A DNA stretch of 64,000 bases from the sequence record PX880100.1; one strand, given 5' to 3'. A program made the position numbers and the translations under genes. Source of the stretch: a phage. Each line of letters begins with the position of its first letter. Position 1 is the first letter of the stretch. Below, one piece after another: positions 1 through 64,000 of the stretch. The notes below the pieces were generated by a model, which did not search any database, was not told the origin of the DNA, and was given only the letters and a program-made list of their open reading frames with translations.

Positions 1-464
1 CCTGGCTCAAACCCAAACCATTTACGAACTTCTGCAGCCCACATTTCACGAATAGATGTATTCGTACAGATTACCAAAGTTTTCTGGCCAAATTTATACG
101 CAAGCGCAAGGGCTAGGATAGTTTTACCAAATCCAGGCTTACCATTAATAATACAGGTATCATCGCATTCTTCGTATATTGGAAGCTGATCTTCTTCACG
201 CAGCTTGAACTTAGGTTCTGGTATATCTACCGGAGCTAATGTGCGTTTATCAACTAATTCGTATTTTACTCCTTTAGCATCTAATAAATCCAGACGCGTG
301 ATAGGAATCCACTTAATCTCTTTAGCAACAACACCACTATTCTTATACATAATAGGGTATTTACTAGTCATTGTCTCTATGTGATAAGTGGTTTGCTTAC
401 TACAATAATCCCAAAGTTCATCATCGGGCTTGAAATAGGCTTTATTAGATATAACAACCTTCAT
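1..464 (-). CDS. helicase-like P-loop ATPase, N-terminal part (gene runs past window start)
   Basis: Reverse-strand translation from ATG at 464..462 gives MKVV...INGKPGFGKTILALALAY (Walker A GxxGxGKT); start overlaps the stop of the upstream ORF (ATGA). Confidence 0.55.
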   Translation of the reverse strand, partial: MKVVISNKAYFKPDDELWDYCSKQTTYHIETMTSKYPIMYKNSGVVAKEIKWIPITRLDLLDAKGVKYELVDKRTLAPVDIPEPKFKLREEDQLPIYEECDDTCIINGKPGFGKTILALALAYKFGQKTLVICTNTSIREMWAAEVRKWFGFEP

Positions 465-958
465 AATTTTATTCTAAGTCTAGGAATTTCAGGCTCCTCT
501 TGATGGACTTGATAAATAACAGGGCTATTATTTACCAGAATATAGCTTATATAAGCTGGAACATAGGATAATACAAATGGATATGGAACTTTAGCTACAT
601 AGCATTGGTATTTTCCGTTATAAATTCTAGCTGAATGCAAAACTTTAGAGGTGACAACATCATAGAACGTAGTTTTCTTCCAGTTAATAAGATTTCCATC
701 AGAATCTATAAATTGGCTACGCTTTGACCCAACTAATTGAGACAACATTGATATTCTACCTCTAATAGGATAGAGCTTGTATGGTAATTCTTTCCGTTTC
801 TCAAATAGAATAAGCCTACGTTGAGAAAAAGTGCCAGGCAACTTCCTGTTATCTAGCACATATTTATTATACCTTGTTGTAATTACGGAATAATCACCTT
901 CTTGTTCAATTGATACAAATGCCCGTAAAGCATATACGGGCAATTTGAAATCAAGCAC
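461..958 (-). CDS. hypothetical protein (165 aa)
   Basis: Track ORF; 8-nt overlap with the polymerase gene and ATGA overlap with the downstream helicase gene; no motif recognised. Confidence 0.5.
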   Translation of the reverse strand: MLDFKLPVYALRAFVSIEQEGDYSVITTRYNKYVLDNRKLPGTFSQRRLILFEKRKELPYKLYPIRGRISMLSQLVGSKRSQFIDSDGNLINWKKTTFYDVVTSKVLHSARIYNGKYQCYVAKVPYPFVLSYVPAYISYILVNNSPVIYQVHQEEPEIPRLRIKL

Positions 959-3518
959 CGAGAATCCTTCTCACGTTATCCAAATCTTTACATACAGCAA
1001 TAAACTTATCATCCTTGTATTTGCTATGATCTGGATGCTCTTTATCCATTGCAGCTAGTTTCTTATACTCGAACTCTGCATCAAGTAATACACCCTTGAC
1101 ATAACGAGTATATTCATCATCATCAATACAAGCGATTGATGGGTGCTGTTTCTTCATCTTACCACAAGAATAGTCACGAGAACCTCCAGCTTCAGAATCT
1201 GAGTCAATACCAATCGGACAACCAGGAATACTGATACCACGGTCTTTCTGAATATTACGAATCAGGATTTCATTGTATTGGTCGATCAAATCCTCACGAA
1301 CAATAGCAACTACGGAGTCGTGAACCAGCATAACAATCTTCATCTCTTGTTCTAGGCCAAGAGAAATGATCTCATTATCTGCATCTACAGCACCTAAAAG
1401 GAGACTATCAGAAGAAGCAGACTGAATGATTGCGTTAAATCCAGAACGGATTTCTTCACCCTGAACACCACGGTCTTCGGAATGGATATTATGCAGACGA
1501 CGTTTACGCCCAAAGTGACTATAGATAAATCCATGATTCTTGATCTGGTCGTGACATTTATCAATCCAACGCTTAAGCTGCGGGAACTGACCGAAGTAAG
1601 TTTCGATATAGTCCTTCGCATCCGCAACAGTACACTCTACAAACGGTTCTCCTGTCTTAGCAGCCTGTTCCAAAAGAGCTTCGTTAACAGAATGAGCTAC
1701 CTTAGCCGGGCCAGAACCATACAAAATACCAAAGGTGATTGCTTTAGCTGCTTGACGCAGAGCTGGGAATAACTTTTTAACATCACGAGGCTCGCATTGG
1801 AGCTTAAATACCATGTGTGCGATGTTAGAGTGGAAGTCAGGGTATTTATCTGGTTCATTTCTCATGTTGATAAATACTTGTTGCATATTTCTATCACCAG
1901 ATAGAACAGCAGCATAATAAACTTCCGCAGTTGTTAAGTCCCATGCAATTACACGATACCCGGGAGGGGCTACTACACAACCCTTGATAATAGATTCATC
2001 ACGAGGTAACTGTTGCAGATTCAGTTTACCAGAAGAACTCAGACGACCAGAAGTAGTCATATGTTCATGGAAGCCAGTACGAATGCAACCATCAGCATCA
2101 ATGCTCAGAAGAATCTTCTCAACGTAAGTAGAGATCAGCTTAGTCAGCTTACGAATCTCTAGTAGGGTCTTAGCAATTGGATGCTGCGTAGACAATTCGT
2201 TCAGAGCTTCTGCATCTGTAGAGTCTGCTCCAGTATCCGTCAATTTACCTGTTGGAGTTAAGCCAACATAATCAAACAGAAGAACACGGAGTTGTTTAAC
2301 AGAGTTTGGGTTAAACGCTTCGTTCTGATCTTTCTCTAGCTGAACGACTTCTGGATAAGTATACAGCTTTTCACGAGCTTTATTCAGATTATGAGTTAAC
2401 TGGTACTGTGCTTCTTTCAAGCGATCAATAGAAATTGGTACACCACGATCTTCAACACGCTGGAGAAATACGCAACCAGGCATTAGAACATCATAATACA
2501 GACTGCAAAGTTTTTCATTCTTCTCAATTTTTGGTAAGAAGAAATTGTGCAAACGTAGGGTGGCATCGGTATCTTTTGCAGCGTAAGGCCACATAATATC
2601 AAACGGAATTAAATCATAGGTGAAATCTTCTTTCTTGATCTTATGTGCTTTGCAGTAATCATCCTTGAACTTATCTAGTTCAAAGTCATAGTCACCCATA
2701 TCGGTATACTTCATTGCTAGAGATTTCAAGCCATGAGTACCACGACGTTCATCTAGAACATAATGCTGCAACATAGTATCATGGAGCCTGCGTTCTTTAT
2801 GCGCTTTATCAAAAGTAAGTCCCAGATGGTACTTATAAAAGTGCATATCAAACTTCAAGTTGTGAAAAACAATAGTGTGGTTTTCACTATCCAGAATTTT
2901 CTGGAGATAATATACTGCAACCTCTGTGAGACAATCAGAATCGATATATACACCCTGATATTCTTGGTGAGACATAGAAACACCAAGCAGATAACCATCT
3001 CGACAGTATAGTGCTGAGGTTTCGGAGTCGAATGCGACAGGTCCGATAACCATATTATACACCATCTTGATATATTCTTCCGCCTCGTCAGGGTCAGTAA
3101 TAGGACGGTAATCACCAGCTTTTGCAATCTTCTCACGACCATTGATAATATCGTGGATATTTTCTACTGTTGCATCGAAAACTGGTTTCATTTCAGGCTT
3201 AAAGTGTAACTGGGCTGGGCTGATACTCGCAATCCAGTTAGCATATCCATTATACTCTACACGTTTACCAGTATAGTCACCAATGCCTTTCTTACCTGCG
3301 AAATACAGGAAAGGTTCAGCACCTACCAGTATAACAAAATCATAATCATTCGGGTCAAATGGGTTTTCCGGAGTCCCAATAGTAATATGCTTTTTGAGCA
3401 AACGACCGGATAACTTCTCGTTACACATATGGAATACATCAACTTCCTCGCCGTATAGCTGGAAATGTTTATCGTAACGAGTGTTATTTAGAGCTTTATC
3501 AACTACTGCGATTTTCAA
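951..3518 (-). CDS. DNA polymerase, family A (Pol I-like) with 3'-5' exonuclease domain
   Basis: 855 aa; exonuclease motif FDSETSALY, polymerase motif B KAITFGILYGSG, motif C-like LVHDSVV; matches T5-type replicative polymerase architecture. Confidence 0.93.
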   Translation of the reverse strand: MKIAVVDKALNNTRYDKHFQLYGEEVDVFHMCNEKLSGRLLKKHITIGTPENPFDPNDYDFVILVGAEPFLYFAGKKGIGDYTGKRVEYNGYANWIASISPAQLHFKPEMKPVFDATVENIHDIINGREKIAKAGDYRPITDPDEAEEYIKMVYNMVIGPVAFDSETSALYCRDGYLLGVSMSHQEYQGVYIDSDCLTEVAVYYLQKILDSENHTIVFHNLKFDMHFYKYHLGLTFDKAHKERRLHDTMLQHYVLDERRGTHGLKSLAMKYTDMGDYDFELDKFKDDYCKAHKIKKEDFTYDLIPFDIMWPYAAKDTDATLRLHNFFLPKIEKNEKLCSLYYDVLMPGCVFLQRVEDRGVPISIDRLKEAQYQLTHNLNKAREKLYTYPEVVQLEKDQNEAFNPNSVKQLRVLLFDYVGLTPTGKLTDTGADSTDAEALNELSTQHPIAKTLLEIRKLTKLISTYVEKILLSIDADGCIRTGFHEHMTTSGRLSSSGKLNLQQLPRDESIIKGCVVAPPGYRVIAWDLTTAEVYYAAVLSGDRNMQQVFINMRNEPDKYPDFHSNIAHMVFKLQCEPRDVKKLFPALRQAAKAITFGILYGSGPAKVAHSVNEALLEQAAKTGEPFVECTVADAKDYIETYFGQFPQLKRWIDKCHDQIKNHGFIYSHFGRKRRLHNIHSEDRGVQGEEIRSGFNAIIQSASSDSLLLGAVDADNEIISLGLEQEMKIVMLVHDSVVAIVREDLIDQYNEILIRNIQKDRGISIPGCPIGIDSDSEAGGSRDYSCGKMKKQHPSIACIDDDEYTRYVKGVLLDAEFEYKKLAAMDKEHPDHSKYKDDKFIAVCKDLDNVRRILGA

Positions 3519-3580
3519 ATTTAATCTCCTCTTGGTAAGTAAGTATAACTTCAGTGTTTCTTCTCTAACTTACCAATATA

Positions 3581-4471
3581 TTATACCAAATCTTTAAGCG
3601 ATTCAGCAACTAAAATTTCAATACGTTTTGCTAACATATCAATTTCATCTTTGTTTAAGTCACCTGGATCTTTGCCTTCTGGTAGAAGAAAGTTAGCAAC
3701 TACAGGTGTTAAACGCGTTTTTGTACGAATTAGCTTAGCCAATGCTTGTGCAGCCTTATTACCAGAAGCATCATTATCTAATAAGATAACAACAACTTTA
3801 ACACCAGCAATAATATAAGGACTGAACTTATCTGCAATGTTATCCGAGGTAAACTGATGTGTACCAAAGCAGCAAGAAGCATAGTCTATACCATTATCCT
3901 CTAGGTTCAGCATATCAAAGATACCTTCAACTAGAATAAGAACTGGAGTATTATATCGTACAGGGAAAATCGGTGGTGAAACTTGTTTTGGTTTTACTAA
4001 GTATTTAGGAGGGGCAGAACTGTTTATAGAACGACCCAAAAATAGGATATTGCGTCCAACAGCATCTGTGATTGGGAATACAATTCTGCCTTCCCAGTCT
4101 GCTTGGTGTTGGAAAGCAAAATATTTCTTCAAGGTCTTAGAACTTATACCTCGGAAATCACCTTCGAAAAGGTAAGCAGATTCAGGAATTGCAAGATTTG
4201 TAGATCCATTCCTAATCTCTGAAATCTTTTTACGTACCTGCGATAGTCTTGGGGACTGTCGGTACTGAGTCTCATTAAAATAATGGTAAATGCTCGGTAT
4301 ACCTTTACCGAAGCCACAACTCAAGCAGTGCATAATACCTGTTTCAGGATCAATACGCAAACTTGGGTGTTTATCGTCATGATCTGGATTGAGACAACAG
4401 ATGAGGATGTCCCCACCTGTGTCTTTATATTCAATGCCTTTCAGATCAAGTAGTTCTGTTATTCTACTCAT
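3581..4471 (-). CDS. DNA primase (DnaG-like: zinc-binding region plus TOPRIM)
   Basis: 296 aa; N-terminal CCLNPDHDDKHPS...HCLSCGFG zinc-ribbon-like motif, C-terminal VVVILLDNDASG TOPRIM-like motif; 4-nt overlap with helicase gene. Confidence 0.8.
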   Translation of the reverse strand: MSRITELLDLKGIEYKDTGGDILICCLNPDHDDKHPSLRIDPETGIMHCLSCGFGKGIPSIYHYFNETQYRQSPRLSQVRKKISEIRNGSTNLAIPESAYLFEGDFRGISSKTLKKYFAFQHQADWEGRIVFPITDAVGRNILFLGRSINSSAPPKYLVKPKQVSPPIFPVRYNTPVLILVEGIFDMLNLEDNGIDYASCCFGTHQFTSDNIADKFSPYIIAGVKVVVILLDNDASGNKAAQALAKLIRTKTRLTPVVANFLLPEGKDPGDLNKDEIDMLAKRIEILVAESLKDLV

Positions 4472-5991
4472 ATATCGCTGGCCTGTTCACCTGTTGAATT
4501 TTCAGTTTTGTCTTTCTTAGCACGTTTAGGTTGAGCCGGCTTATCCTTCTCAATAGGGATAACGAACTCAGCTTCCATTTGAGATATATCTTCCATTGCT
4601 AGGTTGGTAGTGTTATCCATTCGCAGAGTTTCCCAGTTCATTTTAGGCATAAACTTCACGCTATCAGAAGAACGAGTCTTAACGAAGTCAAACATAATAG
4701 CACCTTGACCATTATCAGCTTTTGCAGCGTTAAGATTAGCAGCCATGTCGGCGGAATCAAGAATCCCCTTTGACATACGTGTTCTACCATCTTGATCAAT
4801 CTGGTAAGGAGCTACACCAGCCACGTTATGTTTCTGGCAGATAGATTTGAAAGACGAGCTAACAACCATCTGTTCTTTCCAGTCATACATATCAATGGTT
4901 TTAGAGTCTGGAAGTCGGGTTTGGTTAATATAGTCCAGTAAAGCTACTGTAACTTTATCTCCATATCTAGCAACTAATTTATTTAATTCTACGTCAACTG
5001 TTGTAATAGATAGCTCAGGGTCATAAACAATAATCATAGGAGTATGTAGCTCATACCCTTCTATTAGCTTACTTTCCATATCGTAGAAATCACTCATCTT
5101 AGCCATTGTGTACTGTTTAACGAAGTTATCGAAAAGCTCTTCACCCCCATTAAACATTCTAGCTCTAGTTCTGGCTAATCTCAATAGAGCTGCACCTTCT
5201 AGAGTATTATTACGCATTGCTAATGCTGATACACCAGCTAACATGGCTAGATTACGTCTAAATACTTCATGTTCTTTCATCTCAATTGAGAAGTATGGAG
5301 CAATATCTCCATTCAAATATTGCTGAACCTGTATGTTTGAACAGATAATGGATTTACCAGTACCACGCCAACCACCAAGCAGTAACGTTTCTGTGCGAGC
5401 TAAACCAATTTGAGCGTCGAACTCATTACAAATACCAAGAGCGATTAAGTTCAGTTTGGTATCTTCTTCTCTCTGGAAAATACGCATGTTATCTGCGTTG
5501 AATACTTTTCCAGTATTCGTTACTTTCTCTTCTAATTTTAAGTGAAGGGAGGCAACTCGGTTGAGAATTTCTCCCTGATCCAGCATTGTTAAATCTTGAA
5601 GCACGTCTGTTTCTAGAAGCTTCAGGAATAAATCTTGTGTATATTCGGCTTCTAGGACTTCAAGTGCCTGTTCCATGCTCACTTCTGGAATTTGAGTGTT
5701 AGCTAAGACGACTAGAGCTTGAGAAAGGCGGGCGTTCCTATTAGCTTCAAGCATAAGTGCGTCAATGGACGGCATTGTGTTATATTTTTTATAATAATTC
5801 TGGACGGCTTGGTAAATTGAGGAGAAAGCGTCATTAAAATGATCTTTATGCAGTTTTGAGAATGTTTCCAATGCTATTTGCTTCTGTTCGGAAGCTAGAA
5901 GCATCTTCAACACTACAGCTTGCACGTTAAACAAGGTCATTCTCCTTTGCACGCTTTCGTGCCTTCTAAATGCAAAAAGGGGAAGGAGCAT
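4468..5991 (-). CDS. replicative helicase-like RecA-fold ATPase
   Basis: 507 aa; Walker A LLGGWRGTGKS; GGAGG-type RBS before ATG at 5991 (alternative start at 5940); operon with primase and polymerase. Confidence 0.7.
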   Translation of the reverse strand: MLLPLFAFRRHESVQRRMTLFNVQAVVLKMLLASEQKQIALETFSKLHKDHFNDAFSSIYQAVQNYYKKYNTMPSIDALMLEANRNARLSQALVVLANTQIPEVSMEQALEVLEAEYTQDLFLKLLETDVLQDLTMLDQGEILNRVASLHLKLEEKVTNTGKVFNADNMRIFQREEDTKLNLIALGICNEFDAQIGLARTETLLLGGWRGTGKSIICSNIQVQQYLNGDIAPYFSIEMKEHEVFRRNLAMLAGVSALAMRNNTLEGAALLRLARTRARMFNGGEELFDNFVKQYTMAKMSDFYDMESKLIEGYELHTPMIIVYDPELSITTVDVELNKLVARYGDKVTVALLDYINQTRLPDSKTIDMYDWKEQMVVSSSFKSICQKHNVAGVAPYQIDQDGRTRMSKGILDSADMAANLNAAKADNGQGAIMFDFVKTRSSDSVKFMPKMNWETLRMDNTTNLAMEDISQMEAEFVIPIEKDKPAQPKRAKKDKTENSTGEQASDI

Positions 5992-6022
5992 AGCCCCCTC
6001 CCCTTAGGTTTAATTTACCAGA

Positions 6023-6790
6023 TTATTCAGCAGCCGCAGCTTTTGCATCCAGTTTAGCACGCTTAGCGGCACCATCATAGTCCTTAGCAACCAGACCGCG
6101 ACGAGACAGCATAGATTTAACACCGCGCTCAGACTTACCAGTTTTCTCAGCGATCTCAGCAACAGTCATGTTAACCAGATCCAGACCTTCTAACAGATCT
6201 TCACGAGTTTTAGCACTTGAAGTTTCCTGTACCGGCATAGCAGCGATACGACCTTCACGAAGTAGGCTCAGAGCTTTACCACGGATCTGCTTGATATTAC
6301 GACCGAAGTGAGCAGCGATAGCTTCAATAGTAGCACCAGCAACAACCTGATTAACAAAATCAGTTTCTTCATCCGGAGTGAAGGAACGAACAGCAGCAGC
6401 TTTTTCAGTTGGCTTAACAGAAGCGGTCATTTCCAGACTCAGGATCTTACCCTGTACCTGTTTAGCACCGAACTGACCACCAGCTACAGCAGCAGCGATT
6501 TCAGCATAGGTATACTGACCAGCATGAGCGTTCAGGAAATCAACCAGTTCAGCTTCCTGCTCAGGAGTCCACGGGGATTTCTGCACTTCGTTAGCTTTTT
6601 GTACTTCAAAACCTTCTTTACGCAGTTTAGAGCCAACAGAGCGAGCAGTAACATCTTTGCCAGTTTCAGCAGCCAGTTCAGCAGCAATAGCAGCTACTTG
6701 TTCTTGAGAGATTACAGAAACACCCAGAGCAGTGGCTTTTGCTTTCAGAGACTCGGTTACACCTTCTACGTTCCAGTTCAGTTTAGACAT
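6023..6790 (-). CDS. putative DNA-binding protein (T5 D5-like by size and position)
   Basis: 255 aa Ala/Glu/Lys-rich protein between helicase and ligase genes; assignment by synteny, not by motif. Confidence 0.4.
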   Translation of the reverse strand: MSKLNWNVEGVTESLKAKATALGVSVISQEQVAAIAAELAAETGKDVTARSVGSKLRKEGFEVQKANEVQKSPWTPEQEAELVDFLNAHAGQYTYAEIAAAVAGGQFGAKQVQGKILSLEMTASVKPTEKAAAVRSFTPDEETDFVNQVVAGATIEAIAAHFGRNIKQIRGKALSLLREGRIAAMPVQETSSAKTREDLLEGLDLVNMTVAEIAEKTGKSERGVKSMLSRRGLVAKDYDGAAKRAKLDAKAAAAE

Positions 6791-7556
6791 TATTATTTTT
6801 CTCCAATAGTTCTTTAATCGACAGGATTTCTATCCCATTCGTTTCGGCTTTCTTATAAGATGAGGAAGAACGTTTTGATTCATCCTCACAGATTAGGTAT
6901 TTGACGTCTTTGGTAACGGATTTCTTAACCGTATATCCTAGACCTTCTAAATAGTTTGTTGCATCCGTTCGATTTGCAAAATCTTGCAAAGATCCGGTAA
7001 TACATACCGCGATTCCATTTGGCTGGGCAACTAAATCATCAGTAACGACGGTTTTAGCTTTAGCACCAGTTGAGAATTTCCACGGTAGTTCGATAACATC
7101 CTTGCCTTGTGGGGAATTTAGCCAGGCTTTATAATTTTCTCCAGCCTTGCCGTCAGCCTTCACATCGTGGAAGCTAGTGCAATTTTGGGATAATTTCTTT
7201 GCTGCAACCTCTCCAATTAGAGGGATTCCTAAAGAACCGAGAACTGAACCAAAGTCAATGTCTCCGCGAACTTTAGTATTTAATTCGCTAATTAACTTAG
7301 CGGCAACCTTGCTACCCACGGCTCTAACCAAATCTTCTTCGGTTAGGTAAAATAGTTCTGAAATCTTCGTCAGCTCCAGCTTCTCAATAGTTTTCGGGCC
7401 AAAGCCCTTTAACTTCATTTTTGTACAGAAGTTCTCAATTAACTTACTTGATTGCGCTGAACAGTTGGACTTATTACGACAGAATAATTGTCCGTTGACA
7501 AGATCTAGCTTAGAACCACAAGAGGGACATTGTGTTGGAATTTCGATTTTCATCAA
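6783..7556 (-). CDS. NAD-dependent DNA ligase, C-terminal subunit (Zn-finger/HhH/BRCT part)
   Basis: 257 aa; CPSCGSKLDLVNGQLFCRNKSNC zinc finger, helix-hairpin-helix-like GFGPKTIEKL, BRCT-like tail; separate gene from the adenylation part. Confidence 0.8.
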   Translation of the reverse strand: MMKIEIPTQCPSCGSKLDLVNGQLFCRNKSNCSAQSSKLIENFCTKMKLKGFGPKTIEKLELTKISELFYLTEEDLVRAVGSKVAAKLISELNTKVRGDIDFGSVLGSLGIPLIGEVAAKKLSQNCTSFHDVKADGKAGENYKAWLNSPQGKDVIELPWKFSTGAKAKTVVTDDLVAQPNGIAVCITGSLQDFANRTDATNYLEGLGYTVKKSVTKDVKYLICEDESKRSSSSYKKAETNGIEILSIKELLEKNNNV

Positions 7557-7583
7557 ATTTCTTCCTTATCAATTTATATAGAT

Positions 7584-7612
7584 ATTATAGCAAGTATTTA
7601 AGCATTTAGCAA
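7584..7612 (-). promoter_or_regulatory. early promoter (TTGCTA -35, 17-bp spacer, TATAAT -10) for ligase C-terminal subunit gene
   Basis: Reverse strand reads TTGCTAAATGCTTAAATACTTGCTATAATATCTATATAAATTGATAAGGAAG upstream of ATG 7556; coordinates approximate. Confidence 0.6.
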
Positions 7613-7755
7613 CTACAATTTTAACTAACTTTGCTTACCCTCGCCATAACTTTCTATCCCTCAACTGAATGATAATAGTATATACCTAAGCGGCGAAAAT
7701 GTCAATAACCACTTTATAATTCCGATATGGTAGATGGGTAGCAAAGGGTTATGTA

Positions 7756-8730
7756 TTAATCGTATACTCGTTCTACTATGCATGGGATTACACCACCAGC
7801 ACGAATCACTCGAATCTGGCAACCGATCTCTAGATCAAGAGAGTTAATATAATCAACGTTATTAAGAGTCGCTTTAACAATTGTAGCATCATCAATAATT
7901 ACTGGTTCAAAATAACCTACTGGAGTTACTTTACCAGAAGCCCCTACCTGCCATTCAACTTTAGTAAGAGTTGTAATCTCGCCTTCTTCATCCTCTTTAA
8001 TGGCGAATGCTCCACGAGGGAATTTATTAGTCCAGCCTTCACGGAAGAATTTGTTGTTGTCATTAATACGAACAACTTTACCGTCCGTCGGAATCCATTT
8101 AAAAAAGGAACGCACATTAACAACTGTTAAGAAGTTCTCATTCTCTAGCCAAAGCATATCTTTTAAATATGCTTCTGTAATACCTACAGATTCAGCAGAA
8201 CACTGGATACCGTATGCAACGAAGATTAAGCCACCTTCCCCGATACGTTGTACGAAATCATCGCTATCTTTGAGGTTAATAGCACCAGAGGCAAAGTTAC
8301 GTTTATTTTCTACTTCTTTTGTAATTAGAACTTCACCAGTGATTTGAGTAGGTACTTTTTGGGAAATCTTTTTAGGGATGTTCAGCAATCTTACGTTGCT
8401 TGTGACATCATTTCCCAGAATACCGTTACCACGAGTTAATGCTTGAACAAATTCACCGTTAATATATAATAGAGAAATTGCACAACCATCTAACTTATCT
8501 GTTTCTACCTGACCTAAAGGATTAAATGGTGGTTTATCCCCACGATTATAATAAACTTTCTGTAAAGAATACATACGGTACAGATGTGGAATATCACCCT
8601 TAGGCCCGATCTCTTCTTCTAATGGGAAGCGTTTTACCAGGCAATCATACTCCTCATCAGAGATTAAAGACATGCCTTGATAATATGCTTCTTGACAACG
8701 CTTAATAAAGCCTTTTACATTATTCATCAT
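7756..8730 (-). CDS. NAD-dependent DNA ligase, N-terminal adenylation subunit
   Basis: 324 aa; KxDG adenylation motif (ETDKLDGCAISLLY); lies ~200 bp upstream of the C-terminal ligase gene. Confidence 0.82.
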   Translation of the reverse strand: MMNNVKGFIKRCQEAYYQGMSLISDEEYDCLVKRFPLEEEIGPKGDIPHLYRMYSLQKVYYNRGDKPPFNPLGQVETDKLDGCAISLLYINGEFVQALTRGNGILGNDVTSNVRLLNIPKKISQKVPTQITGEVLITKEVENKRNFASGAINLKDSDDFVQRIGEGGLIFVAYGIQCSAESVGITEAYLKDMLWLENENFLTVVNVRSFFKWIPTDGKVVRINDNNKFFREGWTNKFPRGAFAIKEDEEGEITTLTKVEWQVGASGKVTPVGYFEPVIIDDATIVKATLNNVDYINSLDLEIGCQIRVIRAGGVIPCIVERVYD

Positions 8731-8935
8731 CGGCGATTTCCATCTTGAGTTCTTTATTATATTGTGTAACCATATCCATCAAATCAGCAGATTCTTTCAG
8801 AAACGAATCTTTGTACGCCTTTTGATTTACTGTGCCTATGCTATCTTGATAATTAATACGTGCTGTGGAAAGTAGATTAAGTTTTGCTTGAATCTTGGGA
8901 AGTGTTACTGTCATAGCCATGATTGATCCTCTCAT
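8720..8935 (-). CDS. hypothetical protein (71 aa)
   Basis: Track ORF; promoter immediately upstream; overlaps ligase gene start by 11 nt. Confidence 0.5.
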   Translation of the reverse strand: MRGSIMAMTVTLPKIQAKLNLLSTARINYQDSIGTVNQKAYKDSFLKESADLMDMVTQYNKELKMEIADDE

Positions 8936-8949
8936 TAATTTATATAAAT

Positions 8950-8978
8950 ATTATATAACAAAACTGAGTTGAAAGCAA
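8950..8978 (-). promoter_or_regulatory. PN25-type early promoter
   Basis: Reverse strand: TTGCTT -35, 17-bp spacer, TATAAT -10, then ATTTATATAAATTAATGAGAGG; approximate coordinates. Confidence 0.6.
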
Positions 8979-9005
8979 ATACATTTATAAAGAAAAAGCC
9001 AAGAA

Positions 9006-9314
9006 CTAGGCATTCTTGGCTTTTAGTTCTTCAGCTCGTTTCTGTACTTCATGTAAAACCTCAGATTCACTAAGAATCTGTGTAAACGCATAGAAAAGCT
9101 GTGATGTTGTTTCTAGGGTGTAAGGAAAAGAGAAGCCAGATTTCGTTGGAAACCATTCATCATTAATATCAAGAAGCCAGTAACGAATACCCATGTATAG
9201 ATTCCCACGAAATTCAGATACTGTTAATCTTACTTGTTCCCCCTCCTTCTCCCAAAGTATGATGGACTGGTCATCAACGTGTCCTTCATAGTTTTGATTT
9301 ACCTGTTCGCTCAT
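9006..9314 (-). CDS. hypothetical protein (102 aa)
   Basis: Track ORF co-oriented with neighbours; no motif recognised. Confidence 0.5.
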   Translation of the reverse strand: MSEQVNQNYEGHVDDQSIILWEKEGEQVRLTVSEFRGNLYMGIRYWLLDINDEWFPTKSGFSFPYTLETTSQLFYAFTQILSESEVLHEVQKRAEELKAKNA

Positions 9315-9364
9315 TTACATATCCCAAATACACAAAAAGCCCCATATAGGGGCTAATTGTTTTC

Positions 9365-9661
9365 TTATCGGCCTACTGGAGAAGCACGATCTAACTCTGA
9401 TTGGAGGCTAGTCACACGACGGACTTTCTCGACAGGAATAAAACGGAAGCTATCATTAGTACGAGAGAAGACAAGGATTTCATCATCTTTCGCTTTACGG
9501 ATACGTTCGCGTTTAATACGCTCAGCCAGATATTTATCTTGGGCCGGATCAAATTCCATTGTACCCTGAAGGTACGTGGTTCCTTTCTGACGAAGTTTCT
9601 CGTAATGAAGATAAAACTCACCAAATTTTTCGCACTGTGCAATAATTTCAGCTTTAGTCAT
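9365..9661 (-). CDS. hypothetical protein (98 aa)
   Basis: Track ORF co-oriented with neighbours; no motif recognised. Confidence 0.5.
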   Translation of the reverse strand: MTKAEIIAQCEKFGEFYLHYEKLRQKGTTYLQGTMEFDPAQDKYLAERIKRERIRKAKDDEILVFSRTNDSFRFIPVEKVRRVTSLQSELDRASPVGR

Positions 9662-9698
9662 AGCTATAGTTCCTTTTGTTGGTGGATTTATCTAAATA

Positions 9699-10109
9699 TT
9701 ACTTAGTGATAGCTCGGATTGCTTCTGCCAGATGAGCAGCCGCTTTACCGGTCAGTTTGTCGATAATTGCATCATCCAGAAAATCTGGTGCTAGGCCAGC
9801 ATCAGAGAATGCTGAACGAAGGTCGGCATGAGCTTGGGCTTTGGAAGTACGAGAACCGCCAGAAGCTTTTTCTCCAGTAGATGCGCTAGATTTAGAAGCA
9901 GAGCCAGCAGCTTTCTTGATATACAAACCTGCTTTAGTCAGCTTCATACGAAAACCGTTCGGAGTTACACCATTTTCCTGGGCAATTTCGCTAACAATTT
10001 CCATGCTAACACCCGGACGTTCATCCTCTGGGAATTGCTCCATACGAGCAACGTATTCGGAAGACATTTTTTCGAACAGTTCATCAGTCCACTGAGTTGG
10101 AGTAGTCAT
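9699..10109 (-). CDS. hypothetical protein (136 aa)
   Basis: Track ORF; Ser/Ala/Lys-rich C-terminal half; no motif recognised. Confidence 0.5.
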   Translation of the reverse strand: MTTPTQWTDELFEKMSSEYVARMEQFPEDERPGVSMEIVSEIAQENGVTPNGFRMKLTKAGLYIKKAAGSASKSSASTGEKASGGSRTSKAQAHADLRSAFSDAGLAPDFLDDAIIDKLTGKAAAHLAEAIRAITK

Positions 10110-10212
10110 ATTTTATATTTCCTTAATTAAGAATTAAACAGAATAGTTCTTTCAAACTATGAGAATATTATATCAAGAATTATAGGATTAAGCAACTGAA
10201 ATTTTTCAGTAG

Positions 10213-10488
10213 TTACTCCACCAGGCCAACAGCGAGCATATCATCAATGCTGGCAATCTCCCAATCGTCGGCAATAGCTTCGCATACTGTTAATGTAACA
10301 ATCTCACTATAGGGATAATTACCAGCTACCCAGGTATGTTGGGTAACTACATCCGAATCAGTATCCAAAGTTAATAATACTAAACCGTTATTATCGTTAT
10401 TCCAACTTTTACGATACACGGTTTTTGTTTCACCATCTTTGAGCAAATCTGTTAGTTTACTCACGGCGTTTTCCTTTTTCTTTATCAA
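10213..10488 (-). CDS. hypothetical protein (91 aa)
   Basis: Track ORF co-oriented with neighbours; no motif recognised. Confidence 0.45.
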   Translation of the reverse strand: MIKKKENAVSKLTDLLKDGETKTVYRKSWNNDNNGLVLLTLDTDSDVVTQHTWVAGNYPYSEIVTLTVCEAIADDWEIASIDDMLAVGLVE

Positions 10489-11161
10489 GTTTCAGGGCAG
10501 CCTTAACAGCTTCGTTAATCAACGTAATAATTTCTTCACGAGTCCATTTATACCCCAGAGACTTTACATCAACCCCTAGCTTTTCCAGATGTTTAACAGA
10601 GGCCAACTCGTAATTCATATAATGAACGTTCTGTTGTTTGCCTTCTGATAAAAGCCATACACGGTAGCAACCAACAGGATTATCCATTGCTTTTTTGATT
10701 TCACCGATACACTGGTATCCAGGAACCCAAACAAGCTCACCAACTGCAAATTCTTCTGCTACAGCATCATCAGGAATAATCGGAGGATTCAATGGATCTA
10801 CAATATCATTCAAACGAAGTAGAGCACCGTAGCGTTCCAGAACAGATTTAACCATTGCTACAGAGCGATAATTACGATCGGCAATTTCTTCAAAAGAATC
10901 ACCAGATAAATACTGCTCAATAACGTTGGCTAACTCGATGCCTTCAATAAGTGTGCCACGTTTCTTTTTCTTCATTTCGGCAACTTGAATCTGGCGGTCT
11001 TGCCATTCTTCAATCATCCTTTCCATAGTTGGATTGGATGATACGCCGAGCATTTCACATGCTGCTTTCTTAGTACCACCGTTCTCCAGATGCTCTATAA
11101 CCTTTTTAAAGACTTCATCCGGAATTTCATGGATATGTTTCTTTCTACGAGAACCAGCCAT
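10457..11161 (-). CDS. hypothetical protein (234 aa), possible HTH regulator
   Basis: Track ORF; N-terminal LENGGTKKAACEMLGVSSNPTMERMIEEW resembles a helix-turn-helix; headed by a PN25-like promoter. Confidence 0.5.
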   Translation of the reverse strand: MAGSRRKKHIHEIPDEVFKKVIEHLENGGTKKAACEMLGVSSNPTMERMIEEWQDRQIQVAEMKKKKRGTLIEGIELANVIEQYLSGDSFEEIADRNYRSVAMVKSVLERYGALLRLNDIVDPLNPPIIPDDAVAEEFAVGELVWVPGYQCIGEIKKAMDNPVGCYRVWLLSEGKQQNVHYMNYELASVKHLEKLGVDVKSLGYKWTREEIITLINEAVKAALKLDKEKGKRRE

Positions 11162-11192
11162 ATTTAAACTCCTCTCTCAAATTTATGAATCT

Positions 11193-11222
11193 ATTATACA
11201 GAAATTTTTTGCACTATGCAAA
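11193..11222 (-). promoter_or_regulatory. PN25-like early promoter
   Basis: Reverse strand: AAAAATTTATTTGCATAGTGCAAAAAATTTCTGTATAATAGATTCATAAATTTGAGAGAGGAG just upstream of ATG 11161; approximate coordinates. Confidence 0.65.
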
Positions 11223-11229
11223 TAAATTT

Positions 11230-11514
11230 TTACGATTCCTTGAGTAAAGAAGCAAGTTCAGCATAGACTTTATCTAACTCAAAGCCGATGCGAAGAGACA
11301 CGTTTGTTTTCCGTTGTTTAAGTAACCACTCGGATATGTTAGGGATGCCAGCTAATCTATGCGGTACCACCCTACATAGCTTTTCCGAAGTGTCGTAAAC
11401 AGGAACTTTACGTTCCTTTACTGGGAACTTCCTTGTTTCCCATTTTTTATTCTTCACTGTCATTTCTAGCACCCAGCTCTGCCATTGCTTCATCATGCAT
11501 ATGTTTCTCCTCAT
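11230..11514 (-). CDS. hypothetical protein (94 aa)
   Basis: Track ORF overlapping the 3' end of the large ATPase gene; no motif recognised. Confidence 0.4.
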   Translation of the reverse strand: MRRNICMMKQWQSWVLEMTVKNKKWETRKFPVKERKVPVYDTSEKLCRVVPHRLAGIPNISEWLLKQRKTNVSLRIGFELDKVYAELASLLKES

Positions 11515-14236
11515 CAGTCATAAACTTATACGGGATTGGCATACACTCGATTTTACAATAGGTTCTGTACCAGTCTACAATATTCTCCGTGTTCATATCC
11601 TTACCAATACCCATCATACCAAGATACATTCTTGCATATTTTGGGTTAGCACTCTGACCTGTTTTAAGGAAGAAATCTTTCTTCTTACCTTTCAGAGCTT
11701 CTATGAATGGTTTGATAGTGACATTTGAACACTTCTTAATATCTTCCCAGAACATCTCGTGCATCTTATGGAAGAATGCAGCTCGATCATTCGGTTTATC
11801 CTTGATATATTGTTCAACATGCTCAACTGTTACATCTTTAATAGACTCAAGATGATAGTAGCGAACAAGAAGTAGTTTAGCTTCATACGCATCTGCATGG
11901 CGTGGAGCACAATAATCAGGAGTTGAATACAAAATAGCTTTGATTCGCTCTTCCGTATATTCCTTCCCAGCACCTTCGATAGTTCCCCAGCTTTCACTGA
12001 AAATATCAATAGTTGCACCCTGATCAAGCAAGTAATAACGTAAAGTACTAGTATAATTCCTAGACTCCAGCTCCCTGCGACGTGCGTATAATTGCTGTGC
12101 TAACTCCAGCCAACCTTCATCAATGTTATATTGCTCAGAACCTGCGGAGAATCCACTCGTAGATTTATCAATAAAATAATAAATGTTCTGAGCGCCACGG
12201 TCGCGCCTGATTGCTTGGAAACGCATGTTTGGCGCTTGGTTGCTGGTTCTAGTAATAACGAATACGTTATCAAAATAGTTGAAATCAACACCACTAGTTA
12301 CGGATGGGCTACATAATAAGCAATCAATTTGTTGGTCAATTAGCTCATTAGTTGTGTAATCCAGAATACGTCGAATATCCACATCAGATGTGGAGTTTGA
12401 GTGGATTTCCTTAACTAACGCACCCGTATTACGACGCAGCGCCATGCCCTTCTCATTCAGTTCATCAGGACCACAATCAGATACCAGAATAGATTTCTCA
12501 CCCATTTCTAGAGAAGTCTGAAGTGCAACCCAAATACTGGATTCATCCGGGAACTCATAAGCATGAGCTTTTGACAGCATCTTACGGTGATGATTATAAA
12601 ATGCTACTGGTTTATCAAACTCAATCAAAGAGCCATATGCTTCAATTGTTTCTGCACTAATATCCCCATCAGATAATATAATAATTTTTGCAGTTGCAAG
12701 AATGTCCCGAAGAACCTGAATACATTCACGACGTTGTTTAACAACCGGGGCGAATAATAGGTCATTCATTACAGCATCACATTCATCGATAAAGATTGCA
12801 TCAATTTGACCAATAAAACTCTTGAACTTATGCAAAGAGTGAATAGTTGTGGACATACGGTCAATAGCACCACGCTTAAAATTAAGCATATCTACAGACT
12901 TATCATATTGTCCTGCACTGAATTTCTTAGCATTTGAAGACACCAGCGCTCTAGTATTGGTAATTGCTAAGAAATTACCTTTAATAACTCCCGAATCTAA
13001 CCAACGCACAACCGCCGTAGTTTTACCTGTACCTAGACTTGCTTTTACAAAAGTCATATAACCTTCTGGTGGCACAGTATTTAATTTCAAGAAGTTATCA
13101 GTTTCTAGAGAATTAGTTTCTAGCTTTTTAAGTGGAATACCTTTTAAAACATCTGGTATATCACGTTTAGAATTATTAACAAATGCTTTCAGAGCCTGTT
13201 TACGACCATTATTAAAGTAATCTTGAATATTGCGACTATTATCTTTAGTTGCAATATATTCTGATAAGGCTGGACGAATTTCTTTTTCTAGCCATGCAAA
13301 ATCAACACCATCCTCCAAAGCTCTATGATAGAGTTTAGGGATAATACGTAGATACACCCCATCCTCAGCTTCTTCTAGTTCGCTGATAGTTTCCTCTACT
13401 TTATCAGAGGCAGCTTTTTTACCTTTAATTTGATCGAGTAAAGAGTAAAACTCCTCCTTAAACTCACCTCTAGTTGTTTCATAGTCAACCAGATTATTGG
13501 GTAAATTTACTTTAGAACCCTTAACAAATACCAGACGTGAAGCACCCTCCGCTTTAAACGGATCTACTATACCATCAATAAATAACGGATCTGCAAAATA
13601 ATGGAGCTGTACGGAAGAGTAATAAGCTAAGTCGGCAATATCAAAGCCATACTTTTGTCTACTACTTTCGTTGATAGATGTAAATAAGAATTTGATTTGA
13701 CCCTGAGTTACTTTAACATTAGATTCTAGTATTAAGTGCATTCGGATACCTGGTTTTAGCCCAGCCGAAGACGATGCATGAGCAATAAACCCTGCATCAA
13801 GAGGAAACATATCCTCACTAATACTATTTAACATTCTAATAATATGTCGAGCCATGCCAACAAGATCAAACTTGTTACAACCACCTGTATCTACAATACC
13901 ATCCACGTCCATTGCAATTATATGACTTGGGTTAGATACATTAAAGTTGCCCTTCTTACGTCGCACATTATTTTTAGGTGCAAGACATCGACCTCGTACC
14001 GCAACGATATGAGGGTCAGACGTTAAACGTCTCATAAGAGGAAGCATTTCTACTAGGGTTTGAGGATCAACTTCATCAATTACATCAAACTTGAAGGGCA
14101 TTGAAGCTGGTTTACCTTCAGGATGCTTTGAGGAAAATCTTTTAGCAAAAAGATAGTCTTCTGCTTTAACTTCTCGCCAATTGCCTGTGGCTAAATCGCG
14201 ATGAAATCCTGCATGACCTTGTAGGATTGAGAACAC
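11447..14236 (-). CDS. origin-binding/replication-initiation type P-loop helicase-like ATPase (T5 D2-like by size and position)
   Basis: Track ORF 11447..14314; Walker A SLGTGKTTAVV; GTG at 14236 preceded by ACAGGAG RBS is the likelier start; family assignment tentative. Confidence 0.6.
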   Translation of the reverse strand: MFSILQGHAGFHRDLATGNWREVKAEDYLFAKRFSSKHPEGKPASMPFKFDVIDEVDPQTLVEMLPLMRRLTSDPHIVAVRGRCLAPKNNVRRKKGNFNVSNPSHIIAMDVDGIVDTGGCNKFDLVGMARHIIRMLNSISEDMFPLDAGFIAHASSSAGLKPGIRMHLILESNVKVTQGQIKFLFTSINESSRQKYGFDIADLAYYSSVQLHYFADPLFIDGIVDPFKAEGASRLVFVKGSKVNLPNNLVDYETTRGEFKEEFYSLLDQIKGKKAASDKVEETISELEEAEDGVYLRIIPKLYHRALEDGVDFAWLEKEIRPALSEYIATKDNSRNIQDYFNNGRKQALKAFVNNSKRDIPDVLKGIPLKKLETNSLETDNFLKLNTVPPEGYMTFVKASLGTGKTTAVVRWLDSGVIKGNFLAITNTRALVSSNAKKFSAGQYDKSVDMLNFKRGAIDRMSTTIHSLHKFKSFIGQIDAIFIDECDAVMNDLLFAPVVKQRRECIQVLRDILATAKIIILSDGDISAETIEAYGSLIEFDKPVAFYNHHRKMLSKAHAYEFPDESSIWVALQTSLEMGEKSILVSDCGPDELNEKGMALRRNTGALVKEIHSNSTSDVDIRRILDYTTNELIDQQIDCLLCSPSVTSGVDFNYFDNVFVITRTSNQAPNMRFQAIRRDRGAQNIYYFIDKSTSGFSAGSEQYNIDEGWLELAQQLYARRRELESRNYTSTLRYYLLDQGATIDIFSESWGTIEGAGKEYTEERIKAILYSTPDYCAPRHADAYEAKLLLVRYYHLESIKDVTVEHVEQYIKDKPNDRAAFFHKMHEMFWEDIKKCSNVTIKPFIEALKGKKKDFFLKTGQSANPKYARMYLGMMGIGKDMNTENIVDWYRTYCKIECMPIPYKFMTDEEKHMHDEAMAELGARNDSEE

Positions 14237-14359
14237 AACAATACTCCTGTGTTGGAAATGAAATAAGTTTTCTTTAGGACTATTCAGAAAGAATAGAACA
14301 ACTGTTACTGTCAATTTCTCAACAAATTAATTGCAAATACTGAAGTGGGGTGGCAACTT

Positions 14360-14540
14360 CCACTTTCACGCTACACTGCCGCTTCACTATACCGCACAAA
14401 TCCTTGAGGATGGCCGCTAAGCCAGATTTGCTCACCTAATGCTTCATGTACTAGCTCATACTAGATGTAGTATACCTTACGTCATCACTTCTCAGAGTTT
14501 TTCACTCTTCCCGTCTCACTTCACAACCACCTCACACTAG
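14360..14540. repeat. iteron-like TCAC(T) direct repeats in ORF-free leader
   Basis: CTTTCACG, CTTCACTA, ATCACTTC, TTCACTCT, TCACTTCAC, CTCACACT recur at ~10-20 bp spacing in a GC-richer ORF-free stretch. Confidence 0.4.
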
Positions 14541-14735
14541 GTTGCTTCGAGGCCTTACCAGGGTTCCTACGGGATGTAGATCGCTAAGTATTCTATTAAT
14601 TATTTGTTTAAAAACCAACACGTAACAGTTAAAACAACCCTTAATGGGGCAGCCTAACTGTTCCGTATCGCGGATTGTAAACAAGAAAAATTAGCAAAAT
14701 CAATTTTTACTAATGTCTCTCGATTCAATATAAAT

Positions 14736-14764
14736 ATTATATCAAGATTTTGGGCATCCTGCAA
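14736..14764 (-). promoter_or_regulatory. early promoter driving ~500-nt leader and the large ATPase gene
   Basis: Reverse strand: TTGCAG -35, 17-bp spacer, TATAAT -10, ATTTATATTGAAT; approximate coordinates. Confidence 0.55.
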
Positions 14765-14840
14765 GTAAAATTTTCCGGATGGTGCTATCATTGGTCTTGA
14801 GTACGAGTAAAACCGAGCCAAAATGACTCGGTTATGTAGA

Positions 14841-15038
14841 TTAGACACTTAAAATACTTCTAATCTCTTCTATATACTTATCTACTTTTTTAGCATCTAC
14901 TTTACTTAGTTTTCCTATGTCAAAATCAGGATCAGTAAACATTCTAGCTATCTCTATCTCTAGAGACTTACTAATTTTCCCTGTAGTATTCCACTTAGAA
15001 ATCTTACCTTTTATCTTCCAAAATTCCTTATTCATCAT
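14841..15038 (-). CDS. hypothetical protein (65 aa)
   Basis: Track ORF co-oriented with neighbours. Confidence 0.45.
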   Translation of the reverse strand: MMNKEFWKIKGKISKWNTTGKISKSLEIEIARMFTDPDFDIGKLSKVDAKKVDKYIEEIRSILSV

Positions 15039-15118
15039 TTAACCCCGGAACATATATCCCAACACGGTTTAATTGTTCTTTAGCTTCTTTGAGAATATCT
15101 GGAGTGTACTCCCAAATA

Positions 15119-15421
15119 TCATCTTCCACCTGTAAAAAAATGGGGCGAACAACCATCATCCGGCACACGACATATGGCCAAACAACGTGGATGGAACAAA
15201 GAGAAATTTAGGGCAACAATTAAACCCATAGCAGACAATTCATTCCAATCCAATTCCCATTCCCCGGCGTATCCAGACAGGAAAACGCCAATGCATGGAT
15301 CATCTATTTGCTGCTCAGGAAAAGTGAAAGAGACTTGTCTTACCCCCAACCAACGTTGTAGCAGCTTCTCCGCACGTTTCACCAAACTAGGATCAATCTG
15401 ACGCCAATATACTTGTTCCAT
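15119..15421 (-). CDS. hypothetical protein (100 aa), paralog of the adjacent gene
   Basis: Shares DDPCIGVFLSGYAGEWELDWNELSAMGLIVALNFSLF with DEAPCIGLIVQVEEGLEEIVGWKELDEMGLVFALNYKLF in ORF 15431..15859. Confidence 0.55.
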   Translation of the reverse strand: MEQVYWRQIDPSLVKRAEKLLQRWLGVRQVSFTFPEQQIDDPCIGVFLSGYAGEWELDWNELSAMGLIVALNFSLFHPRCLAICRVPDDGCSPHFFTGGR

Positions 15422-15430
15422 TCTGCCTCC

Positions 15431-15859
15431 TTAAGCAGTTAAACCTGGGATCATATACCCGAAACGGCGAAGTTTTTGGATACCATCATTCACTTCTTCT
15501 GGTGAGTAAGACCAACCATAACGTTCATTAACCTGAAAACCAGGAGATTCACTAGTTTTATAGTTAACAACGAGGCGATGCTTAGCAGACATAAACAGCT
15601 TATAGTTTAACGCAAAAACTAAGCCCATTTCATCTAACTCTTTCCAGCCGACAATCTCTTCAAGGCCCTCTTCTACCTGAACAATTAAACCAATACAGGG
15701 GGCCTCATCAATATCATCTTTAAAAGCAAAGGAGATTTCGTTATTCTCACACCATATTTTCAAGGAGTTAATAGCCTCATTATACAGGCTAGCCGGGAGA
15801 GTACGCCAAAAGTTAACCAAAATTGGGTTAGCTTCTTTAGAGAAGACATTATTAAACAT
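15431..15859 (-). CDS. hypothetical protein (142 aa), paralog of the adjacent gene
   Basis: Track ORF; C-terminal half homologous to ORF 15119..15421 (tandem duplication). Confidence 0.55.
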   Translation of the reverse strand: MFNNVFSKEANPILVNFWRTLPASLYNEAINSLKIWCENNEISFAFKDDIDEAPCIGLIVQVEEGLEEIVGWKELDEMGLVFALNYKLFMSAKHRLVVNYKTSESPGFQVNERYGWSYSPEEVNDGIQKLRRFGYMIPGLTA

Positions 15860-15861
15860 AT

Positions 15862-16374
15862 TTACACCTTAAATTGTTGTAGGGCTTTACACATTTCAAG
15901 ATCTGGACTAAATTCTAACATATAGCTAACAGCTTTTAAATCCTGAAGATTTATCCCGGTCCTACCGTTGACTATAACCGTTGGATACTGATACATCATA
16001 GCACCCCCATCATCAAGCACACACCAATGTTTGAGCTTATGCTTTTCAACGAAGCGAAGAACAGAATTACCCCTAGATAATCCACCCCCAGTAAAATCCG
16101 TTGTACCAAGAAAACGATCGATAAGACCTAATCCGGTCATAATCTGAACGTTCTCCATCTCATTTCTGACAGAGAACCAAGATGATACTCCAACAATCAT
16201 TATCGGAGAAGGACGAATAAAGTCCTGAAAAGCCTTGAGAAGCGGTTTGAAAACCCAGTCACTTCCAAAGAAAATCTTTTCATCATCAGGTGCATGATGG
16301 TGGGAGATGCTTGAATTGAGCACCCCATCAATGTCCAGAAAAATAATTGGAGTATTACTTATTTCCTGACACAT
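15862..16374 (-). CDS. HAD-superfamily hydrolase (phosphatase/nucleotidase-like)
   Basis: 170 aa; N-terminal IIFLDIDGVLNS matches HAD motif I (DxDG[TV]); 20-nt overlap with upstream Sir2-like gene. Confidence 0.6.
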   Translation of the reverse strand: MCQEISNTPIIFLDIDGVLNSSISHHHAPDDEKIFFGSDWVFKPLLKAFQDFIRPSPIMIVGVSSWFSVRNEMENVQIMTGLGLIDRFLGTTDFTGGGLSRGNSVLRFVEKHKLKHWCVLDDGGAMMYQYPTVIVNGRTGINLQDLKAVSYMLEFSPDLEMCKALQQFKV

Positions 16375-17170
16375 GAGGTCTACCCCCTAAATGAGCTTCT
16401 ACACGAGCAATAAAATCAGGATCACTGAAAGCATCTACCGCACCTTTACTCCAGTAAGGGATACCGCGTTCTTCCAGCTGGTACATCTCACTACGAGTCA
16501 TACCTTGATAGCCAGGTTCCGCCGCTAGGGCACTATCATAGTAGTTAACAACCATTAGCTTGGCAGCAGTCAAATTAAGAACAGGAAATAGTTCCCAGTA
16601 GAAGTTAATTACTTGGTTAGAGCAACCAACCACAATGATCATATCTTGACTGGTAATACCATCAAAAACATTGTACATTTCCGCATATGCTGGAGCATGC
16701 TCTCCAAAGAAGATTACATTAGGTTTAACCCATTTATAATCATCTGGATCAATAGAATTGTATCCTACATCAATAATCCGTTTATTGCTACTATTGTAGC
16801 TATCAGCTACAACAACCTCTTTTAAATATCCGTGAATGTGCAGAATGTCACTATGTGGAACGCCAGCACGCTCAATAAGGTCATCAACGTTGGTAGTCAA
16901 GTTTACTACTTGACCTGGATATTGTTTATACCATTCACCAATACGCAAATGCGCAAGATTGGGTTCAACAGTTTTTAGCTCTTCACGACGCCTGTTGTAA
17001 AACATATGGGTTTTATGATAAAAATTACCACGAAAGGCATGAATATTGCATACCTCTTCTAAGTCATAATCATCCCACAATGCTTTACCACTAGCAGTAT
17101 CAGTACGGAAGGCTCGTACACCGCTTTCAACACTCAAACCTGCACCGCTAATAACAATTAATCTACGCAT
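16355..17170 (-). CDS. Sir2-family NAD-dependent enzyme (zinc-ribbon-less sirtuin-like protein)
   Basis: 271 aa; GAGLSVESGVRAFR, TTNVDDL, HIHG and NVIFFGE motifs in Sir2 order; no CxxC zinc-ribbon cysteines after the HG motif. Confidence 0.7.
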   Translation of the reverse strand: MRRLIVISGAGLSVESGVRAFRTDTASGKALWDDYDLEEVCNIHAFRGNFYHKTHMFYNRRREELKTVEPNLAHLRIGEWYKQYPGQVVNLTTNVDDLIERAGVPHSDILHIHGYLKEVVVADSYNSSNKRIIDVGYNSIDPDDYKWVKPNVIFFGEHAPAYAEMYNVFDGITSQDMIIVVGCSNQVINFYWELFPVLNLTAAKLMVVNYYDSALAAEPGYQGMTRSEMYQLEERGIPYWSKGAVDAFSDPDFIARVEAHLGGRPHVSGNK

Positions 17171-17384
17171 TTTTCACCTGTTCTCTGAAGTTTTGCCCAA
17201 TACTGTCTAATAGCTCAGCTAATTCTTTATTGCCTTTCTCCATTAAGGTATTAGCAATAACTTCTAGCATAGTAGCGCAGGATTCAATACCATCCTTATA
17301 GCCAGTTTCCCAGTGCTGCATTAATGCGTTTTCCAAAGCGGCGTTTAAACCCTTATCTGGTAGCATCGGCTTCGAGAATGCCAT
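17163..17384 (-). CDS. hypothetical protein (73 aa)
   Basis: Track ORF, overlapping neighbours in an operon-like chain. Confidence 0.45.
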   Translation of the reverse strand: MAFSKPMLPDKGLNAALENALMQHWETGYKDGIESCATMLEVIANTLMEKGNKELAELLDSIGQNFREQVKNA

Positions 17385-17577
17385 AAAGTTTCTCCTCTAG
17401 TTCCATAACACGATTTTCATAAGAGGCACGCAACTTTTCAATTGCCAGCGCACGCACTGTAACCTCATTAGAATTAATAGCTAACTGGGCCAGATCTTCT
17501 GTTTCCATACGTCCGTTGTAAATTAAGCGATATTTAAGGTGCTTCACATTCTTAGTCATTATTAAACTCCACTGCAA
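17353..17577 (-). CDS. hypothetical protein (74 aa)
   Basis: Track ORF, overlapping neighbours in an operon-like chain. Confidence 0.45.
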   Translation of the reverse strand: MQWSLIMTKNVKHLKYRLIYNGRMETEDLAQLAINSNEVTVRALAIEKLRASYENRVMELEEKLYGILEADATR

Positions 17578-17932
17578 CTGTTTCTAGGTCTTCATCAGAA
17601 AAACTAGAGTATATATCTTTAAGATACTGTTTAATACTCCAAGTAATATCTTCATACCCATTGGGGCTACGTTGGTATACTTTTAACACTCTATTATACA
17701 CAAATTCAAGATTACATTTTACTTCATCTCTGTCTTCATCAAACAAGCAATATGGGTTATAAGGCGATACATCTAGATTTGTTCCTACCCAATCGCCAAT
17801 AATGGTAGGGTATGCAACACCCTCTATACGCGAGTAATCACCTGTGGCAGCAAAGACAGCCTCCGCAATATCATCCACACCCAGATGGAAACTACCACAT
17901 GTAGATTCAACTATATAAGGCTTTAATTTCAT
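17552..17932 (-). CDS. hypothetical protein (126 aa)
   Basis: Track ORF; PN25-like promoter immediately upstream. Confidence 0.5.
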   Translation of the reverse strand: MKLKPYIVESTCGSFHLGVDDIAEAVFAATGDYSRIEGVAYPTIIGDWVGTNLDVSPYNPYCLFDEDRDEVKCNLEFVYNRVLKVYQRSPNGYEDITWSIKQYLKDIYSSFSDEDLETVAVEFNND

Positions 17933-17960
17933 ATTTTTCTCCTCTCAAATTTATAAATCT

Positions 17961-17989
17961 ATTATATATAAATTTTTGGCTGAAAGCAA
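17961..17989 (-). promoter_or_regulatory. PN25-like early promoter
   Basis: Reverse strand: TTTATTTGCTTTCAGCCAAAAATTTATATATAATAGATTTATAAATTTGAGAGGAG; approximate coordinates. Confidence 0.65.
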
Positions 17990-18024
17990 ATAAAATAAAA
18001 GCCAGGTCGACTAGCAACCCGGCT
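17990..18024 (-). terminator. putative rho-independent terminator after nrdD
   Basis: Imperfect GC-rich hairpin (GCCAGGT...ACCCGGC) followed on the reverse strand by a T-run; approximate. Confidence 0.45.
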
Positions 18025-18031
18025 GATTAGC

Positions 18032-19906
18032 TTATTTAGCTCGAATATCCTGATGTTTCACCCTGCCCATAACCTCGTGCTGTTTGCCGGGGTTAAATGG
18101 ACGAGCACCCGGATTTCCAAGATACCCACAAACTCGACGAGTTACTTCAAGAGTTTCGGGGTCATGATTACCACAGATAGGGCACTTAAATCCATCTTCG
18201 GATGCTATTGTTTCACCTAAGAATCCACATTTACCACAAGAATCCACTGGAGTATTAATACCGAAGTAATGAACCTTACTAGCCGCATAATTAATAACCC
18301 ATTCCAGTGCATCTGGGAATCGTTTCATATCCGGTAGTTCTACATAGGAAATGCACCCACCAGAAGCAATCGGAGTAAAGTTAGACTCATAATCAAATTT
18401 CACGTTAGGAGCAACTTTACGTTCCACATCAAGGTGGTGAGAGTTAGTGTAGTATCCTTTGGACAGAATATCTTCATGCTCCGGGAAATATTCACGGTCT
18501 AGACGACAAAAACGGTCGCATAGGGATTCTGATGGTGTAGCATACAGACTATAACCTAGTTTAGTTTCTTCCTTCTTCTGATCGACTCTATCCCGCATGT
18601 ACTGCAATACACGCTGAACAAACTTGATGCAGGTCTCGGACATTGTGTCTACATCTTTGCCAAACATGAACTGTAGCATTTCATGGCAGCCAATATACCC
18701 TAGAGATACAGAAGCACGGTTATAGAAATGATCGAATACATATTCCTCAGGCCCCAAGCGTAACCCAAAGGCTCCTGACATATAGAGGATGGGTGCAGCT
18801 TTAGCTTGAATGTATTTTAAGCGATCAACTCTCCACTCCAACGCTTTTAATGCTGTATCCACACGTAGCTCAAGCAAATCAAAGAATAGGTCAATATTTC
18901 CCTCAGCTTCGATAGCAATTCTAGGCAAGTTTACAGAAACAACACCTAAGTTATTACGACCGGCAGTTTCACCATCTTCTGTAGCAGCTAGGAATGAACG
19001 ACAGCCCATAGAAACTTTGTAGTCCCCAGTAACTTCCACAACCTTATCATAGCTGATATAATCTGGATACATACGTTCAGCAGTACATTTCATAGCTAAC
19101 TTCTTGATGTCATAATTAACATCTCCTGGTTTCATGTTAACACCATCACGAAGTACAAATACCAGTTTCGGGAAGATAGCTGTACGTTTATTGATACCTA
19201 AACCATCCATGCGTACTTTCAGTATTGCTTTCTGTACTAGACGTGCTTCCCAAGAAGTTCCTAGACCAAAACCAAAGGTAATAAATGGACTCTGACCGTT
19301 AGAGTTGAACATTGTATTGATTTCATACTCTAGACCCTGACAGGCATCATAGACTTCCTTTTCAGTCATCTCCGTAGCCATTACTGATGCTTTGGCTTCA
19401 TCCTTAGTCCAACGTTTTGCAAACGCATGATTTTTGTCATAGGATTTACGAACATAAGGGGCTAATACTTCATCAAGGCGATCTACAGAAGTACCACCAT
19501 ACTGATGGGAGCTAACCTGAGTGATAATCTGAGCAGTAATAGCCGCCGCAGTAGTAATAGAGTTTGGAGTGCTAATTTCAGCATTACCAACCTTCATACC
19601 ATTCTTCAACATATCTTCCAGAGCTACCAGACAACAGTTAGTCATGCCTAATGCAGCATAATCAGCATCATGGAAATGAATATCCCCAATCATATGAGCA
19701 TTTCGAATCTGAATTGGCATTTCTTCTAGAATCAGATACTTACTCAATTCACCTGCAAGCATATCCCTTTGTGTAGGGAAACGTTCTGAGGGTTTATTAG
19801 CATTATTAAACAGCAGCTCTTCATCTGCTGACCCTTCGATAATCTCTTTGCAGTTTCTAATTAACGCCTGCATTTCTTTATACTTTAGTTCTTCATTGCG
19901 ATTCAT
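18032..19906 (-). CDS. nrdD: anaerobic ribonucleoside-triphosphate reductase (class III RNR)
   Basis: 624 aa; C-terminal zinc ribbon CGKCGF...CPICG and glycyl-radical motif RVCGYLG. Confidence 0.9.
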   Translation of the reverse strand: MNRNEELKYKEMQALIRNCKEIIEGSADEELLFNNANKPSERFPTQRDMLAGELSKYLILEEMPIQIRNAHMIGDIHFHDADYAALGMTNCCLVALEDMLKNGMKVGNAEISTPNSITTAAAITAQIITQVSSHQYGGTSVDRLDEVLAPYVRKSYDKNHAFAKRWTKDEAKASVMATEMTEKEVYDACQGLEYEINTMFNSNGQSPFITFGFGLGTSWEARLVQKAILKVRMDGLGINKRTAIFPKLVFVLRDGVNMKPGDVNYDIKKLAMKCTAERMYPDYISYDKVVEVTGDYKVSMGCRSFLAATEDGETAGRNNLGVVSVNLPRIAIEAEGNIDLFFDLLELRVDTALKALEWRVDRLKYIQAKAAPILYMSGAFGLRLGPEEYVFDHFYNRASVSLGYIGCHEMLQFMFGKDVDTMSETCIKFVQRVLQYMRDRVDQKKEETKLGYSLYATPSESLCDRFCRLDREYFPEHEDILSKGYYTNSHHLDVERKVAPNVKFDYESNFTPIASGGCISYVELPDMKRFPDALEWVINYAASKVHYFGINTPVDSCGKCGFLGETIASEDGFKCPICGNHDPETLEVTRRVCGYLGNPGARPFNPGKQHEVMGRVKHQDIRAK

Positions 19907-19935
19907 TATACTCTCCTTCTCTAACTAAGACTACT

Positions 19936-19964
19936 ATTATAACTCATTCGAGGGCGGATGTCAA
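19936..19964 (-). promoter_or_regulatory. consensus sigma70 promoter for nrdD
   Basis: Reverse strand: TTGACA, 17-bp spacer, TATAAT, ~40 nt upstream of the nrdD ATG; approximate coordinates. Confidence 0.65.
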
Positions 19965-20156
19965 CAATATTTTACTATAAAGTTCTGTAACATGATCTGA
20001 GTCAAAAAATTTTATTTGCCAATCTCTATTAAAAATTGTATAATCACGCACTCGTGCACGCGATATAAAATGATTATCTAGTATCACACATCTCACGTTA
20101 AAAGCAAGCAAATTTTTTATTTAAATGCAATATCATAGGCTTATTTAAAATTGTAG

Positions 20157-20185
20157 TTGCTTTTTACTGTATATATTGGTATAAT
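20157..20185 (+). promoter_or_regulatory. early promoter for phoH operon (divergent from the nrdD promoter)
   Basis: TTGCTT, 17-bp spacer, TATAAT, then ATATTTGTAAGTTGATAAAC; approximate coordinates. Confidence 0.6.
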
Positions 20186-20258
20186 ATATTTGTAAGTTGA
20201 TAAACAAGATCTTTTTGTTGATCCTCTGTTAGCGAAGTACACTATAGGAGTGTTATTT

Positions 20259-21011
20259 ATGGGAAAAGCACGTCAAAAAAGAGAGAACCGCAATGGTTCA
20301 AGAAAGCGTGGCAACAAGTATGAGAATAACGTAATTCAGGCTGATTTTTCTAATGATTACGCTAACCCAGTTGCTAAATCCCTAGTAGGTAAAAACCGCG
20401 AGCAAAAATCATATATCAATATGATCAAGAACAACACAGTGACTGTGGGTATTGGTGAGCCAGGTACAGGTAAAACCTTTATTCCGTCTGTTCTTGCAGC
20501 TCAGGAACTTGTAGACATTCACTCAGATATTGAGCAAGTGATCCTCGTACGTCCTAATGAACCTCTAGGTAAGTCTCTTGGTATGCTTCCTGGTGATCTA
20601 GCGGAAAAGCTAGAGCCTTGGTTGGAGCCAATAGCTGATGGTATGAAATGGGCCATCGGCGATCATGCATATAAAGGATATGTCGAACGTCAGAAAATTA
20701 AATTTTTGGCTATCGAACATGCTCGTGGCAGAACTTTCAACAACTCCTATGTAATTGTCGACGAAGCTCAGAATATTTCCGTTGAGGCAATGATTTGTCT
20801 CCTAACTCGTGTAGGGCAAGACTGCCGTTTAATTATCTGCGGAGATATAGCTCAGAAAGACATTAAAGGTGACTCAGGTCTAGCACTCCTTATGGAAGTC
20901 TATGAGAAATACGAAAATGCCCCCTTCTCAATGATCGAATTGATTGATAACGTTCGTTCTGTTGAGTCTAAAGCATTCTATGATATTTTTAAAGACATGG
21001 GGAAGGTGTAA
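20259..21011 (+). CDS. phoH: PhoH-like P-loop ATPase
   Basis: Walker A GIGEPGTGKTF; ATG at 20259 with AGGAG RBS (track ORF starts at in-frame GTG 20250). Confidence 0.8.
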   Translation: MGKARQKRENRNGSRKRGNKYENNVIQADFSNDYANPVAKSLVGKNREQKSYINMIKNNTVTVGIGEPGTGKTFIPSVLAAQELVDIHSDIEQVILVRPNEPLGKSLGMLPGDLAEKLEPWLEPIADGMKWAIGDHAYKGYVERQKIKFLAIEHARGRTFNNSYVIVDEAQNISVEAMICLLTRVGQDCRLIICGDIAQKDIKGDSGLALLMEVYEKYENAPFSMIELIDNVRSVESKAFYDIFKDMGKV

Positions 21012-21012
21012 T

Positions 21013-21255
21013 ATGGGAAACGTCGTTCATCTGAGCCGTAAAACTAAAATACATCGTACTTCACTGAGTGCTGCTAATATGATTACACGTAAGGAAGGGG
21101 AAGAAAGTCCTAAGACAACCCTAGCGTGGAAAATTGTAACCTCAAATCCAAATAAACCATTCAATTATAACGAGCTAAGCACCTCTATAGATATTCTATT
21201 AAAAGAAGTAGCTAGAGCTAAAGTAATTGAACAAGCTAAAAAGCTAGACTGGTAA
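21013..21255 (+). CDS. hypothetical protein (80 aa)
   Basis: ATG at 21013 directly after the phoH stop, GGAAGGTG RBS; track lists a longer overlapping frame from 20944. Confidence 0.5.
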   Translation: MGNVVHLSRKTKIHRTSLSAANMITRKEGEESPKTTLAWKIVTSNPNKPFNYNELSTSIDILLKEVARAKVIEQAKKLDW

Positions 21256-21376
21256 TATACAGGGCCTGGGTATGAAAATACTCGGGCCTTTTCTATCAGA
21301 AAATTTTATTTGCCTAATGACCGATAATAAAGTAGAATATTCCTTAAATCCTGATAACTATAAAAAGGAAAGCCAA

Positions 21377-23707
21377 ATGAGCCATCGCATTGAAAAAGTA
21401 ATTAAACGTGACGGTACTGTAGAAGACTTTGCTCCTGAAAAACTCAATGGTTGGGCAGAGTATGGTTGCAAAACAGTTGATGTAAGTTGGTCAGCCATTA
21501 CTATGGCTGCTCAAAAAACTCTACCTAAAGGGGTTGTAGATTCCGATACTCTGATGGACGCATTAATTAAGGCTGCCGAAAGTCTTATCAAAGATAACCC
21601 AGCATATGATGTGCCCGCAAAGGAATTACGTCTTGCGCAAATGCGTAAACGTCTTTATGACTCTTTCGAACCGCCTTCTCTGCGCTTCTTCCACGACCAT
21701 ATGGTTAGCGTAGGTGCATGGGAAGACATGAGTGCATGGATTACCGATGAGCAATTTGAAGCTCTGAATCAGGTTATCGACCATGATCGTGACCGTCTTT
21801 TTACTAGTGGTGGACTGAAGCAGTTCTTTGATAAGTATTCCCGGCGTAACATAGCCACTGGTGAAATTTATGAAACTCCGCAGTTTGCCTACATGGGTAT
21901 GGCAATGGCGATGCTATCTCAACCTAACTGGACAATTCTAGATGCAATCGACCTCTACAACGCAATGTCACTCCACAAAATCAACGTTCCTACGCCGCCA
22001 CTGGTTGGTCTGCGCTCTAGTGACCGTGGATTTGCTAGTTGCTGCCTCGTGGATTCCACTGACACGTTGGATTCAATCGACACCGCCGAGCACATCGTCT
22101 TCAAAATGGTCGCAGCCAGAGCGGGAATCGGGTATCATCTTGAAAGCCGATCAATTGCTGATCCGGTGCGAAATGGGGCATTCCCGCATTCCGGAAAACT
22201 GCCATATTATCGACACATTGACCGCTCAGTAAAGGCTAATACTCAGCAAACTCGTGGTGGTTCTGCTACAGTGTCTTATCCATACTTCGATCCTGAAATC
22301 ATTCAATTGATGCAGGTTAAGCAACAACGTGCTACAGATGAGAATAAAATCGATAAGATGGATTATTCTCTGAGCTTCAACAATCTTTTGTTAAAACGTT
22401 ATCTGAAAAATGAAGATATTACGCTAATGTCATACTTCTATGCTCCAGAAGTTCATGAAGCGTTTTATAGTGATGACGAGGCTAAATTTGAAGAAATCTA
22501 CGTGGCAGCGGAGAAACGTGTGGCATCTCTTACAAAGATCGACCACGAAGGAAAAACAGTTCCAGCAGCTCCTAAAGTCTGTGCAAAAGAAATCCTAGAT
22601 ACTTGGCTACGTATCCGAATGGAAACAGGACGTATGTATGCTCATCACATCGGGGAATCTAATCGTCACGGTAACTTCCTTGATCCGATCCGTATGACAA
22701 ACCTTTGTGTTGAAATTACTCAGCCTACACGCCCGTTCCATCATATCACAGAGCTGTATAAGACAAAAGAGCAGCTTGATCAAATGAAGCCGGAGGATAT
22801 TGGTGAAGTATCTCTGTGTAACTTAGGTGGTGTTGTACTTGGACGCATGGAATCTCTGGCTGAGTGGGAAAAAACTTGCTACATCCTTCTGAAATTCGTT
22901 GATACAATTATTGAAATTCAGGATTATCCATTCCCAACTATGGAATATACGGCTAAGAAACGTCGTAATGTTGGTATTGGCCTGATGAACGCAGCAGGTG
23001 CAATGGCAGCAGAAGGTCTGGCTTATGAAGGTATTGAAGCCCGTAACTGGATTCACCGTGAGGCTGAAAAACTGTCTTACTTTCTGCATAAAGCCTCTGT
23101 ACGCCTAGCTAAAGAACAGGGTGCATGTGAGTGGTTTGATCGTACTAAACCATCTAAAGGAATTCTGGTAATCGACACTTACAAGAAAACTGTTGATGAA
23201 CTGGTATCCGTAGGTCTAGAAATGGATTGGGAGTCTCTGCGTGCAGATATTCTGAAATATGGTATGCGTAACTCTGTTCTGACTGCTCAGATGCCGGGAG
23301 AAAGTTCTTCTGTTCTGTTAGGTGTTACTAACTCTATTGAACCGCCTCGTAAGATTGTATCTATCAAAGGTAGTGCAGTGAATAAAGTAATTGCAATTGC
23401 TCCGGGTGCAACCGATTGGGAAACGTTAATGAGCTATAAACTGGCTTATGATGTAGATCGTATTGAGTGGATCAAATGGGTAGCAACTATGCAGAAATTC
23501 TTCAGTCAGTCTATCAGTACGAATATGTACTATGACTACACCAAGTTTGAGAATGAAATCATTCCTGGCCCAGTAGTAGTTCGTGATTTCATGACTGCTG
23601 TTAAGTATGGTTGGAAGACTTTCTATTACGCAAACTTCAACACCGCTAATGGTGGTGGTGCAGGAGAAGAATCCGCAGGCTGCGCTTCTGGTGGTTGTAC
23701 CATCTAA
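21377..23707 (+). CDS. nrdA: ribonucleoside-diphosphate reductase large subunit (class Ia)
   Basis: ATG at 21377 (MSHRIEKVIKRDG, ATP-cone-like start) with AAGGAAAG RBS; long RNR-alpha-like ORF; track lists an extended N-terminus from 21272. Confidence 0.85.
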   Translation: MSHRIEKVIKRDGTVEDFAPEKLNGWAEYGCKTVDVSWSAITMAAQKTLPKGVVDSDTLMDALIKAAESLIKDNPAYDVPAKELRLAQMRKRLYDSFEPPSLRFFHDHMVSVGAWEDMSAWITDEQFEALNQVIDHDRDRLFTSGGLKQFFDKYSRRNIATGEIYETPQFAYMGMAMAMLSQPNWTILDAIDLYNAMSLHKINVPTPPLVGLRSSDRGFASCCLVDSTDTLDSIDTAEHIVFKMVAARAGIGYHLESRSIADPVRNGAFPHSGKLPYYRHIDRSVKANTQQTRGGSATVSYPYFDPEIIQLMQVKQQRATDENKIDKMDYSLSFNNLLLKRYLKNEDITLMSYFYAPEVHEAFYSDDEAKFEEIYVAAEKRVASLTKIDHEGKTVPAAPKVCAKEILDTWLRIRMETGRMYAHHIGESNRHGNFLDPIRMTNLCVEITQPTRPFHHITELYKTKEQLDQMKPEDIGEVSLCNLGGVVLGRMESLAEWEKTCYILLKFVDTIIEIQDYPFPTMEYTAKKRRNVGIGLMNAAGAMAAEGLAYEGIEARNWIHREAEKLSYFLHKASVRLAKEQGACEWFDRTKPSKGILVIDTYKKTVDELVSVGLEMDWESLRADILKYGMRNSVLTAQMPGESSSVLLGVTNSIEPPRKIVSIKGSAVNKVIAIAPGATDWETLMSYKLAYDVDRIEWIKWVATMQKFFSQSISTNMYYDYTKFENEIIPGPVVVRDFMTAVKYGWKTFYYANFNTANGGGAGEESAGCASGGCTI

Positions 23708-23716
23708 TATTAACAA

Positions 23717-23738
23717 GGGGACGTATGTCCCCTTTATT
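23717..23738 (+). terminator. rho-independent terminator after nrdA
   Basis: GGGGAC-GTAT-GTCCCC hairpin followed by TTTATT; approximate coordinates. Confidence 0.6.
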
Positions 23739-23766
23739 AGGCCTTTTATGGCTGTAATTTTAAATT

Positions 23767-24249
23767 ATGGAAGAAAAATACAAAGAAATAGCGGGGTTAT
23801 TTGATTATAATCCAGAAACAGGGATATTTACCCATAAAGCTAGAGAAGATAAATCCTTCAATACTAGATTTGCTGGCAAAGAGGCTGGTTCTCTAGAAAA
23901 ATGCTCTGGATATATTGTAATGCAAGTAAAAGGCACTAAGTATTACGCGCATATCCTAGCATTCCTTATCGTTAATGGGTATATTCCAAAAGAAGTAGAT
24001 CACGATAATAGAATACGGCATGATAACCGAGCTATTAATTTAAAGGCCTCTGACAGACACAGTAATGGTAAAAATGTCGGGGCGCACAAAGATAATAAAT
24101 TAGGTATTAAAAATATTCACCAAAAAGCTAGTGGATCTTACCAGGTACAGATAGCCCGTAAAGGTGTAAAATATACTAAAACATTCAAAGAACTTGAGGA
24201 TGCTATAGAGTGGCGCGATATGAAACTATTGGAGCTTGATAGTTTATAA
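23767..24249 (+). CDS. HNH homing endonuclease-like protein with AP2-like DNA-binding domain
   Basis: 160 aa; HNH-type region EVDHDNRIRHDNRAINL and AP2-like segment GIKNIHQKASGSYQVQIARKGVKYTKTF; free-standing between nrdA and nrdB. Confidence 0.65.
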   Translation: MEEKYKEIAGLFDYNPETGIFTHKAREDKSFNTRFAGKEAGSLEKCSGYIVMQVKGTKYYAHILAFLIVNGYIPKEVDHDNRIRHDNRAINLKASDRHSNGKNVGAHKDNKLGIKNIHQKASGSYQVQIARKGVKYTKTFKELEDAIEWRDMKLLELDSL

Positions 24250-24255
24250 TTTTAC

Positions 24256-24284
24256 TTGCTAATCGCTACCTGATTTGCTATAAT
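24256..24284 (+). promoter_or_regulatory. early promoter upstream of nrdB
   Basis: TTGCTA, 17-bp spacer, TATAAT; approximate coordinates. Confidence 0.55.
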
Positions 24285-24315
24285 ATTCCTGAAATAGTGA
24301 GAAAGAGGAAAATCA

Positions 24316-25461
24316 ATGACTACTTTACTAAACCTGAATTGGGATCATACTAACGCTGATCTTTTCCTGGGCGATTCTCTAGGTATCGCAGATTATGTAC
24401 GTGTAGCACATCCAGAACTAGAACGTCTGGCACTTCTGCAACGCTCTCAATTTTGGACTGAAACTGAAATCAGTCTGGAAGCAGATAAGAAACAATGGCC
24501 CAATCTCCCACGTGAAATCCAGGAAATCACACTCCTGAACTTAGCATGGCAGACTCAAACAGATTCCTTTATCAGTCGTGCTCCTGAAGCAGCTATTATG
24601 CCGCTTGTAAGCCGTCCAGAATTGGAAGGTATGCTCAAGCAGTGGAGCTATTTTGAAGACCTGCATAGTCGTGCTTATAGTAATATTATTCGTAATGTGC
24701 TGACTGATCCAGCAGAATTTATTGATTCTGTAACCAAAAACCAAGAAGCATTCGCACGTATCGCTGATTCTGTTGAGCTGTTCGATGAACTGTACCAGTT
24801 AGGTCAGTATTTCATCGCGGTACGTGATCATCGTGGTGACAATACATATCCAGAAACTGAGTTCCCTGAAGTTAAGCGTGAAACTCAGGCTAAACTGTTA
24901 GATGCTTATTTTGCAATCTACGGTCTGGAAGCAATGCAGTTCTACGCATCCTTTGCATGTACTTTTGCTCTAGCAGAGAACGATATTCTGCAAGGTATTG
25001 CTAAAAATCTGCAATTAATCGCTAAAGATGAGGCTCTGCACACCCAGATGTCTAAAACAATCATCCAGATTATGTTCCAGCAGTTTGACAAAGATCTGGT
25101 AGATGAAGCAGTGGCTAAAGCACCAGCACAGCTCCTGAAAACTCTAAAAACTGAGATTGAATGGGGTCATTTCATTTTCAAAGGTCGTAGTCTGATTGGT
25201 TTGAATGCAGAACTTCTAGAAGAATACTTGTACTTTGTGGGGCGTAATGCATTTATGCACATTGGTGTAGAATGGCCTAGTCACTTACCAGTAATCACTA
25301 AAAACCCTATTCCGTGGATCATGAACTGGTTGGATACTACTTCTCTACAGCCTGCTCCACAAGAAATCCAGATTGGTGCAGCCTACCGTGTAGGTCAGGT
25401 AACTGAGACCTCTACTGATACTCTGGAAGATCTGGGCAATGAATTTGGAGATTTCCTATGA
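24316..25461 (+). CDS. nrdB: ribonucleoside-diphosphate reductase small subunit
   Basis: 381 aa; position after nrdA, iron-ligand-like EALH segment; 4-nt overlap with the DHFR gene. Confidence 0.8.
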   Translation: MTTLLNLNWDHTNADLFLGDSLGIADYVRVAHPELERLALLQRSQFWTETEISLEADKKQWPNLPREIQEITLLNLAWQTQTDSFISRAPEAAIMPLVSRPELEGMLKQWSYFEDLHSRAYSNIIRNVLTDPAEFIDSVTKNQEAFARIADSVELFDELYQLGQYFIAVRDHRGDNTYPETEFPEVKRETQAKLLDAYFAIYGLEAMQFYASFACTFALAENDILQGIAKNLQLIAKDEALHTQMSKTIIQIMFQQFDKDLVDEAVAKAPAQLLKTLKTEIEWGHFIFKGRSLIGLNAELLEEYLYFVGRNAFMHIGVEWPSHLPVITKNPIPWIMNWLDTTSLQPAPQEIQIGAAYRVGQVTETSTDTLEDLGNEFGDFL

Positions 25462-25991
25462 TTACAGCAATGTATGCAGTTGGGCCGAATGGGGAGTTCG
25501 GCCTCCGAGGTAAGCTTCCCTGGGGTTCTTTTAAAGAAGAACTAGATGCTTTTTATTCACAATTAGATGTACTAAATCCTGATAATATTATTATTGGGGC
25601 AGGTACTTATTTAGCTCTTCCATATGCCGTTAGGGAACGTATGATTGGAGCTTCTGACCTATTTATTCGTGCTGATCGTCCACTGCCAGATGATATTACA
25701 CATGATATTTACACTCCCATATCAATGATAGGTGATACATTACCTACTTTTCTAAAAGATCAGCAAACAGTAGTTCTAGGTGGAGCTAATCTTCTTCTAG
25801 AAATGTATCAACATGGGCATATTGAAAGTGCTTTTGTATCTACAATCTTTAGTGAACAGAAGCTAGAGGCAGATACACACCTAGATAGTATGATACTGGA
25901 TTATAACTATGAATCCACTCGATTAGTCTATGCAGTTGGCGCAAACAGTGATAACAGCCTGCGATTTGTACAGGAATTGGTTACTTATTAA
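25458..25991 (+). CDS. frd: dihydrofolate reductase
   Basis: 177 aa; N-terminal MITAMYAVGPNGEFGLRGKLPW typical of DHFR; start overlaps nrdB stop and end overlaps thyA start. Confidence 0.8.
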   Translation: MITAMYAVGPNGEFGLRGKLPWGSFKEELDAFYSQLDVLNPDNIIIGAGTYLALPYAVRERMIGASDLFIRADRPLPDDITHDIYTPISMIGDTLPTFLKDQQTVVLGGANLLLEMYQHGHIESAFVSTIFSEQKLEADTHLDSMILDYNYESTRLVYAVGANSDNSLRFVQELVTY

Positions 25992-26830
25992 TGCAACAAT
26001 ACTTAAAAATTTTGACAGATGTAATTTTACTAGGTGAACCCCGTAATGACCGTACAGGAACAGGCACAGTTTCAATTTTTGATTCCTATGCTAAGTTTGA
26101 CCTACGTGAAGGGTTCCCGGCTGTAACTACTAAACGCCTGGCCTGGAAATCAGTAGTAGGAGAACTCTTATGGTTCCTATCTGGGTCTACAAATCTCCAT
26201 GATCTGCGTGTATTCACATTTGGTCGTGACGAAGGACAGTGGACTATCTGGACCCCAAATTATGAAGACCAAGCTATAAGTATGGGGTATGATAAGGGTA
26301 ACCTAGGACCAGTATATGGTAAACAGTGGCGTAACTTTGGTGGGCGAGATCAGATTCTAGAACTTATTGAAGGACTCAAGAATAATCCTCATGGCCGCAG
26401 ACATCTAGTTTCTGCATGGAACGTAGCTGAACTAGACAAAATGGCGTTACCACCATGTCACTACGGCTTCCAGTGTTATGTAAGTAACGATGGATACCTA
26501 GATCTTAAATGGACACAACGTTCTGTAGATTGTTTCCTCGGTTTACCTTTCAATATTGCTAGTTATGCTTTATTAACGCATATATTAGCAAAACTGACAG
26601 GATTAAAACCTCGTTATCTTATCTTTAGTGGCGGTGATACTCATATCTATAATGACCACATGGAACAGGTAGAAGAACAGGTAAAACGTAAACCTCGTGC
26701 TTTACCTACTCTAGTAATGCCAGAGTTTGTAGATCTTTACGATTTATTAGAAAATAATACGGCAGCTTGGTCATTCCATTTAGAGGGGTATGATCCTCAC
26801 CCAGCTCTTAAAGCTAAGATGTCTTCTTAA
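25991..26830 (+). CDS. thyA: thymidylate synthase
   Basis: 279 aa; catalytic-cysteine motif ALPPCHYGFQCYV. Confidence 0.9.
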   Translation: MQQYLKILTDVILLGEPRNDRTGTGTVSIFDSYAKFDLREGFPAVTTKRLAWKSVVGELLWFLSGSTNLHDLRVFTFGRDEGQWTIWTPNYEDQAISMGYDKGNLGPVYGKQWRNFGGRDQILELIEGLKNNPHGRRHLVSAWNVAELDKMALPPCHYGFQCYVSNDGYLDLKWTQRSVDCFLGLPFNIASYALLTHILAKLTGLKPRYLIFSGGDTHIYNDHMEQVEEQVKRKPRALPTLVMPEFVDLYDLLENNTAAWSFHLEGYDPHPALKAKMSS

Positions 26831-26835
26831 CTCAA

Positions 26836-26860
26836 ATAGCCCTTCGGGGCTATTATATTT
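26836..26860 (+). terminator. rho-independent terminator after thyA
   Basis: ATAGCCC-TTCG-GGGCTAT hairpin followed by a T-rich tract; approximate. Confidence 0.55.
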
Positions 26861-26869
26861 AAATTTCAT

Positions 26870-26898
26870 TTGCTTACTGAGTGAAATTTAGATATAAT
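26870..26898 (+). promoter_or_regulatory. early promoter
   Basis: TTGCTT, 17-bp spacer, TATAAT; approximate. Confidence 0.55.
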
Positions 26899-26922
26899 AT
26901 ATTTTATAAATCGGAGACAACT

Positions 26923-27177
26923 ATGGGACTCTTTAAAAAGAAAGTTTATTTAACACAAAGTCAAGAACGTAGGTTCTTAGCTCTGTCTCAATATTATCAC
27001 TTACCTTTCGATCATTTTGTAGAACGGGCGTTAGAACAATTCCTAGAAAAGGAATTAAAGGCAATTAGACCTGAACCGCCAAGAGTACCAAATGATGCAC
27101 AGAGAGGTCATCCATGTATTCCTCCTATGCCGCCAATTCCTCCAGCGACTAGGGTAATTATAGAAGGCGAAAACTAA
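26923..27177 (+). CDS. hypothetical protein (84 aa)
   Basis: ATG at 26923 with GGAGA RBS downstream of the promoter; track ORF extends upstream to 26881. Confidence 0.5.
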   Translation: MGLFKKKVYLTQSQERRFLALSQYYHLPFDHFVERALEQFLEKELKAIRPEPPRVPNDAQRGHPCIPPMPPIPPATRVIIEGEN

Positions 27178-27446
27178 TGTCTATTCTTTTATCTGCTTTA
27201 GAAGCAAAACAAAATACTATTGCTGTTATTAAACAGGAAGTACTTAATCTAGAGTCACTTATTGCCGTAGAGATTGATAAAGCAATCAAAGAAAAAGAAT
27301 TTAACTGCCATATTCAGGGATTAACTGAATATTCAGAAAACGCCAGAAACAGCGTTATGCAACGACTCACTAAACTAGGCTATGTCGTAGAAGCTAAGTA
27401 TGAGCAGCGTGAAGGTTTTTGGCTTGAAATTGACTGGAGCAAATAA
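27177..27446 (+). CDS. hypothetical protein (89 aa)
   Basis: Track ORF, start overlapping the upstream stop. Confidence 0.5.
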   Translation: MSILLSALEAKQNTIAVIKQEVLNLESLIAVEIDKAIKEKEFNCHIQGLTEYSENARNSVMQRLTKLGYVVEAKYEQREGFWLEIDWSK

Positions 27447-27922
27447 TGTCGGTTTTCCACATTTACACAGATGGTGCTTGTAAGTCTAACCCAGGTCCAG
27501 GTGCTTGGGGTTTTATTGTCTATGATGATAACGACGATCGTTTAGGTTCTAAATCTGGTTATAATCCTAAAACTACAAATAATGAGATGGAACTCACAGC
27601 TATTGTAGAAGCTCTACGTTGGTCTGTTAAAAAAGATAATAGACCAATTGCTATCTATACTGACTCTGCTTATTGCAAAAATGGCATGGAAAGTTGGATG
27701 TTTTCTTGGCAAAAGAAAGGCTGGAAGAAAGCAGATGGTGAAGTTCCTCTTAATCTAGAACTTTGGCAGGAAGCATTTAAATTAACACAGCAGTATATCA
27801 ACTTTCATAATACTAATCCTACCTTTATTAAGGTTAAAGGGCATTCTGGTATTAGTGGTAATGAAGCTGTAGATGCATTGTGTAATACAGTTATTACCGA
27901 GCAAGAACTTGCCGATATGTAA
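27446..27922 (+). CDS. rnhA: ribonuclease H (RNase HI-like)
   Basis: 158 aa; MSVFHIYTDGACKSNPGPGAWG N-terminal motif typical of RNase HI. Confidence 0.85.
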   Translation: MSVFHIYTDGACKSNPGPGAWGFIVYDDNDDRLGSKSGYNPKTTNNEMELTAIVEALRWSVKKDNRPIAIYTDSAYCKNGMESWMFSWQKKGWKKADGEVPLNLELWQEAFKLTQQYINFHNTNPTFIKVKGHSGISGNEAVDALCNTVITEQELADM

Positions 27923-27942
27923 TAAATAAATTAAAAATTTTC

Positions 27943-27971
27943 TTGCTTAAAGCCCTCTAATTTAGTATAAT
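27943..27971 (+). promoter_or_regulatory. early promoter
   Basis: TTGCTT, 17-bp spacer, TATAAT; approximate. Confidence 0.55.
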
Positions 27972-27998
27972 ATTCGTATTGAAAGTGAGGAGGGCTTT

Positions 27999-28277
27999 AT
28001 GCGAATTTATAACTCAAATTCACTAGGATTTAAACCATTGAGAAAACGTGCACAATCACCTCGTCAAATAAGAAAGGCTAATATTGGTGAGCCAGAAACA
28101 CGTCTTCCACCCCCTCCAGAACAACGTTTAGTTTATCTGGACGAAGAATTAGCTAAACGCGAAAGAAAAGCTCAAGAAGAGATTGAGCGTAAGAAAATGT
28201 GTACTGCTCCGGCGTATAATAAAGGAGCGTATCAATATGTCTCAGATGCTGAACAAGCTAAGATGGTTGGTAGATAA
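27999..28277 (+). CDS. hypothetical protein (92 aa)
   Basis: Track ORF directly downstream of promoter and RBS. Confidence 0.5.
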   Translation: MRIYNSNSLGFKPLRKRAQSPRQIRKANIGEPETRLPPPPEQRLVYLDEELAKRERKAQEEIERKKMCTAPAYNKGAYQYVSDAEQAKMVGR

Positions 28278-28293
28278 TTTTTAAAAAATTCAT

Positions 28294-28322
28294 TTGCTAA
28301 ACGCTTCAAATTCTCGTATAAT
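28294..28322 (+). promoter_or_regulatory. PN25-type early promoter
   Basis: TTGCTA, 17-bp spacer, TATAAT, then ATACTTCATAAATTGATAAAC; approximate. Confidence 0.6.
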
Positions 28323-28360
28323 ATACTTCATAAATTGATAAACAAAAAGGAAAACAAATA

Positions 28361-28876
28361 ATGGCTAAGCAGAAAAACGCAAAAACTCAAGCAGCTCCGG
28401 CAGTTAAAACTTTCCCGCAGACTGAGGCTAATCGCAAAGCTCGTCTGGAACGTCACCTGCGTAAGCATCCTACCGATGCTCAGGCTGCTCAAGCACTGAA
28501 TAATCCGGCTCCGATTCGTCAGAAGCCTAAAGCTAAAAATGCCACCCGTAAATCCTACAAAATGGTTATGTATGTAGAAAATTACGGACACAAATCTGTC
28601 CCAGTTTCCCTGAGCTTCAACGCTGGGGCTGAATTGTTCTCTCGTAATGGTATGTCTATGAAAGACTATGAGAAGGCAGTTAACCAGAAACGTAAACCAA
28701 CAGCAGATGTATTGCGTGATACTCGTGGACAGTTTGGTTCTGTTAAGCCAAATATCTTTGGCGTAGAGTATAGTAAAGATAATGTTCGTGCTCTGTGTTA
28801 CGGTGTAGGCATTAAGTTCACGGGTGATTCTGCTCGTAAATCTGCTAAACCAGCTCGCAAGCGTAAAGCGAAGTAA
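28361..28876 (+). CDS. hypothetical basic protein (171 aa)
   Basis: Track ORF; Lys/Arg/Ala-rich, possibly nucleic-acid binding; no specific motif. Confidence 0.5.
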   Translation: MAKQKNAKTQAAPAVKTFPQTEANRKARLERHLRKHPTDAQAAQALNNPAPIRQKPKAKNATRKSYKMVMYVENYGHKSVPVSLSFNAGAELFSRNGMSMKDYEKAVNQKRKPTADVLRDTRGQFGSVKPNIFGVEYSKDNVRALCYGVGIKFTGDSARKSAKPARKRKAK

Positions 28877-28939
28877 TAGATAAATAGGGGCAGAAGCCCC
28901 TACAATCTACTAATTCTCTAACTAATCAAGGATATTTTT

Positions 28940-29155
28940 ATGTTCTCTAAGAAACCACGCTCCGTTACTGAAATCGTTGCTTCCTTTACCACTATCACTG
29001 ATGAGCTTCAAGCTCGTATTGAGGCTGATCAAAAAATTGCTGCGGATATTCAGAAACAGCAGGAAGAACTCGCTTTAAAGTTGGCTGAAACCAACAAGAG
29101 TGAAAAATCTGCCCAAACTATTATGGAAAATATCCTTAAACTGCTGGGCAAGTGA
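28940..29155 (+). CDS. hypothetical protein (71 aa)
   Basis: Track ORF followed by a terminator hairpin. Confidence 0.5.
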   Translation: MFSKKPRSVTEIVASFTTITDELQARIEADQKIAADIQKQQEELALKLAETNKSEKSAQTIMENILKLLGK

Positions 29156-29163
29156 TTTAAATC

Positions 29164-29188
29164 AGGGGGCGAAAGCCCCTCTTATTTG
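29164..29188 (+). terminator. rho-independent terminator
   Basis: AGGGGGC-GAAA-GCCCCT hairpin followed by CTTATTTGG; approximate. Confidence 0.55.
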
Positions 29189-29196
29189 GAGAAACT

Positions 29197-29433
29197 ATGC
29201 GTAATTTTGTAGCAAAGAATGATTTTAACCGTGCTAGCACTCATAAGTCCGCTAGAGATTATACACGACTTTCTAGTCATGAGGTAATGGATACCTGTTA
29301 TGAAGAGCTGGAAGGTAGCTGGAATGAGTGGCCCGACTTCTCTATGGAAGAGAACTGGGATGTCAGTGAGGATATGCTTCCTGGTTTTAAAGACCCCAAG
29401 AAGTGGGAGTCTATTAAAGAGACAGCTCTTTAA
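29197..29433 (+). CDS. hypothetical protein (78 aa)
   Basis: Track ORF, no motif. Confidence 0.45.
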   Translation: MRNFVAKNDFNRASTHKSARDYTRLSSHEVMDTCYEELEGSWNEWPDFSMEENWDVSEDMLPGFKDPKKWESIKETAL

Positions 29434-29461
29434 TAGTTTTCTACACAATAAAGGATAAGTT

Positions 29462-30163
29462 ATGAAAGTAAAACCATTTGGTATGCTAGATATTGAATCT
29501 CTGGGAACTCCAGGAGATTGTGGTACTACTCATATCGCAATGCCTTCTTTCGCTTTTGTGGCTATGCATGGAATTGATAAAGACCCTGATCTAATATTTG
29601 TTACTTTGGATGTACAAGATCAGCTTAATTCTGGTGCCAAAGTTACAGCATCTACTCTAGCATTCTGGATGGATCAAGCTAAAAATAGCCCGTCTGCTAT
29701 CCACATTATGGAAGCTATGAAGGAACGTAATCCAAAACTGATTGCCTTCCAAAATGGTAAACATCATTGCACTAATAAACTCGGCTCTAACTATGCTGCC
29801 TACTCTATGGCTAAAAATATTATGGAGTTGGCTTTAGGCGAAAATGCTTTGTATTATGGCAACGGTCCAGAGTTTGATATGACTATCTACTCTGCAAACA
29901 CGTTCCATGCTGGAACCAATGAAGAGGTAGTTCCGTGGAAATTCTGGAATTTGGGTAATGTTCGATCTCTTCGTAACCTCTGGATGCAAGCTGGATACAG
30001 TTATAAAGCTCTAGAGACCGAAGGTATTAGCTGGGCAATAGCTAAAATGGAGAAGATGGACACCATTCGTTATGGGATCTATCCGGTTAAGCACGACCCA
30101 GCATTTGATGCCTTAGTTGAAAGCTATTGTGTTGCAGCTATGATCGAAAAAATGAAAATTTGA
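29462..30163 (+). CDS. putative DEDDh-type 3'-5' exonuclease
   Basis: 233 aa; N-terminal FGMLDIESLG (exo motif I-like D-x-E) and C-terminal YPVKHDPAFDALVE (H-x4-D motif III-like); tentative. Confidence 0.4.
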   Translation: MKVKPFGMLDIESLGTPGDCGTTHIAMPSFAFVAMHGIDKDPDLIFVTLDVQDQLNSGAKVTASTLAFWMDQAKNSPSAIHIMEAMKERNPKLIAFQNGKHHCTNKLGSNYAAYSMAKNIMELALGENALYYGNGPEFDMTIYSANTFHAGTNEEVVPWKFWNLGNVRSLRNLWMQAGYSYKALETEGISWAIAKMEKMDTIRYGIYPVKHDPAFDALVESYCVAAMIEKMKI

Positions 30164-30164
30164 T

Positions 30165-30193
30165 TTGCTTCCGGCCCCAAAATTCTGTATAAT
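30165..30193 (+). promoter_or_regulatory. PN25-type early promoter
   Basis: TTGCTT, 17-bp spacer, TATAAT, then ATATTCATAAATTTGAGAAAAC; approximate. Confidence 0.6.
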
Positions 30194-30233
30194 ATATTCA
30201 TAAATTTGAGAAAACAACAAAAGGAAAACAAAT

Positions 30234-30416
30234 ATGCCAGTATCTAAAAATGTTCGTAAAAATGGTAAGAAAGCTACTCGTAATCTGGGTATCCGTCGTA
30301 TGGCTGAACGTCAATCAGGTGTCCAGAAAATCTTTGATCTGCTAAATCGTGCTAATCCTAAAATTGATAACAGTAAAGATACTGTTCTGCGTACCTTACT
30401 GGCAATGGGTCTGTAA
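30234..30416 (+). CDS. hypothetical protein (60 aa)
   Basis: Track ORF directly downstream of promoter. Confidence 0.45.
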   Translation: MPVSKNVRKNGKKATRNLGIRRMAERQSGVQKIFDLLNRANPKIDNSKDTVLRTLLAMGL

Positions 30417-30468
30417 TAGACCAACTTTAAACAAATTCAAATCTTAAACTTCATATAAGGAAGAAACA

Positions 30469-31107
30469 ATGACCACTCGTATTTCTAAAACTCGTGCTCT
30501 GGCAACCATCAAATCTCTGGAAGCTAAAATCCGTAAAGCTACTGAACAACAGCTTCTGATCGCTGTTGGTGAAGGTAAGGATAAAAACCAGGTTGTAGTT
30601 GGCGCTGCAATCGAAGTAGCTGATCTGTCTACTCGTATTAAGACTGATTTCCAGTCTCTGCTGGATATGATGTCCCAGCGCGATCGTATCAAAGCTGCTC
30701 TGATTAAAAGCAATGCGGAAACAATCGTTGAGATTGGCTCTCGTAAGATGACTGTTGCGGAAGCAATTGAAGCTAAGCGTTCTATGGAACTTAAAGCTCA
30801 ACTGCTGGCTAACATGCGTAAGCAGTTCCATGCCGCTACAGTTAAGTTTAATGCGCAGAAAGCACAGTTTGATGCTAAATATGAGCGTTTGCAGGATAGC
30901 ATGGCTACCCGCGATAAGAAAACTTCCGAAGATGAAGTTAAAATGCAGCTCAACCTGCTGGAACTCAAGAATACTCCATTCTTGATTGATCCGCTGGAAC
31001 TGGAGAAGCTGATTAAGCAGCATGACGAGGAATACCAGGACTTTGCAACAAATGTTGACTTTGTTCTGTCCGAGTCTAACGCCTCTACCTTCATTGAAGT
31101 AGAGTAA
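30469..31107 (+). CDS. hypothetical coiled-coil protein (212 aa)
   Basis: Track ORF; Ala/Glu/Lys-rich helical sequence. Confidence 0.5.
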   Translation: MTTRISKTRALATIKSLEAKIRKATEQQLLIAVGEGKDKNQVVVGAAIEVADLSTRIKTDFQSLLDMMSQRDRIKAALIKSNAETIVEIGSRKMTVAEAIEAKRSMELKAQLLANMRKQFHAATVKFNAQKAQFDAKYERLQDSMATRDKKTSEDEVKMQLNLLELKNTPFLIDPLELEKLIKQHDEEYQDFATNVDFVLSESNASTFIEVE

Positions 31108-31490
31108 TAATTTAAAAGCTAGTAAATCGGTAGACGAAAGCCCAAGCATCTTACCTCGCAGCAGCGGTTGAAATACGAGGTTAAATAAGACCGCTGACCA
31201 TACTATAAAGTATAATCTATTGGAGATTATGTTTATTACACCAGCCTTTTAAGCTGACACGTAAGAACAAAGCGTCGTTGATATTACCGACACAACTTCA
31301 AAGATCAACATTTAAGTATGAAAGCTGAAAAGTTTAAAGAACTCAAACTTCTAAACTTCTAAAGCTAAAAGATGCAAAGTATTCGTTGATGATTCAAACC
31401 CTAGATCAAAGGTACATGGCTCATAAGATATGGCCTGTGGCGCCTCTAGGCTGTTTATCGGTTTACTAGTTTCACAATTTAAAAATGTAT

Positions 31491-31519
31491 TTGCTAATTT
31501 ATTAAGTTATCTGTATAAT
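31491..31519 (+). promoter_or_regulatory. early promoter
   Basis: TTGCTA, 17-bp spacer, TATAAT; approximate. Confidence 0.55.
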
Positions 31520-31549
31520 ATATTTTTAAATTGATGAAACGAGGCTATT

Positions 31550-31867
31550 ATGACTTTTCATATTTTGATTGATGATGTGCGTAATCTTCACGGAATGGAC
31601 ATTATCATTCGAACCCCAGAAGCCGCTGTAGAGTTTCTGAATAAAACTGATACCACCGGCCATTTCGTTTATATGGATAATGACTTGGCTGTAGATGGTA
31701 TGGAAGGTTATCAAATTCTTCGTTTACTCTTAGAATTTGGGCAGAGACCAAAGAAAGTGGTACTAGTAACCTCGAACCCAGTAGCTAAGCAAAATATGCG
31801 TAATGATTTGCTTGACTTAGGGTATAAAGAAAATCCCAATCGTGTTGAATATGATTGGCAGGAGTAA
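31550..31867 (+). CDS. hypothetical protein (105 aa)
   Basis: Track ORF downstream of promoter. Confidence 0.5.
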   Translation: MTFHILIDDVRNLHGMDIIIRTPEAAVEFLNKTDTTGHFVYMDNDLAVDGMEGYQILRLLLEFGQRPKKVVLVTSNPVAKQNMRNDLLDLGYKENPNRVEYDWQE

Positions 31868-31872
31868 AAAGA

Positions 31873-32322
31873 ATGAAGGCAGCTTTGCTTTTAGTAGCTG
31901 CCCTTACCTTCAGCTTTAGTAGTCAGGCATCGCACGATGCAAAAGAAATAGATTGCATTGCTAAAAATATCTATTTCGAAAGTCGTGGTGAGGGCATAAA
32001 GGGAATGACGGCGATTGCACATGTTACTAAAAACCGTGTAAACTCCGGTAAATTCCCAGATTCCTACTGTAAAGTAGTATATCAGTCTAACCAGTTCTCT
32101 TGGGTATCTAAGAGACCAAAAGTTGATAAAACTGATGAGGCTTGGCAAACCGCTAAGAATTTAGCTAGAGTGATATACTACGTTGATTTACCACAAGATC
32201 CTACATATGGAGCACTTTACTTCCATAGTGGTAAAGATAAACCTTACTGGACAAAGAAGTTTAAGAAAACAACTAAGATTAAGGGACATACGTTTTATAA
32301 ACCTGTTGTCACTAAAACTTAA
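31873..32322 (+). CDS. secreted SleB/CwlJ-like cell-wall hydrolase
   Basis: ATG at 31873 with GGAG RBS; signal peptide MKAALLLVAALTFSFSSQA; conserved segment IAKNIYFESRGEGIKGMTAIAHVTKNRVNSGKFPDSYCKVVYQSNQFSW. Confidence 0.6.
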   Translation: MKAALLLVAALTFSFSSQASHDAKEIDCIAKNIYFESRGEGIKGMTAIAHVTKNRVNSGKFPDSYCKVVYQSNQFSWVSKRPKVDKTDEAWQTAKNLARVIYYVDLPQDPTYGALYFHSGKDKPYWTKKFKKTTKIKGHTFYKPVVTKT

Positions 32323-32330
32323 AAATTTAC

Positions 32331-32359
32331 TTGCTTAAATACTTAAATTTCCGTATAAT
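32331..32359 (+). promoter_or_regulatory. early promoter
   Basis: TTGCTT, 17-bp spacer, TATAAT; approximate. Confidence 0.55.
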
Positions 32360-32390
32360 ACTTCCATAAATTAATGAGAGGAAGCGAAAT

Positions 32391-32561
32391 ATGAAATCAG
32401 TTGTAATTATTGGTGTTAACACTCGCGGTATTCGTACTACGAAAACTGTTAAAACTTCCAACGTTGCTGAGATCACTACGAACCCTAAAAAGTTTGATTT
32501 CGCCAAAGTCTCAGCAGTTATGACAGAACAATCTTTTAACCAAGCGTTAGGAATGAAATAA
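32391..32561 (+). CDS. hypothetical small protein (56 aa, below track cutoff)
   Basis: ATG at 32391 with GAGAGGAAG RBS after the promoter; stop overlaps ATG of next gene (TAATG). Confidence 0.5.
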   Translation: MKSVVIIGVNTRGIRTTKTVKTSNVAEITTNPKKFDFAKVSAVMTEQSFNQALGMK

Positions 32562-33004
32562 TGGAAGAGAATATTTTAGATGTTTTGCGTAGAGCTTTGC
32601 AGGATTCTAAGTTTAATGGTTCTGATAAAGAAGTCGCTAAAAGCTATCAGACCATAATCGGGGATCTTCAGCGTATTGATAAAGATTTCATCACTTCTGA
32701 ACAATTTGTGTCTTATCTCAAAGCTCAACTAAAAAGCATTAACCAGATGAAAGCTAAACTTCATGGTCAAGATCTTGATAGTTATAGCTTGCAGTCCGCT
32801 CAGTATGAATACATTCTAAATAAGTGGTTGCAGGAGTATCTGCCTCCTCAGTTATCTGATACTGAGATTCGTAAATACTTTGCAGAATTAGTTAAGCTAA
32901 ACCCTGGAATTACAAAAGGTATGCTGATGAAAGCGATTAAGGAAGAATTTCCTGGGCGTTATGATGGTGGTACTGCTGCTCAGATTGCTGGCGAATTTAA
33001 TTAA
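32561..33004 (+). CDS. hypothetical protein (147 aa)
   Basis: Track ORF; translationally coupled to the upstream small ORF. Confidence 0.5.
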   Translation: MEENILDVLRRALQDSKFNGSDKEVAKSYQTIIGDLQRIDKDFITSEQFVSYLKAQLKSINQMKAKLHGQDLDSYSLQSAQYEYILNKWLQEYLPPQLSDTEIRKYFAELVKLNPGITKGMLMKAIKEEFPGRYDGGTAAQIAGEFN

Positions 33005-33012
33005 AAATTTAT

Positions 33013-33041
33013 TTGCTAAATGCTTATAAATTCTGTATAAT
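33013..33041 (+). promoter_or_regulatory. PN25-type early promoter feeding an ORF-free RNA region
   Basis: TTGCTA, 17-bp spacer, TATAAT, ATATTCATAAATTAGAGAAC; no ORF for the next ~800 bp; approximate. Confidence 0.6.
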
Positions 33042-33264
33042 ATATTCATAAATTAGAGAACAGCGAGCCGATTACGCTGAGTGCAGAATCCCAACCGGAG
33101 CGCATTGAATAGAGTCGGTGGGTTAGTTGTAAAACTAGTACACAGGGGGCGGCAATCCCGGTTAGTGGCTAGAACGTGTAAAATGAGGCGTCTGAAACCT
33201 CTCCCCTAAACTCTTCTCTAATTTATAAATAGTGGGGTGTGGAAATCACTTATGTAGTAACACT

Positions 33265-33336
33265 GCCGTCCTAGTATAATTGGTATTATCAAGCCGTAAC
33301 TGGTGGAAGATGTAGGTTCGAATCCTACGGTCGGTA
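33265..33336 (+). ncRNA. tRNA-like element (T-arm and acceptor stem present, anticodon arm not foldable by eye)
   Basis: GTAGG-TTCGAAT-CCTAC T-arm and GCCGTCC/GGTCGGT acceptor pairing (one mismatch); no convincing anticodon stem; possible pseudo-tRNA. Confidence 0.3.
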
Positions 33337-33838
33337 AGAACTGGATAACTGATGCTTTTAACGTAAAAGCTTCCGAGGTTAGTTGCGCACTGCCTAAACC
33401 ACGCGGTAGTTGGTTCCAGACTAACCAACCAGTCTGCTGAATAGTTTTATTACGATTTAACTATGTCCAGGCTAAAGAAGAACTTTAGAAGGTATTCTAG
33501 GATAGTGAAGTTCTTTCTCCACATCGGAGTAGTTTTTCAAGCTATCCACAAAGTGGGAAATGCTGACATGAGAGATGTCACTAATGGTGCACAATAGCAC
33601 AGGTAATTCGCGATAATTCCTGTTGAGTAGCAGCAAAAGGCGGGAAGTCATGACCCCAAGCCTAACCGAGTCCTCAATATACCGCAGGACATAACCACTA
33701 AGTCACCCTGACTTAAACTGGAAAATAATAGACGTTACTGTATTTTGTCTTGAAATACTTAATGAGTGAGACTTATGACTCTCCCGGTATCGTCTGTATT
33801 TTTAAGAGTTTTTACGAGAGTTCTTAAAAATACTTAAA

Positions 33839-33913
33839 CGGGGTGTAGTCTAAGGGAGAGGCAGGAGTCTTCTAAATTCCTTTATGCAGGTTCGAATCCT
33901 GTCACCTCGGCCA
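33839..33913 (+). tRNA. tRNA-Arg (anticodon UCU)
   Basis: Acceptor CGGGGTG/CACCTCG, D-arm GTCT..AGGC, anticodon arm GGAGT-CTTCTAA-ATTCC, T-arm GCAGG-TTCGAAT-CCTGT, encoded CCA. Confidence 0.7.
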
Positions 33914-33947
33914 ATTTTATTAACTGTAACTAAAACAAAGGAAATAT

Positions 33948-34895
33948 ATGTTTAATACTAAAAATATGAAAGAACTGACTTCTGAGCAGAAAGTAATTCG
34001 TACTATTAAACGTTGGGGGATTGGTGCTGTAGTTGGTTTAGCAGGTTTAGTTCTAGCTCTTAACTCCTATACCGTTGTTCAAGACGGTACTGTTAAGACC
34101 CAGACTTTCTTGGGTAAAGTTGATCCTAATCCAGTATTACCTGGTTTCCATGTTGTAAATCCTTTTGCTTCTTTTGATACTTTTAGTACTAAAGATATTG
34201 CTCTAAAATTAGATAAACTTCAGGTTCCTAGTCAGGATAAGTTTAAATCCACTGTTGACCTGACTGTTATGTTGCAGTTTGATGGTTCTAAAGCACCGAT
34301 TAACCGTATTAATGCAGGTAATCAGGATCAAGCGTTAGACAAATATGTAACTGAAAAATTACTGTCTACTATTCGTGAGTTTGGTAAGTCTGTACCTAAA
34401 GCACAAGATTTATTTGATGCTAAAATTCAGGCTCAATTGCAAACTGCAATTCAACAGGAAGTTGAAGAGTATGCACGCCCATATGGTTACACAGTTAAGC
34501 AGGTGTTCCTTCAGGATATTACTTTGCCACCGGTAATCATGGAACAGGTACAGAATACCAAAGTTCGTGAAGAACAGGTTAATGCTGCTAAAGCTGAATT
34601 AGCTCGTGTTGAACAGGAAGCACAGCAAAAAGTTAAACAAGCAGAAGCAGATCGTGAAGCTCGCAACAACCAAGCTATTGCTAATGAACGTGACGCAGAT
34701 GCTAAACTGTACGCAGCTAAGAAAGAAGCTGAAGCTAACGCCGCATTGCAACGTACCATTACTCCTGAGATGATTCGCTGGAAGCAACTGGAAGTTGAAA
34801 TGATCCGTGCTCAGAAGTATCAAGGTGGTGTACCACAGACGGTAGTTGGTACTGGTTATGATGGCCAAATGATCATGGATATGCGTAATAAATAA
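33948..34895 (+). CDS. SPFH/band-7 (prohibitin/HflC-like) membrane protein
   Basis: 315 aa; N-terminal TM helix (WGIGAVVGLAGLVLALN), central SPFH-like region, C-terminal coiled coil rich in A/E/Q/K/R. Confidence 0.6.
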   Translation: MFNTKNMKELTSEQKVIRTIKRWGIGAVVGLAGLVLALNSYTVVQDGTVKTQTFLGKVDPNPVLPGFHVVNPFASFDTFSTKDIALKLDKLQVPSQDKFKSTVDLTVMLQFDGSKAPINRINAGNQDQALDKYVTEKLLSTIREFGKSVPKAQDLFDAKIQAQLQTAIQQEVEEYARPYGYTVKQVFLQDITLPPVIMEQVQNTKVREEQVNAAKAELARVEQEAQQKVKQAEADREARNNQAIANERDADAKLYAAKKEAEANAALQRTITPEMIRWKQLEVEMIRAQKYQGGVPQTVVGTGYDGQMIMDMRNK

Positions 34896-34919
34896 TACCC
34901 GCATGTAACATCTGAAGTA

Positions 34920-34954
34920 AGCCCTGCGTTTCCTGGAGAGCGCAGGGCTTTTCT
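34920..34954 (+). terminator. rho-independent terminator
   Basis: AGCCCTGCG...CGCAGGGCT hairpin followed by TTTCT; approximate. Confidence 0.6.
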
Positions 34955-34991
34955 ATATAATGTAATTATAAAACTAACTAGGAGATTAAAC

Positions 34992-35510
34992 ATGGGTGTT
35001 GATGAATTAACACAGCATCTTCTATCTAGAGGATTTGATGCAGATAAATATCATTGCTGGTTAAGTCCGGAAGGATGGCTAACAGTCCCGTTGTATGATT
35101 TCTCTGGGATGTTGAGGGGCTATCAAACTTATAATCCTTCTGCTCCAAAAGGTCATGGTAAGTATCCCTTTGAAGCTAAATATTTTACCTATTCTACTAC
35201 CCAGTGTGTATGGGGATTAGAAACTCTCAATGGAGATGAAAAAGTAGTATTGATCGCTGAATCTGTATTTAAGGCAGTTGCGTTACATAACGCTGGTTAT
35301 CCAGCCCTAGCAATGTTGGGTTCTTCTCCAGGAAAAGCGTTATTAAAGCAACTGAAATTATTACCTTTTAAATTGGTAGCTGTCGGGGATAACGATCCTG
35401 CGGGTGAAAAATTTGCTAGAAAATTAAACGGCTTTGTTTCTCCTGTAGATGTGGATGAGATGTCTACCGAAAACTTGAAAAATTTTCTTGCTATGAAGCT
35501 AAATTTCTAA
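34992..35510 (+). CDS. hypothetical protein (172 aa)
   Basis: Track ORF with GGAGA RBS. Confidence 0.5.
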   Translation: MGVDELTQHLLSRGFDADKYHCWLSPEGWLTVPLYDFSGMLRGYQTYNPSAPKGHGKYPFEAKYFTYSTTQCVWGLETLNGDEKVVLIAESVFKAVALHNAGYPALAMLGSSPGKALLKQLKLLPFKLVAVGDNDPAGEKFARKLNGFVSPVDVDEMSTENLKNFLAMKLNF

Positions 35511-35531
35511 TATAATATATCTTATAAATTC

Positions 35532-35620
35532 GGAAGAATAGCATAACGGTATTGCAGCAGATTGCTAATCTGTCGGTTTGAAATATAGCCTTGTGGGTTC
35601 GATTCCCACTTCTTCCGCCA
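35532..35620 (+). tRNA. tRNA-Ser (anticodon GCU), class II
   Basis: Acceptor GGAAGAA/TTCTTCC, 3-bp D-stem, anticodon arm GCAGA-TTGCTAA-TCTGT, long variable arm, T-arm GTGGG-TTCGATT-CCCAC, encoded CCA. Confidence 0.7.
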
Positions 35621-35626
35621 AATTCT

Positions 35627-35704
35627 GGTTCTCAAGCTCATATGGTATGAGCACCCAGCTCATAACTGGAAGGTACGTAGGTTCGAATCCTCGGGGAGCC
35701 ACCA
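35627..35704 (+). tRNA. tRNA with CAU anticodon (Met or Ile2 type)
   Basis: Acceptor GGTTCTC/GGGAGCC with G-U pairs, D-arm GCTC..GAGC, anticodon loop CTCATAA, encoded CCA; T-stem has two mismatches, so fold is uncertain. Confidence 0.5.
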
Positions 35705-35922
35705 ACTTAATTAGGGGATTACAAGTGGAATTATACATAGTTTATGTTGTGTTTATTCAAGATAGAGAATACCCTGATGAATATAAAAAAGGATATAGGT
35801 TAGCCAGAGCTACCTCTGAAGTCCAAGCTATGGATAAAGTGGCAGATTATATGATTACGGTAGAAAACGTACACTATATCGACTACCTTGAGGCCTCAAA
35901 AGTAATTGACTAAGGAGACTAT

Positions 35923-36108
35923 ATGTCCAAGTTTCAAGAACTCAAGCAAGAGCTAGAAGAATGTGCCTGCCCTGAGTGTAGGGGAATTGGTGAAAGTTCT
36001 GATGCAGAAGCAGGAGATACTTTTTGCAATATCTGGGTTTGCCCAAATTGCAATGGTACAGGTATTAATCCTAACTGTGGTATTTCTCTAGATATTGAAA
36101 GAGGGTAA
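35923..36108 (+). CDS. small zinc-ribbon-like protein (61 aa)
   Basis: Track ORF; CxxC...CxxC cysteine pairs (CACPECRG, CPNCNG); AAGGAG RBS. Confidence 0.5.
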   Translation: MSKFQELKQELEECACPECRGIGESSDAEAGDTFCNIWVCPNCNGTGINPNCGISLDIERG

Positions 36109-36209
36109 TATCTGTGAAACTAAAAGATTATTATATTGGTTGGTTTGTGGGACTAGTAGTAGGATTTTCACTAGGCTATAATATGTATCAACTAATAAAC
36201 TGATTACAC

Positions 36210-36286
36210 GGGGGTGTAATCGAATTGGCATAGGTACTGGACTTAAAATTCAGGTTTTGTGGGTTCGAATCCCACCACCCCTACCA
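36210..36286 (+). tRNA. tRNA with UAA anticodon (Leu-type anticodon, short variable arm)
   Basis: Acceptor GGGGGTG/CACCCCT, anticodon arm CTGGA-CTTAAAA-TTCAG, T-arm GTGGG-TTCGAAT-CCCAC, encoded CCA; D-arm not cleanly resolved. Confidence 0.5.
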
Positions 36287-36301
36287 AATTAAGGAAATAA
36301 G

Positions 36302-36469
36302 ATGTATAGACCTCCACCTCCGCCAACACGTCGTTCTAGAGAAGTTATCCTCATGGAATTGACTAAAAACTTCAAGGCAACTCTTGAAGATAGAGATTTA
36401 GGCACGGATGAAGACATTGATTTTATTTGTAGACTATTAAAGATGAAACTGGAGAAACAACATGGCTAA
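36302..36469 (+). CDS. hypothetical small protein (55 aa, below track cutoff)
   Basis: ATG at 36302 with AAGGAAATAAG RBS right after the tRNA; proline-rich N-terminus; overlaps the next ORF start. Confidence 0.5.
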   Translation: MYRPPPPPTRRSREVILMELTKNFKATLEDRDLGTDEDIDFICRLLKMKLEKQHG

Positions 36470-36668
36470 TCCTGAAATTACCGCACAACGTTTCATGCTT
36501 AAAGGCATGATTGCTGAAGCAGGTATGACTCAAGAGGTTGCAGACTTTCATAAGCAAATTCTTGATATTATAACTCTAGCTAAAGAGACTGGAGAAAAAG
36601 AGCACGCAGCAGCAATTATGGCTATATCTCTTATTAGTCTAGACTTGGCTGAAGAATCTGGAGTTTAG
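36462..36668 (+). CDS. hypothetical protein (68 aa)
   Basis: Track ORF. Confidence 0.5.
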   Translation: MANPEITAQRFMLKGMIAEAGMTQEVADFHKQILDIITLAKETGEKEHAAAIMAISLISLDLAEESGV

Positions 36669-36698
36669 CTCCTCCAAATAGAATTTTTAAAAATGTAC

Positions 36699-36728
36699 TT
36701 GCCTTTTGCTTTAAATTTCTGATATAAT
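36699..36728 (+). promoter_or_regulatory. early promoter
   Basis: TTGCCT, 18-bp spacer, TATAAT, then AGTTATATAAATTGATGAAGGAG; approximate. Confidence 0.55.
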
Positions 36729-36758
36729 AGTTATATAAATTGATGAAGGAGTTAACTA

Positions 36759-37034
36759 ATGCAAAATCGTGTTATAGCAACTGGTATTGAAAGTGCAATC
36801 TGTAAATCCTGGGAAGGCTGGGAAGGTGAGATTGAATGGCTTTATTTCTATGATGTAGAACTTCTGCCGGAAGTTAAAGCTAAATGTGTTGAAGCTGGAA
36901 TGGCTCCAGATGCAAAAGCTGATATTGATATTTCAATGTCTGAACTTAAAGGCCGTGTAATTACTGTTAGTGATGAGGGTGAAGAAGTTTTCGAACTTCC
37001 ATTCTCCTTAACTGTCACTCCTAAGTTCGACTAA
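36759..37034 (+). CDS. hypothetical protein (91 aa)
   Basis: Track ORF downstream of promoter. Confidence 0.5.
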   Translation: MQNRVIATGIESAICKSWEGWEGEIEWLYFYDVELLPEVKAKCVEAGMAPDAKADIDISMSELKGRVITVSDEGEEVFELPFSLTVTPKFD

Positions 37035-37070
37035 CTAATACAGCACTGAGCAAGTTCTTTAAAATTTGAC

Positions 37071-37099
37071 TTGCTCAGTGCCTTAAAACTTGGTATAAT
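37071..37099 (+). promoter_or_regulatory. early promoter feeding a tRNA block
   Basis: TTGCTC, 17-bp spacer, TATAAT; followed by a 14-bp inverted-repeat leader hairpin and tRNAs; approximate. Confidence 0.5.
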
Positions 37100-37161
37100 A
37101 GTTATCTAATTTGGAAACATATTTAAAAGTGTTTAAACTAGTATTTGAATACTTTTAAATA

Positions 37162-37267
37162 TGTTGGATTAGTATCGTAGAGGTAGCGAAGCAGACTGTA
37201 AATCTGCCGACTCGGAAGGGTCTCGGGTGGTTCGACTCCATCATCCATCATCCATCATCCAACACCA
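37162..37267 (+). tRNA. tRNA-Tyr-like (anticodon GUA), class II, atypically long; boundaries uncertain
   Basis: Perfect anticodon arm GCAGA-CTGTAAA-TCTGC, D-stem TCG/CGA, T-arm GGTGG-TTCGACT-CCATC; 3' region carries ATCCATC-ATCCATC-ATCCAAC then ACCA; GTTGGAT pairs with the last copy. Confidence 0.5.
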
Positions 37268-37274
37268 AATTTAA

Positions 37275-37351
37275 GTCCTGTTAGACAAACTGGTAAAGTC
37301 ACTACCCTTTCAAGGTAGGATTTGCGGGTTCGATCCCCGCACAGGACGCCA
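37275..37351 (+). tRNA. tRNA-Glu (anticodon UUC)
   Basis: Acceptor GTCCTGT/ACAGGAC, anticodon arm CTACC-CTTTCAA-GGTAG, T-arm GCGGG-TTCGATC-CCCGC, encoded CCA. Confidence 0.8.
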
Positions 37352-37360
37352 ATTTCTGCA

Positions 37361-37436
37361 TTCCTAGAGTGTTACTGGACAGCATGTCGGTCTCCAAAAT
37401 CGTACGGTCTAGGTTCGAGTCCTAGTAGGTTTGCCA
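37361..37436 (+). tRNA. tRNA-Trp-like (anticodon CCA), acceptor pairing unresolved
   Basis: Anticodon arm TCGGT-CTCCAAA-ATCGT and T-arm CTAGG-TTCGAGT-CCTAG with encoded CCA; spacing to neighbouring tRNAs fits, but 5' acceptor strand could not be paired by eye. Confidence 0.4.
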
Positions 37437-37442
37437 AAATTT

Positions 37443-37517
37443 GCACCTTTAGCTGAGATGGATTAGCGCTTGCCTGAAGAGCTTGAGAGGTTCGTTCGAT
37501 ACGAACAGGGTGCACCA
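37443..37517 (+). tRNA. tRNA-Phe-like (anticodon GAA)
   Basis: Acceptor GCACCTT/AGGGTGC, D-arm GCTG..TAGC, T-arm GTTCG-TTCGATA-CGAAC, encoded CCA; anticodon loop CTGAAGA but stem has two U-U mismatches. Confidence 0.55.
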
Positions 37518-37519
37518 AA

Positions 37520-37807
37520 TTGAGGGGGCTGCTGATGCATCCTGAAAACTTCTTTATTTACTGCGCTGATAAGTCGCTGAAACGTAGAATTAACAAAGTC
37601 TATCATTATCGTGCTAGTCAACAGCCTTATGTATATGCTTTTGACGGTGATCACATTCCATTAGAACAATTATCTTGTGATTACATGATATTGAAGAACT
37701 TTGACGAGACAAAGATCTCAAGCGTTCATAATCGACAGAATCCCTTAACGTGGAAATATAAGAAGAAAAAGAAAGGCATCAAATTCTTAAAAAATGTAGT
37801 TGCTTAG
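37520..37807 (+). CDS. hypothetical protein (95 aa)
   Basis: Track ORF starting 3 nt after the tRNA; TTG start. Confidence 0.45.
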   Translation: MRGLLMHPENFFIYCADKSLKRRINKVYHYRASQQPYVYAFDGDHIPLEQLSCDYMILKNFDETKISSVHNRQNPLTWKYKKKKKGIKFLKNVVA

Positions 37808-37828
37808 TTTCCAAAAGTTCTGTATAAT
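37800..37828 (+). promoter_or_regulatory. PN25-type early promoter
   Basis: TTGCTT, 17-bp spacer, TATAAT, then AATTACATAAATTGAACTGGAG; approximate. Confidence 0.55.
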
Positions 37829-37857
37829 AATTACATAAATTGAACTGGAGAAGCAAC

Positions 37858-38082
37858 ATGACAGAACAAGAATTGAATGAACGTAAGCTGGTAATGCTCC
37901 GCTTACTAAACATTTTCTCTGGTATGGATGGGGGTATTGACTTTGTTCATCTACGTTCTTTTGTAGAAGAAGCAGAAGGTGAATCTATCACTAAAATCCT
38001 TAAACATATGGGTTTACTATTAGATGCTGCTGGTGTAGCAACGGAATATAACCTCGAAGATCTACCGGAGCGTATTAAATGA
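37858..38082 (+). CDS. hypothetical protein (75 aa)
   Basis: ATG at 37858 with GGAG RBS; track lists an extended frame from 37840. Confidence 0.5.
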   Translation: MTEQELNERKLVMLRLLNIFSGMDGGIDFVHLRSFVEEAEGESITKILKHMGLLLDAAGVATEYNLEDLPERIK

Positions 38083-38267
38083 AGAAGCCAAAAGCTAAAT
38101 TAGTTAAGTTCGACTGTTGTGACACAGAAATCTTATTCACTAAGTTTGGTGAATTTAAGATGTGTGAATGTGGAACATGTGGTTATGATCATGGTGATGG
38201 ATATTATTGCAGGACTCTTGGACCAGCAAATCTAATCCACTTTTCATGGCCGGAAGATAAAGAATAA
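38079..38267 (+). CDS. small zinc-ribbon-like protein (62 aa)
   Basis: Track ORF; cysteine clusters FDCCDTE and CECGTCGYDHGDGYYC; 4-nt overlap with upstream gene. Confidence 0.5.
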   Translation: MKKPKAKLVKFDCCDTEILFTKFGEFKMCECGTCGYDHGDGYYCRTLGPANLIHFSWPEDKE

Positions 38268-38269
38268 TT

Positions 38270-38344
38270 GCATCCTTGTCCGAGTGGCTTAGGTGACGGT
38301 CTGCAAAATCGTCTAGGTTGGTTCAATTCCAGCAGGGTGCTCCA
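38270..38344 (+). tRNA. tRNA-Cys (anticodon GCA)
   Basis: Acceptor GCATCCT/AGGGTGC, anticodon arm ACGGT-CTGCAAA-ATCGT, T-arm GTTGG-TTCAATT-CCAGC, encoded CCA. Confidence 0.7.
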
Positions 38345-38350
38345 AATTCA

Positions 38351-38433
38351 GGGTCGTTAGCCAAGCGGTTTGGCGGTGGACTGTTAATCCATGTCGAAAG
38401 ACAACGTAGGTTCGAATCCTACACGGCCCGCCA
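38351..38433 (+). tRNA. tRNA-Asn (anticodon GUU) with an enlarged (~13-nt) variable region
   Basis: Acceptor GGGTCGT/ACGGCCC, D-arm GCCA..TGGC, anticodon arm GTGGA-CTGTTAA-TCCAT, T-arm GTAGG-TTCGAAT-CCTAC, encoded CCA. Confidence 0.65.
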
Positions 38434-38535
38434 AATTCTGTGTAGAGTTAAGTAAACCGGTAGCCAACCAGCTATCATTGCTGACATCGAATTCAGCCAC
38501 AGATACCATTTTCATTAATAACTGAGGAAACAAGC

Positions 38536-38721
38536 ATGTCCAAGAATGTAATTGCGCAGCTAGAAGTTCATCGTGATAGCACTATCAACAATATTGAAGT
38601 TGAGAAGAAATACATCGAAGAACTTAAACATGATATACTAGTAAGTCTCAACCGTCTTAATGTACGAAAAGAGTTTCTTAAAGAACTTAATGCAGCTATT
38701 GAAAAACTCAAAGCTGAGTAA
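38536..38721 (+). CDS. hypothetical protein (61 aa)
   Basis: Track ORF with GAGGAAAC RBS. Confidence 0.5.
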   Translation: MSKNVIAQLEVHRDSTINNIEVEKKYIEELKHDILVSLNRLNVRKEFLKELNAAIEKLKAE

Positions 38722-38730
38722 ATGAATTAT

Positions 38731-38807
38731 GCGACCGGGGCTGGCTTGGTAATGGTACTCCCCTGTCACGGGAGGGAATGTGGGTTCAAATCCCATCGGT
38801 CGCGCCA
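38731..38807 (+). tRNA. tRNA-Asp (anticodon GUC)
   Basis: Acceptor GCGACCG/CGGTCGC, anticodon arm CTCCC-CTGTCAC-GGGAG, T-arm GTGGG-TTCAAAT-CCCAT, encoded CCA. Confidence 0.8.
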
Positions 38808-38824
38808 AATAAGGTAGGTTAGCT

Positions 38825-38983
38825 ATGGAACGTAGAGAGTTTACTCCAGAAGAGATAGAGCAGATAAAAGAATCTGCTACGAAAAATGCTAGAATATCTC
38901 TGTCACTAGAAGGTATCATTATTAGTGATGTAAACTTTGAAAAAATCAAAGCCATAGCTGATGAACTGGAAAAAGTAATTTAA
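38825..38983 (+). CDS. hypothetical small protein (52 aa, below track cutoff)
   Basis: ATG at 38825 with AAGGTAGG RBS between two tRNAs; acidic helical peptide. Confidence 0.45.
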   Translation: MERREFTPEEIEQIKESATKNARISLSLEGIIISDVNFEKIKAIADELEKVI

Positions 38984-38984
38984 T

Positions 38985-39060
38985 ACATCCATAGCTCAAT
39001 GGTTAGAGCTACCGCCTCTTAAGCGGAGGGTTCTAGGTTCAAGTCCTAGTGGGTGTACCA
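38985..39060 (+). tRNA. tRNA-Lys (anticodon CUU)
   Basis: Acceptor ACATCCA/TGGGTGT, D-arm GCTC..GAGC, anticodon arm CCGC-CTCTTAA-GCGG, T-arm CTAGG-TTCAAGT-CCTAG, encoded CCA. Confidence 0.65.
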
Positions 39061-39086
39061 AACTAAACTAGCACGAGAAATATACT

Positions 39087-39434
39087 ATGCGTAATGCTAA
39101 AGAAGAGTTGTTACTTGCCTTAAAAAATACTAATTCTGAAGTTAAGTGTATTAAAATAGAATTCGGGTATTATGGGGACAAAAAAGTTTGGGTATTACCT
39201 CTGGGGTATACAGAAGAAGATATTGGGGATTTTCTTAATAACCTAGACTTTGAGTATGATTCTGGTTATGGTGGACAACTACTTTATGGTAATGTATGGT
39301 TTGCCGATGGAACCTGGCTAGAACGTGGGGAATATGATGGAGCTGAGTGGTGGGAATACAAGGCTACTCCAGCAATTCCAGAGGAATGCCGAACAATTAA
39401 TGGTGAAGTAGATAATACTTTAAGGTTAAACTAA
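39087..39434 (+). CDS. hypothetical protein (115 aa)
   Basis: Track ORF. Confidence 0.5.
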   Translation: MRNAKEELLLALKNTNSEVKCIKIEFGYYGDKKVWVLPLGYTEEDIGDFLNNLDFEYDSGYGGQLLYGNVWFADGTWLERGEYDGAEWWEYKATPAIPEECRTINGEVDNTLRLN

Positions 39435-39438
39435 TAAA

Positions 39439-39538
39439 ATTTCAGTGCAGAACACGGAGCTAGCAATTCGGAAGTGCTGACTCATGATAAGCTGCCTATG
39501 TACTTGCAAAGCGGTCGTGTCCAAGACTCGGACTCTTG
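39439..39538 (+). ncRNA. structured ORF-free element closed by a ~10-bp long-range stem
   Basis: TTCAGTGCAG at the 5' end pairs with CTTGCACTGAA at the 3' end, enclosing internal hairpins (GTCC-AAGACTC-GGAC); no ORF. Confidence 0.35.
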
Positions 39539-39556
39539 CACTGAAAACAATCAAAC

Positions 39557-39684
39557 ATTCTAGCGTGGTTGATGGGGAAACCAGCTTGGCTAGGGCAGAA
39601 GCTCGTTCGATTCGAGTGAAAGAATGGTTCTCGTAAGTCCGCACAAGTGATAATAGGTTCGAGTCCTGTCTAGAATGACACTAT
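39557..39684 (+). ncRNA. tRNA-like element of atypical length (~128 nt)
   Basis: ATTCTAG...CTAGAAT acceptor-like pairing, D-arm-like GGTT-GATGGGGA-AACC, two T-arm-like motifs; too long for a canonical tRNA. Confidence 0.3.
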
Positions 39685-39826
39685 AAAGTTTACTTATTAT
39701 GTAGGTTCCGATAGATCGGCGGGTCTATTCTGGCATTTAAGAGAGGTCTCGCAAACTTCTTTGTCAGCCGTGGGGTTGGTAGCCTCCAGGTGGCCTACAC
39801 AATAAGTAAATTTATTAAAAATTCAT

Positions 39827-39855
39827 TTGCTATTTCTCTTAATTATCTGTATAAT
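39827..39855 (+). promoter_or_regulatory. PN25-type early promoter
   Basis: TTGCTA, 17-bp spacer, TATAAT, then ATATTTTATAAAGTGAAGAGAAGG; approximate. Confidence 0.55.
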
Positions 39856-39887
39856 ATATTTTATAAAGTGAAGAGAAGGAAAGCAAA

Positions 39888-40046
39888 ATGAAACACAAGA
39901 TAGCTCAAGTTTTTATGGCATTATGGTGTATGCCAATAGCTATAACAGCATTTAATCTAGATACTTTTACTATAGAAGAAAAATGTATCGGATTAGTTAG
40001 TGGCTTTAGTATGCTTGGCTTATCTTTGTTGTGGTTGAAGAAATAA
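39888..40046 (+). CDS. hypothetical small membrane peptide (52 aa, below track cutoff)
   Basis: ATG at 39888 with GAAGGAAAG RBS after the promoter; hydrophobic sequence; stops 4 nt before tRNA-Pro. Confidence 0.5.
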   Translation: MKHKIAQVFMALWCMPIAITAFNLDTFTIEEKCIGLVSGFSMLGLSLLWLKK

Positions 40047-40050
40047 TATT

Positions 40051-40128
40051 CTCCGTGTAGCTCAGTTTGGCCAGAGCGTTTCGTTTGGGGCGATAGGGTC
40101 GGGGGTTCAAATCCTCCCACGGAGACCA
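40051..40128 (+). tRNA. tRNA-Pro (anticodon UGG)
   Basis: Acceptor CTCCGTG/CACGGAG, D-arm GCTC..GAGC, anticodon loop TTTGGGG (stem with one U-U), T-arm GGGGG-TTCAAAT-CCTCC, encoded CCA. Confidence 0.7.
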
Positions 40129-40134
40129 AACAAT

Positions 40135-40212
40135 TGCGGGTTAGATCTCTGGTAGAGATCGCTAGTCTCATAAGCTAGAAAGAGGTAGGTTCGATTCCTG
40201 CACCCGCTTCCA
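40135..40212 (+). tRNA. tRNA with CAU anticodon (Met-type; T-T mismatch at pair 1-72)
   Basis: Acceptor TGCGGGT/ACCCGCT, D-arm GATC..GATC, anticodon arm CTAGT-CTCATAA-GCTAG, T-arm GTAGG-TTCGATT-CCTGC, encoded CCA. Confidence 0.6.
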
Positions 40213-40232
40213 TTTTAATAGAGGATTTCGAA

Positions 40233-40400
40233 ATGAAAGTATTTCGATTAGTAGTAAGTGACAAACGCTTAGGTAAGAATACATCAAAATCCTTACTTGC
40301 TCATTATGGTAGAAATTGGGATGAAGTAATGGCAGAGTTTAGTACTAATCACTCTTACTTGAAAGTTCACTCTATTAAAGAAGTATACAATGGTTACTAA
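40233..40400 (+). CDS. hypothetical small protein (55 aa, below track cutoff)
   Basis: ATG at 40233 with GAGGA RBS between tRNAs. Confidence 0.45.
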   Translation: MKVFRLVVSDKRLGKNTSKSLLAHYGRNWDEVMAEFSTNHSYLKVHSIKEVYNGY

Positions 40401-40401
40401 T

Positions 40402-40480
40402 AGATCGCTAGCTCAATAGGTTTAGTAGCATCCGACTTTTAATCGGAAGGTTCTGGGTTCAAGTCCCAGGCGATCTACCA
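40402..40480 (+). tRNA. tRNA-Lys (anticodon UUU)
   Basis: Acceptor AGATCGC/GCGATCT, anticodon arm TCCGA-CTTTTAA-TCGGA, T-arm CTGGG-TTCAAGT-CCCAG, encoded CCA. Confidence 0.8.
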
Positions 40481-40484
40481 ATTT

Positions 40485-40558
40485 GCTCGGTTAGTTTAAT
40501 GGGAGAACCCCGTCTTTACATGGCGGTTGAGATAGTTCGATTCTATCACCGGGTACCA
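40485..40558 (+). tRNA. tRNA-Val (anticodon UAC)
   Basis: Acceptor GCTCGGT/ACCGGGT, anticodon arm CCGTC-TTTACAT-GGCGG, T-arm GATAG-TTCGATT-CTATC, encoded CCA. Confidence 0.8.
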
Positions 40559-40577
40559 ATTAACTCAAAATAAGGAA

Positions 40578-40937
40578 TTGCAAATGCAATTATCAAGCAA
40601 GATTCAAGGTTATTTCGGTCATGTGACAATGGAGTTCGCTATCTCTAAAGGTTGGGACTTCGAACAAGATTTAGCTGAGTTCTACAAAGATATTGATCTG
40701 AACGTACCGTACATGGGACTTTCTACTGGTCAGGAGATCACAGAAGCCGATGTATTCAAGGCAAGTCAAGGTGAGGTAACACCTAGTTTTGCCGAGTTCT
40801 GGTTAGGCATTACGTTAAAAGAAGATGCACCAGATAGTGGTGTACTAATGTCTAGTATGCACTCTGGAAGTTCCGATTACCTTTTCATTAGCGATGTTAA
40901 GGAAATACAAGAAGTCTGCAAAAATGTACTTGCTTGA
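40578..40937 (+). CDS. hypothetical protein (119 aa)
   Basis: Track ORF (TTG start; in-frame ATG at 40584) with AAGGAATTG RBS. Confidence 0.5.
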   Translation: MQMQLSSKIQGYFGHVTMEFAISKGWDFEQDLAEFYKDIDLNVPYMGLSTGQEITEADVFKASQGEVTPSFAEFWLGITLKEDAPDSGVLMSSMHSGSSDYLFISDVKEIQEVCKNVLA

Positions 40938-40957
40938 TGCTTAATTTCTTGTTATAA
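40929..40957 (+). promoter_or_regulatory. PN25-type early promoter feeding an ORF-free leader and tRNAs
   Basis: TTGCTT, 17-bp spacer, TATAAT, then ATTTATATAAATTGATGAGGAG; approximate. Confidence 0.55.
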
Positions 40958-41195
40958 TATTTATATAAATTGATGAGGAGAAATCCTCATCATAGTTCAC
41001 TAAGGTATTAGCTCGACCTAGGACTGGCTGCCAAAAAGCACGATCCCTACGATTCGGGAGAAGTTCTAGATTGGTCCACTAGATTCAGCGGCAACTGAAT
41101 AGTGTATTGGGTTTGCGAGATGACGTAGTTCCTTCCGCTCTAAGCGAAGGTGCTGTAGTTACGCCGAGCTAATAGCCTTAGTAAACTAAAGAATT

Positions 41196-41274
41196 TGGGG
41201 AATGGGTCTGCATGGAGTGGACACCTCGCTTGCACCGAGGACATCAGAACGGTTCGATTCCGTTATTCTCCACC
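41196..41274 (+). tRNA. tRNA-Ala (anticodon UGC)
   Basis: Acceptor GGGGAAT/ATTCTCC, D-arm GTCT..GGAC, anticodon arm CCTCG-CTTGCAC-CGAGG, T-arm AACGG-TTCGATT-CCGTT, encoded CCA. Confidence 0.8.
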
Positions 41275-41279
41275 AAATA

Positions 41280-41356
41280 CGCGTGATTGATGGAATTGGC
41301 ATACATACCGTCCTTAGAAGTCGGGTTTTGAGGGTTCGAATCCCTTGTCACGCACC
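41280..41356 (+). tRNA. tRNA with UAG anticodon (Leu-type anticodon, short variable arm)
   Basis: Acceptor GCGTGAT/GTCACGC, anticodon arm CCGTC-CTTAGAA-GTCGG (one mismatch), T-arm GAGGG-TTCGAAT-CCCTT, encoded CCA. Confidence 0.5.
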
Positions 41357-41468
41357 AAATTTGATGGTCAGAGTAAATTAAACCTACTATCTCGGTTGAG
41401 CTGTTTTAATGGGTTCGAATCCCAGCGAGGCGTAACTGCCTGGTGTGATAGAGGCATCATCTTATTAT

Positions 41469-41559
41469 TGGAAGAGCAAATCGAATTGGCGACGAAAACC
41501 GCTTGGAAAGTGGCTGACTGGTAAAACGGCTTGAGAGTTCAAATCTCTCCTCTTCCGCC
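41469..41559 (+). tRNA. tRNA-Ser (anticodon GGA), class II
   Basis: Acceptor GGAAGAG/CTCTTCC, anticodon arm ACCGC-TTGGAAA-GTGGC, long variable arm, T-arm GAGAG-TTCAAAT-CTCTC, encoded CCA. Confidence 0.7.
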
Positions 41560-41571
41560 AAACAATTTATA

Positions 41572-41666
41572 TGGTAGGTCAATCCAATGGCTGGCGTGGG
41601 ACTCCGACTTGAAATCGGTTGATCGTAGTGATACGGTGTAAGGGTTCGATCCCCTTACCTACCTCC
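41572..41666 (+). tRNA. tRNA-Ser (anticodon UGA), class II
   Basis: Acceptor GGTAGGT/ACCTACC, anticodon arm TCCGA-CTTGAAA-TCGGT, long variable arm, T-arm AAGGG-TTCGATC-CCCTT, encoded CCA. Confidence 0.7.
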
Positions 41667-42032
41667 AAATCTTGAAGTATGCCGGAATCGGTAGACGGGG
41701 CTGCCTAAAAGGTTTATAGGGAACATCCACTCCCTGCAACATACCCCATAAAGCGGCTGAGATAAATGGTCTATCTCGTGAAGGTTCAAGTCCTTCTGCT
41801 TCTTGATACATCAATGGCTCAAAGTGTAACGGCGCTATTTGATGCGCTTAGTAAGACTTCCCCGACATGCGTTCGGGAGTAAGCTGCTAAGGCTAGAGTA
41901 GAAGAGTTTCTGAGAGCCGCCACAATTGAAGATTCGTACTCGTCTTGAGCTGCGTGCAATAGGAGATAACTTGATTAGTATTCTAGAACATGCTAATTGA
42001 GGAAGGTTTCGCTAACCCTGCGAGTTTTCAAT

Positions 42033-42109
42033 TGTGGCTATATCATAATTGGTTAATGATCCTGATTGTGAATCAGGCCTATGTGGATTCGAATTCCACT
42101 AGCCACCCC
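42033..42109 (+). tRNA. tRNA-His (anticodon GUG)
   Basis: Acceptor GTGGCTA/TAGCCAC, D-arm TCAT..ATGA, anticodon arm CCTGA-TTGTGAA-TCAGG, T-arm GTGGA-TTCGAAT-TCCAC, encoded CCA. Confidence 0.85.
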
Positions 42110-42135
42110 AAATTAACTTAAATAGGAAATAAAAT

Positions 42136-42330
42136 ATGGCTGATTTCTGCAAACAATGCTCCATTGATATGTGGGGCAGAGATACTGGTGATCTTTCTGG
42201 TTTGATTACAGAAGCTGAAGTTAAAGAAGGCTACGGTGCTGTTGTGATTTGCGAGGGATGCGGAGTTATTCGAGTAGATCATGAAGGCAAACGTTTGGAA
42301 GAATCTGAGCCAACAACAATTTTTCCGTAG
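42136..42330 (+). CDS. small zinc-ribbon-like protein (64 aa)
   Basis: Track ORF; CKQCS...CEGCG cysteine pairs; AGGAAATAAA RBS. Confidence 0.5.
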   Translation: MADFCKQCSIDMWGRDTGDLSGLITEAEVKEGYGAVVICEGCGVIRVDHEGKRLEESEPTTIFP

Positions 42331-42342
42331 AATAAAAATTAT

Positions 42343-42418
42343 TGGGATGTAGATCAATTGGCAGATCGTCGGCCTCTGACTCCGAAGGCTCCACGTTCGA
42401 TCCGTGGCATCCCAGCCA
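42343..42418 (+). tRNA. tRNA-Gln (anticodon CUG)
   Basis: Acceptor TGGGATG/CATCCCA, D-arm GATC..GATC, anticodon loop CTCTGAC, T-arm CCACG-TTCGATC-CGTGG, encoded CCA. Confidence 0.7.
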
Positions 42419-42424
42419 AATAAT

Positions 42425-42500
42425 TGGAGAGTAGTGTAACGGTTAGCACAACGGCCTTTGACTCCGTTAATGGTAGGTTCGATTCCTCCTTCTCCAGCCA
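42425..42500 (+). tRNA. tRNA-Gln (anticodon UUG)
   Basis: Acceptor TGGAGAG/TTCTCCA, D-arm GTGT..GCAC, anticodon loop CTTTGAC, T-arm GTAGG-TTCGATT-CCTCC, encoded CCA. Confidence 0.7.
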
Positions 42501-42508
42501 AATAATAA

Positions 42509-42584
42509 GCGGTTAAGCACACGGGTTGTGTCGCAGGCCTTCCAAGCCTCGCTGAGTAGGGTTCGATTCCCTCTAGCCGCTCCA
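42509..42584 (+). tRNA. tRNA-Gly (anticodon UCC)
   Basis: Acceptor GCGGTTA/TAGCCGC, anticodon arm AGGC-CTTCCAA-GCCT, T-loop TTCGATT, encoded CCA. Confidence 0.65.
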
Positions 42585-42600
42585 ACTTTAAGGGGACATT

Positions 42601-42822
42601 ATGCACGTTTTTGAGTTTCGTAATAAAAGTACCGATAAACGAGTTATTGTTATCGGGGAAACATACCGAGCATACGAACAAACTGACGGCTCTGTTATCC
42701 TGAATGACGAAAAAGGAGGTTTTAGCTTTTATCCCAAAGAAACTTACGAAGAATTTCGTACAAAGTTTCTTCTACCAGACTGGCTAGAAGTAGCGCAGCA
42801 ACGAGAACCCGAAGATGGCTGA
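42601..42822 (+). CDS. hypothetical protein (73 aa)
   Basis: Track ORF with AAGGGGAC RBS. Confidence 0.5.
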   Translation: MHVFEFRNKSTDKRVIVIGETYRAYEQTDGSVILNDEKGGFSFYPKETYEEFRTKFLLPDWLEVAQQREPEDG

Positions 42823-42979
42823 TAACCTAAAAGTCAAGATCGATAAACAAAAGAAACGTGTCGAAGTAGAGATTGGTGAAGAACGTGTAGCCTTCACCTT
42901 TGAATTTCTACAACAAATGGCAATGACAGTTATGACTGATAAGTCTCCTGTTATTGAAAAAGAAATCCCGTTGAAATAA
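42815..42979 (+). CDS. hypothetical small protein (54 aa, below track cutoff)
   Basis: ATG at 42815 overlapping the upstream stop; ends 10 nt before tRNA-Thr. Confidence 0.4.
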   Translation: MADNLKVKIDKQKKRVEVEIGEERVAFTFEFLQQMAMTVMTDKSPVIEKEIPLK

Positions 42980-42988
42980 CGGGCTATC

Positions 42989-43063
42989 GCTCCTAAAGCA
43001 TTGTTGGCGATGCAGTTGCCTTGTAAGCATCTGAACCGGGTTCGATTCCTGGTGGGAGCACCA
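42989..43063 (+). tRNA. tRNA-Thr (anticodon UGU)
   Basis: Acceptor GCTCCTA/TGGGAGC, D-arm GCAT..ATGC, anticodon loop CTTGTAA, T-arm CCGGG-TTCGATT-CCTGG, encoded CCA. Confidence 0.75.
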
Positions 43064-43078
43064 AATTTAAAAATTCAT

Positions 43079-43107
43079 TTGCTTTCTCTCTTATTTCTTG
43101 TTATAAT
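43079..43107 (+). promoter_or_regulatory. PN25-type early promoter
   Basis: TTGCTT, 17-bp spacer, TATAAT, then ATTTATATAAATTAATGAGAGGG; approximate. Confidence 0.55.
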
Positions 43108-43137
43108 ATTTATATAAATTAATGAGAGGGAAGCCAA

Positions 43138-43431
43138 ATGAAACGTTATCTTTCTGTTGTGTTCCAAACTGGTGGTCAGCGCTATACTTACGAATTTCCT
43201 GGCTCTTGGAAAGTCAAAGAAGGTGATCAAGTAGTTGTATTAACACCGCGTGACGGGTATAAGGTAGTAACGGTTAAGCAAGTATTTTCAAAAGACTATG
43301 AACCGTCTAAGTCTATTAACTATAAGATGATTCATGGTGTAGTTCGTCAAGTACCACGAGCGGAAGTCGAAATCAAAGTAGATAAAGATGATAAACTTAA
43401 ATATACCTCTTGCATAGACGAGTTGCTATAA
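43138..43431 (+). CDS. hypothetical protein (97 aa)
   Basis: Track ORF downstream of promoter. Confidence 0.5.
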   Translation: MKRYLSVVFQTGGQRYTYEFPGSWKVKEGDQVVVLTPRDGYKVVTVKQVFSKDYEPSKSINYKMIHGVVRQVPRAEVEIKVDKDDKLKYTSCIDELL

Positions 43432-43637
43432 TGAGGATTACTTTTACAGAAAAGATTATGAGTAATGGTGTTATGATCATTACCGCATGGGACAGTAATC
43501 AGTGGTGTAGTGTTTCAGGTATTAAGCCTGAAGAACAAACACTAGAAAATATCTCAAAGATTAAGCGAAGAATGGCAGAACGTGCACGACTTCCAGGTGC
43601 ACCTAGAAATGGCAAACGTTCTGCTGTGAAATGTTAA
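43431..43637 (+). CDS. hypothetical protein (68 aa)
   Basis: ATG at 43431 overlapping the upstream TAA (TAATG); track lists a longer frame from 43410. Confidence 0.45.
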   Translation: MRITFTEKIMSNGVMIITAWDSNQWCSVSGIKPEEQTLENISKIKRRMAERARLPGAPRNGKRSAVKC

Positions 43638-43638
43638 T

Positions 43639-43715
43639 GCTTCGGTAGCTTAGCGATCTAAAGCACTCGGCTGATAACCGAGAGATCGGGGGTTTAAATC
43701 CCTCCCGGAGTACCA
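43639..43715 (+). tRNA. tRNA-Ile (anticodon GAU)
   Basis: Acceptor GCTTCGG/CCGGAGT, D-arm GCTT..AAGC, anticodon arm CTCGG-CTGATAA-CCGAG, T-arm GGGGG-TTTAAAT-CCCTC, encoded CCA. Confidence 0.8.
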
Positions 43716-43811
43716 AATTTAGGAATTAAGACTATGCGTCCAGGAAAGTTTAGAAAAGCTAATTGGTCTAAAGAGTATAAAGAATACTTACTTAGTCTAG
43801 TAAAACATAAC

Positions 43812-43887
43812 AGTTAGTTGGCAGAGTGGTTATGCACCTCCTTCATACGGAGCGACTACAGTGGTTCAAATCCACTACTAACTACCA
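43812..43887 (+). tRNA. tRNA-Met (anticodon CAU)
   Basis: Acceptor AGTTAGT/ACTAACT, anticodon loop TTCATAC, T-arm AGTGG-TTCAAAT-CCACT, encoded CCA. Confidence 0.7.
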
Positions 43888-43924
43888 TTAAAACAGCTAG
43901 AGATAGCTAAATATAGGAGCAATT

Positions 43925-44119
43925 ATGTTAACAGTTAAAATAATGTCCACTGATGGTGGTGAGCAGATTCATGTTGGTAAAAGCGTAGGGTTTAACCCCA
44001 GAAATAAAAGCATAGCTATTTCTGGAATAGATCAAGCAATCTTCTTAAAAGAAGATGAAGTAGCATACGTTATGAACCAAACCGGTAAGACAGTTTCTGT
44101 ATATCGTGGTAAACTATAG
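43925..44119 (+). CDS. hypothetical protein (64 aa)
   Basis: Track ORF with AGGAG RBS. Confidence 0.5.
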   Translation: MLTVKIMSTDGGEQIHVGKSVGFNPRNKSIAISGIDQAIFLKEDEVAYVMNQTGKTVSVYRGKL

Positions 44120-44161
44120 AGAATAAAGAGCTGAGCCAATTTCTAACATCAGGGAGATCTA

Positions 44162-44530
44162 ATGAAAGCATATCAAAATCTTAAATCTGGAGTAATCAAC
44201 CTCGTTCATGAAAATCAGATCATTCAACTATACTCCGATAACGGTGAACTTAAACAGAAAGTTCTAGTTGAAGACCTAGAAGGTATCACACCACAATTCG
44301 ATCCCGAAGCCTTCCGTGAGGTCAAAGTGGAAGTCGCCCCTCAAATCGAAGGTGGTCAACACCTAAACGTCAATGTGTTAAGCCGTGATCAGCTTTTGGA
44401 TGCGCAGAAACATCCTGAAAAATACCCTCAATTAACTATCCGTGTTTCAGGGTACGCTGTACGTTTTAACGCACTGACGCGTGAACAACAGAACGACGTT
44501 ATTAGTCGTACATTTACTCAGGCGATGTAA
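44162..44530 (+). CDS. autonomous glycyl-radical cofactor-like protein (GrcA/YfiD-like)
   Basis: 122 aa; C-terminal [31 protein letters not shown] closely resembles the glycyl-radical motif RVSGYAVRF of GrcA and pyruvate formate-lyase C-termini. Confidence 0.7.
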
Positions 44531-44611
44531 TGGGGTTTGGATACGGTTTCTCCGAACTACGCAAGGTAGTCGAGCAAACTCCATTTATCTCTCAAGTTTT
44601 AGGAGAAATGT

Positions 44612-44926
44612 GTGGATCGAGCATTAAGACGTCATCACCGCCAACGTGTGAAGAACAACCGCAAGAAGTATTGGACAGTCTTTCCACATGAAGAAAGCCC
44701 TAAGCGGTTAGGTATTATCACTACTACTCCTTGCATCTGTTCTTGTTGGATGTGTGGGGACCCTCGCAAATACTATAAGAATAGTAAAGCAGGCATGAAA
44801 ATTTCGGAGATTAGAAAAATGGAAGCAATGATTATGGGCATCTCAAATGATGAATTTGATGGCTTTGTAGGATTCGGAGAAGGAATTAGCTCAGGCTGTT
44901 TCGAAGATGAACGCCCCGATCTGTAA
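44612..44926 (+). CDS. hypothetical protein (104 aa)
   Basis: Track ORF (GTG start) followed by a terminator. Confidence 0.45.
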   Translation: MDRALRRHHRQRVKNNRKKYWTVFPHEESPKRLGIITTTPCICSCWMCGDPRKYYKNSKAGMKISEIRKMEAMIMGISNDEFDGFVGFGEGISSGCFEDERPDL

Positions 44927-44934
44927 TTAATAAC

Positions 44935-44971
44935 AAACCCCAGCTATTGAATAAGTAGTCTGGGGTTTTTC
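44935..44971 (+). terminator. rho-independent terminator
   Basis: ACCCCAG...CTGGGGT hairpin followed by TTTTTCT; approximate. Confidence 0.6.
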
Positions 44972-45047
44972 TGTATACAGGTAAATAATCTATGTATAAT
45001 AAAATTCATCCACATTAGGTTAATTTAAAAGACTTAATGGAGGTAAT

Positions 45048-45395
45048 ATGAGCCGTACTTATCGTAAACAATCTGGTGATCAGTGGTGGAAGTCTAAAGA
45101 ACACTTCTCTCAAGAATATTCTTTCTTCAAAGAAAATGGCTACTGGATTCGTGTTATTTATGCCAAATCCTGGGACGACATCAAAAAAGAAATGAAGGAA
45201 GCAACCATTCGTAATGAGAAAAAGGATGGTTATAACTGGAATTCCATTAGTAAGAATGTTAAGTGGCACTCTAATAAAATGGTTCGTCAAGGGAATCGTC
45301 AAGAACTCCACCGCGTGATGAAAGATCCAGAAAATTACGATTATAATCGCGATCATGACATGCGTAAGCGTGGGTTATGGTGGTGCTATGACTAA
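45048..45395 (+). CDS. hypothetical protein (115 aa)
   Basis: Track ORF with GGAGG RBS. Confidence 0.5.
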   Translation: MSRTYRKQSGDQWWKSKEHFSQEYSFFKENGYWIRVIYAKSWDDIKKEMKEATIRNEKKDGYNWNSISKNVKWHSNKMVRQGNRQELHRVMKDPENYDYNRDHDMRKRGLWWCYD

Positions 45396-45412
45396 ATTCT
45401 GAAATAATTCAT

Positions 45413-45441
45413 TTGCTAAACCTCTCTTTTCTTGCTATAAT
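45413..45441 (+). promoter_or_regulatory. PN25-type early promoter
   Basis: TTGCTA, 17-bp spacer, TATAAT, then ATATTTATAAATTGATGAGAGAGG; approximate. Confidence 0.55.
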
Positions 45442-45471
45442 ATATTTATAAATTGATGAGAGAGGTTTGAA

Positions 45472-45753
45472 ATGAAAAATCGCCTAGACTGTGCCATTCA
45501 TGTTCTTGAACATGATGTTACTGGAACCTGTATGTCCTACCATGAAGCAGGTCGTTTAATTAAAGAACGTGTGGCAGATGTGTGCGGATTGAAGATTACT
45601 GCTGAGGAAGCTGATGATCTTTTAGGTCAAGCACTGGAGAAAACCGAAATGTTCCTCTGCGATTCTTGTTCTTGGTGGTGTGAAGCTCACGAACGTTCTT
45701 TCAACGATTATGATGTATGTCGTGATTGTAGTGGGGAGGATGAAGATGAATAA
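45472..45753 (+). CDS. hypothetical Cys-rich protein (93 aa)
   Basis: Track ORF; CDSCSWWC...CRDCSG cysteine pairs; acidic C-terminal tail GEDEDE. Confidence 0.5.
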   Translation: MKNRLDCAIHVLEHDVTGTCMSYHEAGRLIKERVADVCGLKITAEEADDLLGQALEKTEMFLCDSCSWWCEAHERSFNDYDVCRDCSGEDEDE

Positions 45754-46045
45754 GTTTATTATTGCACTGATGATCTCCGCAGTTAGTTTCGGTTCTCTGG
45801 CGTCTACCAAAGTTTCTATGAAAAATGGTAATGTTAAAGTCCAACAGAGCGGCATTATTACCGAGTATGGTAAAGTTCGTGATGTTAAAGAACGTAATGG
45901 TAAGGTAGAAATCTATACTAATAAAAACTTCTCTACTCCAGCCGTTACTATTAGCAAACGCGGTGAAATAACCACTCAACGTACTAATAGCTCCAGTTCT
46001 TTTACTTGTCGTTATGATTGCGACTTTGAAGGTGAAGATGAATAA
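45746..46045 (+). CDS. hypothetical secreted protein with signal peptide (99 aa)
   Basis: ATG at 45746 inside GAAGATGAATAA junction; N-terminal MNKFIIALMISAVSFGSLAS signal-like sequence; track frame extends upstream to 45680. Confidence 0.5.
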   Translation: MNKFIIALMISAVSFGSLASTKVSMKNGNVKVQQSGIITEYGKVRDVKERNGKVEIYTNKNFSTPAVTISKRGEITTQRTNSSSSFTCRYDCDFEGEDE

Positions 46046-46433
46046 TTTAGACCCTAGAATTAAATTTGCAATTACAGAAATCCAAGATCAAATTGATGAG
46101 GACTTCACTGTTTGGTCAAGGTCTGGTAATGGAGAATATTGCCAGCTTTATAGCATGAAAATGGGTATCTCAATTGAGCTTAATATCAACTCTGAAGGCA
46201 GAGTAGAAGCCCAACCCATGTTCAGTGTTCCAGGCTTCTCTGGATTTGTTGCAGGTATAAAATTGTGTCTACCAAATAACCATCTTCATCGAGTTATTTG
46301 TCAGCTAGAGACTATTAAGCATTTCTTGCCAGAAGATAACATTAATGACTACTACCACGAAGTTGTAGCAGCTCATATGATGAAAGAATCTAAACGTCGG
46401 AGAGAAGAACGTGAAAAGACTAAACATCAATAG
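46038..46433 (+). CDS. hypothetical protein (131 aa)
   Basis: ATG at 46038 inside a second GAAGATGAATAA junction; track frame starts at 46014. Confidence 0.5.
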   Translation: MNNLDPRIKFAITEIQDQIDEDFTVWSRSGNGEYCQLYSMKMGISIELNINSEGRVEAQPMFSVPGFSGFVAGIKLCLPNNHLHRVICQLETIKHFLPEDNINDYYHEVVAAHMMKESKRRREEREKTKHQ

Positions 46434-46707
46434 CACAGTGCAGATTCCAGCAACTAAGGATGTTTTAACATTCCTACGGAGTGAAAACGCTCAGTTTTGG
46501 CATGATCATGTTGTAAAGAACGGTAGTACTCCAGATGTAGTTGCCTTTGCTAAAAAACGTATCGAAGAATATAAAGATCCAGAGATTAAAGATGGGATGA
46601 TTACTATGCAATTGTGGGTAGCCATGAATACGTTTGGACCTACTATGAGTCTAGGAGTTACTCCACTGTTTACTAATATTCTAATTAATGAAAAGGATCT
46701 GAAATGA
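46411..46707 (+). CDS. hypothetical protein (98 aa)
   Basis: Track ORF overlapping neighbours. Confidence 0.45.
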   Translation: MKRLNINSTVQIPATKDVLTFLRSENAQFWHDHVVKNGSTPDVVAFAKKRIEEYKDPEIKDGMITMQLWVAMNTFGPTMSLGVTPLFTNILINEKDLK

Positions 46708-46988
46708 TTATCTCTCCATTTGCTCTTTGGTTCGTCATTGGATCTATAGTAGCTATTTACAGCTTGGTTGATGATCTGTATATTTCTAAGAATAAAGATG
46801 TAATATTATACGTTATACATAAAACTCGACCGTTAGATCTGCCTCCTCTTGATGATAAAACATTACTCAGATGTGCTAGATCTATGATATTTATTGTGGA
46901 TATTCTTCTAGGCCCAACATCTGTATTTTTCTTTTATAGAAAGACTCGTAATATGAAAAAATTTAAAGCTGAAATGCAGAATACCTAA
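46704..46988 (+). CDS. hypothetical membrane protein (94 aa)
   Basis: Track ORF; hydrophobic N-terminus ISPFALWFVIGSIVAIYSL. Confidence 0.45.
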   Translation: MIISPFALWFVIGSIVAIYSLVDDLYISKNKDVILYVIHKTRPLDLPPLDDKTLLRCARSMIFIVDILLGPTSVFFFYRKTRNMKKFKAEMQNT

Positions 46989-47098
46989 AGAACTCGCGTA
47001 GGACCGAGTTGCGTCACCTGCAGCTGTTACGGATAAGGGAGTCGTGCCCCTTAGTGCGGTAAGTGGTGAGGTGGCTGCTAGCCATAACTGGAGATAAT

Positions 47099-47443
47099 AT
47101 GACTACATTACTAATTCTTGTTACAACTTGGTTTTTAATCGGTGCTGGATATGCGATAGCTATTATTAGACATCTGGACGAATATTCTGCTGAATGGTTT
47201 GTTAAGTATCTACGTATTGATGATCAAGAACAGAAGTTTAAAGATGAAAAGCAGAAAAAAGCAGTAAATAATATGACAGCCAAAGAATGCTTGTTCTACA
47301 TGCGTATTGTAGGGTTCTTTGGACTATTAGTTGCTGGCCCAATTGGTTCTACCATTGCCCCGTATAAAGAAACAGTTGCTGACATCAAATTGTGGAGAAA
47401 TGCAGGGGTACTACGCAAAGCTAGAGAAACTAATATTACATAA
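47099..47443 (+). CDS. hypothetical membrane protein (114 aa)
   Basis: ATG at 47099 with GGAGATAAT RBS; two predicted TM segments; track frame starts at 47063. Confidence 0.5.
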   Translation: MTTLLILVTTWFLIGAGYAIAIIRHLDEYSAEWFVKYLRIDDQEQKFKDEKQKKAVNNMTAKECLFYMRIVGFFGLLVAGPIGSTIAPYKETVADIKLWRNAGVLRKARETNIT

Positions 47444-47538
47444 GATTGATATTAAAATCAACTTACTAGCAAAAGCAAATAATGACAAAGCCCAGCCTGC
47501 AAAGTTGCGACTGGGCTATTTTTATAATAAAATTTTAG

Positions 47539-47567
47539 TTGCTTAGATGCCCAAACTTTTGTATAAT
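47539..47567 (+). promoter_or_regulatory. early promoter
   Basis: TTGCTT, 17-bp spacer, TATAAT; approximate. Confidence 0.55.
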
Positions 47568-47598
47568 ATGTTTATAGATTGAGGCAAGAGGATTAAAT

Positions 47599-48297
47599 AT
47601 GAGGATTATTTCTAAGTTCGCCGATGTGTATGATTTGCAGAACAGTTTGTTAGACCCAGATCGTGTTTGGGAACGTAAAACTGAAGAGTTGCTGGTTAAA
47701 GTAACCGATGATGCAGAAAAGAACATTGTGCACACTCGCCAGGTATTTCGTGATGGTTCGCTATCTTTCCGTGGTGATTTCGAATATTTTGTAAACCCAC
47801 TATTTGTTGCAGGTGAAGTTTACTGGTTACACGAGCTATACTGCTGGCATCCAGCATTTAGCTTCAAAACGTTTAATCTCGACACTATGTTCGATAAAAT
47901 GGAAGAGATGGGATTGCATGCTCGTTCTTACTTAATGGATAAGAGTCGCGGAGATGTTCGTGAAACAATGCGTGATTTGCTCGCTGAAGCAAAACCTAAA
48001 GCAGAACGTATCTTATCCGAACTGCGTGTACCGATTGCATATGTGAAAGGTATTAAAAAGAACGATAACGATGATGTTCGTAACTTCGTGATTCAGACTA
48101 ACATTCGTTTCCATCAGTCAGGTATTCCGTGGCAGGAAATTGAAAGTAACTTATACCGTTTACACCAAGTTCTCGAACAGTATATCTTTGGAGTACTAGG
48201 AACTGGTGAGCCTGATATGATTAAAGTATCAGATAAAGACAGGTTAGCAGCGCATGGATTTGATACAAAAACTTCTTTCAGGAATATGGCACGGTAA
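47599..48297 (+). CDS. hypothetical protein (232 aa)
   Basis: Track ORF with AGAGGAT RBS. Confidence 0.5.
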   Translation: MRIISKFADVYDLQNSLLDPDRVWERKTEELLVKVTDDAEKNIVHTRQVFRDGSLSFRGDFEYFVNPLFVAGEVYWLHELYCWHPAFSFKTFNLDTMFDKMEEMGLHARSYLMDKSRGDVRETMRDLLAEAKPKAERILSELRVPIAYVKGIKKNDNDDVRNFVIQTNIRFHQSGIPWQEIESNLYRLHQVLEQYIFGVLGTGEPDMIKVSDKDRLAAHGFDTKTSFRNMAR

Positions 48298-48703
48298 GTG
48301 GTATATCCTGGGAGCAGGTCTAGCGATAGGCATCGGGTTTGGTACTTATCACTTAGTAGATAAAGTGGAGACTCTAGCAGGTGATCTTGCAGTAGCTACT
48401 AAAAAGATCTCTTCTCTAGAGACTTCGCTTAATAAGGTGAAAGCTGAAAGCGAACTTCGTGAGACTAGAATGAATCAGTATTTCACGATGAATAACATTT
48501 CGCAAACAGATCTAGACAAAAAGATTAAGCAGTTAGATAAAGCTCTTAGTCGACAAGATATTATAGCTGCAAAGCCTGGATTGGTAACATTAATTGCTAA
48601 AAAGCAGAGTAAAGAGTTCGAGGAAAGATTAGCGTGTTTAACTGGAAACTTGGAATACTGCTCGCAGCCGCAATCACAATCACAGGCTGTGCAGAAGAAA
48701 TAA
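48254..48703 (+). CDS. candidate i-spanin (TM anchor plus coiled coil)
   Basis: 149 aa; one N-terminal TM helix (WYILGAGLAIGIGFGTY) followed by helical, charged periplasmic-type sequence; lipoprotein gene embedded in its 3' end. Confidence 0.45.
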   Translation: MDLIQKLLSGIWHGKWYILGAGLAIGIGFGTYHLVDKVETLAGDLAVATKKISSLETSLNKVKAESELRETRMNQYFTMNNISQTDLDKKIKQLDKALSRQDIIAAKPGLVTLIAKKQSKEFEERLACLTGNLEYCSQPQSQSQAVQKK

Positions 48704-48987
48704 AACCAGAGCCATCTCATGAGTTAAAGCAAGCTCATGTAGACTGGCCTAAAGGACTTCAACCGTGTAGCTTTGACTTTAAGTTTGAAAAGAAATTAGC
48801 TACAAATGGAGAAGATGGCGTAGTAGTTGTTGTACCATATAAAGATTGGAATATGTTGGCAAAATGCCGTGAGGCAGAATATTCATATATTTCACGACTG
48901 ACTGGTATGGTTTGCTTCTATCGCCAAGATTTACAAGAAAAACGTTGCTTAGTTTACTATCCACCAATTAACAATAGGAAAGATTAA
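48634..48987 (+). CDS. candidate o-spanin (outer-membrane lipoprotein)
   Basis: 117 aa; GTG start with GAGGAAAG RBS inside the preceding gene; signal peptide with lipobox-like LAAAITITGC; stop overlaps dNMP kinase ATG. Confidence 0.45.
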   Translation: MFNWKLGILLAAAITITGCAEEIKPEPSHELKQAHVDWPKGLQPCSFDFKFEKKLATNGEDGVVVVVPYKDWNMLAKCREAEYSYISRLTGMVCFYRQDLQEKRCLVYYPPINNRKD

Positions 48988-49739
48988 TGTCAGTATTAGT
49001 CGGTTTACATGGTGAAGCTGGTTCGGGAAAAGATACCGTTGCAAAATTAATTATCGATTGGTGTAATGACACGTATCCAACGTGTTTATCCCGTCGTTAT
49101 AGTTTTGCTAAGCCCGTTTATGAACTTGCATCCGTAATCCTCGGTGTAACTCCAGAGTTTCTAGGAGAGCGCAGGGGAAAAGAGATTGACCAATGGTTTA
49201 CGGTCACACAATCTCAGTTGGAGCGAGCCAGGGATGTATGGTTTAAGTACGGTATCGATAAGTTCGAAGATTTCTCGTACGTTTGGCCTATTTTTGAGGA
49301 AAAATATCTTAATCCTCAACAACTTATATCAGAGAATAAAGAAGACGGTCTTTATAGTTTATTTATTTCTCCGAGAAAAATGTTACAGCTCGTAGGAACA
49401 GAGCTAGGAAGGCAGCTGGTGCATGAACGCATTTGGCTCATAATTCTGGAGCAATCCATCTCTAAAGACGACCCAGATGTCGCCGTAATAACAGATGTTA
49501 GATTCCCCAATGAAGGAGAGCTACTCAGAGAAACAAACCATTTAGATATGGATTCTTTGATAGTAAATGTAGTACCAGCTGAGCAGAAGTTCACTATTAA
49601 ATCAGATCATCCATCTGAAAGTGGTATTCCTGCAAAATATATTACTCACGAATTAGTTAATAAATTCGATGGTATCAATAACCTTAAACTAGAAGTTTAT
49701 AACTTCTGTGACTTAGAGCTAGAACCACTAGTTGGATAA
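48987..49739 (+). CDS. dnk: deoxynucleoside monophosphate kinase
   Basis: 250 aa; P-loop LVGLHGEAGSGKDT at the N-terminus. Confidence 0.7.
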   Translation: MSVLVGLHGEAGSGKDTVAKLIIDWCNDTYPTCLSRRYSFAKPVYELASVILGVTPEFLGERRGKEIDQWFTVTQSQLERARDVWFKYGIDKFEDFSYVWPIFEEKYLNPQQLISENKEDGLYSLFISPRKMLQLVGTELGRQLVHERIWLIILEQSISKDDPDVAVITDVRFPNEGELLRETNHLDMDSLIVNVVPAEQKFTIKSDHPSESGIPAKYITHELVNKFDGINNLKLEVYNFCDLELEPLVG

Positions 49740-49751
49740 TCAAGGATCGCT

Positions 49752-50351
49752 ATGACTAATAAAAAAGAAGAAAAGACTAACCTGTTTCACTCCATTCGCC
49801 AATCTAATGAGTATACCTTTTTCTTTGATGAAGAATTAGGCCCGCCGGATGAATACCGTGATTTATCAATGGTACTTATGCAGGCAAATGAGGACGACGA
49901 AATTAATCTGATGATTAATGGCCCAGGTGGTTATGTTGATACTGCTGCACAGTTATCTAACTTAATTGCTAATTGCCGTGGAACAGTTATAGGGCATCTG
50001 GTTGGTCCTAGTGCTTCTGCTTACTGTACAATTTTCCTATCCTGTCATGGATGGGTAGTACATCCACATGCTACGCTAATGGGACACACGTTCTCTGGCG
50101 GATTCTGTGAGAAGGGTCAAGAAATCAAGAAAGCCTATGAATCTTACAACAAGTTCGTAGAAGATATGATGCTAGATGTCTACTATCCGTTCTTCTCAAT
50201 AGACGAAATCGACGAGATGGTAAAAGACAACAAAAATATCTATCTAGATAGCAAAGAAATCCATAAGCGTATTGAAATCTTGGCGAAATATCGATCTGAG
50301 CAGTATAATAAAGCCCAGTTACCTCAATCCGAGGAGTATAACGAAGAGTAA
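49752..50351 (+). CDS. ClpP-like serine peptidase (S14 family-like)
   Basis: 199 aa; INGPGGYVDTAAQ (cf. ClpP INSPGG), GPSASAYCTIF (catalytic Ser context), VVHPH (His). Confidence 0.55.
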   Translation: MTNKKEEKTNLFHSIRQSNEYTFFFDEELGPPDEYRDLSMVLMQANEDDEINLMINGPGGYVDTAAQLSNLIANCRGTVIGHLVGPSASAYCTIFLSCHGWVVHPHATLMGHTFSGGFCEKGQEIKKAYESYNKFVEDMMLDVYYPFFSIDEIDEMVKDNKNIYLDSKEIHKRIEILAKYRSEQYNKAQLPQSEEYNEE

Positions 50352-50360
50352 GTAGTTTTA

Positions 50361-50393
50361 AGCCAGGGTTTAACGACCCTGGCTTTTCTTTTA
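50361..50393 (+). terminator. rho-independent terminator
   Basis: AGCCAGGG...CCCTGGCT hairpin followed by TTTCTTTTAT; approximate. Confidence 0.6.
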
Positions 50394-50454
50394 TCTAAAA
50401 TTCTTCTTGACAACGACAAAATTTTGTGCTCCAAAGAAAATCTTTAAAAACACA

Positions 50455-50482
50455 TTGTAATTTTCCTCCAAAATTAGTATAA
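50455..50482 (+). promoter_or_regulatory. promoter for the holin-endolysin pair
   Basis: TTGTAA -35-like, 16-bp spacer, TATAAT; approximate. Confidence 0.45.
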
Positions 50483-50507
50483 TGGTACTGGTTAGAGGAG
50501 GTTACAA

Positions 50508-51164
50508 TTGGAAAAGTTCTTACAATTATTAACGGTACTGCTCCAAGAAGCGAAAGATCCAGCATCGCTTCTTAAACGTCTGCTAACTATCTTAGTTGCT
50601 GTCATTATTTTCTTATTTGTTAGTAATACTAGCGAGGTGATGTCATTCTTAAAGACTTTCTCCACGTCTGCGGTTCTACAGGATGTTCAAACTCAAAGGA
50701 TAGATAACTTTCCTAATGTAGCTAGAGAAAAGAGCATGGTACTCTTTTCTCAAACGGGTGCGGATGCTGTTTTTGTAGTCAAGTATAAACCCGATGCCAT
50801 TAATGATTATTCTAACATTATTGCATGGGAAAGCAATGCGCAATTAGATAGGGCTGACTTGGCCGATAAAGCAGTAAATAAAACGTCTGAGCTATACAGA
50901 CGTCACTTAGAGGGCTTTAACTACGCATCGGATTTAAGTGTAAGAGTAAATAAATATACGGGGTTAAATATACCTGCGTTTAAGAATGTTACTTTTAATT
51001 ACATATACACTTGTCCATATTTCAATCTAAACAATATCTATGCTGGATATATTGGTATTGCTTGGAAAGATAATCCTGTAGATGCAGCCGATTCTGAGAA
51101 ATTCAAGGAATATTTAACAAAGCTCTGTTCCCCACAACAGAGATCTTTAGGTAGATCAATATGA
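50508..51164 (+). CDS. holin-like membrane protein
   Basis: 218 aa; TTG start after GAGGAGG RBS; TM segment LLTILVAVIIFLFV; stop overlaps endolysin ATG (ATGA). Confidence 0.5.
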   Translation: MEKFLQLLTVLLQEAKDPASLLKRLLTILVAVIIFLFVSNTSEVMSFLKTFSTSAVLQDVQTQRIDNFPNVAREKSMVLFSQTGADAVFVVKYKPDAINDYSNIIAWESNAQLDRADLADKAVNKTSELYRRHLEGFNYASDLSVRVNKYTGLNIPAFKNVTFNYIYTCPYFNLNNIYAGYIGIAWKDNPVDAADSEKFKEYLTKLCSPQQRSLGRSI

Positions 51165-51574
51165 GTTTTAAATTTGGTAAAAACAGCGAAAAACAATTAG
51201 CTACCGTTAAGCCAGAGCTACAAAAAGTAGCTCGTAGAGCTTTAGAATTATCTCCATATGATTTCACGATCGTACAGGGTATTCGTACAGTAGCACAAAG
51301 TGCCCAGAATATTGCTAATGGTACCTCATTTTTAAAAGATCCTAGTAAAAGCAAGCATATTACTGGGGATGCGCTTGATTTTGCTCCATATATTAATGGC
51401 AAAATTGATTGGAATGACTTAGAAGCATTTTGGGCGGTTAAAAAGGCTTTTGAACAAGCGGGTAAAGAACTAGGTATTAAACTTCGTTTTGGTGCTGATT
51501 GGAATAACTCCGGAGACTATCACGATGAAATAAAACGTGGTACCTATGACGGCGGTCATGTCGAACTAGTTTAA
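51161..51574 (+). CDS. lys: endolysin, L-alanyl-D-glutamate peptidase (M15 family)
   Basis: 137 aa; zinc-ligand pattern SKHITGDALDF ... GDYHDEIKRGTYDGGHVE typical of M15/VanY-type peptidases. Confidence 0.8.
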   Translation: MSFKFGKNSEKQLATVKPELQKVARRALELSPYDFTIVQGIRTVAQSAQNIANGTSFLKDPSKSKHITGDALDFAPYINGKIDWNDLEAFWAVKKAFEQAGKELGIKLRFGADWNNSGDYHDEIKRGTYDGGHVELV

Positions 51575-51585
51575 TTAATAACTGA

Positions 51586-51608
51586 GGCGGGAATATTCCC
51601 GCCTTTTT
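51586..51608 (+). terminator. rho-independent terminator after endolysin
   Basis: GGCGGG-AATATT-CCCGCC hairpin followed by TTTTT. Confidence 0.65.
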
Positions 51609-51651
51609 AGGCAAAGGGGGCTTTAATAATTTTTGAAGATAGGAGAAAGCC

Positions 51652-52068
51652 ATGTTTGCAGAACTATTCACTATGATGCTGCTAGGTATCTGGAAAATAA
51701 GTCTAGTAGTATTCGTTTTAATGATAGTCTTCACTATCATTGCATTAACTACCCGAAATAGCTTATTAATAAAGGTTATTCACGGACTAGAGTATATAAT
51801 TATGGGTTCATTCGGCGTTTGTAAATGCAATTGCCATAGAGATACGAAATATTGTTGGTTATGGATGGAACTAGAGAATCCTATATCCATAGCTTTGGCT
51901 GTTTCATTCGGTATGATTCTTATGGCCCTTACTCTAGCATTAATACCTTTGATGTTAGCTGGGGGAGTTACAGCGTATTTCACCCTTTTCTCCCCGATAC
52001 TTATGTACTCAATTTACCCAGTAACTATGTATCTAGTTAGGAAAAAATTTATACATGCAGTAGATTAA
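51652..52068 (+). CDS. hypothetical multi-pass membrane protein (138 aa)
   Basis: Track ORF; several hydrophobic segments. Confidence 0.5.
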   Translation: MFAELFTMMLLGIWKISLVVFVLMIVFTIIALTTRNSLLIKVIHGLEYIIMGSFGVCKCNCHRDTKYCWLWMELENPISIALAVSFGMILMALTLALIPLMLAGGVTAYFTLFSPILMYSIYPVTMYLVRKKFIHAVD

Positions 52069-52081
52069 GATAAAAAAGTAG

Positions 52082-52110
52082 TTGACTTTTAGCCCTAGTT
52101 ATTATATAAT
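52082..52110 (+). promoter_or_regulatory. early promoter
   Basis: TTGACT, 17-bp spacer, TATAAT, then ATATACATAAATTAGTTAAGAGAGG; approximate. Confidence 0.55.
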
Positions 52111-52143
52111 ATATACATAAATTAGTTAAGAGAGGTATATATT

Positions 52144-52575
52144 ATGTCTGATCGTTTCTATACTCAAATGGCGGAGCATTTTCGTATACCACATTACGAG
52201 CTAAACATTGCACTCCGTGATCATGACTCTCCTGAGTACAAAAAGCTCGAAAAGAAAGCGGAAAAATCTATTGATACAAAGGTAGGTGCATCTATGTCTA
52301 AGGGCAAAAAGTTAACTCGTCTTGATCTTAATAAAATTTTAACTGAACTTTTGGGTACTGATATTGAGGGTGCTAAATTACCGCTTATTGTACTAGAGAC
52401 TATGATTAAAAAGGTCAAAAATAAAGAATATAAGAAGGTAGAAGTCCCAGAAGGCAGATTAAAGGCTCCTTATCAGGAAGCATTAACCGAGTGTTTGGGT
52501 GTAAATCTTGATCTGAGCACCGCAACCGTAAAAACTATGAAAAACTTCTTAGAGGCCATTAATAACTATGAGTAA
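52144..52575 (+). CDS. hypothetical protein (143 aa)
   Basis: Track ORF downstream of promoter. Confidence 0.5.
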   Translation: MSDRFYTQMAEHFRIPHYELNIALRDHDSPEYKKLEKKAEKSIDTKVGASMSKGKKLTRLDLNKILTELLGTDIEGAKLPLIVLETMIKKVKNKEYKKVEVPEGRLKAPYQEALTECLGVNLDLSTATVKTMKNFLEAINNYE

Positions 52576-52858
52576 ATTAGTATATCTATTGAAAGGTTCC
52601 ACCTGCAATCCTTGCAAGATGTTTGAGCCAGTATTTGATAAAGTAGTCAGTGACTATAATTTGGAAATCCATAAAGAGACTGATAATACAGAATTAATGC
52701 AGAAATTTGGTGTGCGCCAAGTTCCTGTAGTAGTTCTAGCAGATCGCTTACCTAATGGTCGAGTAGAAGCCAATCATATTTTGATTGGACGTCAGCTTCG
52801 TAAAGAAACTATGCACGAAGCTATTAAAAATTTCCTGGATGATAATCCAGAGGACTAA
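52568..52858 (+). CDS. thioredoxin/glutaredoxin-like protein
   Basis: 96 aa; N-terminal CxxC active-site-like motif STCNPCK. Confidence 0.55.
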   Translation: MSKLVYLLKGSTCNPCKMFEPVFDKVVSDYNLEIHKETDNTELMQKFGVRQVPVVVLADRLPNGRVEANHILIGRQLRKETMHEAIKNFLDDNPED

Positions 52859-52865
52859 TAAACAA

Positions 52866-52896
52866 AGCCTGATCTTAGCGGATCAGGCTTTTATTT
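52866..52896 (+). terminator. rho-independent terminator
   Basis: AGCCTGATC...GATCAGGCT hairpin followed by TTTATTTTAC; approximate. Confidence 0.6.
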
Positions 52897-52899
52897 TAC

Positions 52900-52928
52900 T
52901 TGCTTTTTGCTAAAAATTTTGGTATAAT
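52900..52928 (+). promoter_or_regulatory. early promoter
   Basis: TTGCTT, 17-bp spacer, TATAAT; approximate. Confidence 0.55.
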
Positions 52929-52955
52929 ACTTATATAAATTGATTGGAGGATTAA

Positions 52956-53201
52956 ATGTTAGCGGAACAGGCAAAACGTTTAGCCAGGATAAATAGAGCT
53001 GCCCTTCTTAAGAGCAGAAAGAAACCATATAAATATGTTAAAAAGAGAATAGTTTCTTCTGTGGGGATTGGAGGTTCTTTTGTACAGTTTAATCGTGATG
53101 AAATCAGTTATGAGGCTATAAAAGCCCTCTATAAAGAGGGTTATACTCTACAACTATCTAATGATTATGGCACAACTATTTTAACTGTTATTTGGGAATA
53201 A
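52956..53201 (+). CDS. hypothetical protein (81 aa)
   Basis: Track ORF. Confidence 0.5.
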   Translation: MLAEQAKRLARINRAALLKSRKKPYKYVKKRIVSSVGIGGSFVQFNRDEISYEAIKALYKEGYTLQLSNDYGTTILTVIWE

Positions 53202-53203
53202 TT

Positions 53204-54067
53204 ATGAAAAAAGAATTTAATGTACATAAAACTCTAGTAGTGCCAGATGACGCCAACTTGTTTTTCGTCGGTGATATTCATGGATGCAATGATTTGCTAG
53301 AAGATGCACTGAAATTAGCTGGGTATAATAGCAAAAAAGATTGCTTAGTATGTGTTGGTGACTTAATTGACCGAGGCACACAAAACCTACAAGTTTTAGC
53401 CAAATTCCTGTATAATCCACATTTTGTCAGTGTCCGTGGTAATCACGACCAGTTTATGATTGCAGGAGATTGGGCTAATTGGATGTATAACGGTGGTATA
53501 TGGGCTATGGAAGAGCTGGATGCAGACACCATTAAAAATATCGCCGAAGATATGGCTGAAAAAATGCCAGTATTCCTAACTGTTAGACATCGTGGTAAGA
53601 AGTATGGTGTTGTTCATGGTGGTGTACCTTTTACATACAAAGAATGCGGTAATGAGGTAGAAACCCCAGTATGGGATAATCTTATTGCACAAGTAGAAGC
53701 AGCTAAGGAAGACCCACATGACCATCCTGGATACCATATTGAACCATATTTATGGGATCGAGATGTAATCCAAGAAATAGGCTTCTACTTGTCCAAAAAC
53801 GGTGAGGAACATCCGTATTTTCAGCGTTATGCAGGATTTAAAGAAAAATACATGGTAGAAGTGCCCGAAGTTAAAGGGGTAGATTTCGTGTTTCATGGAC
53901 ATACTGGAGTACCTTACCCACTTCTTTATAAAAACCGTGTTTACCTTGATACTGGCGGTGTTTTCAACGGGCAGTTGACGGTTGCGCAAGTTAACGATGA
54001 AACTGGCAAAATCACCACATTTACCACAGACAAAAATAATAGCTGCGGTGTACAGAGGATTCTTTAA
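53204..54067 (+). CDS. Ser/Thr protein phosphatase (calcineurin-like metallophosphoesterase)
   Basis: Motifs GDIHGC, GDLIDRG, GNHD in canonical order; ATG at 53204 (track frame begins at TTG 53192). Confidence 0.8.
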   Translation: MKKEFNVHKTLVVPDDANLFFVGDIHGCNDLLEDALKLAGYNSKKDCLVCVGDLIDRGTQNLQVLAKFLYNPHFVSVRGNHDQFMIAGDWANWMYNGGIWAMEELDADTIKNIAEDMAEKMPVFLTVRHRGKKYGVVHGGVPFTYKECGNEVETPVWDNLIAQVEAAKEDPHDHPGYHIEPYLWDRDVIQEIGFYLSKNGEEHPYFQRYAGFKEKYMVEVPEVKGVDFVFHGHTGVPYPLLYKNRVYLDTGGVFNGQLTVAQVNDETGKITTFTTDKNNSCGVQRIL

Positions 54068-54366
54068 TGAATGATAGAATGAAAGAGGTACGAGAAGAAT
54101 TACAAGCCATGCATATTGATGCCCTTCGTTGGAGGGCATTAGTTAATGCTTTCGTCAAAGGAGATACCGGAGTAATATATTCTGGAATAGCAGTCAATTT
54201 TTGTTTTAATTCTCCTGCTGAAATAGAGATAGAGACAAGGCTTACTACCTATCTTAATGAGGTAGACCTTAAGGAAGGAGAGACTCCTGAGGAGTTTAAA
54301 ACCAAAGTGTTAACCTCTTGGGTTGATAGTTTAATACAGAATAAGGAAAAGAGTAATGAAAGTTAA
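54067..54366 (+). CDS. hypothetical protein (99 aa)
   Basis: Track ORF, start overlapping upstream stop. Confidence 0.5.
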   Translation: MNDRMKEVREELQAMHIDALRWRALVNAFVKGDTGVIYSGIAVNFCFNSPAEIEIETRLTTYLNEVDLKEGETPEEFKTKVLTSWVDSLIQNKEKSNES

Positions 54367-54946
54367 ATTCTGGTCAGACTTGCACTTAGACCACCCTGGA
54401 GCGTTACGTTTCCGTCCGTGGTTTAAGAACATGAAAGAGCACGATGAGTATATTCTAGATACTTTGTCCAAGCATATTGGTAAGCGAACAAAACTTATTT
54501 TGCTAGGGGATATTGCAGTAGGTCGTGAAGGTCTGGCCAAATTAAAGTCGGTTATCCACAATGTTCCTAACCAACTCATTATGGGTAATCATGATGCGGA
54601 ACGTCAAGGACTGAGCATTAGGGACTTAGCAGAAGTTTATGATGATATTCAGGCTCTAGGTAAACAGACTGGAGGTGGCAAAAAGTTTTGGCTATCTCAC
54701 TGCCCTTTACATCCTAATGAACTTCGTGGCAAACTAAATATTCACGGACATGTACATACTATTTCTTTACGTGACCCACGTTATATTAATGTCTCATTTG
54801 AAATGAGTAAAACTCCAGTTCCACTAGAGGATATTGTGTCTGGTAAGTTTACTAGCTATGACAGAGTAGTTAATTGTACTACCGGTGAAGTATTACAAAT
54901 AGGGGAAGATGTAGCTGCTGTATTACGTGGTGATATAAATGTCTGA
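54356..54946 (+). CDS. metallophosphoesterase (second calcineurin-like phosphatase)
   Basis: 196 aa; LGDIAVGREG and MGNHD motifs, GHVH near C-terminus. Confidence 0.65.
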   Translation: MKVKFWSDLHLDHPGALRFRPWFKNMKEHDEYILDTLSKHIGKRTKLILLGDIAVGREGLAKLKSVIHNVPNQLIMGNHDAERQGLSIRDLAEVYDDIQALGKQTGGGKKFWLSHCPLHPNELRGKLNIHGHVHTISLRDPRYINVSFEMSKTPVPLEDIVSGKFTSYDRVVNCTTGEVLQIGEDVAAVLRGDINV

Positions 54947-55054
54947 GTATATAGCTGAGGCTATTATTAAACGAATCATACAAGCGATAGCAATACTTAT
55001 AATCCTTTGTATTGCTATTGGTACGGGATTAGGCATTTTAATTAAAAGTTTTAT

Positions 55055-55083
55055 TTGCTAAAATGCTTAAGTTTCTGTATAAT
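55055..55083 (+). promoter_or_regulatory. early promoter
   Basis: TTGCTA, 17-bp spacer, TATAAT; approximate. Confidence 0.55.
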
Positions 55084-55113
55084 TACTTTATAAATTGATG
55101 AGAAGGAATCAAA

Positions 55114-55545
55114 ATGAACAAAGTTGATAAAGCTCTAGTTTTCGCAGCAGCAGATAAGTTTGAACAAGTTAAGGCAACTTTCCGAACCCTGTTCCAGTCT
55201 TACGTTCAGGATAAGTCTAATCCTATTTCTGAACGTTTGATGGTCTGGGAATGCCATGCCTGCAATGCCCTATTAATTGCGGATTATCGTAGCGATATAG
55301 ATAAAGATCTGTGCGAAATCCTTATCCCTGAGGAGGCAGAACGTTATCAGTTAATCTCTTTCCAAGATTTGGCGGAACATATCATTCCTGATGATCTTTG
55401 GGATAAATACTACGGTGATCCTGAGGACGAAGGAATGACTCCAGAAGCCTGTATTGAGCTGATCTGCAAAGATCATCCTGAAATTGCAGAGAAATTTGAA
55501 AAAGTTTTTGCTTCTGAGTTCTCCGGCGTTGTTAACGATTGGTAA
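55114..55545 (+). CDS. hypothetical acidic protein (143 aa)
   Basis: Track ORF downstream of promoter. Confidence 0.5.
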   Translation: MNKVDKALVFAAADKFEQVKATFRTLFQSYVQDKSNPISERLMVWECHACNALLIADYRSDIDKDLCEILIPEEAERYQLISFQDLAEHIIPDDLWDKYYGDPEDEGMTPEACIELICKDHPEIAEKFEKVFASEFSGVVNDW

Positions 55546-55562
55546 GTAATTAAAAAATTCAG

Positions 55563-55591
55563 TTGCTTTAAGCCTTAAAATTCTGTATAAT
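55563..55591 (+). promoter_or_regulatory. PN25-type early promoter
   Basis: TTGCTT, 17-bp spacer, TATAAT, then AAGTTCATAAATTAATGAGAGAGG; approximate. Confidence 0.55.
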
Positions 55592-55623
55592 AAGTTCATA
55601 AATTAATGAGAGAGGAAATTCTA

Positions 55624-55875
55624 ATGGAAAACATGACTAAAAACGAAATGGCTAACGTTCTGGCAATTCTCCTCGACATGCAGGGTTTTGAGGGTCAGCT
55701 CATGAAGATGTCTATTCCGGCAATGAAAAAGATGTATGATTCTCTGAATAAGAATGCTATGGCGTTCAACCTCGCAAAACAGGAAGCACGTTTTGCGAAA
55801 GAGCATCAAGCGACTGCCGAACGTCGTGCAGCATCTTTTGAGCGTGAAGTTAAGCAACTGAAAGGTAAGAAATAA
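55624..55875 (+). CDS. hypothetical protein (83 aa)
   Basis: ATG at 55624; track frame begins at 55606. Confidence 0.5.
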   Translation: MENMTKNEMANVLAILLDMQGFEGQLMKMSIPAMKKMYDSLNKNAMAFNLAKQEARFAKEHQATAERRAASFEREVKQLKGKK

Positions 55876-56039
55876 TGGAAAGGGTATCAATTGCACTCCT
55901 ATCATTACTTATAGGAATACTAGTATATAATATGGTTGCTCTTAACATACACTTAACCGAAGTAGACAAGTCTCTCCATGAGCTAAATGTAGAGATTTGC
56001 AAAGTAACTCCAAATAACGAAAAATGTAAGGGTATTTAA
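55875..56039 (+). CDS. hypothetical small membrane peptide (54 aa, below track cutoff)
   Basis: ATG overlapping the upstream TAA (TAATG) and stop overlapping the next ATG; hydrophobic core IALLSLLIGILVYNMVAL. Confidence 0.45.
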   Translation: MERVSIALLSLLIGILVYNMVALNIHLTEVDKSLHELNVEICKVTPNNEKCKGI

Positions 56040-56320
56040 TGTTAATTGAAATTCTTATTGGATTGTTAGTGCTTATGACACTAGCAGCGATTGGTGGGAT
56101 TATTGGTATTGTAAGCATACGAAAAAATATGGAGAGTATGCTTATTACTAATAGTGGACTCCACTGTCGCTTAATAGAACAAGAACAAGATATTGAACTA
56201 GCACAAAGACGCTCAGATATTCTAAAAGAAAAACTAAACAATATTGAAGCAATAGTTGGGAATACAAAATTACCTAATAAAGTGATGCGTGCACAGATAA
56301 TTACGGAGATTAAAAAATGA
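56039..56320 (+). CDS. hypothetical membrane protein (93 aa)
   Basis: Track ORF; N-terminal TM segment. Confidence 0.5.
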   Translation: MLIEILIGLLVLMTLAAIGGIIGIVSIRKNMESMLITNSGLHCRLIEQEQDIELAQRRSDILKEKLNNIEAIVGNTKLPNKVMRAQIITEIKK

Positions 56321-56562
56321 TGATGTTTATTCTAGCGTTTTATCTAATTGTGGTTGGTGTACTGGTTACTAAATACCACACATGGACGCCAAAGAATGTT
56401 GTTAAGGTAGCCTTATTTGTTATCCCAGTTCCACTTATTATCTTTTCTATGTTACTGGTGATGTTAGTTGGTAAAGTAACAAAAACCGATATTAAACGTA
56501 TTGCTGATGAATTACAACAGTCTTGTGATATGGTAGAGGATATTCTCAAAGATGAAGCTTAA
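56317..56562 (+). CDS. hypothetical membrane protein (81 aa)
   Basis: Track ORF; two hydrophobic segments. Confidence 0.5.
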   Translation: MMMFILAFYLIVVGVLVTKYHTWTPKNVVKVALFVIPVPLIIFSMLLVMLVGKVTKTDIKRIADELQQSCDMVEDILKDEA

Positions 56563-56878
56563 TTTTAATGAATTAAATACCTTACATGAGATACTACAGT
56601 TTGTAAATAATAATATTAGTATTCCAGATGATACATTAGAAGTTCTCACGTTAATCGAGAAAAAGGTAGGAATTGAGATTGAGGACTCTTGGAAACCACT
56701 CTCTGTATTAACACCACTTAATATGAAAGTGATAGTTAAAAATATTGATACTGGTGAAGAGTGTGAAATGATTCGTAAAGAACTAGCTGATAGCTATTCA
56801 CCAAAGTCTGTAGTAATGTACCATGATGATACCGCTAAGACTCTACAGACAGCTAATTACGTATGGCGTCTCCCATGA
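56552..56878 (+). CDS. hypothetical protein (108 aa)
   Basis: Track ORF. Confidence 0.5.
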   Translation: MKLNFNELNTLHEILQFVNNNISIPDDTLEVLTLIEKKVGIEIEDSWKPLSVLTPLNMKVIVKNIDTGEECEMIRKELADSYSPKSVVMYHDDTAKTLQTANYVWRLP

Positions 56879-56977
56879 TTGATTTAGTACCAATTACTGC
56901 GGGGCTACTAGCACTATTAGTGCTCGCAGTTTTTATTATTGTGGAGCAGGCCAAAGTAATAAGGAGACTTAAAAACA

Positions 56978-57178
56978 ATGATAAAACGTCTTGTTTATCA
57001 GGCACCAAAGATTGTAACTGAGTATTTTGTATTACTGCCTCAGATTGTATTTCTAACAGCGTTATTTAATATACTTTTTCAACATCTAGGAATAACGGAA
57101 AATATCTTCTACACTTCTGAACTACTTCCTTTTATGTACGAAGGCATCATCGTGGCAATTAACGGAGTTCGTAAATGA
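56978..57178 (+). CDS. hypothetical membrane protein (66 aa)
   Basis: Track ORF; hydrophobic. Confidence 0.45.
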   Translation: MIKRLVYQAPKIVTEYFVLLPQIVFLTALFNILFQHLGITENIFYTSELLPFMYEGIIVAINGVRK

Positions 57179-57636
57179 CAGCACTACAACAACTACAGAA
57201 TTACTGGTTTGATAACCAATTTAACGATCTCTTTATCCAGTTATTTGTCGAAACGAACGGACGCTTCAACTACCGATTCTTTAATAAGTTTCACGAAACA
57301 AAATTCTCGCATACAGAAATTAATGCAGCGATCCAAGACCTAACTGGTTCTAAAGTAATCCAGTATCGTGAAGTCTACTTCACACCAGATTGTTTTGGGT
57401 TTGAATTGTTTAAGAAAGCATATAAATTTGGTAAGTTTGAAGATGCTCGTCAATGGGTTTACGATTTCTGGTACAACACTGATATTGTTCCTAGTCGTGT
57501 GCTGATTCTTAACTGGATTGCTAAGCAACATCCACCTAAAGCTCAATCGTCCTTCTTACCAACTGACACAGGAAATCTCTACCATGACAGAAAAGAAAAA
57601 TCCATTGCTGGAGCAGATGAAGGAATGGGAGAGTAA
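57175..57636 (+). CDS. hypothetical protein (153 aa)
   Basis: Track ORF. Confidence 0.5.
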   Translation: MTALQQLQNYWFDNQFNDLFIQLFVETNGRFNYRFFNKFHETKFSHTEINAAIQDLTGSKVIQYREVYFTPDCFGFELFKKAYKFGKFEDARQWVYDFWYNTDIVPSRVLILNWIAKQHPPKAQSSFLPTDTGNLYHDRKEKSIAGADEGMGE

Positions 57637-57955
57637 TATTGAATCTGGTCTAGTAGACGGAGAAGATATTGTTAACTCTATGTTAGAAGTAACAATAGAT
57701 AATATTAACCCTATTTTGGCCAGTGAAACCTCAGATCTTATAGGACTTTCTAGTACTTTCGATTCTTTAGCTAAATTAGCTTTAGATGATGAAGAGATAA
57801 CCAAAGAAGATCTCGCCTCAGCTATGAATATGGCTATTAACGCTTACATTGGCAAACGTACCGATGAACTTGACAAACAAATCAAAAAGCGTGATACAAC
57901 GTTAAATCTTATGGAAACGGCCACTATTTTAAGAAGTGGTAAACAACTTCATTAA
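57584..57955 (+). CDS. hypothetical acidic protein (123 aa)
   Basis: ATG at 57584 with AGGAAA RBS, in frame with track ORF 57518..57955. Confidence 0.45.
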   Translation: MTEKKNPLLEQMKEWESNIESGLVDGEDIVNSMLEVTIDNINPILASETSDLIGLSSTFDSLAKLALDDEEITKEDLASAMNMAINAYIGKRTDELDKQIKKRDTTLNLMETATILRSGKQLH

Positions 57956-57960
57956 TTCTA

Positions 57961-57994
57961 GAGGCCAGGACTTAATTGTTCTGGCCTTTTGTGT
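57961..57994 (+). terminator. rho-independent terminator
   Basis: GGCCAGGA...TCTGGCC hairpin followed by TTTTGTGTTT; approximate. Confidence 0.55.
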
Positions 57995-58009
57995 TTCAAG
58001 GAACTTCAA

Positions 58010-58213
58010 ATGCAAGTATATGTCCTTACTAGAGATATAAATGAGTATAATCAGGATGGAGAGTATTTTGTAAAAGTATTCGCTGAAAAGCCAAGTAAAC
58101 AACAATTATTAGATGCTGGAGTACCAGAAGACCAGGCTAAGTGTATACTACAAGATAAAGAGTTTACTGGTGATGCTTACGAATGTTTCTACCTTAGCTG
58201 TGAGAATATCTAA
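58010..58213 (+). CDS. hypothetical protein (67 aa)
   Basis: ATG in frame with track ORF 57989..58213. Confidence 0.45.
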   Translation: MQVYVLTRDINEYNQDGEYFVKVFAEKPSKQQLLDAGVPEDQAKCILQDKEFTGDAYECFYLSCENI

Positions 58214-58214
58214 T

Positions 58215-58661
58215 ATGAGAGAAAAAGTAAATGAATTATTAATCGAGGAAGCTAACAACTTCCCAATAAATAGGTTTATCAAATCGGATGGATCTATTAA
58301 TAGAACTAAGATTAAGCAGCTACATCCCGACTTTCAACAAGAAGCGCTAAACCTTATATTTATCAAGAAAGCTGTTGCAGCTCATGGAGTTTTCTTTGGG
58401 TATGAACGTGTAAATTATAAGACAATGCAACAGCAAGTAGAGATCTATTGTCCAGATCATGATGGTTATTACTGGCAAACTGCTAGATCTCATTTAGAAG
58501 GGCATGGTTGTCGACTGTGTGCACACAAGGTTGTGCAGCGTGTCACGGATTATGGAACTTATACAGTACCAGCATGTTATCATAAATTTGTAATTGACGA
58601 TAATCATATAGTTTGGTATAATAAGTTTTCAAAGTTAAGAATGGAGATAAATAGTGAGTAG
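58215..58661 (+). CDS. hypothetical protein (148 aa)
   Basis: ATG at 58215 in frame with track ORF 58113..58661; Cys/His cluster CPDHDGYYW...HGCRLCAHK. Confidence 0.45.
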   Translation: MREKVNELLIEEANNFPINRFIKSDGSINRTKIKQLHPDFQQEALNLIFIKKAVAAHGVFFGYERVNYKTMQQQVEIYCPDHDGYYWQTARSHLEGHGCRLCAHKVVQRVTDYGTYTVPACYHKFVIDDNHIVWYNKFSKLRMEINSE

Positions 58662-58944
58662 CTATATTATATGGTCAAACCCATTAGCAGCACTTAGTAA
58701 CAAACTATTTAAAACAACGTGGGGATATAATGAAATAGACTTAAGCAGTCGCCCAATATCAAATACATGCTCTCTAGTCCCAGATCTGTATAAAGTAGTA
58801 ATAAATAGCGTAGAATATTTGGTTGACGAATTTGATAGAAGACATATACTAGAGGGCATTTATGATAACAATACATCAATGAATGAATTGATAGAACATG
58901 CCCAAATGTGTGATAAAAGCTGGATGTTAATATGGAAGTCATAG
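58654..58944 (+). CDS. hypothetical protein (96 aa)
   Basis: Track ORF. Confidence 0.45.
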   Translation: MSSYIIWSNPLAALSNKLFKTTWGYNEIDLSSRPISNTCSLVPDLYKVVINSVEYLVDEFDRRHILEGIYDNNTSMNELIEHAQMCDKSWMLIWKS

Positions 58945-59165
58945 CAATTATTTTAGTAATTATGTTATTCATCGTAATACTTGTATCTTTTGCTATTATG
59001 CATAGAGCCAGAGAATTAGCAGAAGATGTAGTAAAATTACGGGGTGAGTTGGCCGCTCTCAAACTACAACGTGAAGCTCTCAAGCTATTCGTAGCTCAAG
59101 GTAGCGTGGAGCATACAGCGGAAGACTTCATCATATATCTCAAACGTTACATGGGAATCAAATAA
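58932..59165 (+). CDS. hypothetical membrane protein (77 aa)
   Basis: Track ORF; N-terminal TM segment. Confidence 0.45.
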   Translation: MEVIAIILVIMLFIVILVSFAIMHRARELAEDVVKLRGELAALKLQREALKLFVAQGSVEHTAEDFIIYLKRYMGIK

Positions 59166-59350
59166 TGGAAACTCTTTTTCTTTTAATGCTCGTAGGTTCA
59201 CTGCTATTAATACTAGCACTTCTGCTAATCTGCAACATTCTTAATAATAAGAATCTAGAGTTAAAGTGTGAGAACCAAATCCTTAACCGTGAACTTAAAC
59301 AATATAATCTAGCAGCCCATAAACTGTTAGACAAACTGGAGAATAAATAA
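59165..59350 (+). CDS. hypothetical membrane protein (61 aa)
   Basis: Track ORF; N-terminal TM segment. Confidence 0.45.
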   Translation: METLFLLMLVGSLLLILALLLICNILNNKNLELKCENQILNRELKQYNLAAHKLLDKLENK

Positions 59351-59964
59351 TGTTTACACAACAACCTATTCAAGTAGTACCAGACCATGAACTGAACACA
59401 TGGGATTATAGCTTTAAAGATTTAACTGCTACTGTACAATTCAAATCTATGAAGCTAACATTTGCACACACTGACCTTAGAGCCTGTAAAGATCTTGAAA
59501 GTAAGCTCGAAGATGCTCGTAAGATTTTTGGCACGGCTCGCATCCCGGCTGATAACCTGATTAATGCACTGATCGATGCAGGGTACAAACTTGTGAAGAC
59601 TGAGGTAAATCGTCCCAGTACCCCAGTGACTATTAGAGATCCGTGGCAATCAGGGCCAATCGCAATGCTAAATAACTCCGATAAAAGATTAATGTCGGAT
59701 ATGCACAATGTTCCTTGTGGGGGTGTGATAAGTAGTACGCAGTCATATAAGTTTGCGGAAGATTACGGCCCATCTGTGCAGTTAAAACATACTCAAGAAG
59801 CTTTTGAATCTGATATACGAAGCGCAGCACCTGCGGATGCTGGAGTTTCTAGGAGTTCTGTTTGTACTACTCATTTTAATAATCCTAGTAAACATGGAAG
59901 TTTAGAGGATGCTATTATGGAGGCGTTAGGAGCTGCTCTTAATGAAGATAAGAGAGGTAATTAA
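59350..59964 (+). CDS. hypothetical protein (204 aa)
   Basis: Track ORF, start overlapping upstream stop. Confidence 0.5.
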   Translation: MFTQQPIQVVPDHELNTWDYSFKDLTATVQFKSMKLTFAHTDLRACKDLESKLEDARKIFGTARIPADNLINALIDAGYKLVKTEVNRPSTPVTIRDPWQSGPIAMLNNSDKRLMSDMHNVPCGGVISSTQSYKFAEDYGPSVQLKHTQEAFESDIRSAAPADAGVSRSSVCTTHFNNPSKHGSLEDAIMEALGAALNEDKRGN

Positions 59965-60854
59965 TGGGATTTTATAGTAATAGAAAACCAAAAGGTGTAA
60001 CTGGTAAATTCGCAGTTGAAGAAAGACCTTTTCCACCAGTAGATGTAGAGAAACTACGTGAACTTCTAGAAATGCTAGAAGGTTGCCATGAACGTTGTTA
60101 TTCTGAACTCTCTTTAAATGAGAAACGTGTTGTTGAGATGTTCTGTATTCGTTCAGCTAGAACAGCTAAAGGTACTTCTCCAAAAGATGAAGTAAAAGAA
60201 TACAGAGTTCTAGTGATGCATGCTTGGGCACAACGTTTTGCAGTTCATTCACTTCAGGAATGGTTTAATCTTCCAGCATATAAAGATTTCCATGTTTATG
60301 AAGATGAAGTTATGAATTATAATGAGTTGTATGGTTTGTCTTTCAAAAAGACAGGCTCACCGATGCATGATGCACTCAATTCATTCCCTGATCATTACCT
60401 TCCAGTTCGTGAATACAGAGATCGTGAAGGAAATAAACCCTGCTTCACTATTTGGAACAAGTCTAAGACGATATCTGATCTAGATAATTATTGGTTCCGC
60501 ACAAAAGAAGGATTCCTAGGAACAGAGCCTTTACCTAAGGATCTCAAACCTATCCTTCCGCCTGCGAAACCTAAGCATGAAGTAACGATTGCTATTAATA
60601 GAATAATTCTAGGAGCAGATGATCTTACTAAACAAATCGCCGCAGTTATCGCAGTTCTATTTGATGGTACAAATTCTTCTGCACGTTATGAGAAGCTAAC
60701 AGGTAACAAATTGCAGATACCTAACGAGTTATATGAGAGTTCGTGCAAGATCTATGATAATTTTAGTAAAGTAGATTACCCCGTGAGGTCCATCAAAGAA
60801 CTCATGGAGTATGCGGAGATGGGGATGAAAGGAAATCTCATGTTCGATGAATAA
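59964..60854 (+). CDS. hypothetical protein (296 aa)
   Basis: Track ORF; last rightward gene before the repeat region. Confidence 0.5.
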   Translation: MGFYSNRKPKGVTGKFAVEERPFPPVDVEKLRELLEMLEGCHERCYSELSLNEKRVVEMFCIRSARTAKGTSPKDEVKEYRVLVMHAWAQRFAVHSLQEWFNLPAYKDFHVYEDEVMNYNELYGLSFKKTGSPMHDALNSFPDHYLPVREYRDREGNKPCFTIWNKSKTISDLDNYWFRTKEGFLGTEPLPKDLKPILPPAKPKHEVTIAINRIILGADDLTKQIAAVIAVLFDGTNSSARYEKLTGNKLQIPNELYESSCKIYDNFSKVDYPVRSIKELMEYAEMGMKGNLMFDE

Positions 60855-60861
60855 ACTCTAC

Positions 60862-60890
60862 TTGACGTTATGATTTCTGCATGTTATAAT
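60862..60890 (+). promoter_or_regulatory. promoter directed into the ORF-free repeat region
   Basis: TTGACG, 17-bp spacer, TATAAT; no ORF downstream; approximate. Confidence 0.45.
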
Positions 60891-61193
60891 AACTCTATGA
60901 AATAACATAGAATAAAGAGATCCACCCGGATACGGATAGTGGATGGGAAACTTCTATTTCCCCCGTAGCTTGTCGGAGGGCTAGGGAAATCTTAAGAAGT
61001 TTTGTACCATCTCACGCAATTCGTATCCCAGGGGTGGAGCATCTCTTCCAATCTTTGGGGGATCTTATATTTAAATTAAAGGTAAAACTTTTGACCACAT
61101 AATTTACATTCAAGATGATACACTTGTTGCCACCGCTCTTCCTAGGATGGCACGACACTTTCTAGTAGACTCCTAAGTTTCTAGGAAAATCCT

Positions 61194-61930
61194 GTCGTAT
61201 TTGCACATATTATAGGGCAGTTTCTCTCCTGCTATAAATATCCTAGGCCGGTTTTCCTACACAGGGCGGTTATTGGGAGGGCGGTTATTTCTAGAAGACA
61301 TTTTTCCAAAACACATTTCCAGAATTCATTGTCGGATTCGCACATTGTGTTTCTAGAAATTTATGGTCGGATTTGCACAATCGCCTAAGTTTTTAGGAAC
61401 ATATAATCTCCTGAAAATGGCAGCATTATTTCGGGCCGAAGGCCCATGATTGCCTGAGTTTTTAGAGCCACAAGAATTTTCGCTTGTCAAGCTATTTTGC
61501 CCCATTTAGCTAATAAAATTTTACCTTTTCTGCACTTATCTCAAATTAACCCAAATCTTCTCAACTCTTCCCCAAAATCCCCGCAAATCAGGTGCTCCGC
61601 ACCAAACATGCACCTCTCTCACAGTTCTCTCAAATTTTTCTCGCTCTCTCAACTTCTCCCCGAACTCATACAATCACACACCCTCTAATCGAAGTCACAA
61701 AAATCTTGTCGGATTCGCACAAATAAACCCATGTCGGATCTGCACATACTCTAGCTAATTCCACAGGATTGATGCGCAGCATCGGATTGCTGGAGTTTTT
61801 GGGAAAATTCATTGTCGGATTTGCACACTATAAAAATTTTTCGGGTCGGATTTGCACACTACCAAAAATTGTCGGATTTGCACATACACGCCCACGCGTA
61901 ATCCATGGGGGCAAATGTCGGATTTGCACA
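61194..61930. repeat. nine dispersed copies of a 14-bp motif GTCGGAT(T/C)(T/C)GCACA
   Basis: Copies at about 61194, 61331, 61366, 61708, 61733, 61814, 61845, 61871, 61917, all in the same orientation with irregular spacing (25-342 bp). Confidence 0.7.
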
Positions 61931-61934
61931 AAAG

Positions 61935-61952
61935 CGCAGGGCAATTGCCCTG
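61935..61952. repeat. perfect 18-bp palindrome GCAGGGCAATTGCCCTGC
   Basis: Read directly; could form a hairpin or cruciform. Confidence 0.7.
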
Positions 61953-61972
61953 CTCGCCTGAATGCGAATAAA

Positions 61973-62150
61973 AATGAGAATGATTCTCATTTAAAAAGCG
62001 GAATGCGAATGATAATGATTCGTATTTAAGAATGGAAATGAGAATTATTCAGGAAGTGAAACGATTCTCATTTAAAAAGTGGAATGATTATTAGTTACAT
62101 AGTAAAACGCGAATGATAATGATTCGTATTTAAGAATGGAAGAGAGAAAC
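61973..62150. repeat. interleaved direct repeats and palindromes
   Basis: Unit GATTCTCATTTAAAAAG(C/T)GGAATG occurs twice and unit GCGAATGATAATGATTCGTATTTAAGAATGGAA twice; palindromes AATGAGAATGATTCTCATT and CGAATGATAATGATTCG inside. Confidence 0.65.
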
Positions 62151-62163
62151 ACTATTATTTAAG

Positions 62164-62172
62164 TTATCCACA
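62164..62172 (+). promoter_or_regulatory. DnaA box (TTATCCACA)
   Basis: Exact 9-mer consensus; second copy 73 bp downstream. Confidence 0.55.
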
Positions 62173-62236
62173 GACTTATTAACAGCACGATTTGACTTGA
62201 CAGAATCCTAGCCATTTTGAGGCGTTATTAACAGAC

Positions 62237-62245
62237 TTATCCACA
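62237..62245 (+). promoter_or_regulatory. DnaA box (TTATCCACA)
   Basis: Exact 9-mer consensus; flanked by permuted CAGACTTAT / TTAACAG motifs shared with the first box. Confidence 0.55.
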
Positions 62246-62263
62246 GCTTATCCTACTGTATAA

Positions 62264-62283
62264 ATATACAGTATTCCTACGCA
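62264..62283. promoter_or_regulatory. LexA (SOS) box-like palindrome TACTGTATAAATATACAGTA
   Basis: CTGT-N8-ACAG with AT-rich spacer and palindromic flanks, matching the E. coli LexA-box consensus pattern. Confidence 0.45.
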
Positions 62284-62467
62284 GTGAATAATTCTAATAT
62301 AGCGTTAAAACGTCCTAGATCGCATTCTAACGCGTTTAATTTTGTTGGGGATACTAAAACAAGGGCAAAATTGGAGGAGGCTTAGAAATTAGTTAGCTCG
62401 CTAACGATCACACAAGGCGACACGTAACACCCTAACCATTAGCAGGCTAACCATCGCGGGCGCGGTC

Positions 62468-62488
62468 AAATGAGAATCATTCTCATTT
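62468..62488. repeat. palindrome AAATGAGAATCATTCTCATTT
   Basis: Read directly; related to the AATGAGAATGATTCTCATT palindrome ~500 bp upstream. Confidence 0.65.
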
Positions 62489-62639
62489 GAGAATTGGGGG
62501 CACTTCCCGATAGTTGCGCCCCGTGATTATTACAGTAGTGGGCAACCGTTACGTTTTGCCCACTCCCGCCACTCATCTTGATACCTAGACTTGCGACGGC
62601 GTACTAAAAACCGTTTATACCAGTGATTAAACCATTGTT

Positions 62640-62873
62640 TCATAAATCCTCCTCCGGTAGTCGATGCGTGATTTTTTCCTCCTCCCCGTAGGAATCCGCC
62701 AAATGCTGATAATAACCATCGTGATCATAAATCACTTTATCATACTCGCCACGCTCGACCGCTTGCCGATTCTCCGGCGTATCGGGCACATAAAAAACAT
62801 CAACCATTGTACTAGTTTTGGTCACAATAATTTTATTGCTCATAATAACTCCTAGTAAATATATTTTTGCCAA
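62640..62873 (-). CDS. hypothetical protein (77 aa)
   Basis: Track ORF; higher GC than the rest of the window; GGAGG-type RBS upstream on the reverse strand. Confidence 0.5.
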   Translation of the reverse strand: MAKIYLLGVIMSNKIIVTKTSTMVDVFYVPDTPENRQAVERGEYDKVIYDHDGYYQHLADSYGEEEKITHRLPEEDL

Positions 62874-62943
62874 TAGTGGCGAACGTTATCGCCACCAGCG
62901 GAATCATTAGCTGCCTCAACATTACCAACGAAAATATATAATT

Positions 62944-63327
62944 TCATTGCGCCACCTTTCGAAACGCTGTTTCAATACTATCAGCGGTGGATTGAATATA
63001 CGCGCCTTTCATTATCAGGCGCTCGGTGCACACCTTGCGGAAAATATTAATAAAATCATCTTCATTTTCTGCAATTAACGCTTCACCCATAACCTGAACA
63101 TCACAAGATGCAAAGGTCAAAAATTGAAACGCTAGTTCACGGGCAACGACCGCATTGATTTTATAATGCGCCTTGCCCTCATAAATATTAATAACGCCCT
63201 TATAAGCGGGTGAAAGCTGATTCAAATAGTTTGCTAGTAATGCCGGACGGCAATTAGCAACAAAACGATTGCCTTCATAAATAACCATTTTATAACACCC
63301 CACGAAACGCAGCGTAAAAGGTGGCAA
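62944..63327 (-). CDS. hypothetical protein (127 aa; alternative start at 63288)
   Basis: Track ORF; the ATG at 63288 lies 1 nt after the upstream gene stop, suggesting coupling. Confidence 0.5.
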   Translation of the reverse strand: MPPFTLRFVGCYKMVIYEGNRFVANCRPALLANYLNQLSPAYKGVINIYEGKAHYKINAVVARELAFQFLTFASCDVQVMGEALIAENEDDFINIFRKVCTERLIMKGAYIQSTADSIETAFRKVAQ

Positions 63328-63502
63328 AGTGTTTAACCGTTTCAGCGATCACGTTGCCGCGCTTGTCGAATTTTTTCTCAGTAACACGAAAGGCATTTTT
63401 ATTACGTGCTACATATTCGATTTTACAGTCTTCACGCTCGAACGTGTTAACGTCCACCAGCTTAAAGCCTTTCGAACGTGCAAGGGAAACGTTACGAATC
63501 AT
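63290..63502 (-). CDS. hypothetical protein (70 aa)
   Basis: Track ORF with reverse-strand GGAGA RBS. Confidence 0.5.
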   Translation of the reverse strand: MIRNVSLARSKGFKLVDVNTFEREDCKIEYVARNKNAFRVTEKKFDKRGNVIAETVKHFATFYAAFRGVL

Positions 63503-63519
63503 TTTTATTCTCCTTTACC

Positions 63520-63652
63520 AGTCATGCAGCCCAGCAGATAAGAAAACGCAGCAATTACCGCGCCAATAATAACGGCGTGAACACCGAAAGCTATTGCAAA
63601 CAACGATAAAATAGCGCCCAAGATACCCGCCAGAATAGCTCGAAAAATAATC
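63520..63652 (-). CDS. hypothetical small membrane peptide (about 44 aa, below track cutoff)
   Basis: Reverse-strand ATG with AGGAGA RBS; product MIIFRAILAGILGAILSLFAIAFGVHAVIIGAVIAAF is one TM helix; coordinates approximate. Confidence 0.4.
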
Positions 63653-63700
63653 ATTTTTATTCTCCTAGTCAGTGGGGGATATAATATCCCCCGTTACTAA

Positions 63701-63931
63701 TTACATTAAAACAATTTTTGCAGCTTGTTTTTTAGTACAGTGTTCCGCTTTCAGCGTGTCCAGCAAAAAGCCCGCCGTTTGCTGATCGATTTTATCGGCG
63801 TTGTATAGTTCTTGGATGGTGTTATAAGTTTTAGCAATGCCGAACTCCTGCACCATTTCATGAATGATTACGCGATTAGACACCCAACCTTGAGCGGTGA
63901 ACAGATGACTAGCAGAAGAGTATGCAACCAT
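63701..63931 (-). CDS. hypothetical protein (76 aa)
   Basis: Track ORF; followed on the reverse strand by the GGGGGATAT-A-ATATCCCCC hairpin. Confidence 0.5.
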   Translation of the reverse strand: MVAYSSASHLFTAQGWVSNRVIIHEMVQEFGIAKTYNTIQELYNADKIDQQTAGFLLDTLKAEHCTKKQAAKIVLM

Positions 63932-64000
63932 TTTAAGCCTCCAAATTTTTGGGAAATTTTCAATCCACCGTTTTGGTGTAAAGGCATTATAACAAAAAAG

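What the first reader, a model, noticed from the sequence alone, without database searches (positions are those of the whole stretch)
49752..50351. ClpP-like peptidase in the early region
Motifs resembling ClpP (INGPGG, GPSASAY with a serine, HPH) occur in a 199-aa protein encoded next to dNMP kinase and upstream of the lysis genes, not in a head-assembly context visible in this window. It may be a regulatory protease rather than a prohead protease.
Basis: partly seen in the sequence, partly recalled or inferred. Interest (0 to 1): 0.35.

Follow-up and report, generated by a model that had tools for sequence, protein, structure and literature searches.

The report
T5-type phage ClpP-like early protease
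This is the long-annotated but functionally uncharacterised ClpP-like protease gene of T5-type phages: a real ClpP-fold protein, separate from the phage's head protease, in which asparagine replaces the third catalytic residue.

Summary
The ORF at 49752-50351 (+, 199 aa) is real, and the window is a T5-like phage (Demerecviridae) early region. The protein passes Pfam CLP_protease, matches PHROG 1827 end to end, and its AlphaFold model superposes on solved ClpP. It is already annotated as "Clp protease" in about 440 phage records, T5 itself included. A 2023 BF23 paper calls its function unknown.

- **Active site:** Ser89 and His112 are invariant in 164 relatives. The ClpP catalytic Asp position is Asn162 in every T5 and Epseptimavirus-type sequence, but Asp or Glu in 91% of the wider family. 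dN/dS of 0.04-0.08 shows the Asn form is under selection.
- **Not canonical ClpP:** it falls far below the NCBIfam ClpP cut-off. It lacks the N-terminal axial loop and helix A, and the partner-docking pocket is not conserved.
- **Not the head protease:** T5-type genomes carry a separate S78 head protease beside the capsid gene. This gene sits in a conserved spanin-dnk-clp | holin-endolysin block, and relatives in eight other phage lineages sit among early or DNA-metabolism genes.

Most likely it is an early cytoplasmic ClpP-fold serine peptidase with an attenuated Ser-His-Asn triad. Its substrate is unknown. The finding is ordinary and already known.

The parts
49752..50351 (+). CDS of the 199-aa ClpP-like protein (PHROG 1827; T5/BF23 'Clp protease')
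   Evidence: ORF. Pfam CLP_protease. PHROG 1827 E=6.5e-90. 440 phage records match. dN/dS 0.04-0.08.
49742..49746 (+). Shine-Dalgarno-like AAGGA, 5 nt before the ATG
   Evidence: Read directly from the sequence. M1 is invariant in the family alignment.
49914..49931 (+). INGPGG (residues 55-60). G59 and G60 are invariant; G60 aligns to E. coli ClpP Gly68, the oxyanion-hole region.
   Evidence: G59 and G60 are present in 164/164 sequences. G60 maps to EcClpP Gly68.
50016..50018 (+). Codon TCT for Ser89, the predicted nucleophile (aligns to ClpP Ser97)
   Evidence: Alignments to ClpP chains. Ser in 164/164 sequences.
50085..50087 (+). Codon CAC for His112, the predicted general base (aligns to ClpP His122)
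   Evidence: Alignments to ClpP chains. His in 163/164 sequences.
50235..50237 (+). Codon AAT for Asn162, at the position of the ClpP catalytic Asp171
   Evidence: The family 'gkDiWl' Asp aligns to the Asp of the (N/D/E)RD motif (NRDYFL, DRDYYL, ERDFFM) of solved ClpP chains. In the wider family this column is D 133, E 17, N 8, T 4. It is Asn (AAT or AAC) in every intact T5 and Epseptimavirus-type locus.
50360..50395 (+). Intrinsic-terminator-like hairpin (11-bp stem, 6 G-C pairs) plus a T-rich tail, ending the p232-spanin-dnk-clp transcription unit
   Evidence: Pattern scan; sequence.
50455..50483 (+). Sigma-70-like promoter (TTGTAA-17-TATAAT) ahead of holin and endolysin
   Evidence: This is a consensus match only; the total number of such matches in the region was no higher than in shuffled sequence.
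48987..49739 (+). Context: dNMP kinase (dnk), apparently co-transcribed, immediately upstream
   Evidence: Pfam DNMK E=1.7e-11; PHROG 139 E=5.9e-52.
48254..48987 (+). Context: overlapping i-spanin (48254-48703) and o-spanin (48634-48987) genes
   Evidence: PHROG 739 and PHROG 812, both Rz-like spanin.
50508..51574 (+). Context: T-type holin (50508-51164) and M15 endolysin (51161-51574)
   Evidence: Pfam Phage_holin_T E=2.8e-112; PHROG 465 endolysin E=1.3e-54.

Best explanation
The gene encodes a cytoplasmic serine peptidase with the ClpP fold, expressed from the early region. It belongs to a phage-specific subfamily (PHROG 1827 and its wider relatives) that is distinct both from cellular ClpP and from the phage's own prohead protease.

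**Shown**
- The fold is ClpP-like, including the long handle helix.
- The nucleophile Ser89, the general base His112 and the Gly-Gly of the oxyanion region are invariant.
- The third triad position is Asn162 throughout the T5 and Epseptimavirus-type lineage, and the gene is under strong purifying selection.
- It appears to be the last gene of a p232-spanin-dnk-clp transcription unit that ends in a terminator-like hairpin.

**Inferred**
- It cuts peptides or proteins by Ser-His catalysis.
- Its intrinsic activity is attenuated or conditional because of the Ser-His-Asn triad.
- It works without canonical ClpX/ClpA docking.
- It acts on host or phage proteins during early or middle infection, as an auxiliary protein-turnover or processing function. 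It does not mature the capsid.

The substrate is unknown.
For: **ClpP homology**
- Pfam CLP_protease is above its cut-off.
- The family profile matches PDB ClpP chains at E=6.5e-18.
- The AlphaFold model (pLDDT 81.6) gives only ClpP among the top 50 Foldseek PDB hits.

**Active site**
- Ser89 is present in 164/164 sequences, His112 in 163/164, and G59/G60 in 164/164.
- Asn162 occupies the ClpP Asp position.
- Asn is fixed in every intact T5-type locus, including T5 itself (L032). More distant Demerecviridae have Asp.

**Selection**
- dN/dS is 0.04-0.08.
- It is one of 8 core genes at over 80% identity across 185 Tequintavirus genomes (PMC12639943).

**Not the head protease**
- A separate Peptidase_S78 head protease sits beside the major head protein in T5_ev212.
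- The gene order p232-spanins-dnk-clp-holin-endolysin is conserved down to 31% Clp identity.
- Relatives lie among early, replication or auxiliary genes in eight other phage lineages: Pakpunavirus PaP1, Barbavirus, Schizotequatrovirus phi-Grn1, Shandongvirus H101, Certrevirus P7_Pc, Boevelstad, Stoningtonvirus VBP32 and Acinetobacter MD-2021a.

**Not canonical ClpP**
- TIGR00493 scores 15.9 bits against a cut-off of 308.6.
- Residues 1-19 are disordered and there is no helix before strand 1.
- The E. coli ClpP pocket residues Y60, Y62, F82, I90, M92, F112 and L114 align to N52, M54, N74, H82, V84, V102 and H104.

**Precedent for Ser-His-Asn**
- Listeria ClpP1 (Ser98-His123-Asn172) is an inactive heptamer on its own. 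It lacks chaperone-binding sites and becomes active in a ClpP1/ClpP2 heterocomplex (PMC9257651).
Against: - No biochemical, genetic or expression data exist for this protein in the searchable literature.
- The Asp-to-Asn change might abolish activity.
- The protein was detected at low intensity in purified BF23 virions (PMC10644984). That leaves a virion or assembly-related role open.
- By sequence it is closer to phage ClpP-related head-maturation protease models than to cellular ClpP. It scores E=7.8e-21 against PHROG 1684 and E=2e-10 against NF045542, but only E=7e-5 against the best cellular ClpP model.
Confidence: 0.6

Rival explanations
1. It is an accessory head or virion-associated protease. 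On this reading it is a second maturation protease packaged into, or acting on, the T5 capsid or an internal protein.
For: - Its closest annotated sequence relatives are ClpP-type head maturation proteases: PHROG 1684 E=7.8e-21, PHROG 94 E=1.8e-12 and NF045542 E=2e-10.
- BF23 virion mass spectrometry found 3 peptides of it.
- Some RefSeq records name it 'head maturation protease'.
- Relatives carry acidic, helical C-terminal tails reminiscent of scaffold domains.
Against: - It scores below the NF045542 cut-off (40.9 against 120).
- The gene lies about 77 kb from the head module, in an early-strand operon.
- Its virion signal was about 25-fold below that of the prohead protease, and below that of dihydrofolate reductase, an early enzyme. 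This fits carry-over.
- None of the non-Demerecviridae relatives examined lies next to capsid genes.
Confidence: 0.1
2. It is a lysis-timing factor. On this reading the protease processes or degrades a lysis protein (holin, antiholin-like factor or spanin), which explains how a lysis cassette in the early region is held back until late.
For: - The gene sits inside a split lysis block (spanins-dnk-clp | holin-endolysin) that is conserved across Demerecviridae.
- In Vibrio phage 234P1 the gene overlaps the endolysin start.
- An endolysin or cell-wall hydrolase lies within 5 kb in H101, PaP1, Boevelstad and Acinetobacter MD-2021a.
Against: - The protein has no signal peptide or transmembrane segment, whereas most of the T-type holin and the spanins lie outside the cytoplasm.
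- A terminator-like hairpin and a promoter-like site separate it from holin and endolysin.
- The relative in phi-Grn1 sits among replication genes with no lysis gene nearby.
- The proximity statistic is post hoc and covers few independent lineages.
Confidence: 0.1
3. It is a modulator of the host Clp machinery. On this reading a catalytically weak ClpP-like ring (Ser-His-Asn, like Listeria ClpP1) stacks on or mixes with host ClpP, or titrates its partners. That would re-programme or block host ClpXP/ClpAP proteolysis.
For: - It has the same triad composition as Listeria ClpP1 and the same lack of chaperone-docking features. ClpP1 is active only in a heterocomplex.
- The handle helix is retained.
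- The Listeria ClpP1/2 structure 4ryf is among the top Foldseek hits (rank 11).
Against: - Identity to bacterial ClpP is only about 17-23%, so a conserved ring-ring interface is doubtful.
- Most family members keep Asp or Glu, so the Asn state is a lineage peculiarity and not the family's defining property.
- There are no interaction data.
Confidence: 0.08
4. It is the proteolytic partner of the phage PhoH-like ATPase, the two together forming a phage-encoded two-component ATP-dependent protease.
For: - A PhoH gene lies adjacent to, or within about 2 kb upstream of, the Clp-like gene in Barbavirus, Alteromonas V22, Shandongvirus H101, Certrevirus P7_Pc and Acinetobacter MD-2021a.
- The window also encodes a PhoH homologue, at 20250-21011.
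- Both genes are among the 8 high-identity core genes of Tequintavirus.
Against: - In T5-type phages the two genes are about 29 kb apart.
- PhoH is very common in large phages, so co-occurrence may be incidental.
- From general knowledge, PhoH-family proteins are related to RNA-helicase/YbeZ-type ATPases and are not AAA+ unfoldases.
Confidence: 0.05

Closest known systems
Bacterial ClpP (MEROPS S14; e.g. E. coli ClpP 1tyf/3mt6, Coxiella 3q7h, Thermus 6hwn)
   Same: - Same alpha/beta fold with a handle helix.
- Same nucleophile context, G-x-x-A-S-A/M.
- Same His position.
- Same Gly-Gly oxyanion region, (I/L)N(S/G)PGG.

   Different: - Only about 17-23% identity.
- Far below the NCBIfam ClpP equivalog cut-off.
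- No N-terminal axial loop or helix A.
- The hydrophobic docking pocket is not conserved.
- Asn stands in place of the catalytic Asp.
- It has a long C-terminal helix with an acidic tail.
Listeria monocytogenes ClpP1 (Ser98-His123-Asn172)
   Same: - A natural Ser-His-Asn triad.
- No AAA+ chaperone-docking features.
(PMC9257651)
   Different: - ClpP1 is a bona fide cellular ClpP paralogue with a cognate ClpP2 partner ring.
- No partner is known for the phage protein.
- The Asn arose independently within a phage-specific family.
ClpP-related phage head-maturation proteases (NCBIfam NF045542; PHROG 1684, 94, 26628)
   Same: - These are the closest sequence models after the protein's own PHROG family.
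- Same ClpP-like catalytic core.
   Different: - Below the family cut-off (40.9 against 120 bits).
- Not in a head module.
- The genome has its own S78 prohead protease.
- No fused scaffold or capsid domain.
PHROG 1827 / PHROG 5410 'ATP-dependent protease' of large virulent phages (T5, BF23 ORF45, PaP1 gp041, KVP40-like, Barba, H101)
   Same: - This is the family the protein belongs to: a full-length match at E=6.5e-90.
- Members share early or auxiliary gene contexts.
   Different: - The T5 and Epseptimavirus-type clade has Asn162, with Tyr91 and Ser115, where most members have Asp or Glu.
- Some relatives carry acidic C-terminal extensions of 100-160 aa.

Membership tests
Pfam CLP_protease (PF00574) / MEROPS clan SK, S14-like fold | Domain HMM score above the gathering threshold | tested here: met
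   33.7 bits against a cut-off of 20.2, E=4.2e-8, covering residues 41-139.
Pfam CLP_protease (PF00574) / MEROPS clan SK, S14-like fold | ClpP alpha/beta fold with a handle helix | tested here: met
   The AlphaFold model has pLDDT 81.6 and pTM 0.77. The top 50 Foldseek PDB hits are all ClpP, with E down to 1.2e-9 and TM-scores of 0.56-0.71.
Canonical ClpP (TIGR00493 / PRK00277 equivalog) | Score above the curated equivalog cut-off | tested here: not met
   TIGR00493 scores 15.9 against 308.6. PRK00277 scores 22.8 against 249.
Canonical ClpP (TIGR00493 / PRK00277 equivalog) | Ser-His-Asp catalytic triad | tested here: not met
   Ser89 and His112 are aligned and invariant. The Asp position is Asn162, codon AAT. 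No conserved acidic residue lies nearby: D159 and D166 both vary within the Asn clade.
Canonical ClpP (TIGR00493 / PRK00277 equivalog) | N-terminal axial loops and helix A, plus a hydrophobic pocket for the IGF/LGF loops of ClpX/ClpA | tested here: not met
   Residues 1-19 are unaligned and of low confidence, with no helix before strand 1. The pocket residues map to N52, M54, N74, H82, V84, V102 and H104. The list of E. coli pocket residues comes from memory.
Canonical ClpP (TIGR00493 / PRK00277 equivalog) | Tetradecameric barrel of two heptameric rings, and ATP-dependent degradation with an AAA+ partner | not testable with these tools
   No multimer prediction or biochemistry was available.
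ClpP-related phage head maturation protease (NF045542) | HMM score above the cut-off | tested here: not met
   40.9 bits against a cut-off of 120.
ClpP-related phage head maturation protease (NF045542) | Encoded in the head-morphogenesis module (portal, protease/scaffold, major capsid) and acting as the genome's prohead protease | tested here: not met
   The gene lies between dnk and the holin in the early region. T5_ev212 has a Peptidase_S78 head protease between the decoration and major head protein genes.
PHROG 1827 (Demerecviridae 'ATP-dependent protease') | Full-length profile match | tested here: met
   E=6.5e-90, residues 1-198 matching profile positions 5-201 of 202.
S49 SppA / NfeD membrane-bound ClpP-class proteases | HMM membership, a Ser-Lys dyad and a membrane anchor | tested here: not met
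   NfeD1b_N scores 19.1 bits against a cut-off of 40. The family has an invariant His at the ClpP His position. The sequence has no hydrophobic segment.

The most novel reading that the evidence does not exclude
The fixed Ser-His-Asn triad and the missing chaperone-docking features could make the T5 protein a functional analogue of Listeria ClpP1. That would mean a ring that is inert alone and becomes active, or acts as a poison, only when stacked on a partner ring such as host ClpP. Alternatively it might be driven by the phage PhoH-like ATPase. Either way, the phage would be re-wiring host regulated proteolysis early in infection.
Probability: 0.08. Interest if true: 0.7.

Novelty: already known. 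Interest (0 to 1): 0.3.

Why it matters
The gene is one of the most conserved core genes of T5-type phages, which are widely used as therapeutic and biocontrol phages. It has relatives in many large virulent phages, yet nobody knows what it does.

This work makes three points clear:
- It is not the capsid protease.
- It is not a canonical ClpP.
- In the T5 lineage it carries a selected Ser-His-Asn triad.

Together these define a tractable biochemical question: is it active alone, and on what? As a scan finding it is a re-discovery of an annotated gene.

Tried and rejected
HPH (residues 104-106) was rejected as the catalytic motif. H104 and H106 are poorly conserved (H106 in 44/164 sequences), and the ClpP His aligns to H112.
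- **S49/NfeD membership:** rejected, because the NfeD1b_N score is below its cut-off.
- **Defence-system link:** PADLOC gave no hit.
- **Broad locus search:** The search for related loci with the 63-sequence alignment A2 failed for lack of a conserved stretch. It was repeated with A1.
- **E. coli ClpP mapping of the Asp:** hmmalign of E. coli ClpP to the family HMM truncated the C-terminal part. The mapping of Asp171 to N162 therefore rests on the Coxiella, Thermus and ClpP2 alignments, not on E. coli.
- **Literature:** searches on T5 with Clp/ClpP, on phage-encoded ClpP-like proteins, and on T5 transcriptomics found no functional or timing data. One search failed on a term that was too short.
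- **Compensating acidic residue:** D159 or D166 was considered and rejected. Both vary within the Asn clade: D159 to E or N, and D166 to N or S.
- **Pseudogene hypothesis:** rejected on dN/dS of 0.04-0.08.
- **Single origin of Asn:** the NJ tree is too rough to say whether Asn arose once or twice. P0007 falls apart from the T5 clade.
- **Triad geometry:** the His112-Asn162 distance could not be measured, because model coordinates are not exposed.

Full report
**1. What is there**

The window is the early region of a T5-like phage (Demerecviridae). The 600-bp query matches 440 phage records at 80-99.5% identity. Window positions 7-2261 align to the DNA polymerase and downstream-gene region of T5_ev212 in reverse orientation. 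The window therefore runs leftwards through the early genes and contains no late or structural module.

An AAGGA ribosome-binding site lies 5 nt upstream. The quoted motifs INGPGG (55-60), GPSASAY (85-91) and HPH (104-106) are all present.

**2. Is it ClpP-like?**

Yes, well beyond chance:
- Pfam CLP_protease scores 33.7 bits against a gathering score of 20.2 (E=4.2e-8).
- PHROG 1827 "ATP-dependent protease" matches end to end at E=6.5e-90.
- A single-sequence search of the PDB finds Coxiella ClpP at E=1.9e-5.
- A 63-sequence family profile finds ClpP chains at E=6.5e-18.
- An AlphaFold2 model (mean pLDDT 81.6, pTM 0.77) gives only ClpP structures among its top 50 Foldseek PDB hits (E from 1.2e-9).
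- In the viral structure library it matches homologous "Clp protease" proteins of many phages.

A full HMMER scan of 1.84 billion representative proteins shows the family is large. It found 500 clusters at E<=1e-30 and 2465 at E<=1e-10, mostly proteins of 180-320 aa.

**3. The catalytic residues**

In an alignment of 164 family members, Ser89 is present in 164/164, His112 in 163/164 and Gly59-Gly60 in 164/164. Against E. coli ClpP, whose sequence was verified identical to PDB 3mt6, these map as follows:
- Ser89 to Ser97
- His112 to His122
- Gly60 to Gly68

The family's conserved motif G-K-D-(I/F)-(W/Y)-(L/F) aligns with high posterior probability to the (N/D/E)-R-D motif that holds the catalytic Asp in solved ClpP chains. 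In the window protein that position is Asn162 (codon AAT, 50235-50237).

Across the wider family the column reads Asp 133, Glu 17, Asn 8, Thr 4. Asn (AAT or AAC) is present in every intact T5 and Epseptimavirus-type locus examined, including T5 itself (L032, the 121,750-bp contig). More distant Demerecviridae, from Pectobacterium, Klebsiella and Vibrio, have Asp.

The nearby acidic residues D159 and D166 are not conserved within the Asn clade. No obvious substitute carboxylate exists.

The Asn state travels with Tyr91 and Ser/Thr115, whereas the nearest Asp-bearing relatives have Ala91 and Arg115.

dN/dS against relatives is 0.04-0.08. An independent study lists the gene as one of eight core genes at over 80% identity in 185 Tequintavirus genomes (PMC12639943). 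The Ser-His-Asn form is therefore selected, not decaying.

H106 is present in only 44/164 sequences, and the segment corresponds to the ClpP "LPN" segment.

**4. Not a canonical ClpP**

- NCBIfam's ClpP equivalog scores 15.9 bits against a cut-off of 308.6.
- Residues 1-19 are predicted disordered, and there is no helix before the first strand. The N-terminal axial loop and helix A of ClpP therefore have no counterpart.
- The E. coli residues recalled from memory as forming the IGF-loop docking pocket are Y60, Y62, F82, I90, M92, F112 and L114. They align to N52, M54, N74, H82, V84, V102 and H104.

**5. Not the prohead protease**

T5_ev212 encodes a separate 210-aa head protease between the decoration protein and major head protein genes. 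That protein is a Peptidase_S78 / PHROG 80 head-maturation protease.

The Clp-like gene lies about 77 kb away. Its local order is:
- p232 (47599-48297)
- i-spanin (48254-48703)
- o-spanin (48634-48987)
- dNMP kinase (48987-49739)
- clp
- terminator-like hairpin (50360-50385 plus T tract)
- promoter-like site (50455-50483)
- T-type holin (50508-51164)
- M15 endolysin (51161-51574)

This order is conserved in Demerecviridae down to 31-36% Clp identity.

Outside the family, homologues sit among early, replication or auxiliary genes:

| Phage | Context |
|---|---|
| PaP1 gp041 | Small early ORFs upstream of dCMP deaminase and ligase |
| Boevelstad | Same arrangement as PaP1 |
| Barba phages | Between PhoH and Dam methylase |
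| KVP40-like phi-Grn1 | Between DHFR and a recombination protein |
| H101 | Near PhoH and a Ser/Thr phosphatase |
| P7_Pc | Downstream of PhoH, next to a methyltransferase |
| N4-like VBP32 | At the head of an array of small ORFs |
| Acinetobacter MD-2021a | Downstream of PhoH |

None is next to capsid genes.

The protein is nevertheless closer in sequence to phage ClpP-related head-maturation protease models than to cellular ClpP. It scores E=7.8e-21 against PHROG 1684 and 40.9 bits against NF045542 (below that model's cut-off of 120), against E=7e-5 for the best cellular ClpP model. This suggests the family descends from such proteases and has been re-deployed.

**6. What is known**

The only functional statement found is in the BF23 paper. 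The Clp protease (ORF45) was detected in purified virions with 3 peptides. [quoted passage not shown]

No expression, mutant or biochemical data were found.

For the Ser-His-Asn triad there is a natural precedent in Listeria ClpP1 (Ser98-His123-Asn172). On its own it is an inactive heptamer that cannot bind AAA+ partners. It becomes active when templated by a ClpP2 ring (PMC9257651).

**7. Best explanation and rivals**

Best explanation (confidence about 0.6): an early-expressed cytoplasmic ClpP-fold serine peptidase of a phage-specific subfamily. It uses Ser89 and His112, has activity attenuated or made conditional by Asn162, and works independently of canonical ClpX/ClpA docking. It serves an auxiliary protein-turnover or processing role, not capsid maturation.
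- Shown: homology, fold, residue conservation, selection and genomic context.
- Inferred: activity, localisation, timing and partner independence.

Rivals:
- An accessory virion or head protease (0.10).
- A lysis-timing protease, suggested by the conserved embedding in the split lysis block (0.10).
- A modulator or partner of host ClpP, in the manner of ClpP1 (0.08).
- A partner of the phage PhoH-like ATPase, suggested by PhoH-Clp adjacency or near-adjacency in five other lineages (0.05).

**8. Verdict**

The protein is ClpP-like and not the head protease. However, the triad is Ser-His-Asn rather than Ser-His-Asp, the cited HPH motif is irrelevant, and "regulatory" is untested.

The gene is already annotated in hundreds of genomes and belongs to a named PHROG family, so novelty is "already known". 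Residual interest lies in two things: the function of a highly conserved core gene is unknown, and the Asn substitution fixed in this lineage does not appear to be discussed in the papers found.

Noticed in passing
window 48254-48987 and 50508-51574: The lysis genes are split. Overlapping i-spanin and o-spanin genes lie upstream of dnk-clp. The T4-type holin (Pfam Phage_holin_T, E=2.8e-112) and the M15 endolysin lie downstream, behind a terminator-like hairpin and a promoter-like site. The whole block order is conserved across Demerecviridae.
   Followed up: partly
window 20250-21011 (+); loci L003, L086, L087, L090: The window encodes a PhoH-like ATPase about 29 kb from clp. In five other phage lineages the PhoH gene lies adjacent to, or within about 2 kb upstream of, the Clp-like gene: Barba, Alteromonas V22, Pseudoalteromonas H101, Pectobacterium P7_Pc and Acinetobacter MD-2021a. 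This may be a functional link or just a shared auxiliary-gene block.
   Followed up: partly
L004 4899-5861; L086 3941-4996; L087 3965-4942; window 50296-50348: Relatives of the Clp-like protein carry acidic C-terminal extensions of very different length. Vibrio 234P1 has 130 aa with 25% D+E, and H101 has about 160 aa with 24% D+E. The T5-type protein has only a short tail ending in SEEYNEE. Their role is unknown; they resemble scaffold-like or partner-docking tails.
   Followed up: no
family alignment, residues 91, 115 and 162 of the window protein: Three positions near the active site change together. Asp-bearing close relatives have Ala91/Arg115/Asp162, while the T5 clade and P0007 have Tyr91/Ser or Thr115/Asn162. 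In a rough NJ tree P0007 is not sister to the T5 clade, so the same combination may have arisen twice.
   Followed up: partly
L030 7945-8542 (phage OSYSP); P0013 (Salmonella phage KKP 3953): A few T5-like records have a disrupted clp gene: a frameshift giving a 166-aa product in OSYSP, and a 136-aa truncation in KKP 3953. These are either sequencing errors or natural loss, and could indicate that the gene is dispensable.
   Followed up: no
database hits H9 and P0002: Near-identical copies are filed under implausible organisms. These include 'Listeria phage LM 4-11-1' (a 3967-bp record), records labelled Campylobacter and Brucella melitensis, the last on a 115-kb contig. They are probably T5-like phage contamination or mislabelling in public records.
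   Followed up: no
window 53192-54067 and 52568-52858: A Ser/Thr protein phosphatase-like ORF (291 aa) and a thioredoxin-like ORF (96 aa) lie 2-3 kb downstream in the same orientation, according to the annotation of the syntenic T5_ev212 region. A phosphatase also neighbours the Clp-like gene in phage H101.
   Followed up: no

What the first reader, a model, noticed from the sequence alone, without database searches (positions are those of the whole stretch)
60855..62640. Repeat-dense ORF-free region: 14-bp motif x9, two DnaA boxes, large palindromes
After the last rightward gene, ~1.8 kb has no credible ORF but holds nine same-orientation copies of GTCGGAT(T/C)(T/C)GCACA, interleaved ~25- and ~33-bp direct repeats, perfect palindromes of 18-21 bp, a GGGCGGTTATT direct repeat and two exact TTATCCACA DnaA boxes 73 bp apart. 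In T5 the boundary of the left terminal repeat contains the injection-stop region, reported as rich in repeats, palindromes and DnaA boxes; this region has the same character and position relative to the early genes. The 14-bp repeat array looks like a multimeric binding site for a phage or host protein.
Basis: partly seen in the sequence, partly recalled or inferred. Interest (0 to 1): 0.7.

Follow-up and report, generated by a model that had tools for sequence, protein, structure and literature searches.

The report
T5 injection-stop repeat region homolog
This gene-free, repeat-packed 1.8 kb is the already-described "injection stop signal" region at the edge of the long terminal repeat of T5-like phages, so the finding is real but not new, and how the region works is still unproven.

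Summary
The window is a T5-like phage (Tequintavirus) in reverse orientation relative to T5. Window 60855-62640 is the non-coding gap between the homologues of T5.018 (early) and T5.017 (pre-early). It aligns at 87-93% to the stretch that the T5 RefSeq record annotates as "injection stop signal (iss)", called "Repeat Region 3" by Davison. That description already lists nine DRD direct repeats, paired DnaA boxes, DRE repeats and palindromes.

By homology, the terminal-repeat end falls at 61464|61465, between two clusters of the 14-mer: three copies outside the repeat and six inside. The T5 7.9% nick maps to 61933|61934, 3 bp after the last copy. The 14-mer array occurs in five genera examined. 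A Vibrio relative has a diverged motif in the same layout, which points to a lineage-specific binding protein.

Three features are not in the literature I could read:
- a near-consensus LexA box (19/20) beside the DnaA boxes, present in all 13 phages examined;
- a strong promoter followed by a long hairpin whose structure is conserved while its sequence is not;
- a C-rich tract just inside the repeat end.

Verdict: already known. The mechanism is still open. Interest is low to moderate.

The parts
59964..60854 (+). Last rightward gene, homologue of T5.018 (first early gene next to the repeat). It is the left border of the non-coding region.
   Evidence: ORF list. AKFV33 orf018 is annotated as similar to T5.018. 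No Pfam family.
60862..60890 (+). Sigma-70-type promoter with extended -10 (TTGACG-17-TATAAT, TG before the -10). It points into the non-coding region.
   Evidence: 11 of 12 consensus matches. The same promoter sits at the same place in T5, HASG4, MM-2, UTK0009, STK8t, GRNsp8 and My1 under the strict pattern. Promoter-like -10 elements are also seen in Elw, phiR2-01, Shiner and PG07.
60916..61044 (+). Long imperfect hairpin of about 53 pairs, immediately downstream of the promoter. It is a candidate ~150-180-nt structured RNA ending at GGGGGATCTTATATTT (61057-61072).
   Evidence: MFE -66.7 kcal/mol, z = -5.5. A hairpin of similar size but unrelated sequence is present in 10 lineages (z -4.4 to -8.1). 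The sense strand folds better in 9 of 10 lineages. The stem is almost invariant within this sequence type. No Rfam match.
61194..61379 (+). 14-mer (DRD) cluster A: copies at 61194-61207 (one mismatch), 61331-61344 and 61366-61379. It lies outside the terminal repeat. The AGGGCGGTTATT x2 repeat (61263-61289) lies between the copies.
   Evidence: These copies are positional homologues of the T5 copies at 10477, 10340 and 10305.
61433..61445 (.). GGGCC-GAA-GGCCC stem-loop 19 bp before the repeat end. It is conserved in T5, Elw, MM-2 and phiR2-01.
   Evidence: Sequence. Boundary contexts. The homologous position in AKFV33 is annotated as a stem_loop.
61464..61465 (.). Predicted end of the long terminal repeat, which is also the physical right end of the packaged genome. 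The repeat extends rightwards in the window from 61465 (...CCTGAGTTTTTA|GAGCCACAAG...).
   Evidence: Mapped from T5 LTR end 10219 through alignment A1. The homologous junction is the same in T5, HASG4, Elw, MM-2 and phiR2-01. The phiR2-01 repeats were defined by doubled read coverage. For this phage the position is an inference.
61497..61700 (+). C-rich, G-poor tract on the + strand, between the two 14-mer clusters and just inside the repeat end.
   Evidence: GC skew -0.65 to -0.73. A comparable tract lies between the clusters in all 11 lineages checked, weaker in PG07.
61708..61930 (+). 14-mer (DRD) cluster B: six copies at 61708, 61733, 61814, 61845, 61871 and 61917, inside the terminal repeat.
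   Evidence: Start-to-start spacings of 25, 81, 31, 26 and 46 bp are identical in T5, HASG4, Elw, STK8t and GRNsp8.
61933..61953 (+). Homologue of the T5 major single-strand interruption (7.9% nick) at 61933|61934 (AAA|GCGC), followed by the perfect 18-bp palindrome GCAGGGCAATTGCCCTGC (61936-61953).
   Evidence: T5 feature 9748/9749 on the T5 minus strand, mapped. Window and T5 are identical across this stretch. Palindrome.
61969..62148 (.). DRE-type repeats: two units of about 76 bp (61969-62044 and 62073-62148). They carry a family of AAATGAGAATGATTCTCATTT-like palindromic 21-26-mers at 61972, 62007, 62053, 62076 and 62111.
   Evidence: families D2, D3. The same palindrome family is found in My1, Shiner and Vibrio phage PG07.
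62140..62270 (.). IRD'-spacer-IRC' module. It holds two DnaA-box pairs (62164-62185 and 62225-62246), each a consensus box plus a TTATTAACA variant 3 bp away.
   Evidence: An inverted copy of this 131-bp module occurs in Repeat Region 2 of relative HASG4 (5662-5792, 78% identity). Description in Davison 2020.
62254..62273 (.). TACTGTATAAATATACAGTA, a 19/20 match to the E. coli LexA (SOS box) consensus, abutting the second DnaA-box pair.
   Evidence: Unique in the window; 0.01 expected at up to 3 mismatches. Present at the same position in all 13 lineages at 17-19/20. Consensus and real operators in PMC3009722 Table 4.
62466..62490 (.). Perfect 25-nt palindrome TCAAATGAGAATCATTCTCATTTGA, the sixth member of the palindrome family. 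It lies in a segment of about 117 bp that T5 lacks.
   Evidence: Gap in the T5 row of alignment A1, columns ~1834-1949.
62640..62873 (-). Last pre-early gene of the repeat (T5.017 homologue), the right border of the non-coding region.
   Evidence: ORF list. T5.017 end 9157 maps to 62640. Annotations.

Best explanation
The region is the non-coding junction between the long terminal repeat and the unique genome of a T5-like phage. [quoted passage not shown]

Shown here: homology, gene context, and element-by-element correspondence with T5.

Inferred by homology: the terminal repeat, and hence the right end of the packaged DNA, ends at 61464|61465. The 7.9% nick is at 61933|61934.

Likely working (inference): this is a composite cis-acting region, not one element.
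1. The repeat-internal part (62140-62273 plus the palindromic repeats at 61969-62148) is a dense set of high-affinity sites for host DNA-binding proteins that are already present. These are four DnaA boxes, one near-consensus LexA box, and possibly Fur-like palindromes. This part most plausibly determines where first-step DNA transfer halts. The halt needs no new protein synthesis, so it must rely on pre-existing factors or on the DNA itself.
2. The nine same-orientation 14-mers, split 3 + 6 around the repeat end, are binding sites for a protein specific to the phage lineage. My split for their role is:
- about 0.4: restart or arrest of transfer, via the pre-early DNA-binding protein A2 with A1;
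- about 0.3: recognition of the right genome end by terminase;
- about 0.1: replication iterons;
- the rest: other.
3. The left 200 bp is a separate unit, a strong promoter driving a long hairpin RNA of unknown role.
For: Identity:
- 456 phage records match, essentially all T5-like.
- The region aligns to the T5 iss/LTR end.
- It is flanked by T5.017 and T5.018 homologues.
- The window carries a T5-type cluster of 24 tRNA genes.
- The nine copies match T5's nine DRD in position and spacing.
- DnaA pairs lie 3 bp apart, as Davison describes.

Boundary: the junction is identical in five phages whose records carry both repeat copies or an annotated repeat. One of these was defined independently by read coverage.

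Host-site cluster: exact DnaA boxes; LexA box 19/20, present in all 13 lineages including a Vibrio phage.

A lineage-specific binder for the 14-mer:
- The motif is kept at 12-14 of 14 positions in Tequintavirus, Epseptimavirus, Myunavirus and Sugarlandvirus, although the flanks are no longer alignable.
- Vibrio phage PG07 has TAGAATCCGCACTCACA x5 in the same two-cluster layout. Its DnaA and LexA sites stay at or near consensus.

No new synthesis needed for the stop, and A1/A2 needed for restart: Davison 2020.
Against: - No experiment in any T5-like phage shows which element stops transfer. The iss assignment is positional.
- The repeat boundary of this particular phage was not measured.
- Three of the nine 14-mers lie outside the repeat. 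They are therefore absent from the right-end copy and from the DNA that has entered the cell at the stop, which fits poorly with a role only in the stop.
- The literature describes A2 only as a protein that binds double-stranded DNA; no sequence specificity is reported there.
- Binding of LexA, DnaA or Fur is predicted from sequence only.
- The Fur resemblance is weak: 2-3 mismatches, and no window-wide enrichment.
Confidence: 0.9

Rival explanations
1. Packaging signal. The two 14-mer clusters flank the exact site where terminase makes the right genome end. They would be the recognition array for the terminase small subunit, with the uniform orientation giving packaging its direction. The injection stop would then be a property of the neighbouring DnaA/palindrome part only.
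For: - The repeat end, which is the physical right terminus, lies at the same homologous position between the clusters in T5, HASG4, Elw, MM-2 and phiR2-01. In My1 it also lies between the clusters.
- Cluster A is 99 bp from the end on one side and cluster B 243 bp on the other.
- The motif co-varies with phage lineage.
- From general knowledge: the T5 left end is injected first, so the right end should be packaged first. Small terminase subunits typically bind arrays of short repeats (lambda cosB, SPP1 pac).
Against: - There are no 14-mer copies near the left cut site (T5 1-6600 and 109000-111700).
- The left and right junctions share no obvious motif.
- No T5 packaging-site data were found.
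- The packaging direction is an inference.
Confidence: 0.3
2. Replication origin. The direct repeats act as iterons, together with DnaA boxes, AT-rich repeats and a nearby strong promoter for transcriptional activation, as in lambda ori or plasmid oriV.
For: Same-orientation repeats, four DnaA boxes, AT-rich repeats at 29-32% GC at 61950-62150, and a strong promoter.
Against: - According to Davison 2020, T5 origins were mapped near the middle of the genome, and the replication genes are not on the first-step DNA.
- No initiator gene is adjacent, and the flanking genes have no Pfam family.
- The iteron spacing is irregular (25-81 bp).
Confidence: 0.08
3. Transcription boundary. The region exists mainly to insulate the pre-early operon in the repeat from early transcription. 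It would do this with terminators on both strands, a C-rich Rho-loading tract, and operator sites that shut off pre-early promoters.
For: - T5 annotates a terminator after T5.017.
- Terminator-like hairpins occur on both strands.
- The conserved C-rich, G-poor tract lies downstream of a strong promoter on the same strand.
- A second copy of the DnaA/LexA-like module sits in Repeat Region 2, where T5 annotates divergent promoters on either side.
Against: - Insulation does not explain nine conserved 14-mers, or why 1.8 kb is needed.
- No promoter overlapping the LexA or DnaA sites reached 9 of 12 in a convincing position.
Confidence: 0.15

Closest known systems
Bacteriophage T5 injection stop signal (iss) / 'Repeat Region 3' at the right end of the left terminal repeat (Heusterspreute et al. 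1987; T5 RefSeq NC_005859 feature 9140-10149; Davison 2020, bioRxiv 10.1101/866236)
   Same: Homologous sequence (87-93% identity), the same flanking genes, nine DRD 14-mers with the same spacing, DRE repeats, IRD'-spacer-IRC' with paired DnaA boxes, the nick site, and the repeat end inside the region.
   Different: Only small differences. There is an extra ~117 bp at about 62400-62516 carrying a 25-nt palindrome. The hairpin cassette at 60896-61055 is a different sequence type from T5's. Both DnaA pairs contain an exact consensus box, whereas T5 has one exact box in this module.
DnaA-box clusters of E. coli (oriC, datA, DARS)
   Same: Several consensus or near-consensus 9-mers in fixed arrangement within about 100 bp.
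   Different: No evidence of an unwinding element or of initiation here. The boxes come as pairs 3 bp apart and are duplicated as an inverted module elsewhere in the repeat. The proposed role is tethering or arrest, not replication.
LexA operators (SOS boxes) such as umuD, sbmC, istR2/tisB
   Same: CTGT-N8-ACAG palindrome matching 19/20 of the consensus, as close as the strongest chromosomal operators.
   Different: It is not visibly placed over a promoter. It sits on DNA of a virulent phage with no known SOS-regulated function.
Repeat arrays at phage genome ends and packaging sites (lambda cosB R sites; short repeat arrays flanking the T7 terminal repeat)
   Same: Short same-orientation repeats on both sides of a precise terminase cut that defines a terminal repeat end. 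The comparison systems are cited from memory.
   Different: No binding or cutting data exist for T5-like phages. The left end has no such array.
Iteron-type origins (lambda ori, plasmid oriV)
   Same: Direct repeats plus DnaA boxes plus AT-rich DNA plus a nearby promoter.
   Different: No adjacent initiator gene, irregular repeat spacing, and T5 origins mapped elsewhere.

Membership tests
T5-type iss / Repeat Region 3 | Non-coding gap between the last pre-early gene (T5.017) and the first early gene (T5.018) | tested here: met
   Gap 60855-62639, flanked by the T5.018 and T5.017 homologues.
T5-type iss / Repeat Region 3 | Sequence homology to the T5 region annotated as iss | tested here: met
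   87% over 1354 bp to T5; 91-93% to HASG4 and AKFV33.
T5-type iss / Repeat Region 3 | Series of nine DRD direct repeats in one orientation | tested here: met
   8 exact copies plus 1 one-mismatch copy, positionally matching T5's nine.
T5-type iss / Repeat Region 3 | IRD'-spacer-IRC' module with DnaA / DnaA* boxes in pairs separated by 3 bp | tested here: met
   62164-62185 and 62225-62246; description.
T5-type iss / Repeat Region 3 | Inverted partner module (IRC-spacer-IRD) in Repeat Region 2 of the same terminal repeat | not testable with these tools
   The partner would lie beyond the window end (64000). It is present in relative HASG4 at 5662-5792.
T5-type iss / Repeat Region 3 | Terminal-repeat end lies inside the region | tested here: inconclusive
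   Predicted at 61464|61465 by homology to five phages whose records carry both repeat copies or an annotated repeat. No reads or second repeat copy are available for this phage.
T5-type iss / Repeat Region 3 | DNA transfer pauses here until A1 and A2 are made | not testable with these tools
   Needs shear or time-resolved entry experiments.
DnaA-dependent replication origin | Cluster of consensus DnaA boxes | tested here: met
   Two exact boxes plus two one- or two-mismatch boxes.
DnaA-dependent replication origin | Initiation of replication at the site, or an adjacent initiator gene | tested here: not met
   No adjacent initiator gene could be identified. The literature places T5 origins mid-genome. 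Initiation itself was not testable.
LexA-regulated operator | CTGT-N8-ACAG palindrome close to consensus | tested here: met
   19/20; present in 13 lineages.
LexA-regulated operator | Overlaps a promoter that it represses | tested here: inconclusive
   Only weak promoter-like matches nearby (9 of 12).
Terminase recognition (pac/cos-type) site | Repeat array next to a precise terminase cut | tested here: inconclusive
   The cut position is known only by homology, and the arrays flank it. Binding was not testable.

The most novel reading that the evidence does not exclude
The long-known 'bewildering' iss region may resolve into separable modules, some of them undescribed in the literature I could read:
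(a) a landing pad for pre-existing host proteins. This pairs the known DnaA boxes with a family-wide near-consensus LexA operator, and perhaps Fur-like palindromes, and would set the stop;
(b) a 14-mer array for a phage-lineage-specific protein that brackets the physical genome end;
(c) a strongly promoted long-hairpin RNA, conserved in structure and free in sequence, present across Demerecviridae.

If (a) and (c) are real, host LexA and an unknown phage RNA become players in T5 biology.
Probability: 0.3. Interest if true: 0.55.

Novelty: already known. Interest (0 to 1): 0.22.

Why it matters
Two-step DNA transfer in T5 has been known since the 1960s, and the cis-acting stop signal has never been defined genetically. 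This window adds one more copy of a region already catalogued in T5 and about 25 relatives, so the finding itself changes nothing.

The comparative details gathered here could sharpen experiments:
- The repeat end always lies between the two 14-mer clusters.
- The 14-mer changes in a Vibrio relative, while the DnaA and LexA sites do not.
- A LexA-consensus site is present family-wide.
- A promoter-plus-hairpin unit is conserved in structure but not in sequence.

Together they indicate which elements to mutate and which proteins to test first.

Tried and rejected
- **Coding potential.** All ORFs of 40 aa or more in the gap were compared with T5 and AKFV33. Several are frameshifted or contain stops, and others are translations of the repeats. 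The 86-aa ORF has no Pfam hit. Rejected.
- **Known RNA families.** Rfam found nothing credible in the window region or in nine related loci.
- **The 14-mer as a weak DnaA box.** Its 3' 9-mer ATTTGCACA is one mismatch from the relaxed consensus TTWTNCACA and has the same orientation as the true boxes. However, the motif changes in Vibrio phage PG07 while the true DnaA boxes stay at consensus. Judged unlikely.
- **Fur boxes.** The palindrome family is 2-3 mismatches from TGATAATnATTATCA. There is no window-wide enrichment (9 found, 9.4 expected). The hits cluster only because they are copies of one repeat. The match is stronger in PG07. Kept only as a weak lead.
- **LexA-cleavage timer.** The idea was that host DNA degradation induces SOS, which removes LexA and restarts transfer. 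I consider it unlikely to be essential, because a T5-like phage in the hit lists was propagated on E. coli DH5a. That strain is recA1 (my knowledge) and cannot cleave LexA.
- **Shared motif at the left and right genome ends.** None seen.
- **Covariation within the hairpin type.** The stem is essentially invariant in 8 sequences, so there are no compensatory changes to count. Support comes only from the between-type comparison.
- **Literature.** Searches for T5 packaging-site data, T5 small RNAs or T5 LexA sites found nothing relevant. The 2015 Davison review and the 1987 paper could not be read.
Full report
**What the window is.** The 1.8-kb query matches 456 phage records, essentially all T5-like (Demerecviridae). 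The best full-length matches are at 89-93% (AZ23, AKFV33, phiP4). The window also carries a cluster of 24 tRNA genes at 33.8-43.9 kb, as T5 does. Matches to records numbered from the left terminal repeat, such as AKFV33 and T5, fall on the minus strand. The window therefore runs from the early region leftwards into the terminal repeat.

**Check of the observation.**
- The pattern GTCGGATYYGCACA has eight exact + strand copies, plus a ninth with one mismatch at 61194. With one mismatch allowed there are 10 matches in 64 kb against 0.03 expected.
- TTATCCACA occurs exactly at 62164 and 62237. The window holds three exact copies against 0.64 expected.
- Each of these two boxes is half of a 22-bp unit in which a second, variant box (TTATTAACA) follows after 3 bp.
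- Perfect palindromes of 18, 21 and 25 nt and a 9+2+9 palindrome are confirmed.
- The AGGGCGGTTATT pair and the 26- and 76-nt repeat families are confirmed.
- Between the stop of the 296-aa gene (60854) and the end of the leftward 77-aa gene (62640) there are only short ORFs, mostly starting with TTG or GTG. Several are interrupted in T5 or AKFV33, or are translations of the repeats. The largest has no Pfam match.

**What it is.** The T5 RefSeq record annotates four features here:
- the left terminal repeat, 1-10219;
- an "injection stop signal (iss)", 9140-10149;
- a terminator after T5.017;
- a "major DNA single-chain interruption" at 9748/9749.

The window aligns to this stretch at about 87% and to AKFV33 at 93%. 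The flanking genes are the T5.018 and T5.017 homologues.

Davison (bioRxiv 10.1101/866236) describes the same 1.2-kb "Repeat Region 3" in T5 and 24 relatives. [quoted passage not shown] He also notes that the region overruns the repeat end by 270 bp. T5's nine DRD copies and the window's nine are positional homologues with identical spacing. The finding is therefore a rediscovery of a described region.

**Mapping of landmarks.** Through alignment A1, the T5 repeat end maps to window 61464|61465 and the nick to 61933|61934.

The junction sequence ...GCCTGAGTTTTT(A/G)|GAGCCACA... is the repeat end in T5, HASG4, Elw, MM-2 and phiR2-01. The phiR2-01 repeats were defined independently from doubled read coverage.

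In every phage with an annotated or duplicated repeat end, including the distant My1, the end lies between two clusters of the 14-mer. In the window, three copies (61194, 61331, 61366) lie outside the repeat and six (61708-61930) inside.

The nick site (AAA|GCGC) lies 3 bp after the last copy and 2 bp before the 18-bp palindrome. Window and T5 are identical there.

For this phage these positions are inferences from homology.

**Comparative evidence on the 14-mer.** The motif (G/A)TCGGATTTGCAC(A/T) is found in 7-10 same-orientation copies in most phages examined (five in MM-2). Except in MM-2, where all five are close together, they fall in two clusters. This holds in Tequintavirus, Epseptimavirus, Myunavirus (My1) and Sugarlandvirus (Shiner), even where the surrounding DNA no longer aligns.

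In Vibrio phage PG07 (Pogseptimavirus) the same two-cluster layout is built from a different motif, TAGAATCCGCACTCACA, in five copies. The DnaA boxes and the neighbouring palindromes in PG07 remain at or near consensus. A motif that changes with phage lineage, while host-protein sites stay fixed, argues for a phage-encoded or lineage-specific binder.

No copies occur elsewhere in the T5 repeat or near the left genome end. One extra copy lies inside the T5.019 homologue (window 59694; T5 12153). AKFV33, UTK0009 and GRNsp8 also have a copy upstream of the array.

**Host-protein sites.**
- The 9+2+9 palindrome at 62254-62273, TACTGTATAAATATACAGTA, matches the E. coli LexA-box consensus TACTGTATATATATACAGTA at 19 of 20 positions. 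It is unique in the window, with 0.01 expected at up to three mismatches.
- Real operators listed in PMC3009722 (umuD, sbmC, istR2) are no closer to consensus.
- A 17-19/20 match sits at the same place, directly after the second DnaA pair, in all 13 lineages examined, including PG07.
- This DnaA-plus-palindrome stretch is the only part of the region that BLAST still aligns to the Vibrio phage.
- Davison's text does not mention LexA or SOS. No paper in the library links T5 with a LexA box. I could not read the 1987 paper.
- The AAATGAGAATCATTCTCATTT palindrome family is also family-wide. It resembles the Fur 7-1-7 box at 2-3 mismatches, but the statistics are weak.

**How it most likely works.** Established in the literature: first-step transfer stops without new protein synthesis, and restart needs the pre-early proteins A1 and A2. 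[quoted passage not shown]

The stop must therefore depend on the DNA itself or on proteins already present. The tight, conserved cluster of consensus sites for abundant host proteins lies just inside the estimated stop point. This fits Davison's proposal that host proteins capture this DNA, and it extends the proposal from DnaA to LexA.

The 14-mer array is lineage-specific, uniformly oriented, and begins right at the nick and stop point. It also brackets the physical genome end. It is better explained as a site for a phage protein, either A2/A1 for restart or terminase for making the right end. I cannot separate these two readings. All of this is inference and none has been tested.

**Rivals.** An iteron-type origin fits the anatomy. 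It conflicts with the mid-genome origins cited by Davison and with the lack of a recognisable neighbouring initiator gene. A pure transcription-boundary role is partly supported by terminators and a C-rich tract, but it does not explain the arrays.

**An additional unit at the left edge.** Directly after the T5.018 homologue lies a near-consensus promoter, TTGACG-17-TGTTATAAT. About 130 nt downstream of it form one long imperfect hairpin (MFE -66.7 kcal/mol, z = -5.5).
- A promoter or promoter-like -10 element plus a hairpin of similar size occur at the same position in ten lineages, from T5 to the Vibrio phage. The hairpin sequences are unrelated between lineages.
- The sense strand folds more stably than its complement in nine of ten lineages.
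- Within the window's sequence type (39 records, all at least 90% identical, nothing intermediate) the stem is almost invariant, while the 3' flank varies.
- Rfam has no match.
- Davison's paper mentions neither a promoter nor a hairpin here.

This looks like an undescribed structured RNA, or a strand-specific DNA hairpin. Its function is unknown.

**Verdict.** The feature is already known, so its interest as a finding is low. The mechanistic question remains open, and the side observations above may be worth a specialist's attention.

Noticed in passing
window 60862-61075 (+): Near-consensus sigma-70 promoter with extended -10, followed by a hairpin of about 130 nt (z = -5.5). A promoter or promoter-like -10 plus a hairpin recur at this position in ten Demerecviridae lineages, with unrelated hairpin sequences. 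Within one type the stem is nearly invariant. There is no Rfam family, and Davison 2020 does not mention it.
   Followed up: partly
window 62254-62273: The palindrome TACTGTATAAATATACAGTA matches the E. coli LexA SOS-box consensus at 19/20. It is present next to the DnaA-box pair in all 13 phages examined, including a Vibrio phage. A weaker second copy lies in Repeat Region 2 of relatives (T5 6211, HASG4 5776).
   Followed up: partly
window 61972-61992, 62007-62032, 62111-62136, 62466-62490; L015 2010-2443: The family-wide palindromes (TGAGAATnATTCTCA core) resemble the Fur 7-1-7 box TGATAATnATTATCA at 2-3 mismatches, and at 1 mismatch in Vibrio phage PG07. Statistically this is weak.
   Followed up: partly
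window 61497-61700 (+): A strongly C-rich, G-poor tract (GC skew about -0.7) lies just inside the predicted repeat end, between the two 14-mer clusters. It is conserved in all 11 lineages checked. It could be a Rho-loading site for transcripts coming from the upstream promoter.
   Followed up: partly
window 59694-59707 (+); T5 NC_005859 12153: A tenth 14-mer copy (GTCGGATATGCACA) lies inside the T5.019-homologue gene in the same orientation. T5 has an exact copy within T5.019. AKFV33, UTK0009 and GRNsp8 also have a copy upstream of the array.
   Followed up: no
L015 (Vibrio phage PG07) 1472-1921: The equivalent non-coding region uses a different repeat (TAGAATCCGCACTCACA, five copies in clusters of two and three) in place of the enterobacterial 14-mer. 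The overall layout is the same.
   Followed up: partly
window ~62400-62516: A segment of about 117 bp that is absent from T5 but present in AKFV33. It carries the 25-nt palindrome TCAAATGAGAATCATTCTCATTTGA.
   Followed up: no
window 60891-61080 versus phage database: The hairpin cassette comes in discrete sequence types. This type is found in 39 records, all at least 90% identical, with nothing between 65% and 90%. That suggests cassette exchange rather than gradual drift.
   Followed up: partly
window 60960-60985 (hairpin apex) and apexes in T5, phiR2-01, PG07: Four of nine hairpin types carry a CGGRRG (CGGAGG-like) motif near the apical loop. In the window the loop reads TTGTCGGAGG, which shares its first 8 nt with the 14-mer and its usual flank (TTGTCGGA). 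This may be coincidence.
   Followed up: no
window 54552-54560 (+): A third exact DnaA box (TTATCCACA) lies far from the region, inside the early gene block.
   Followed up: no
window 33839-43887 (+): A cluster of 24 tRNA genes, typical of T5-like phages.
   Followed up: no
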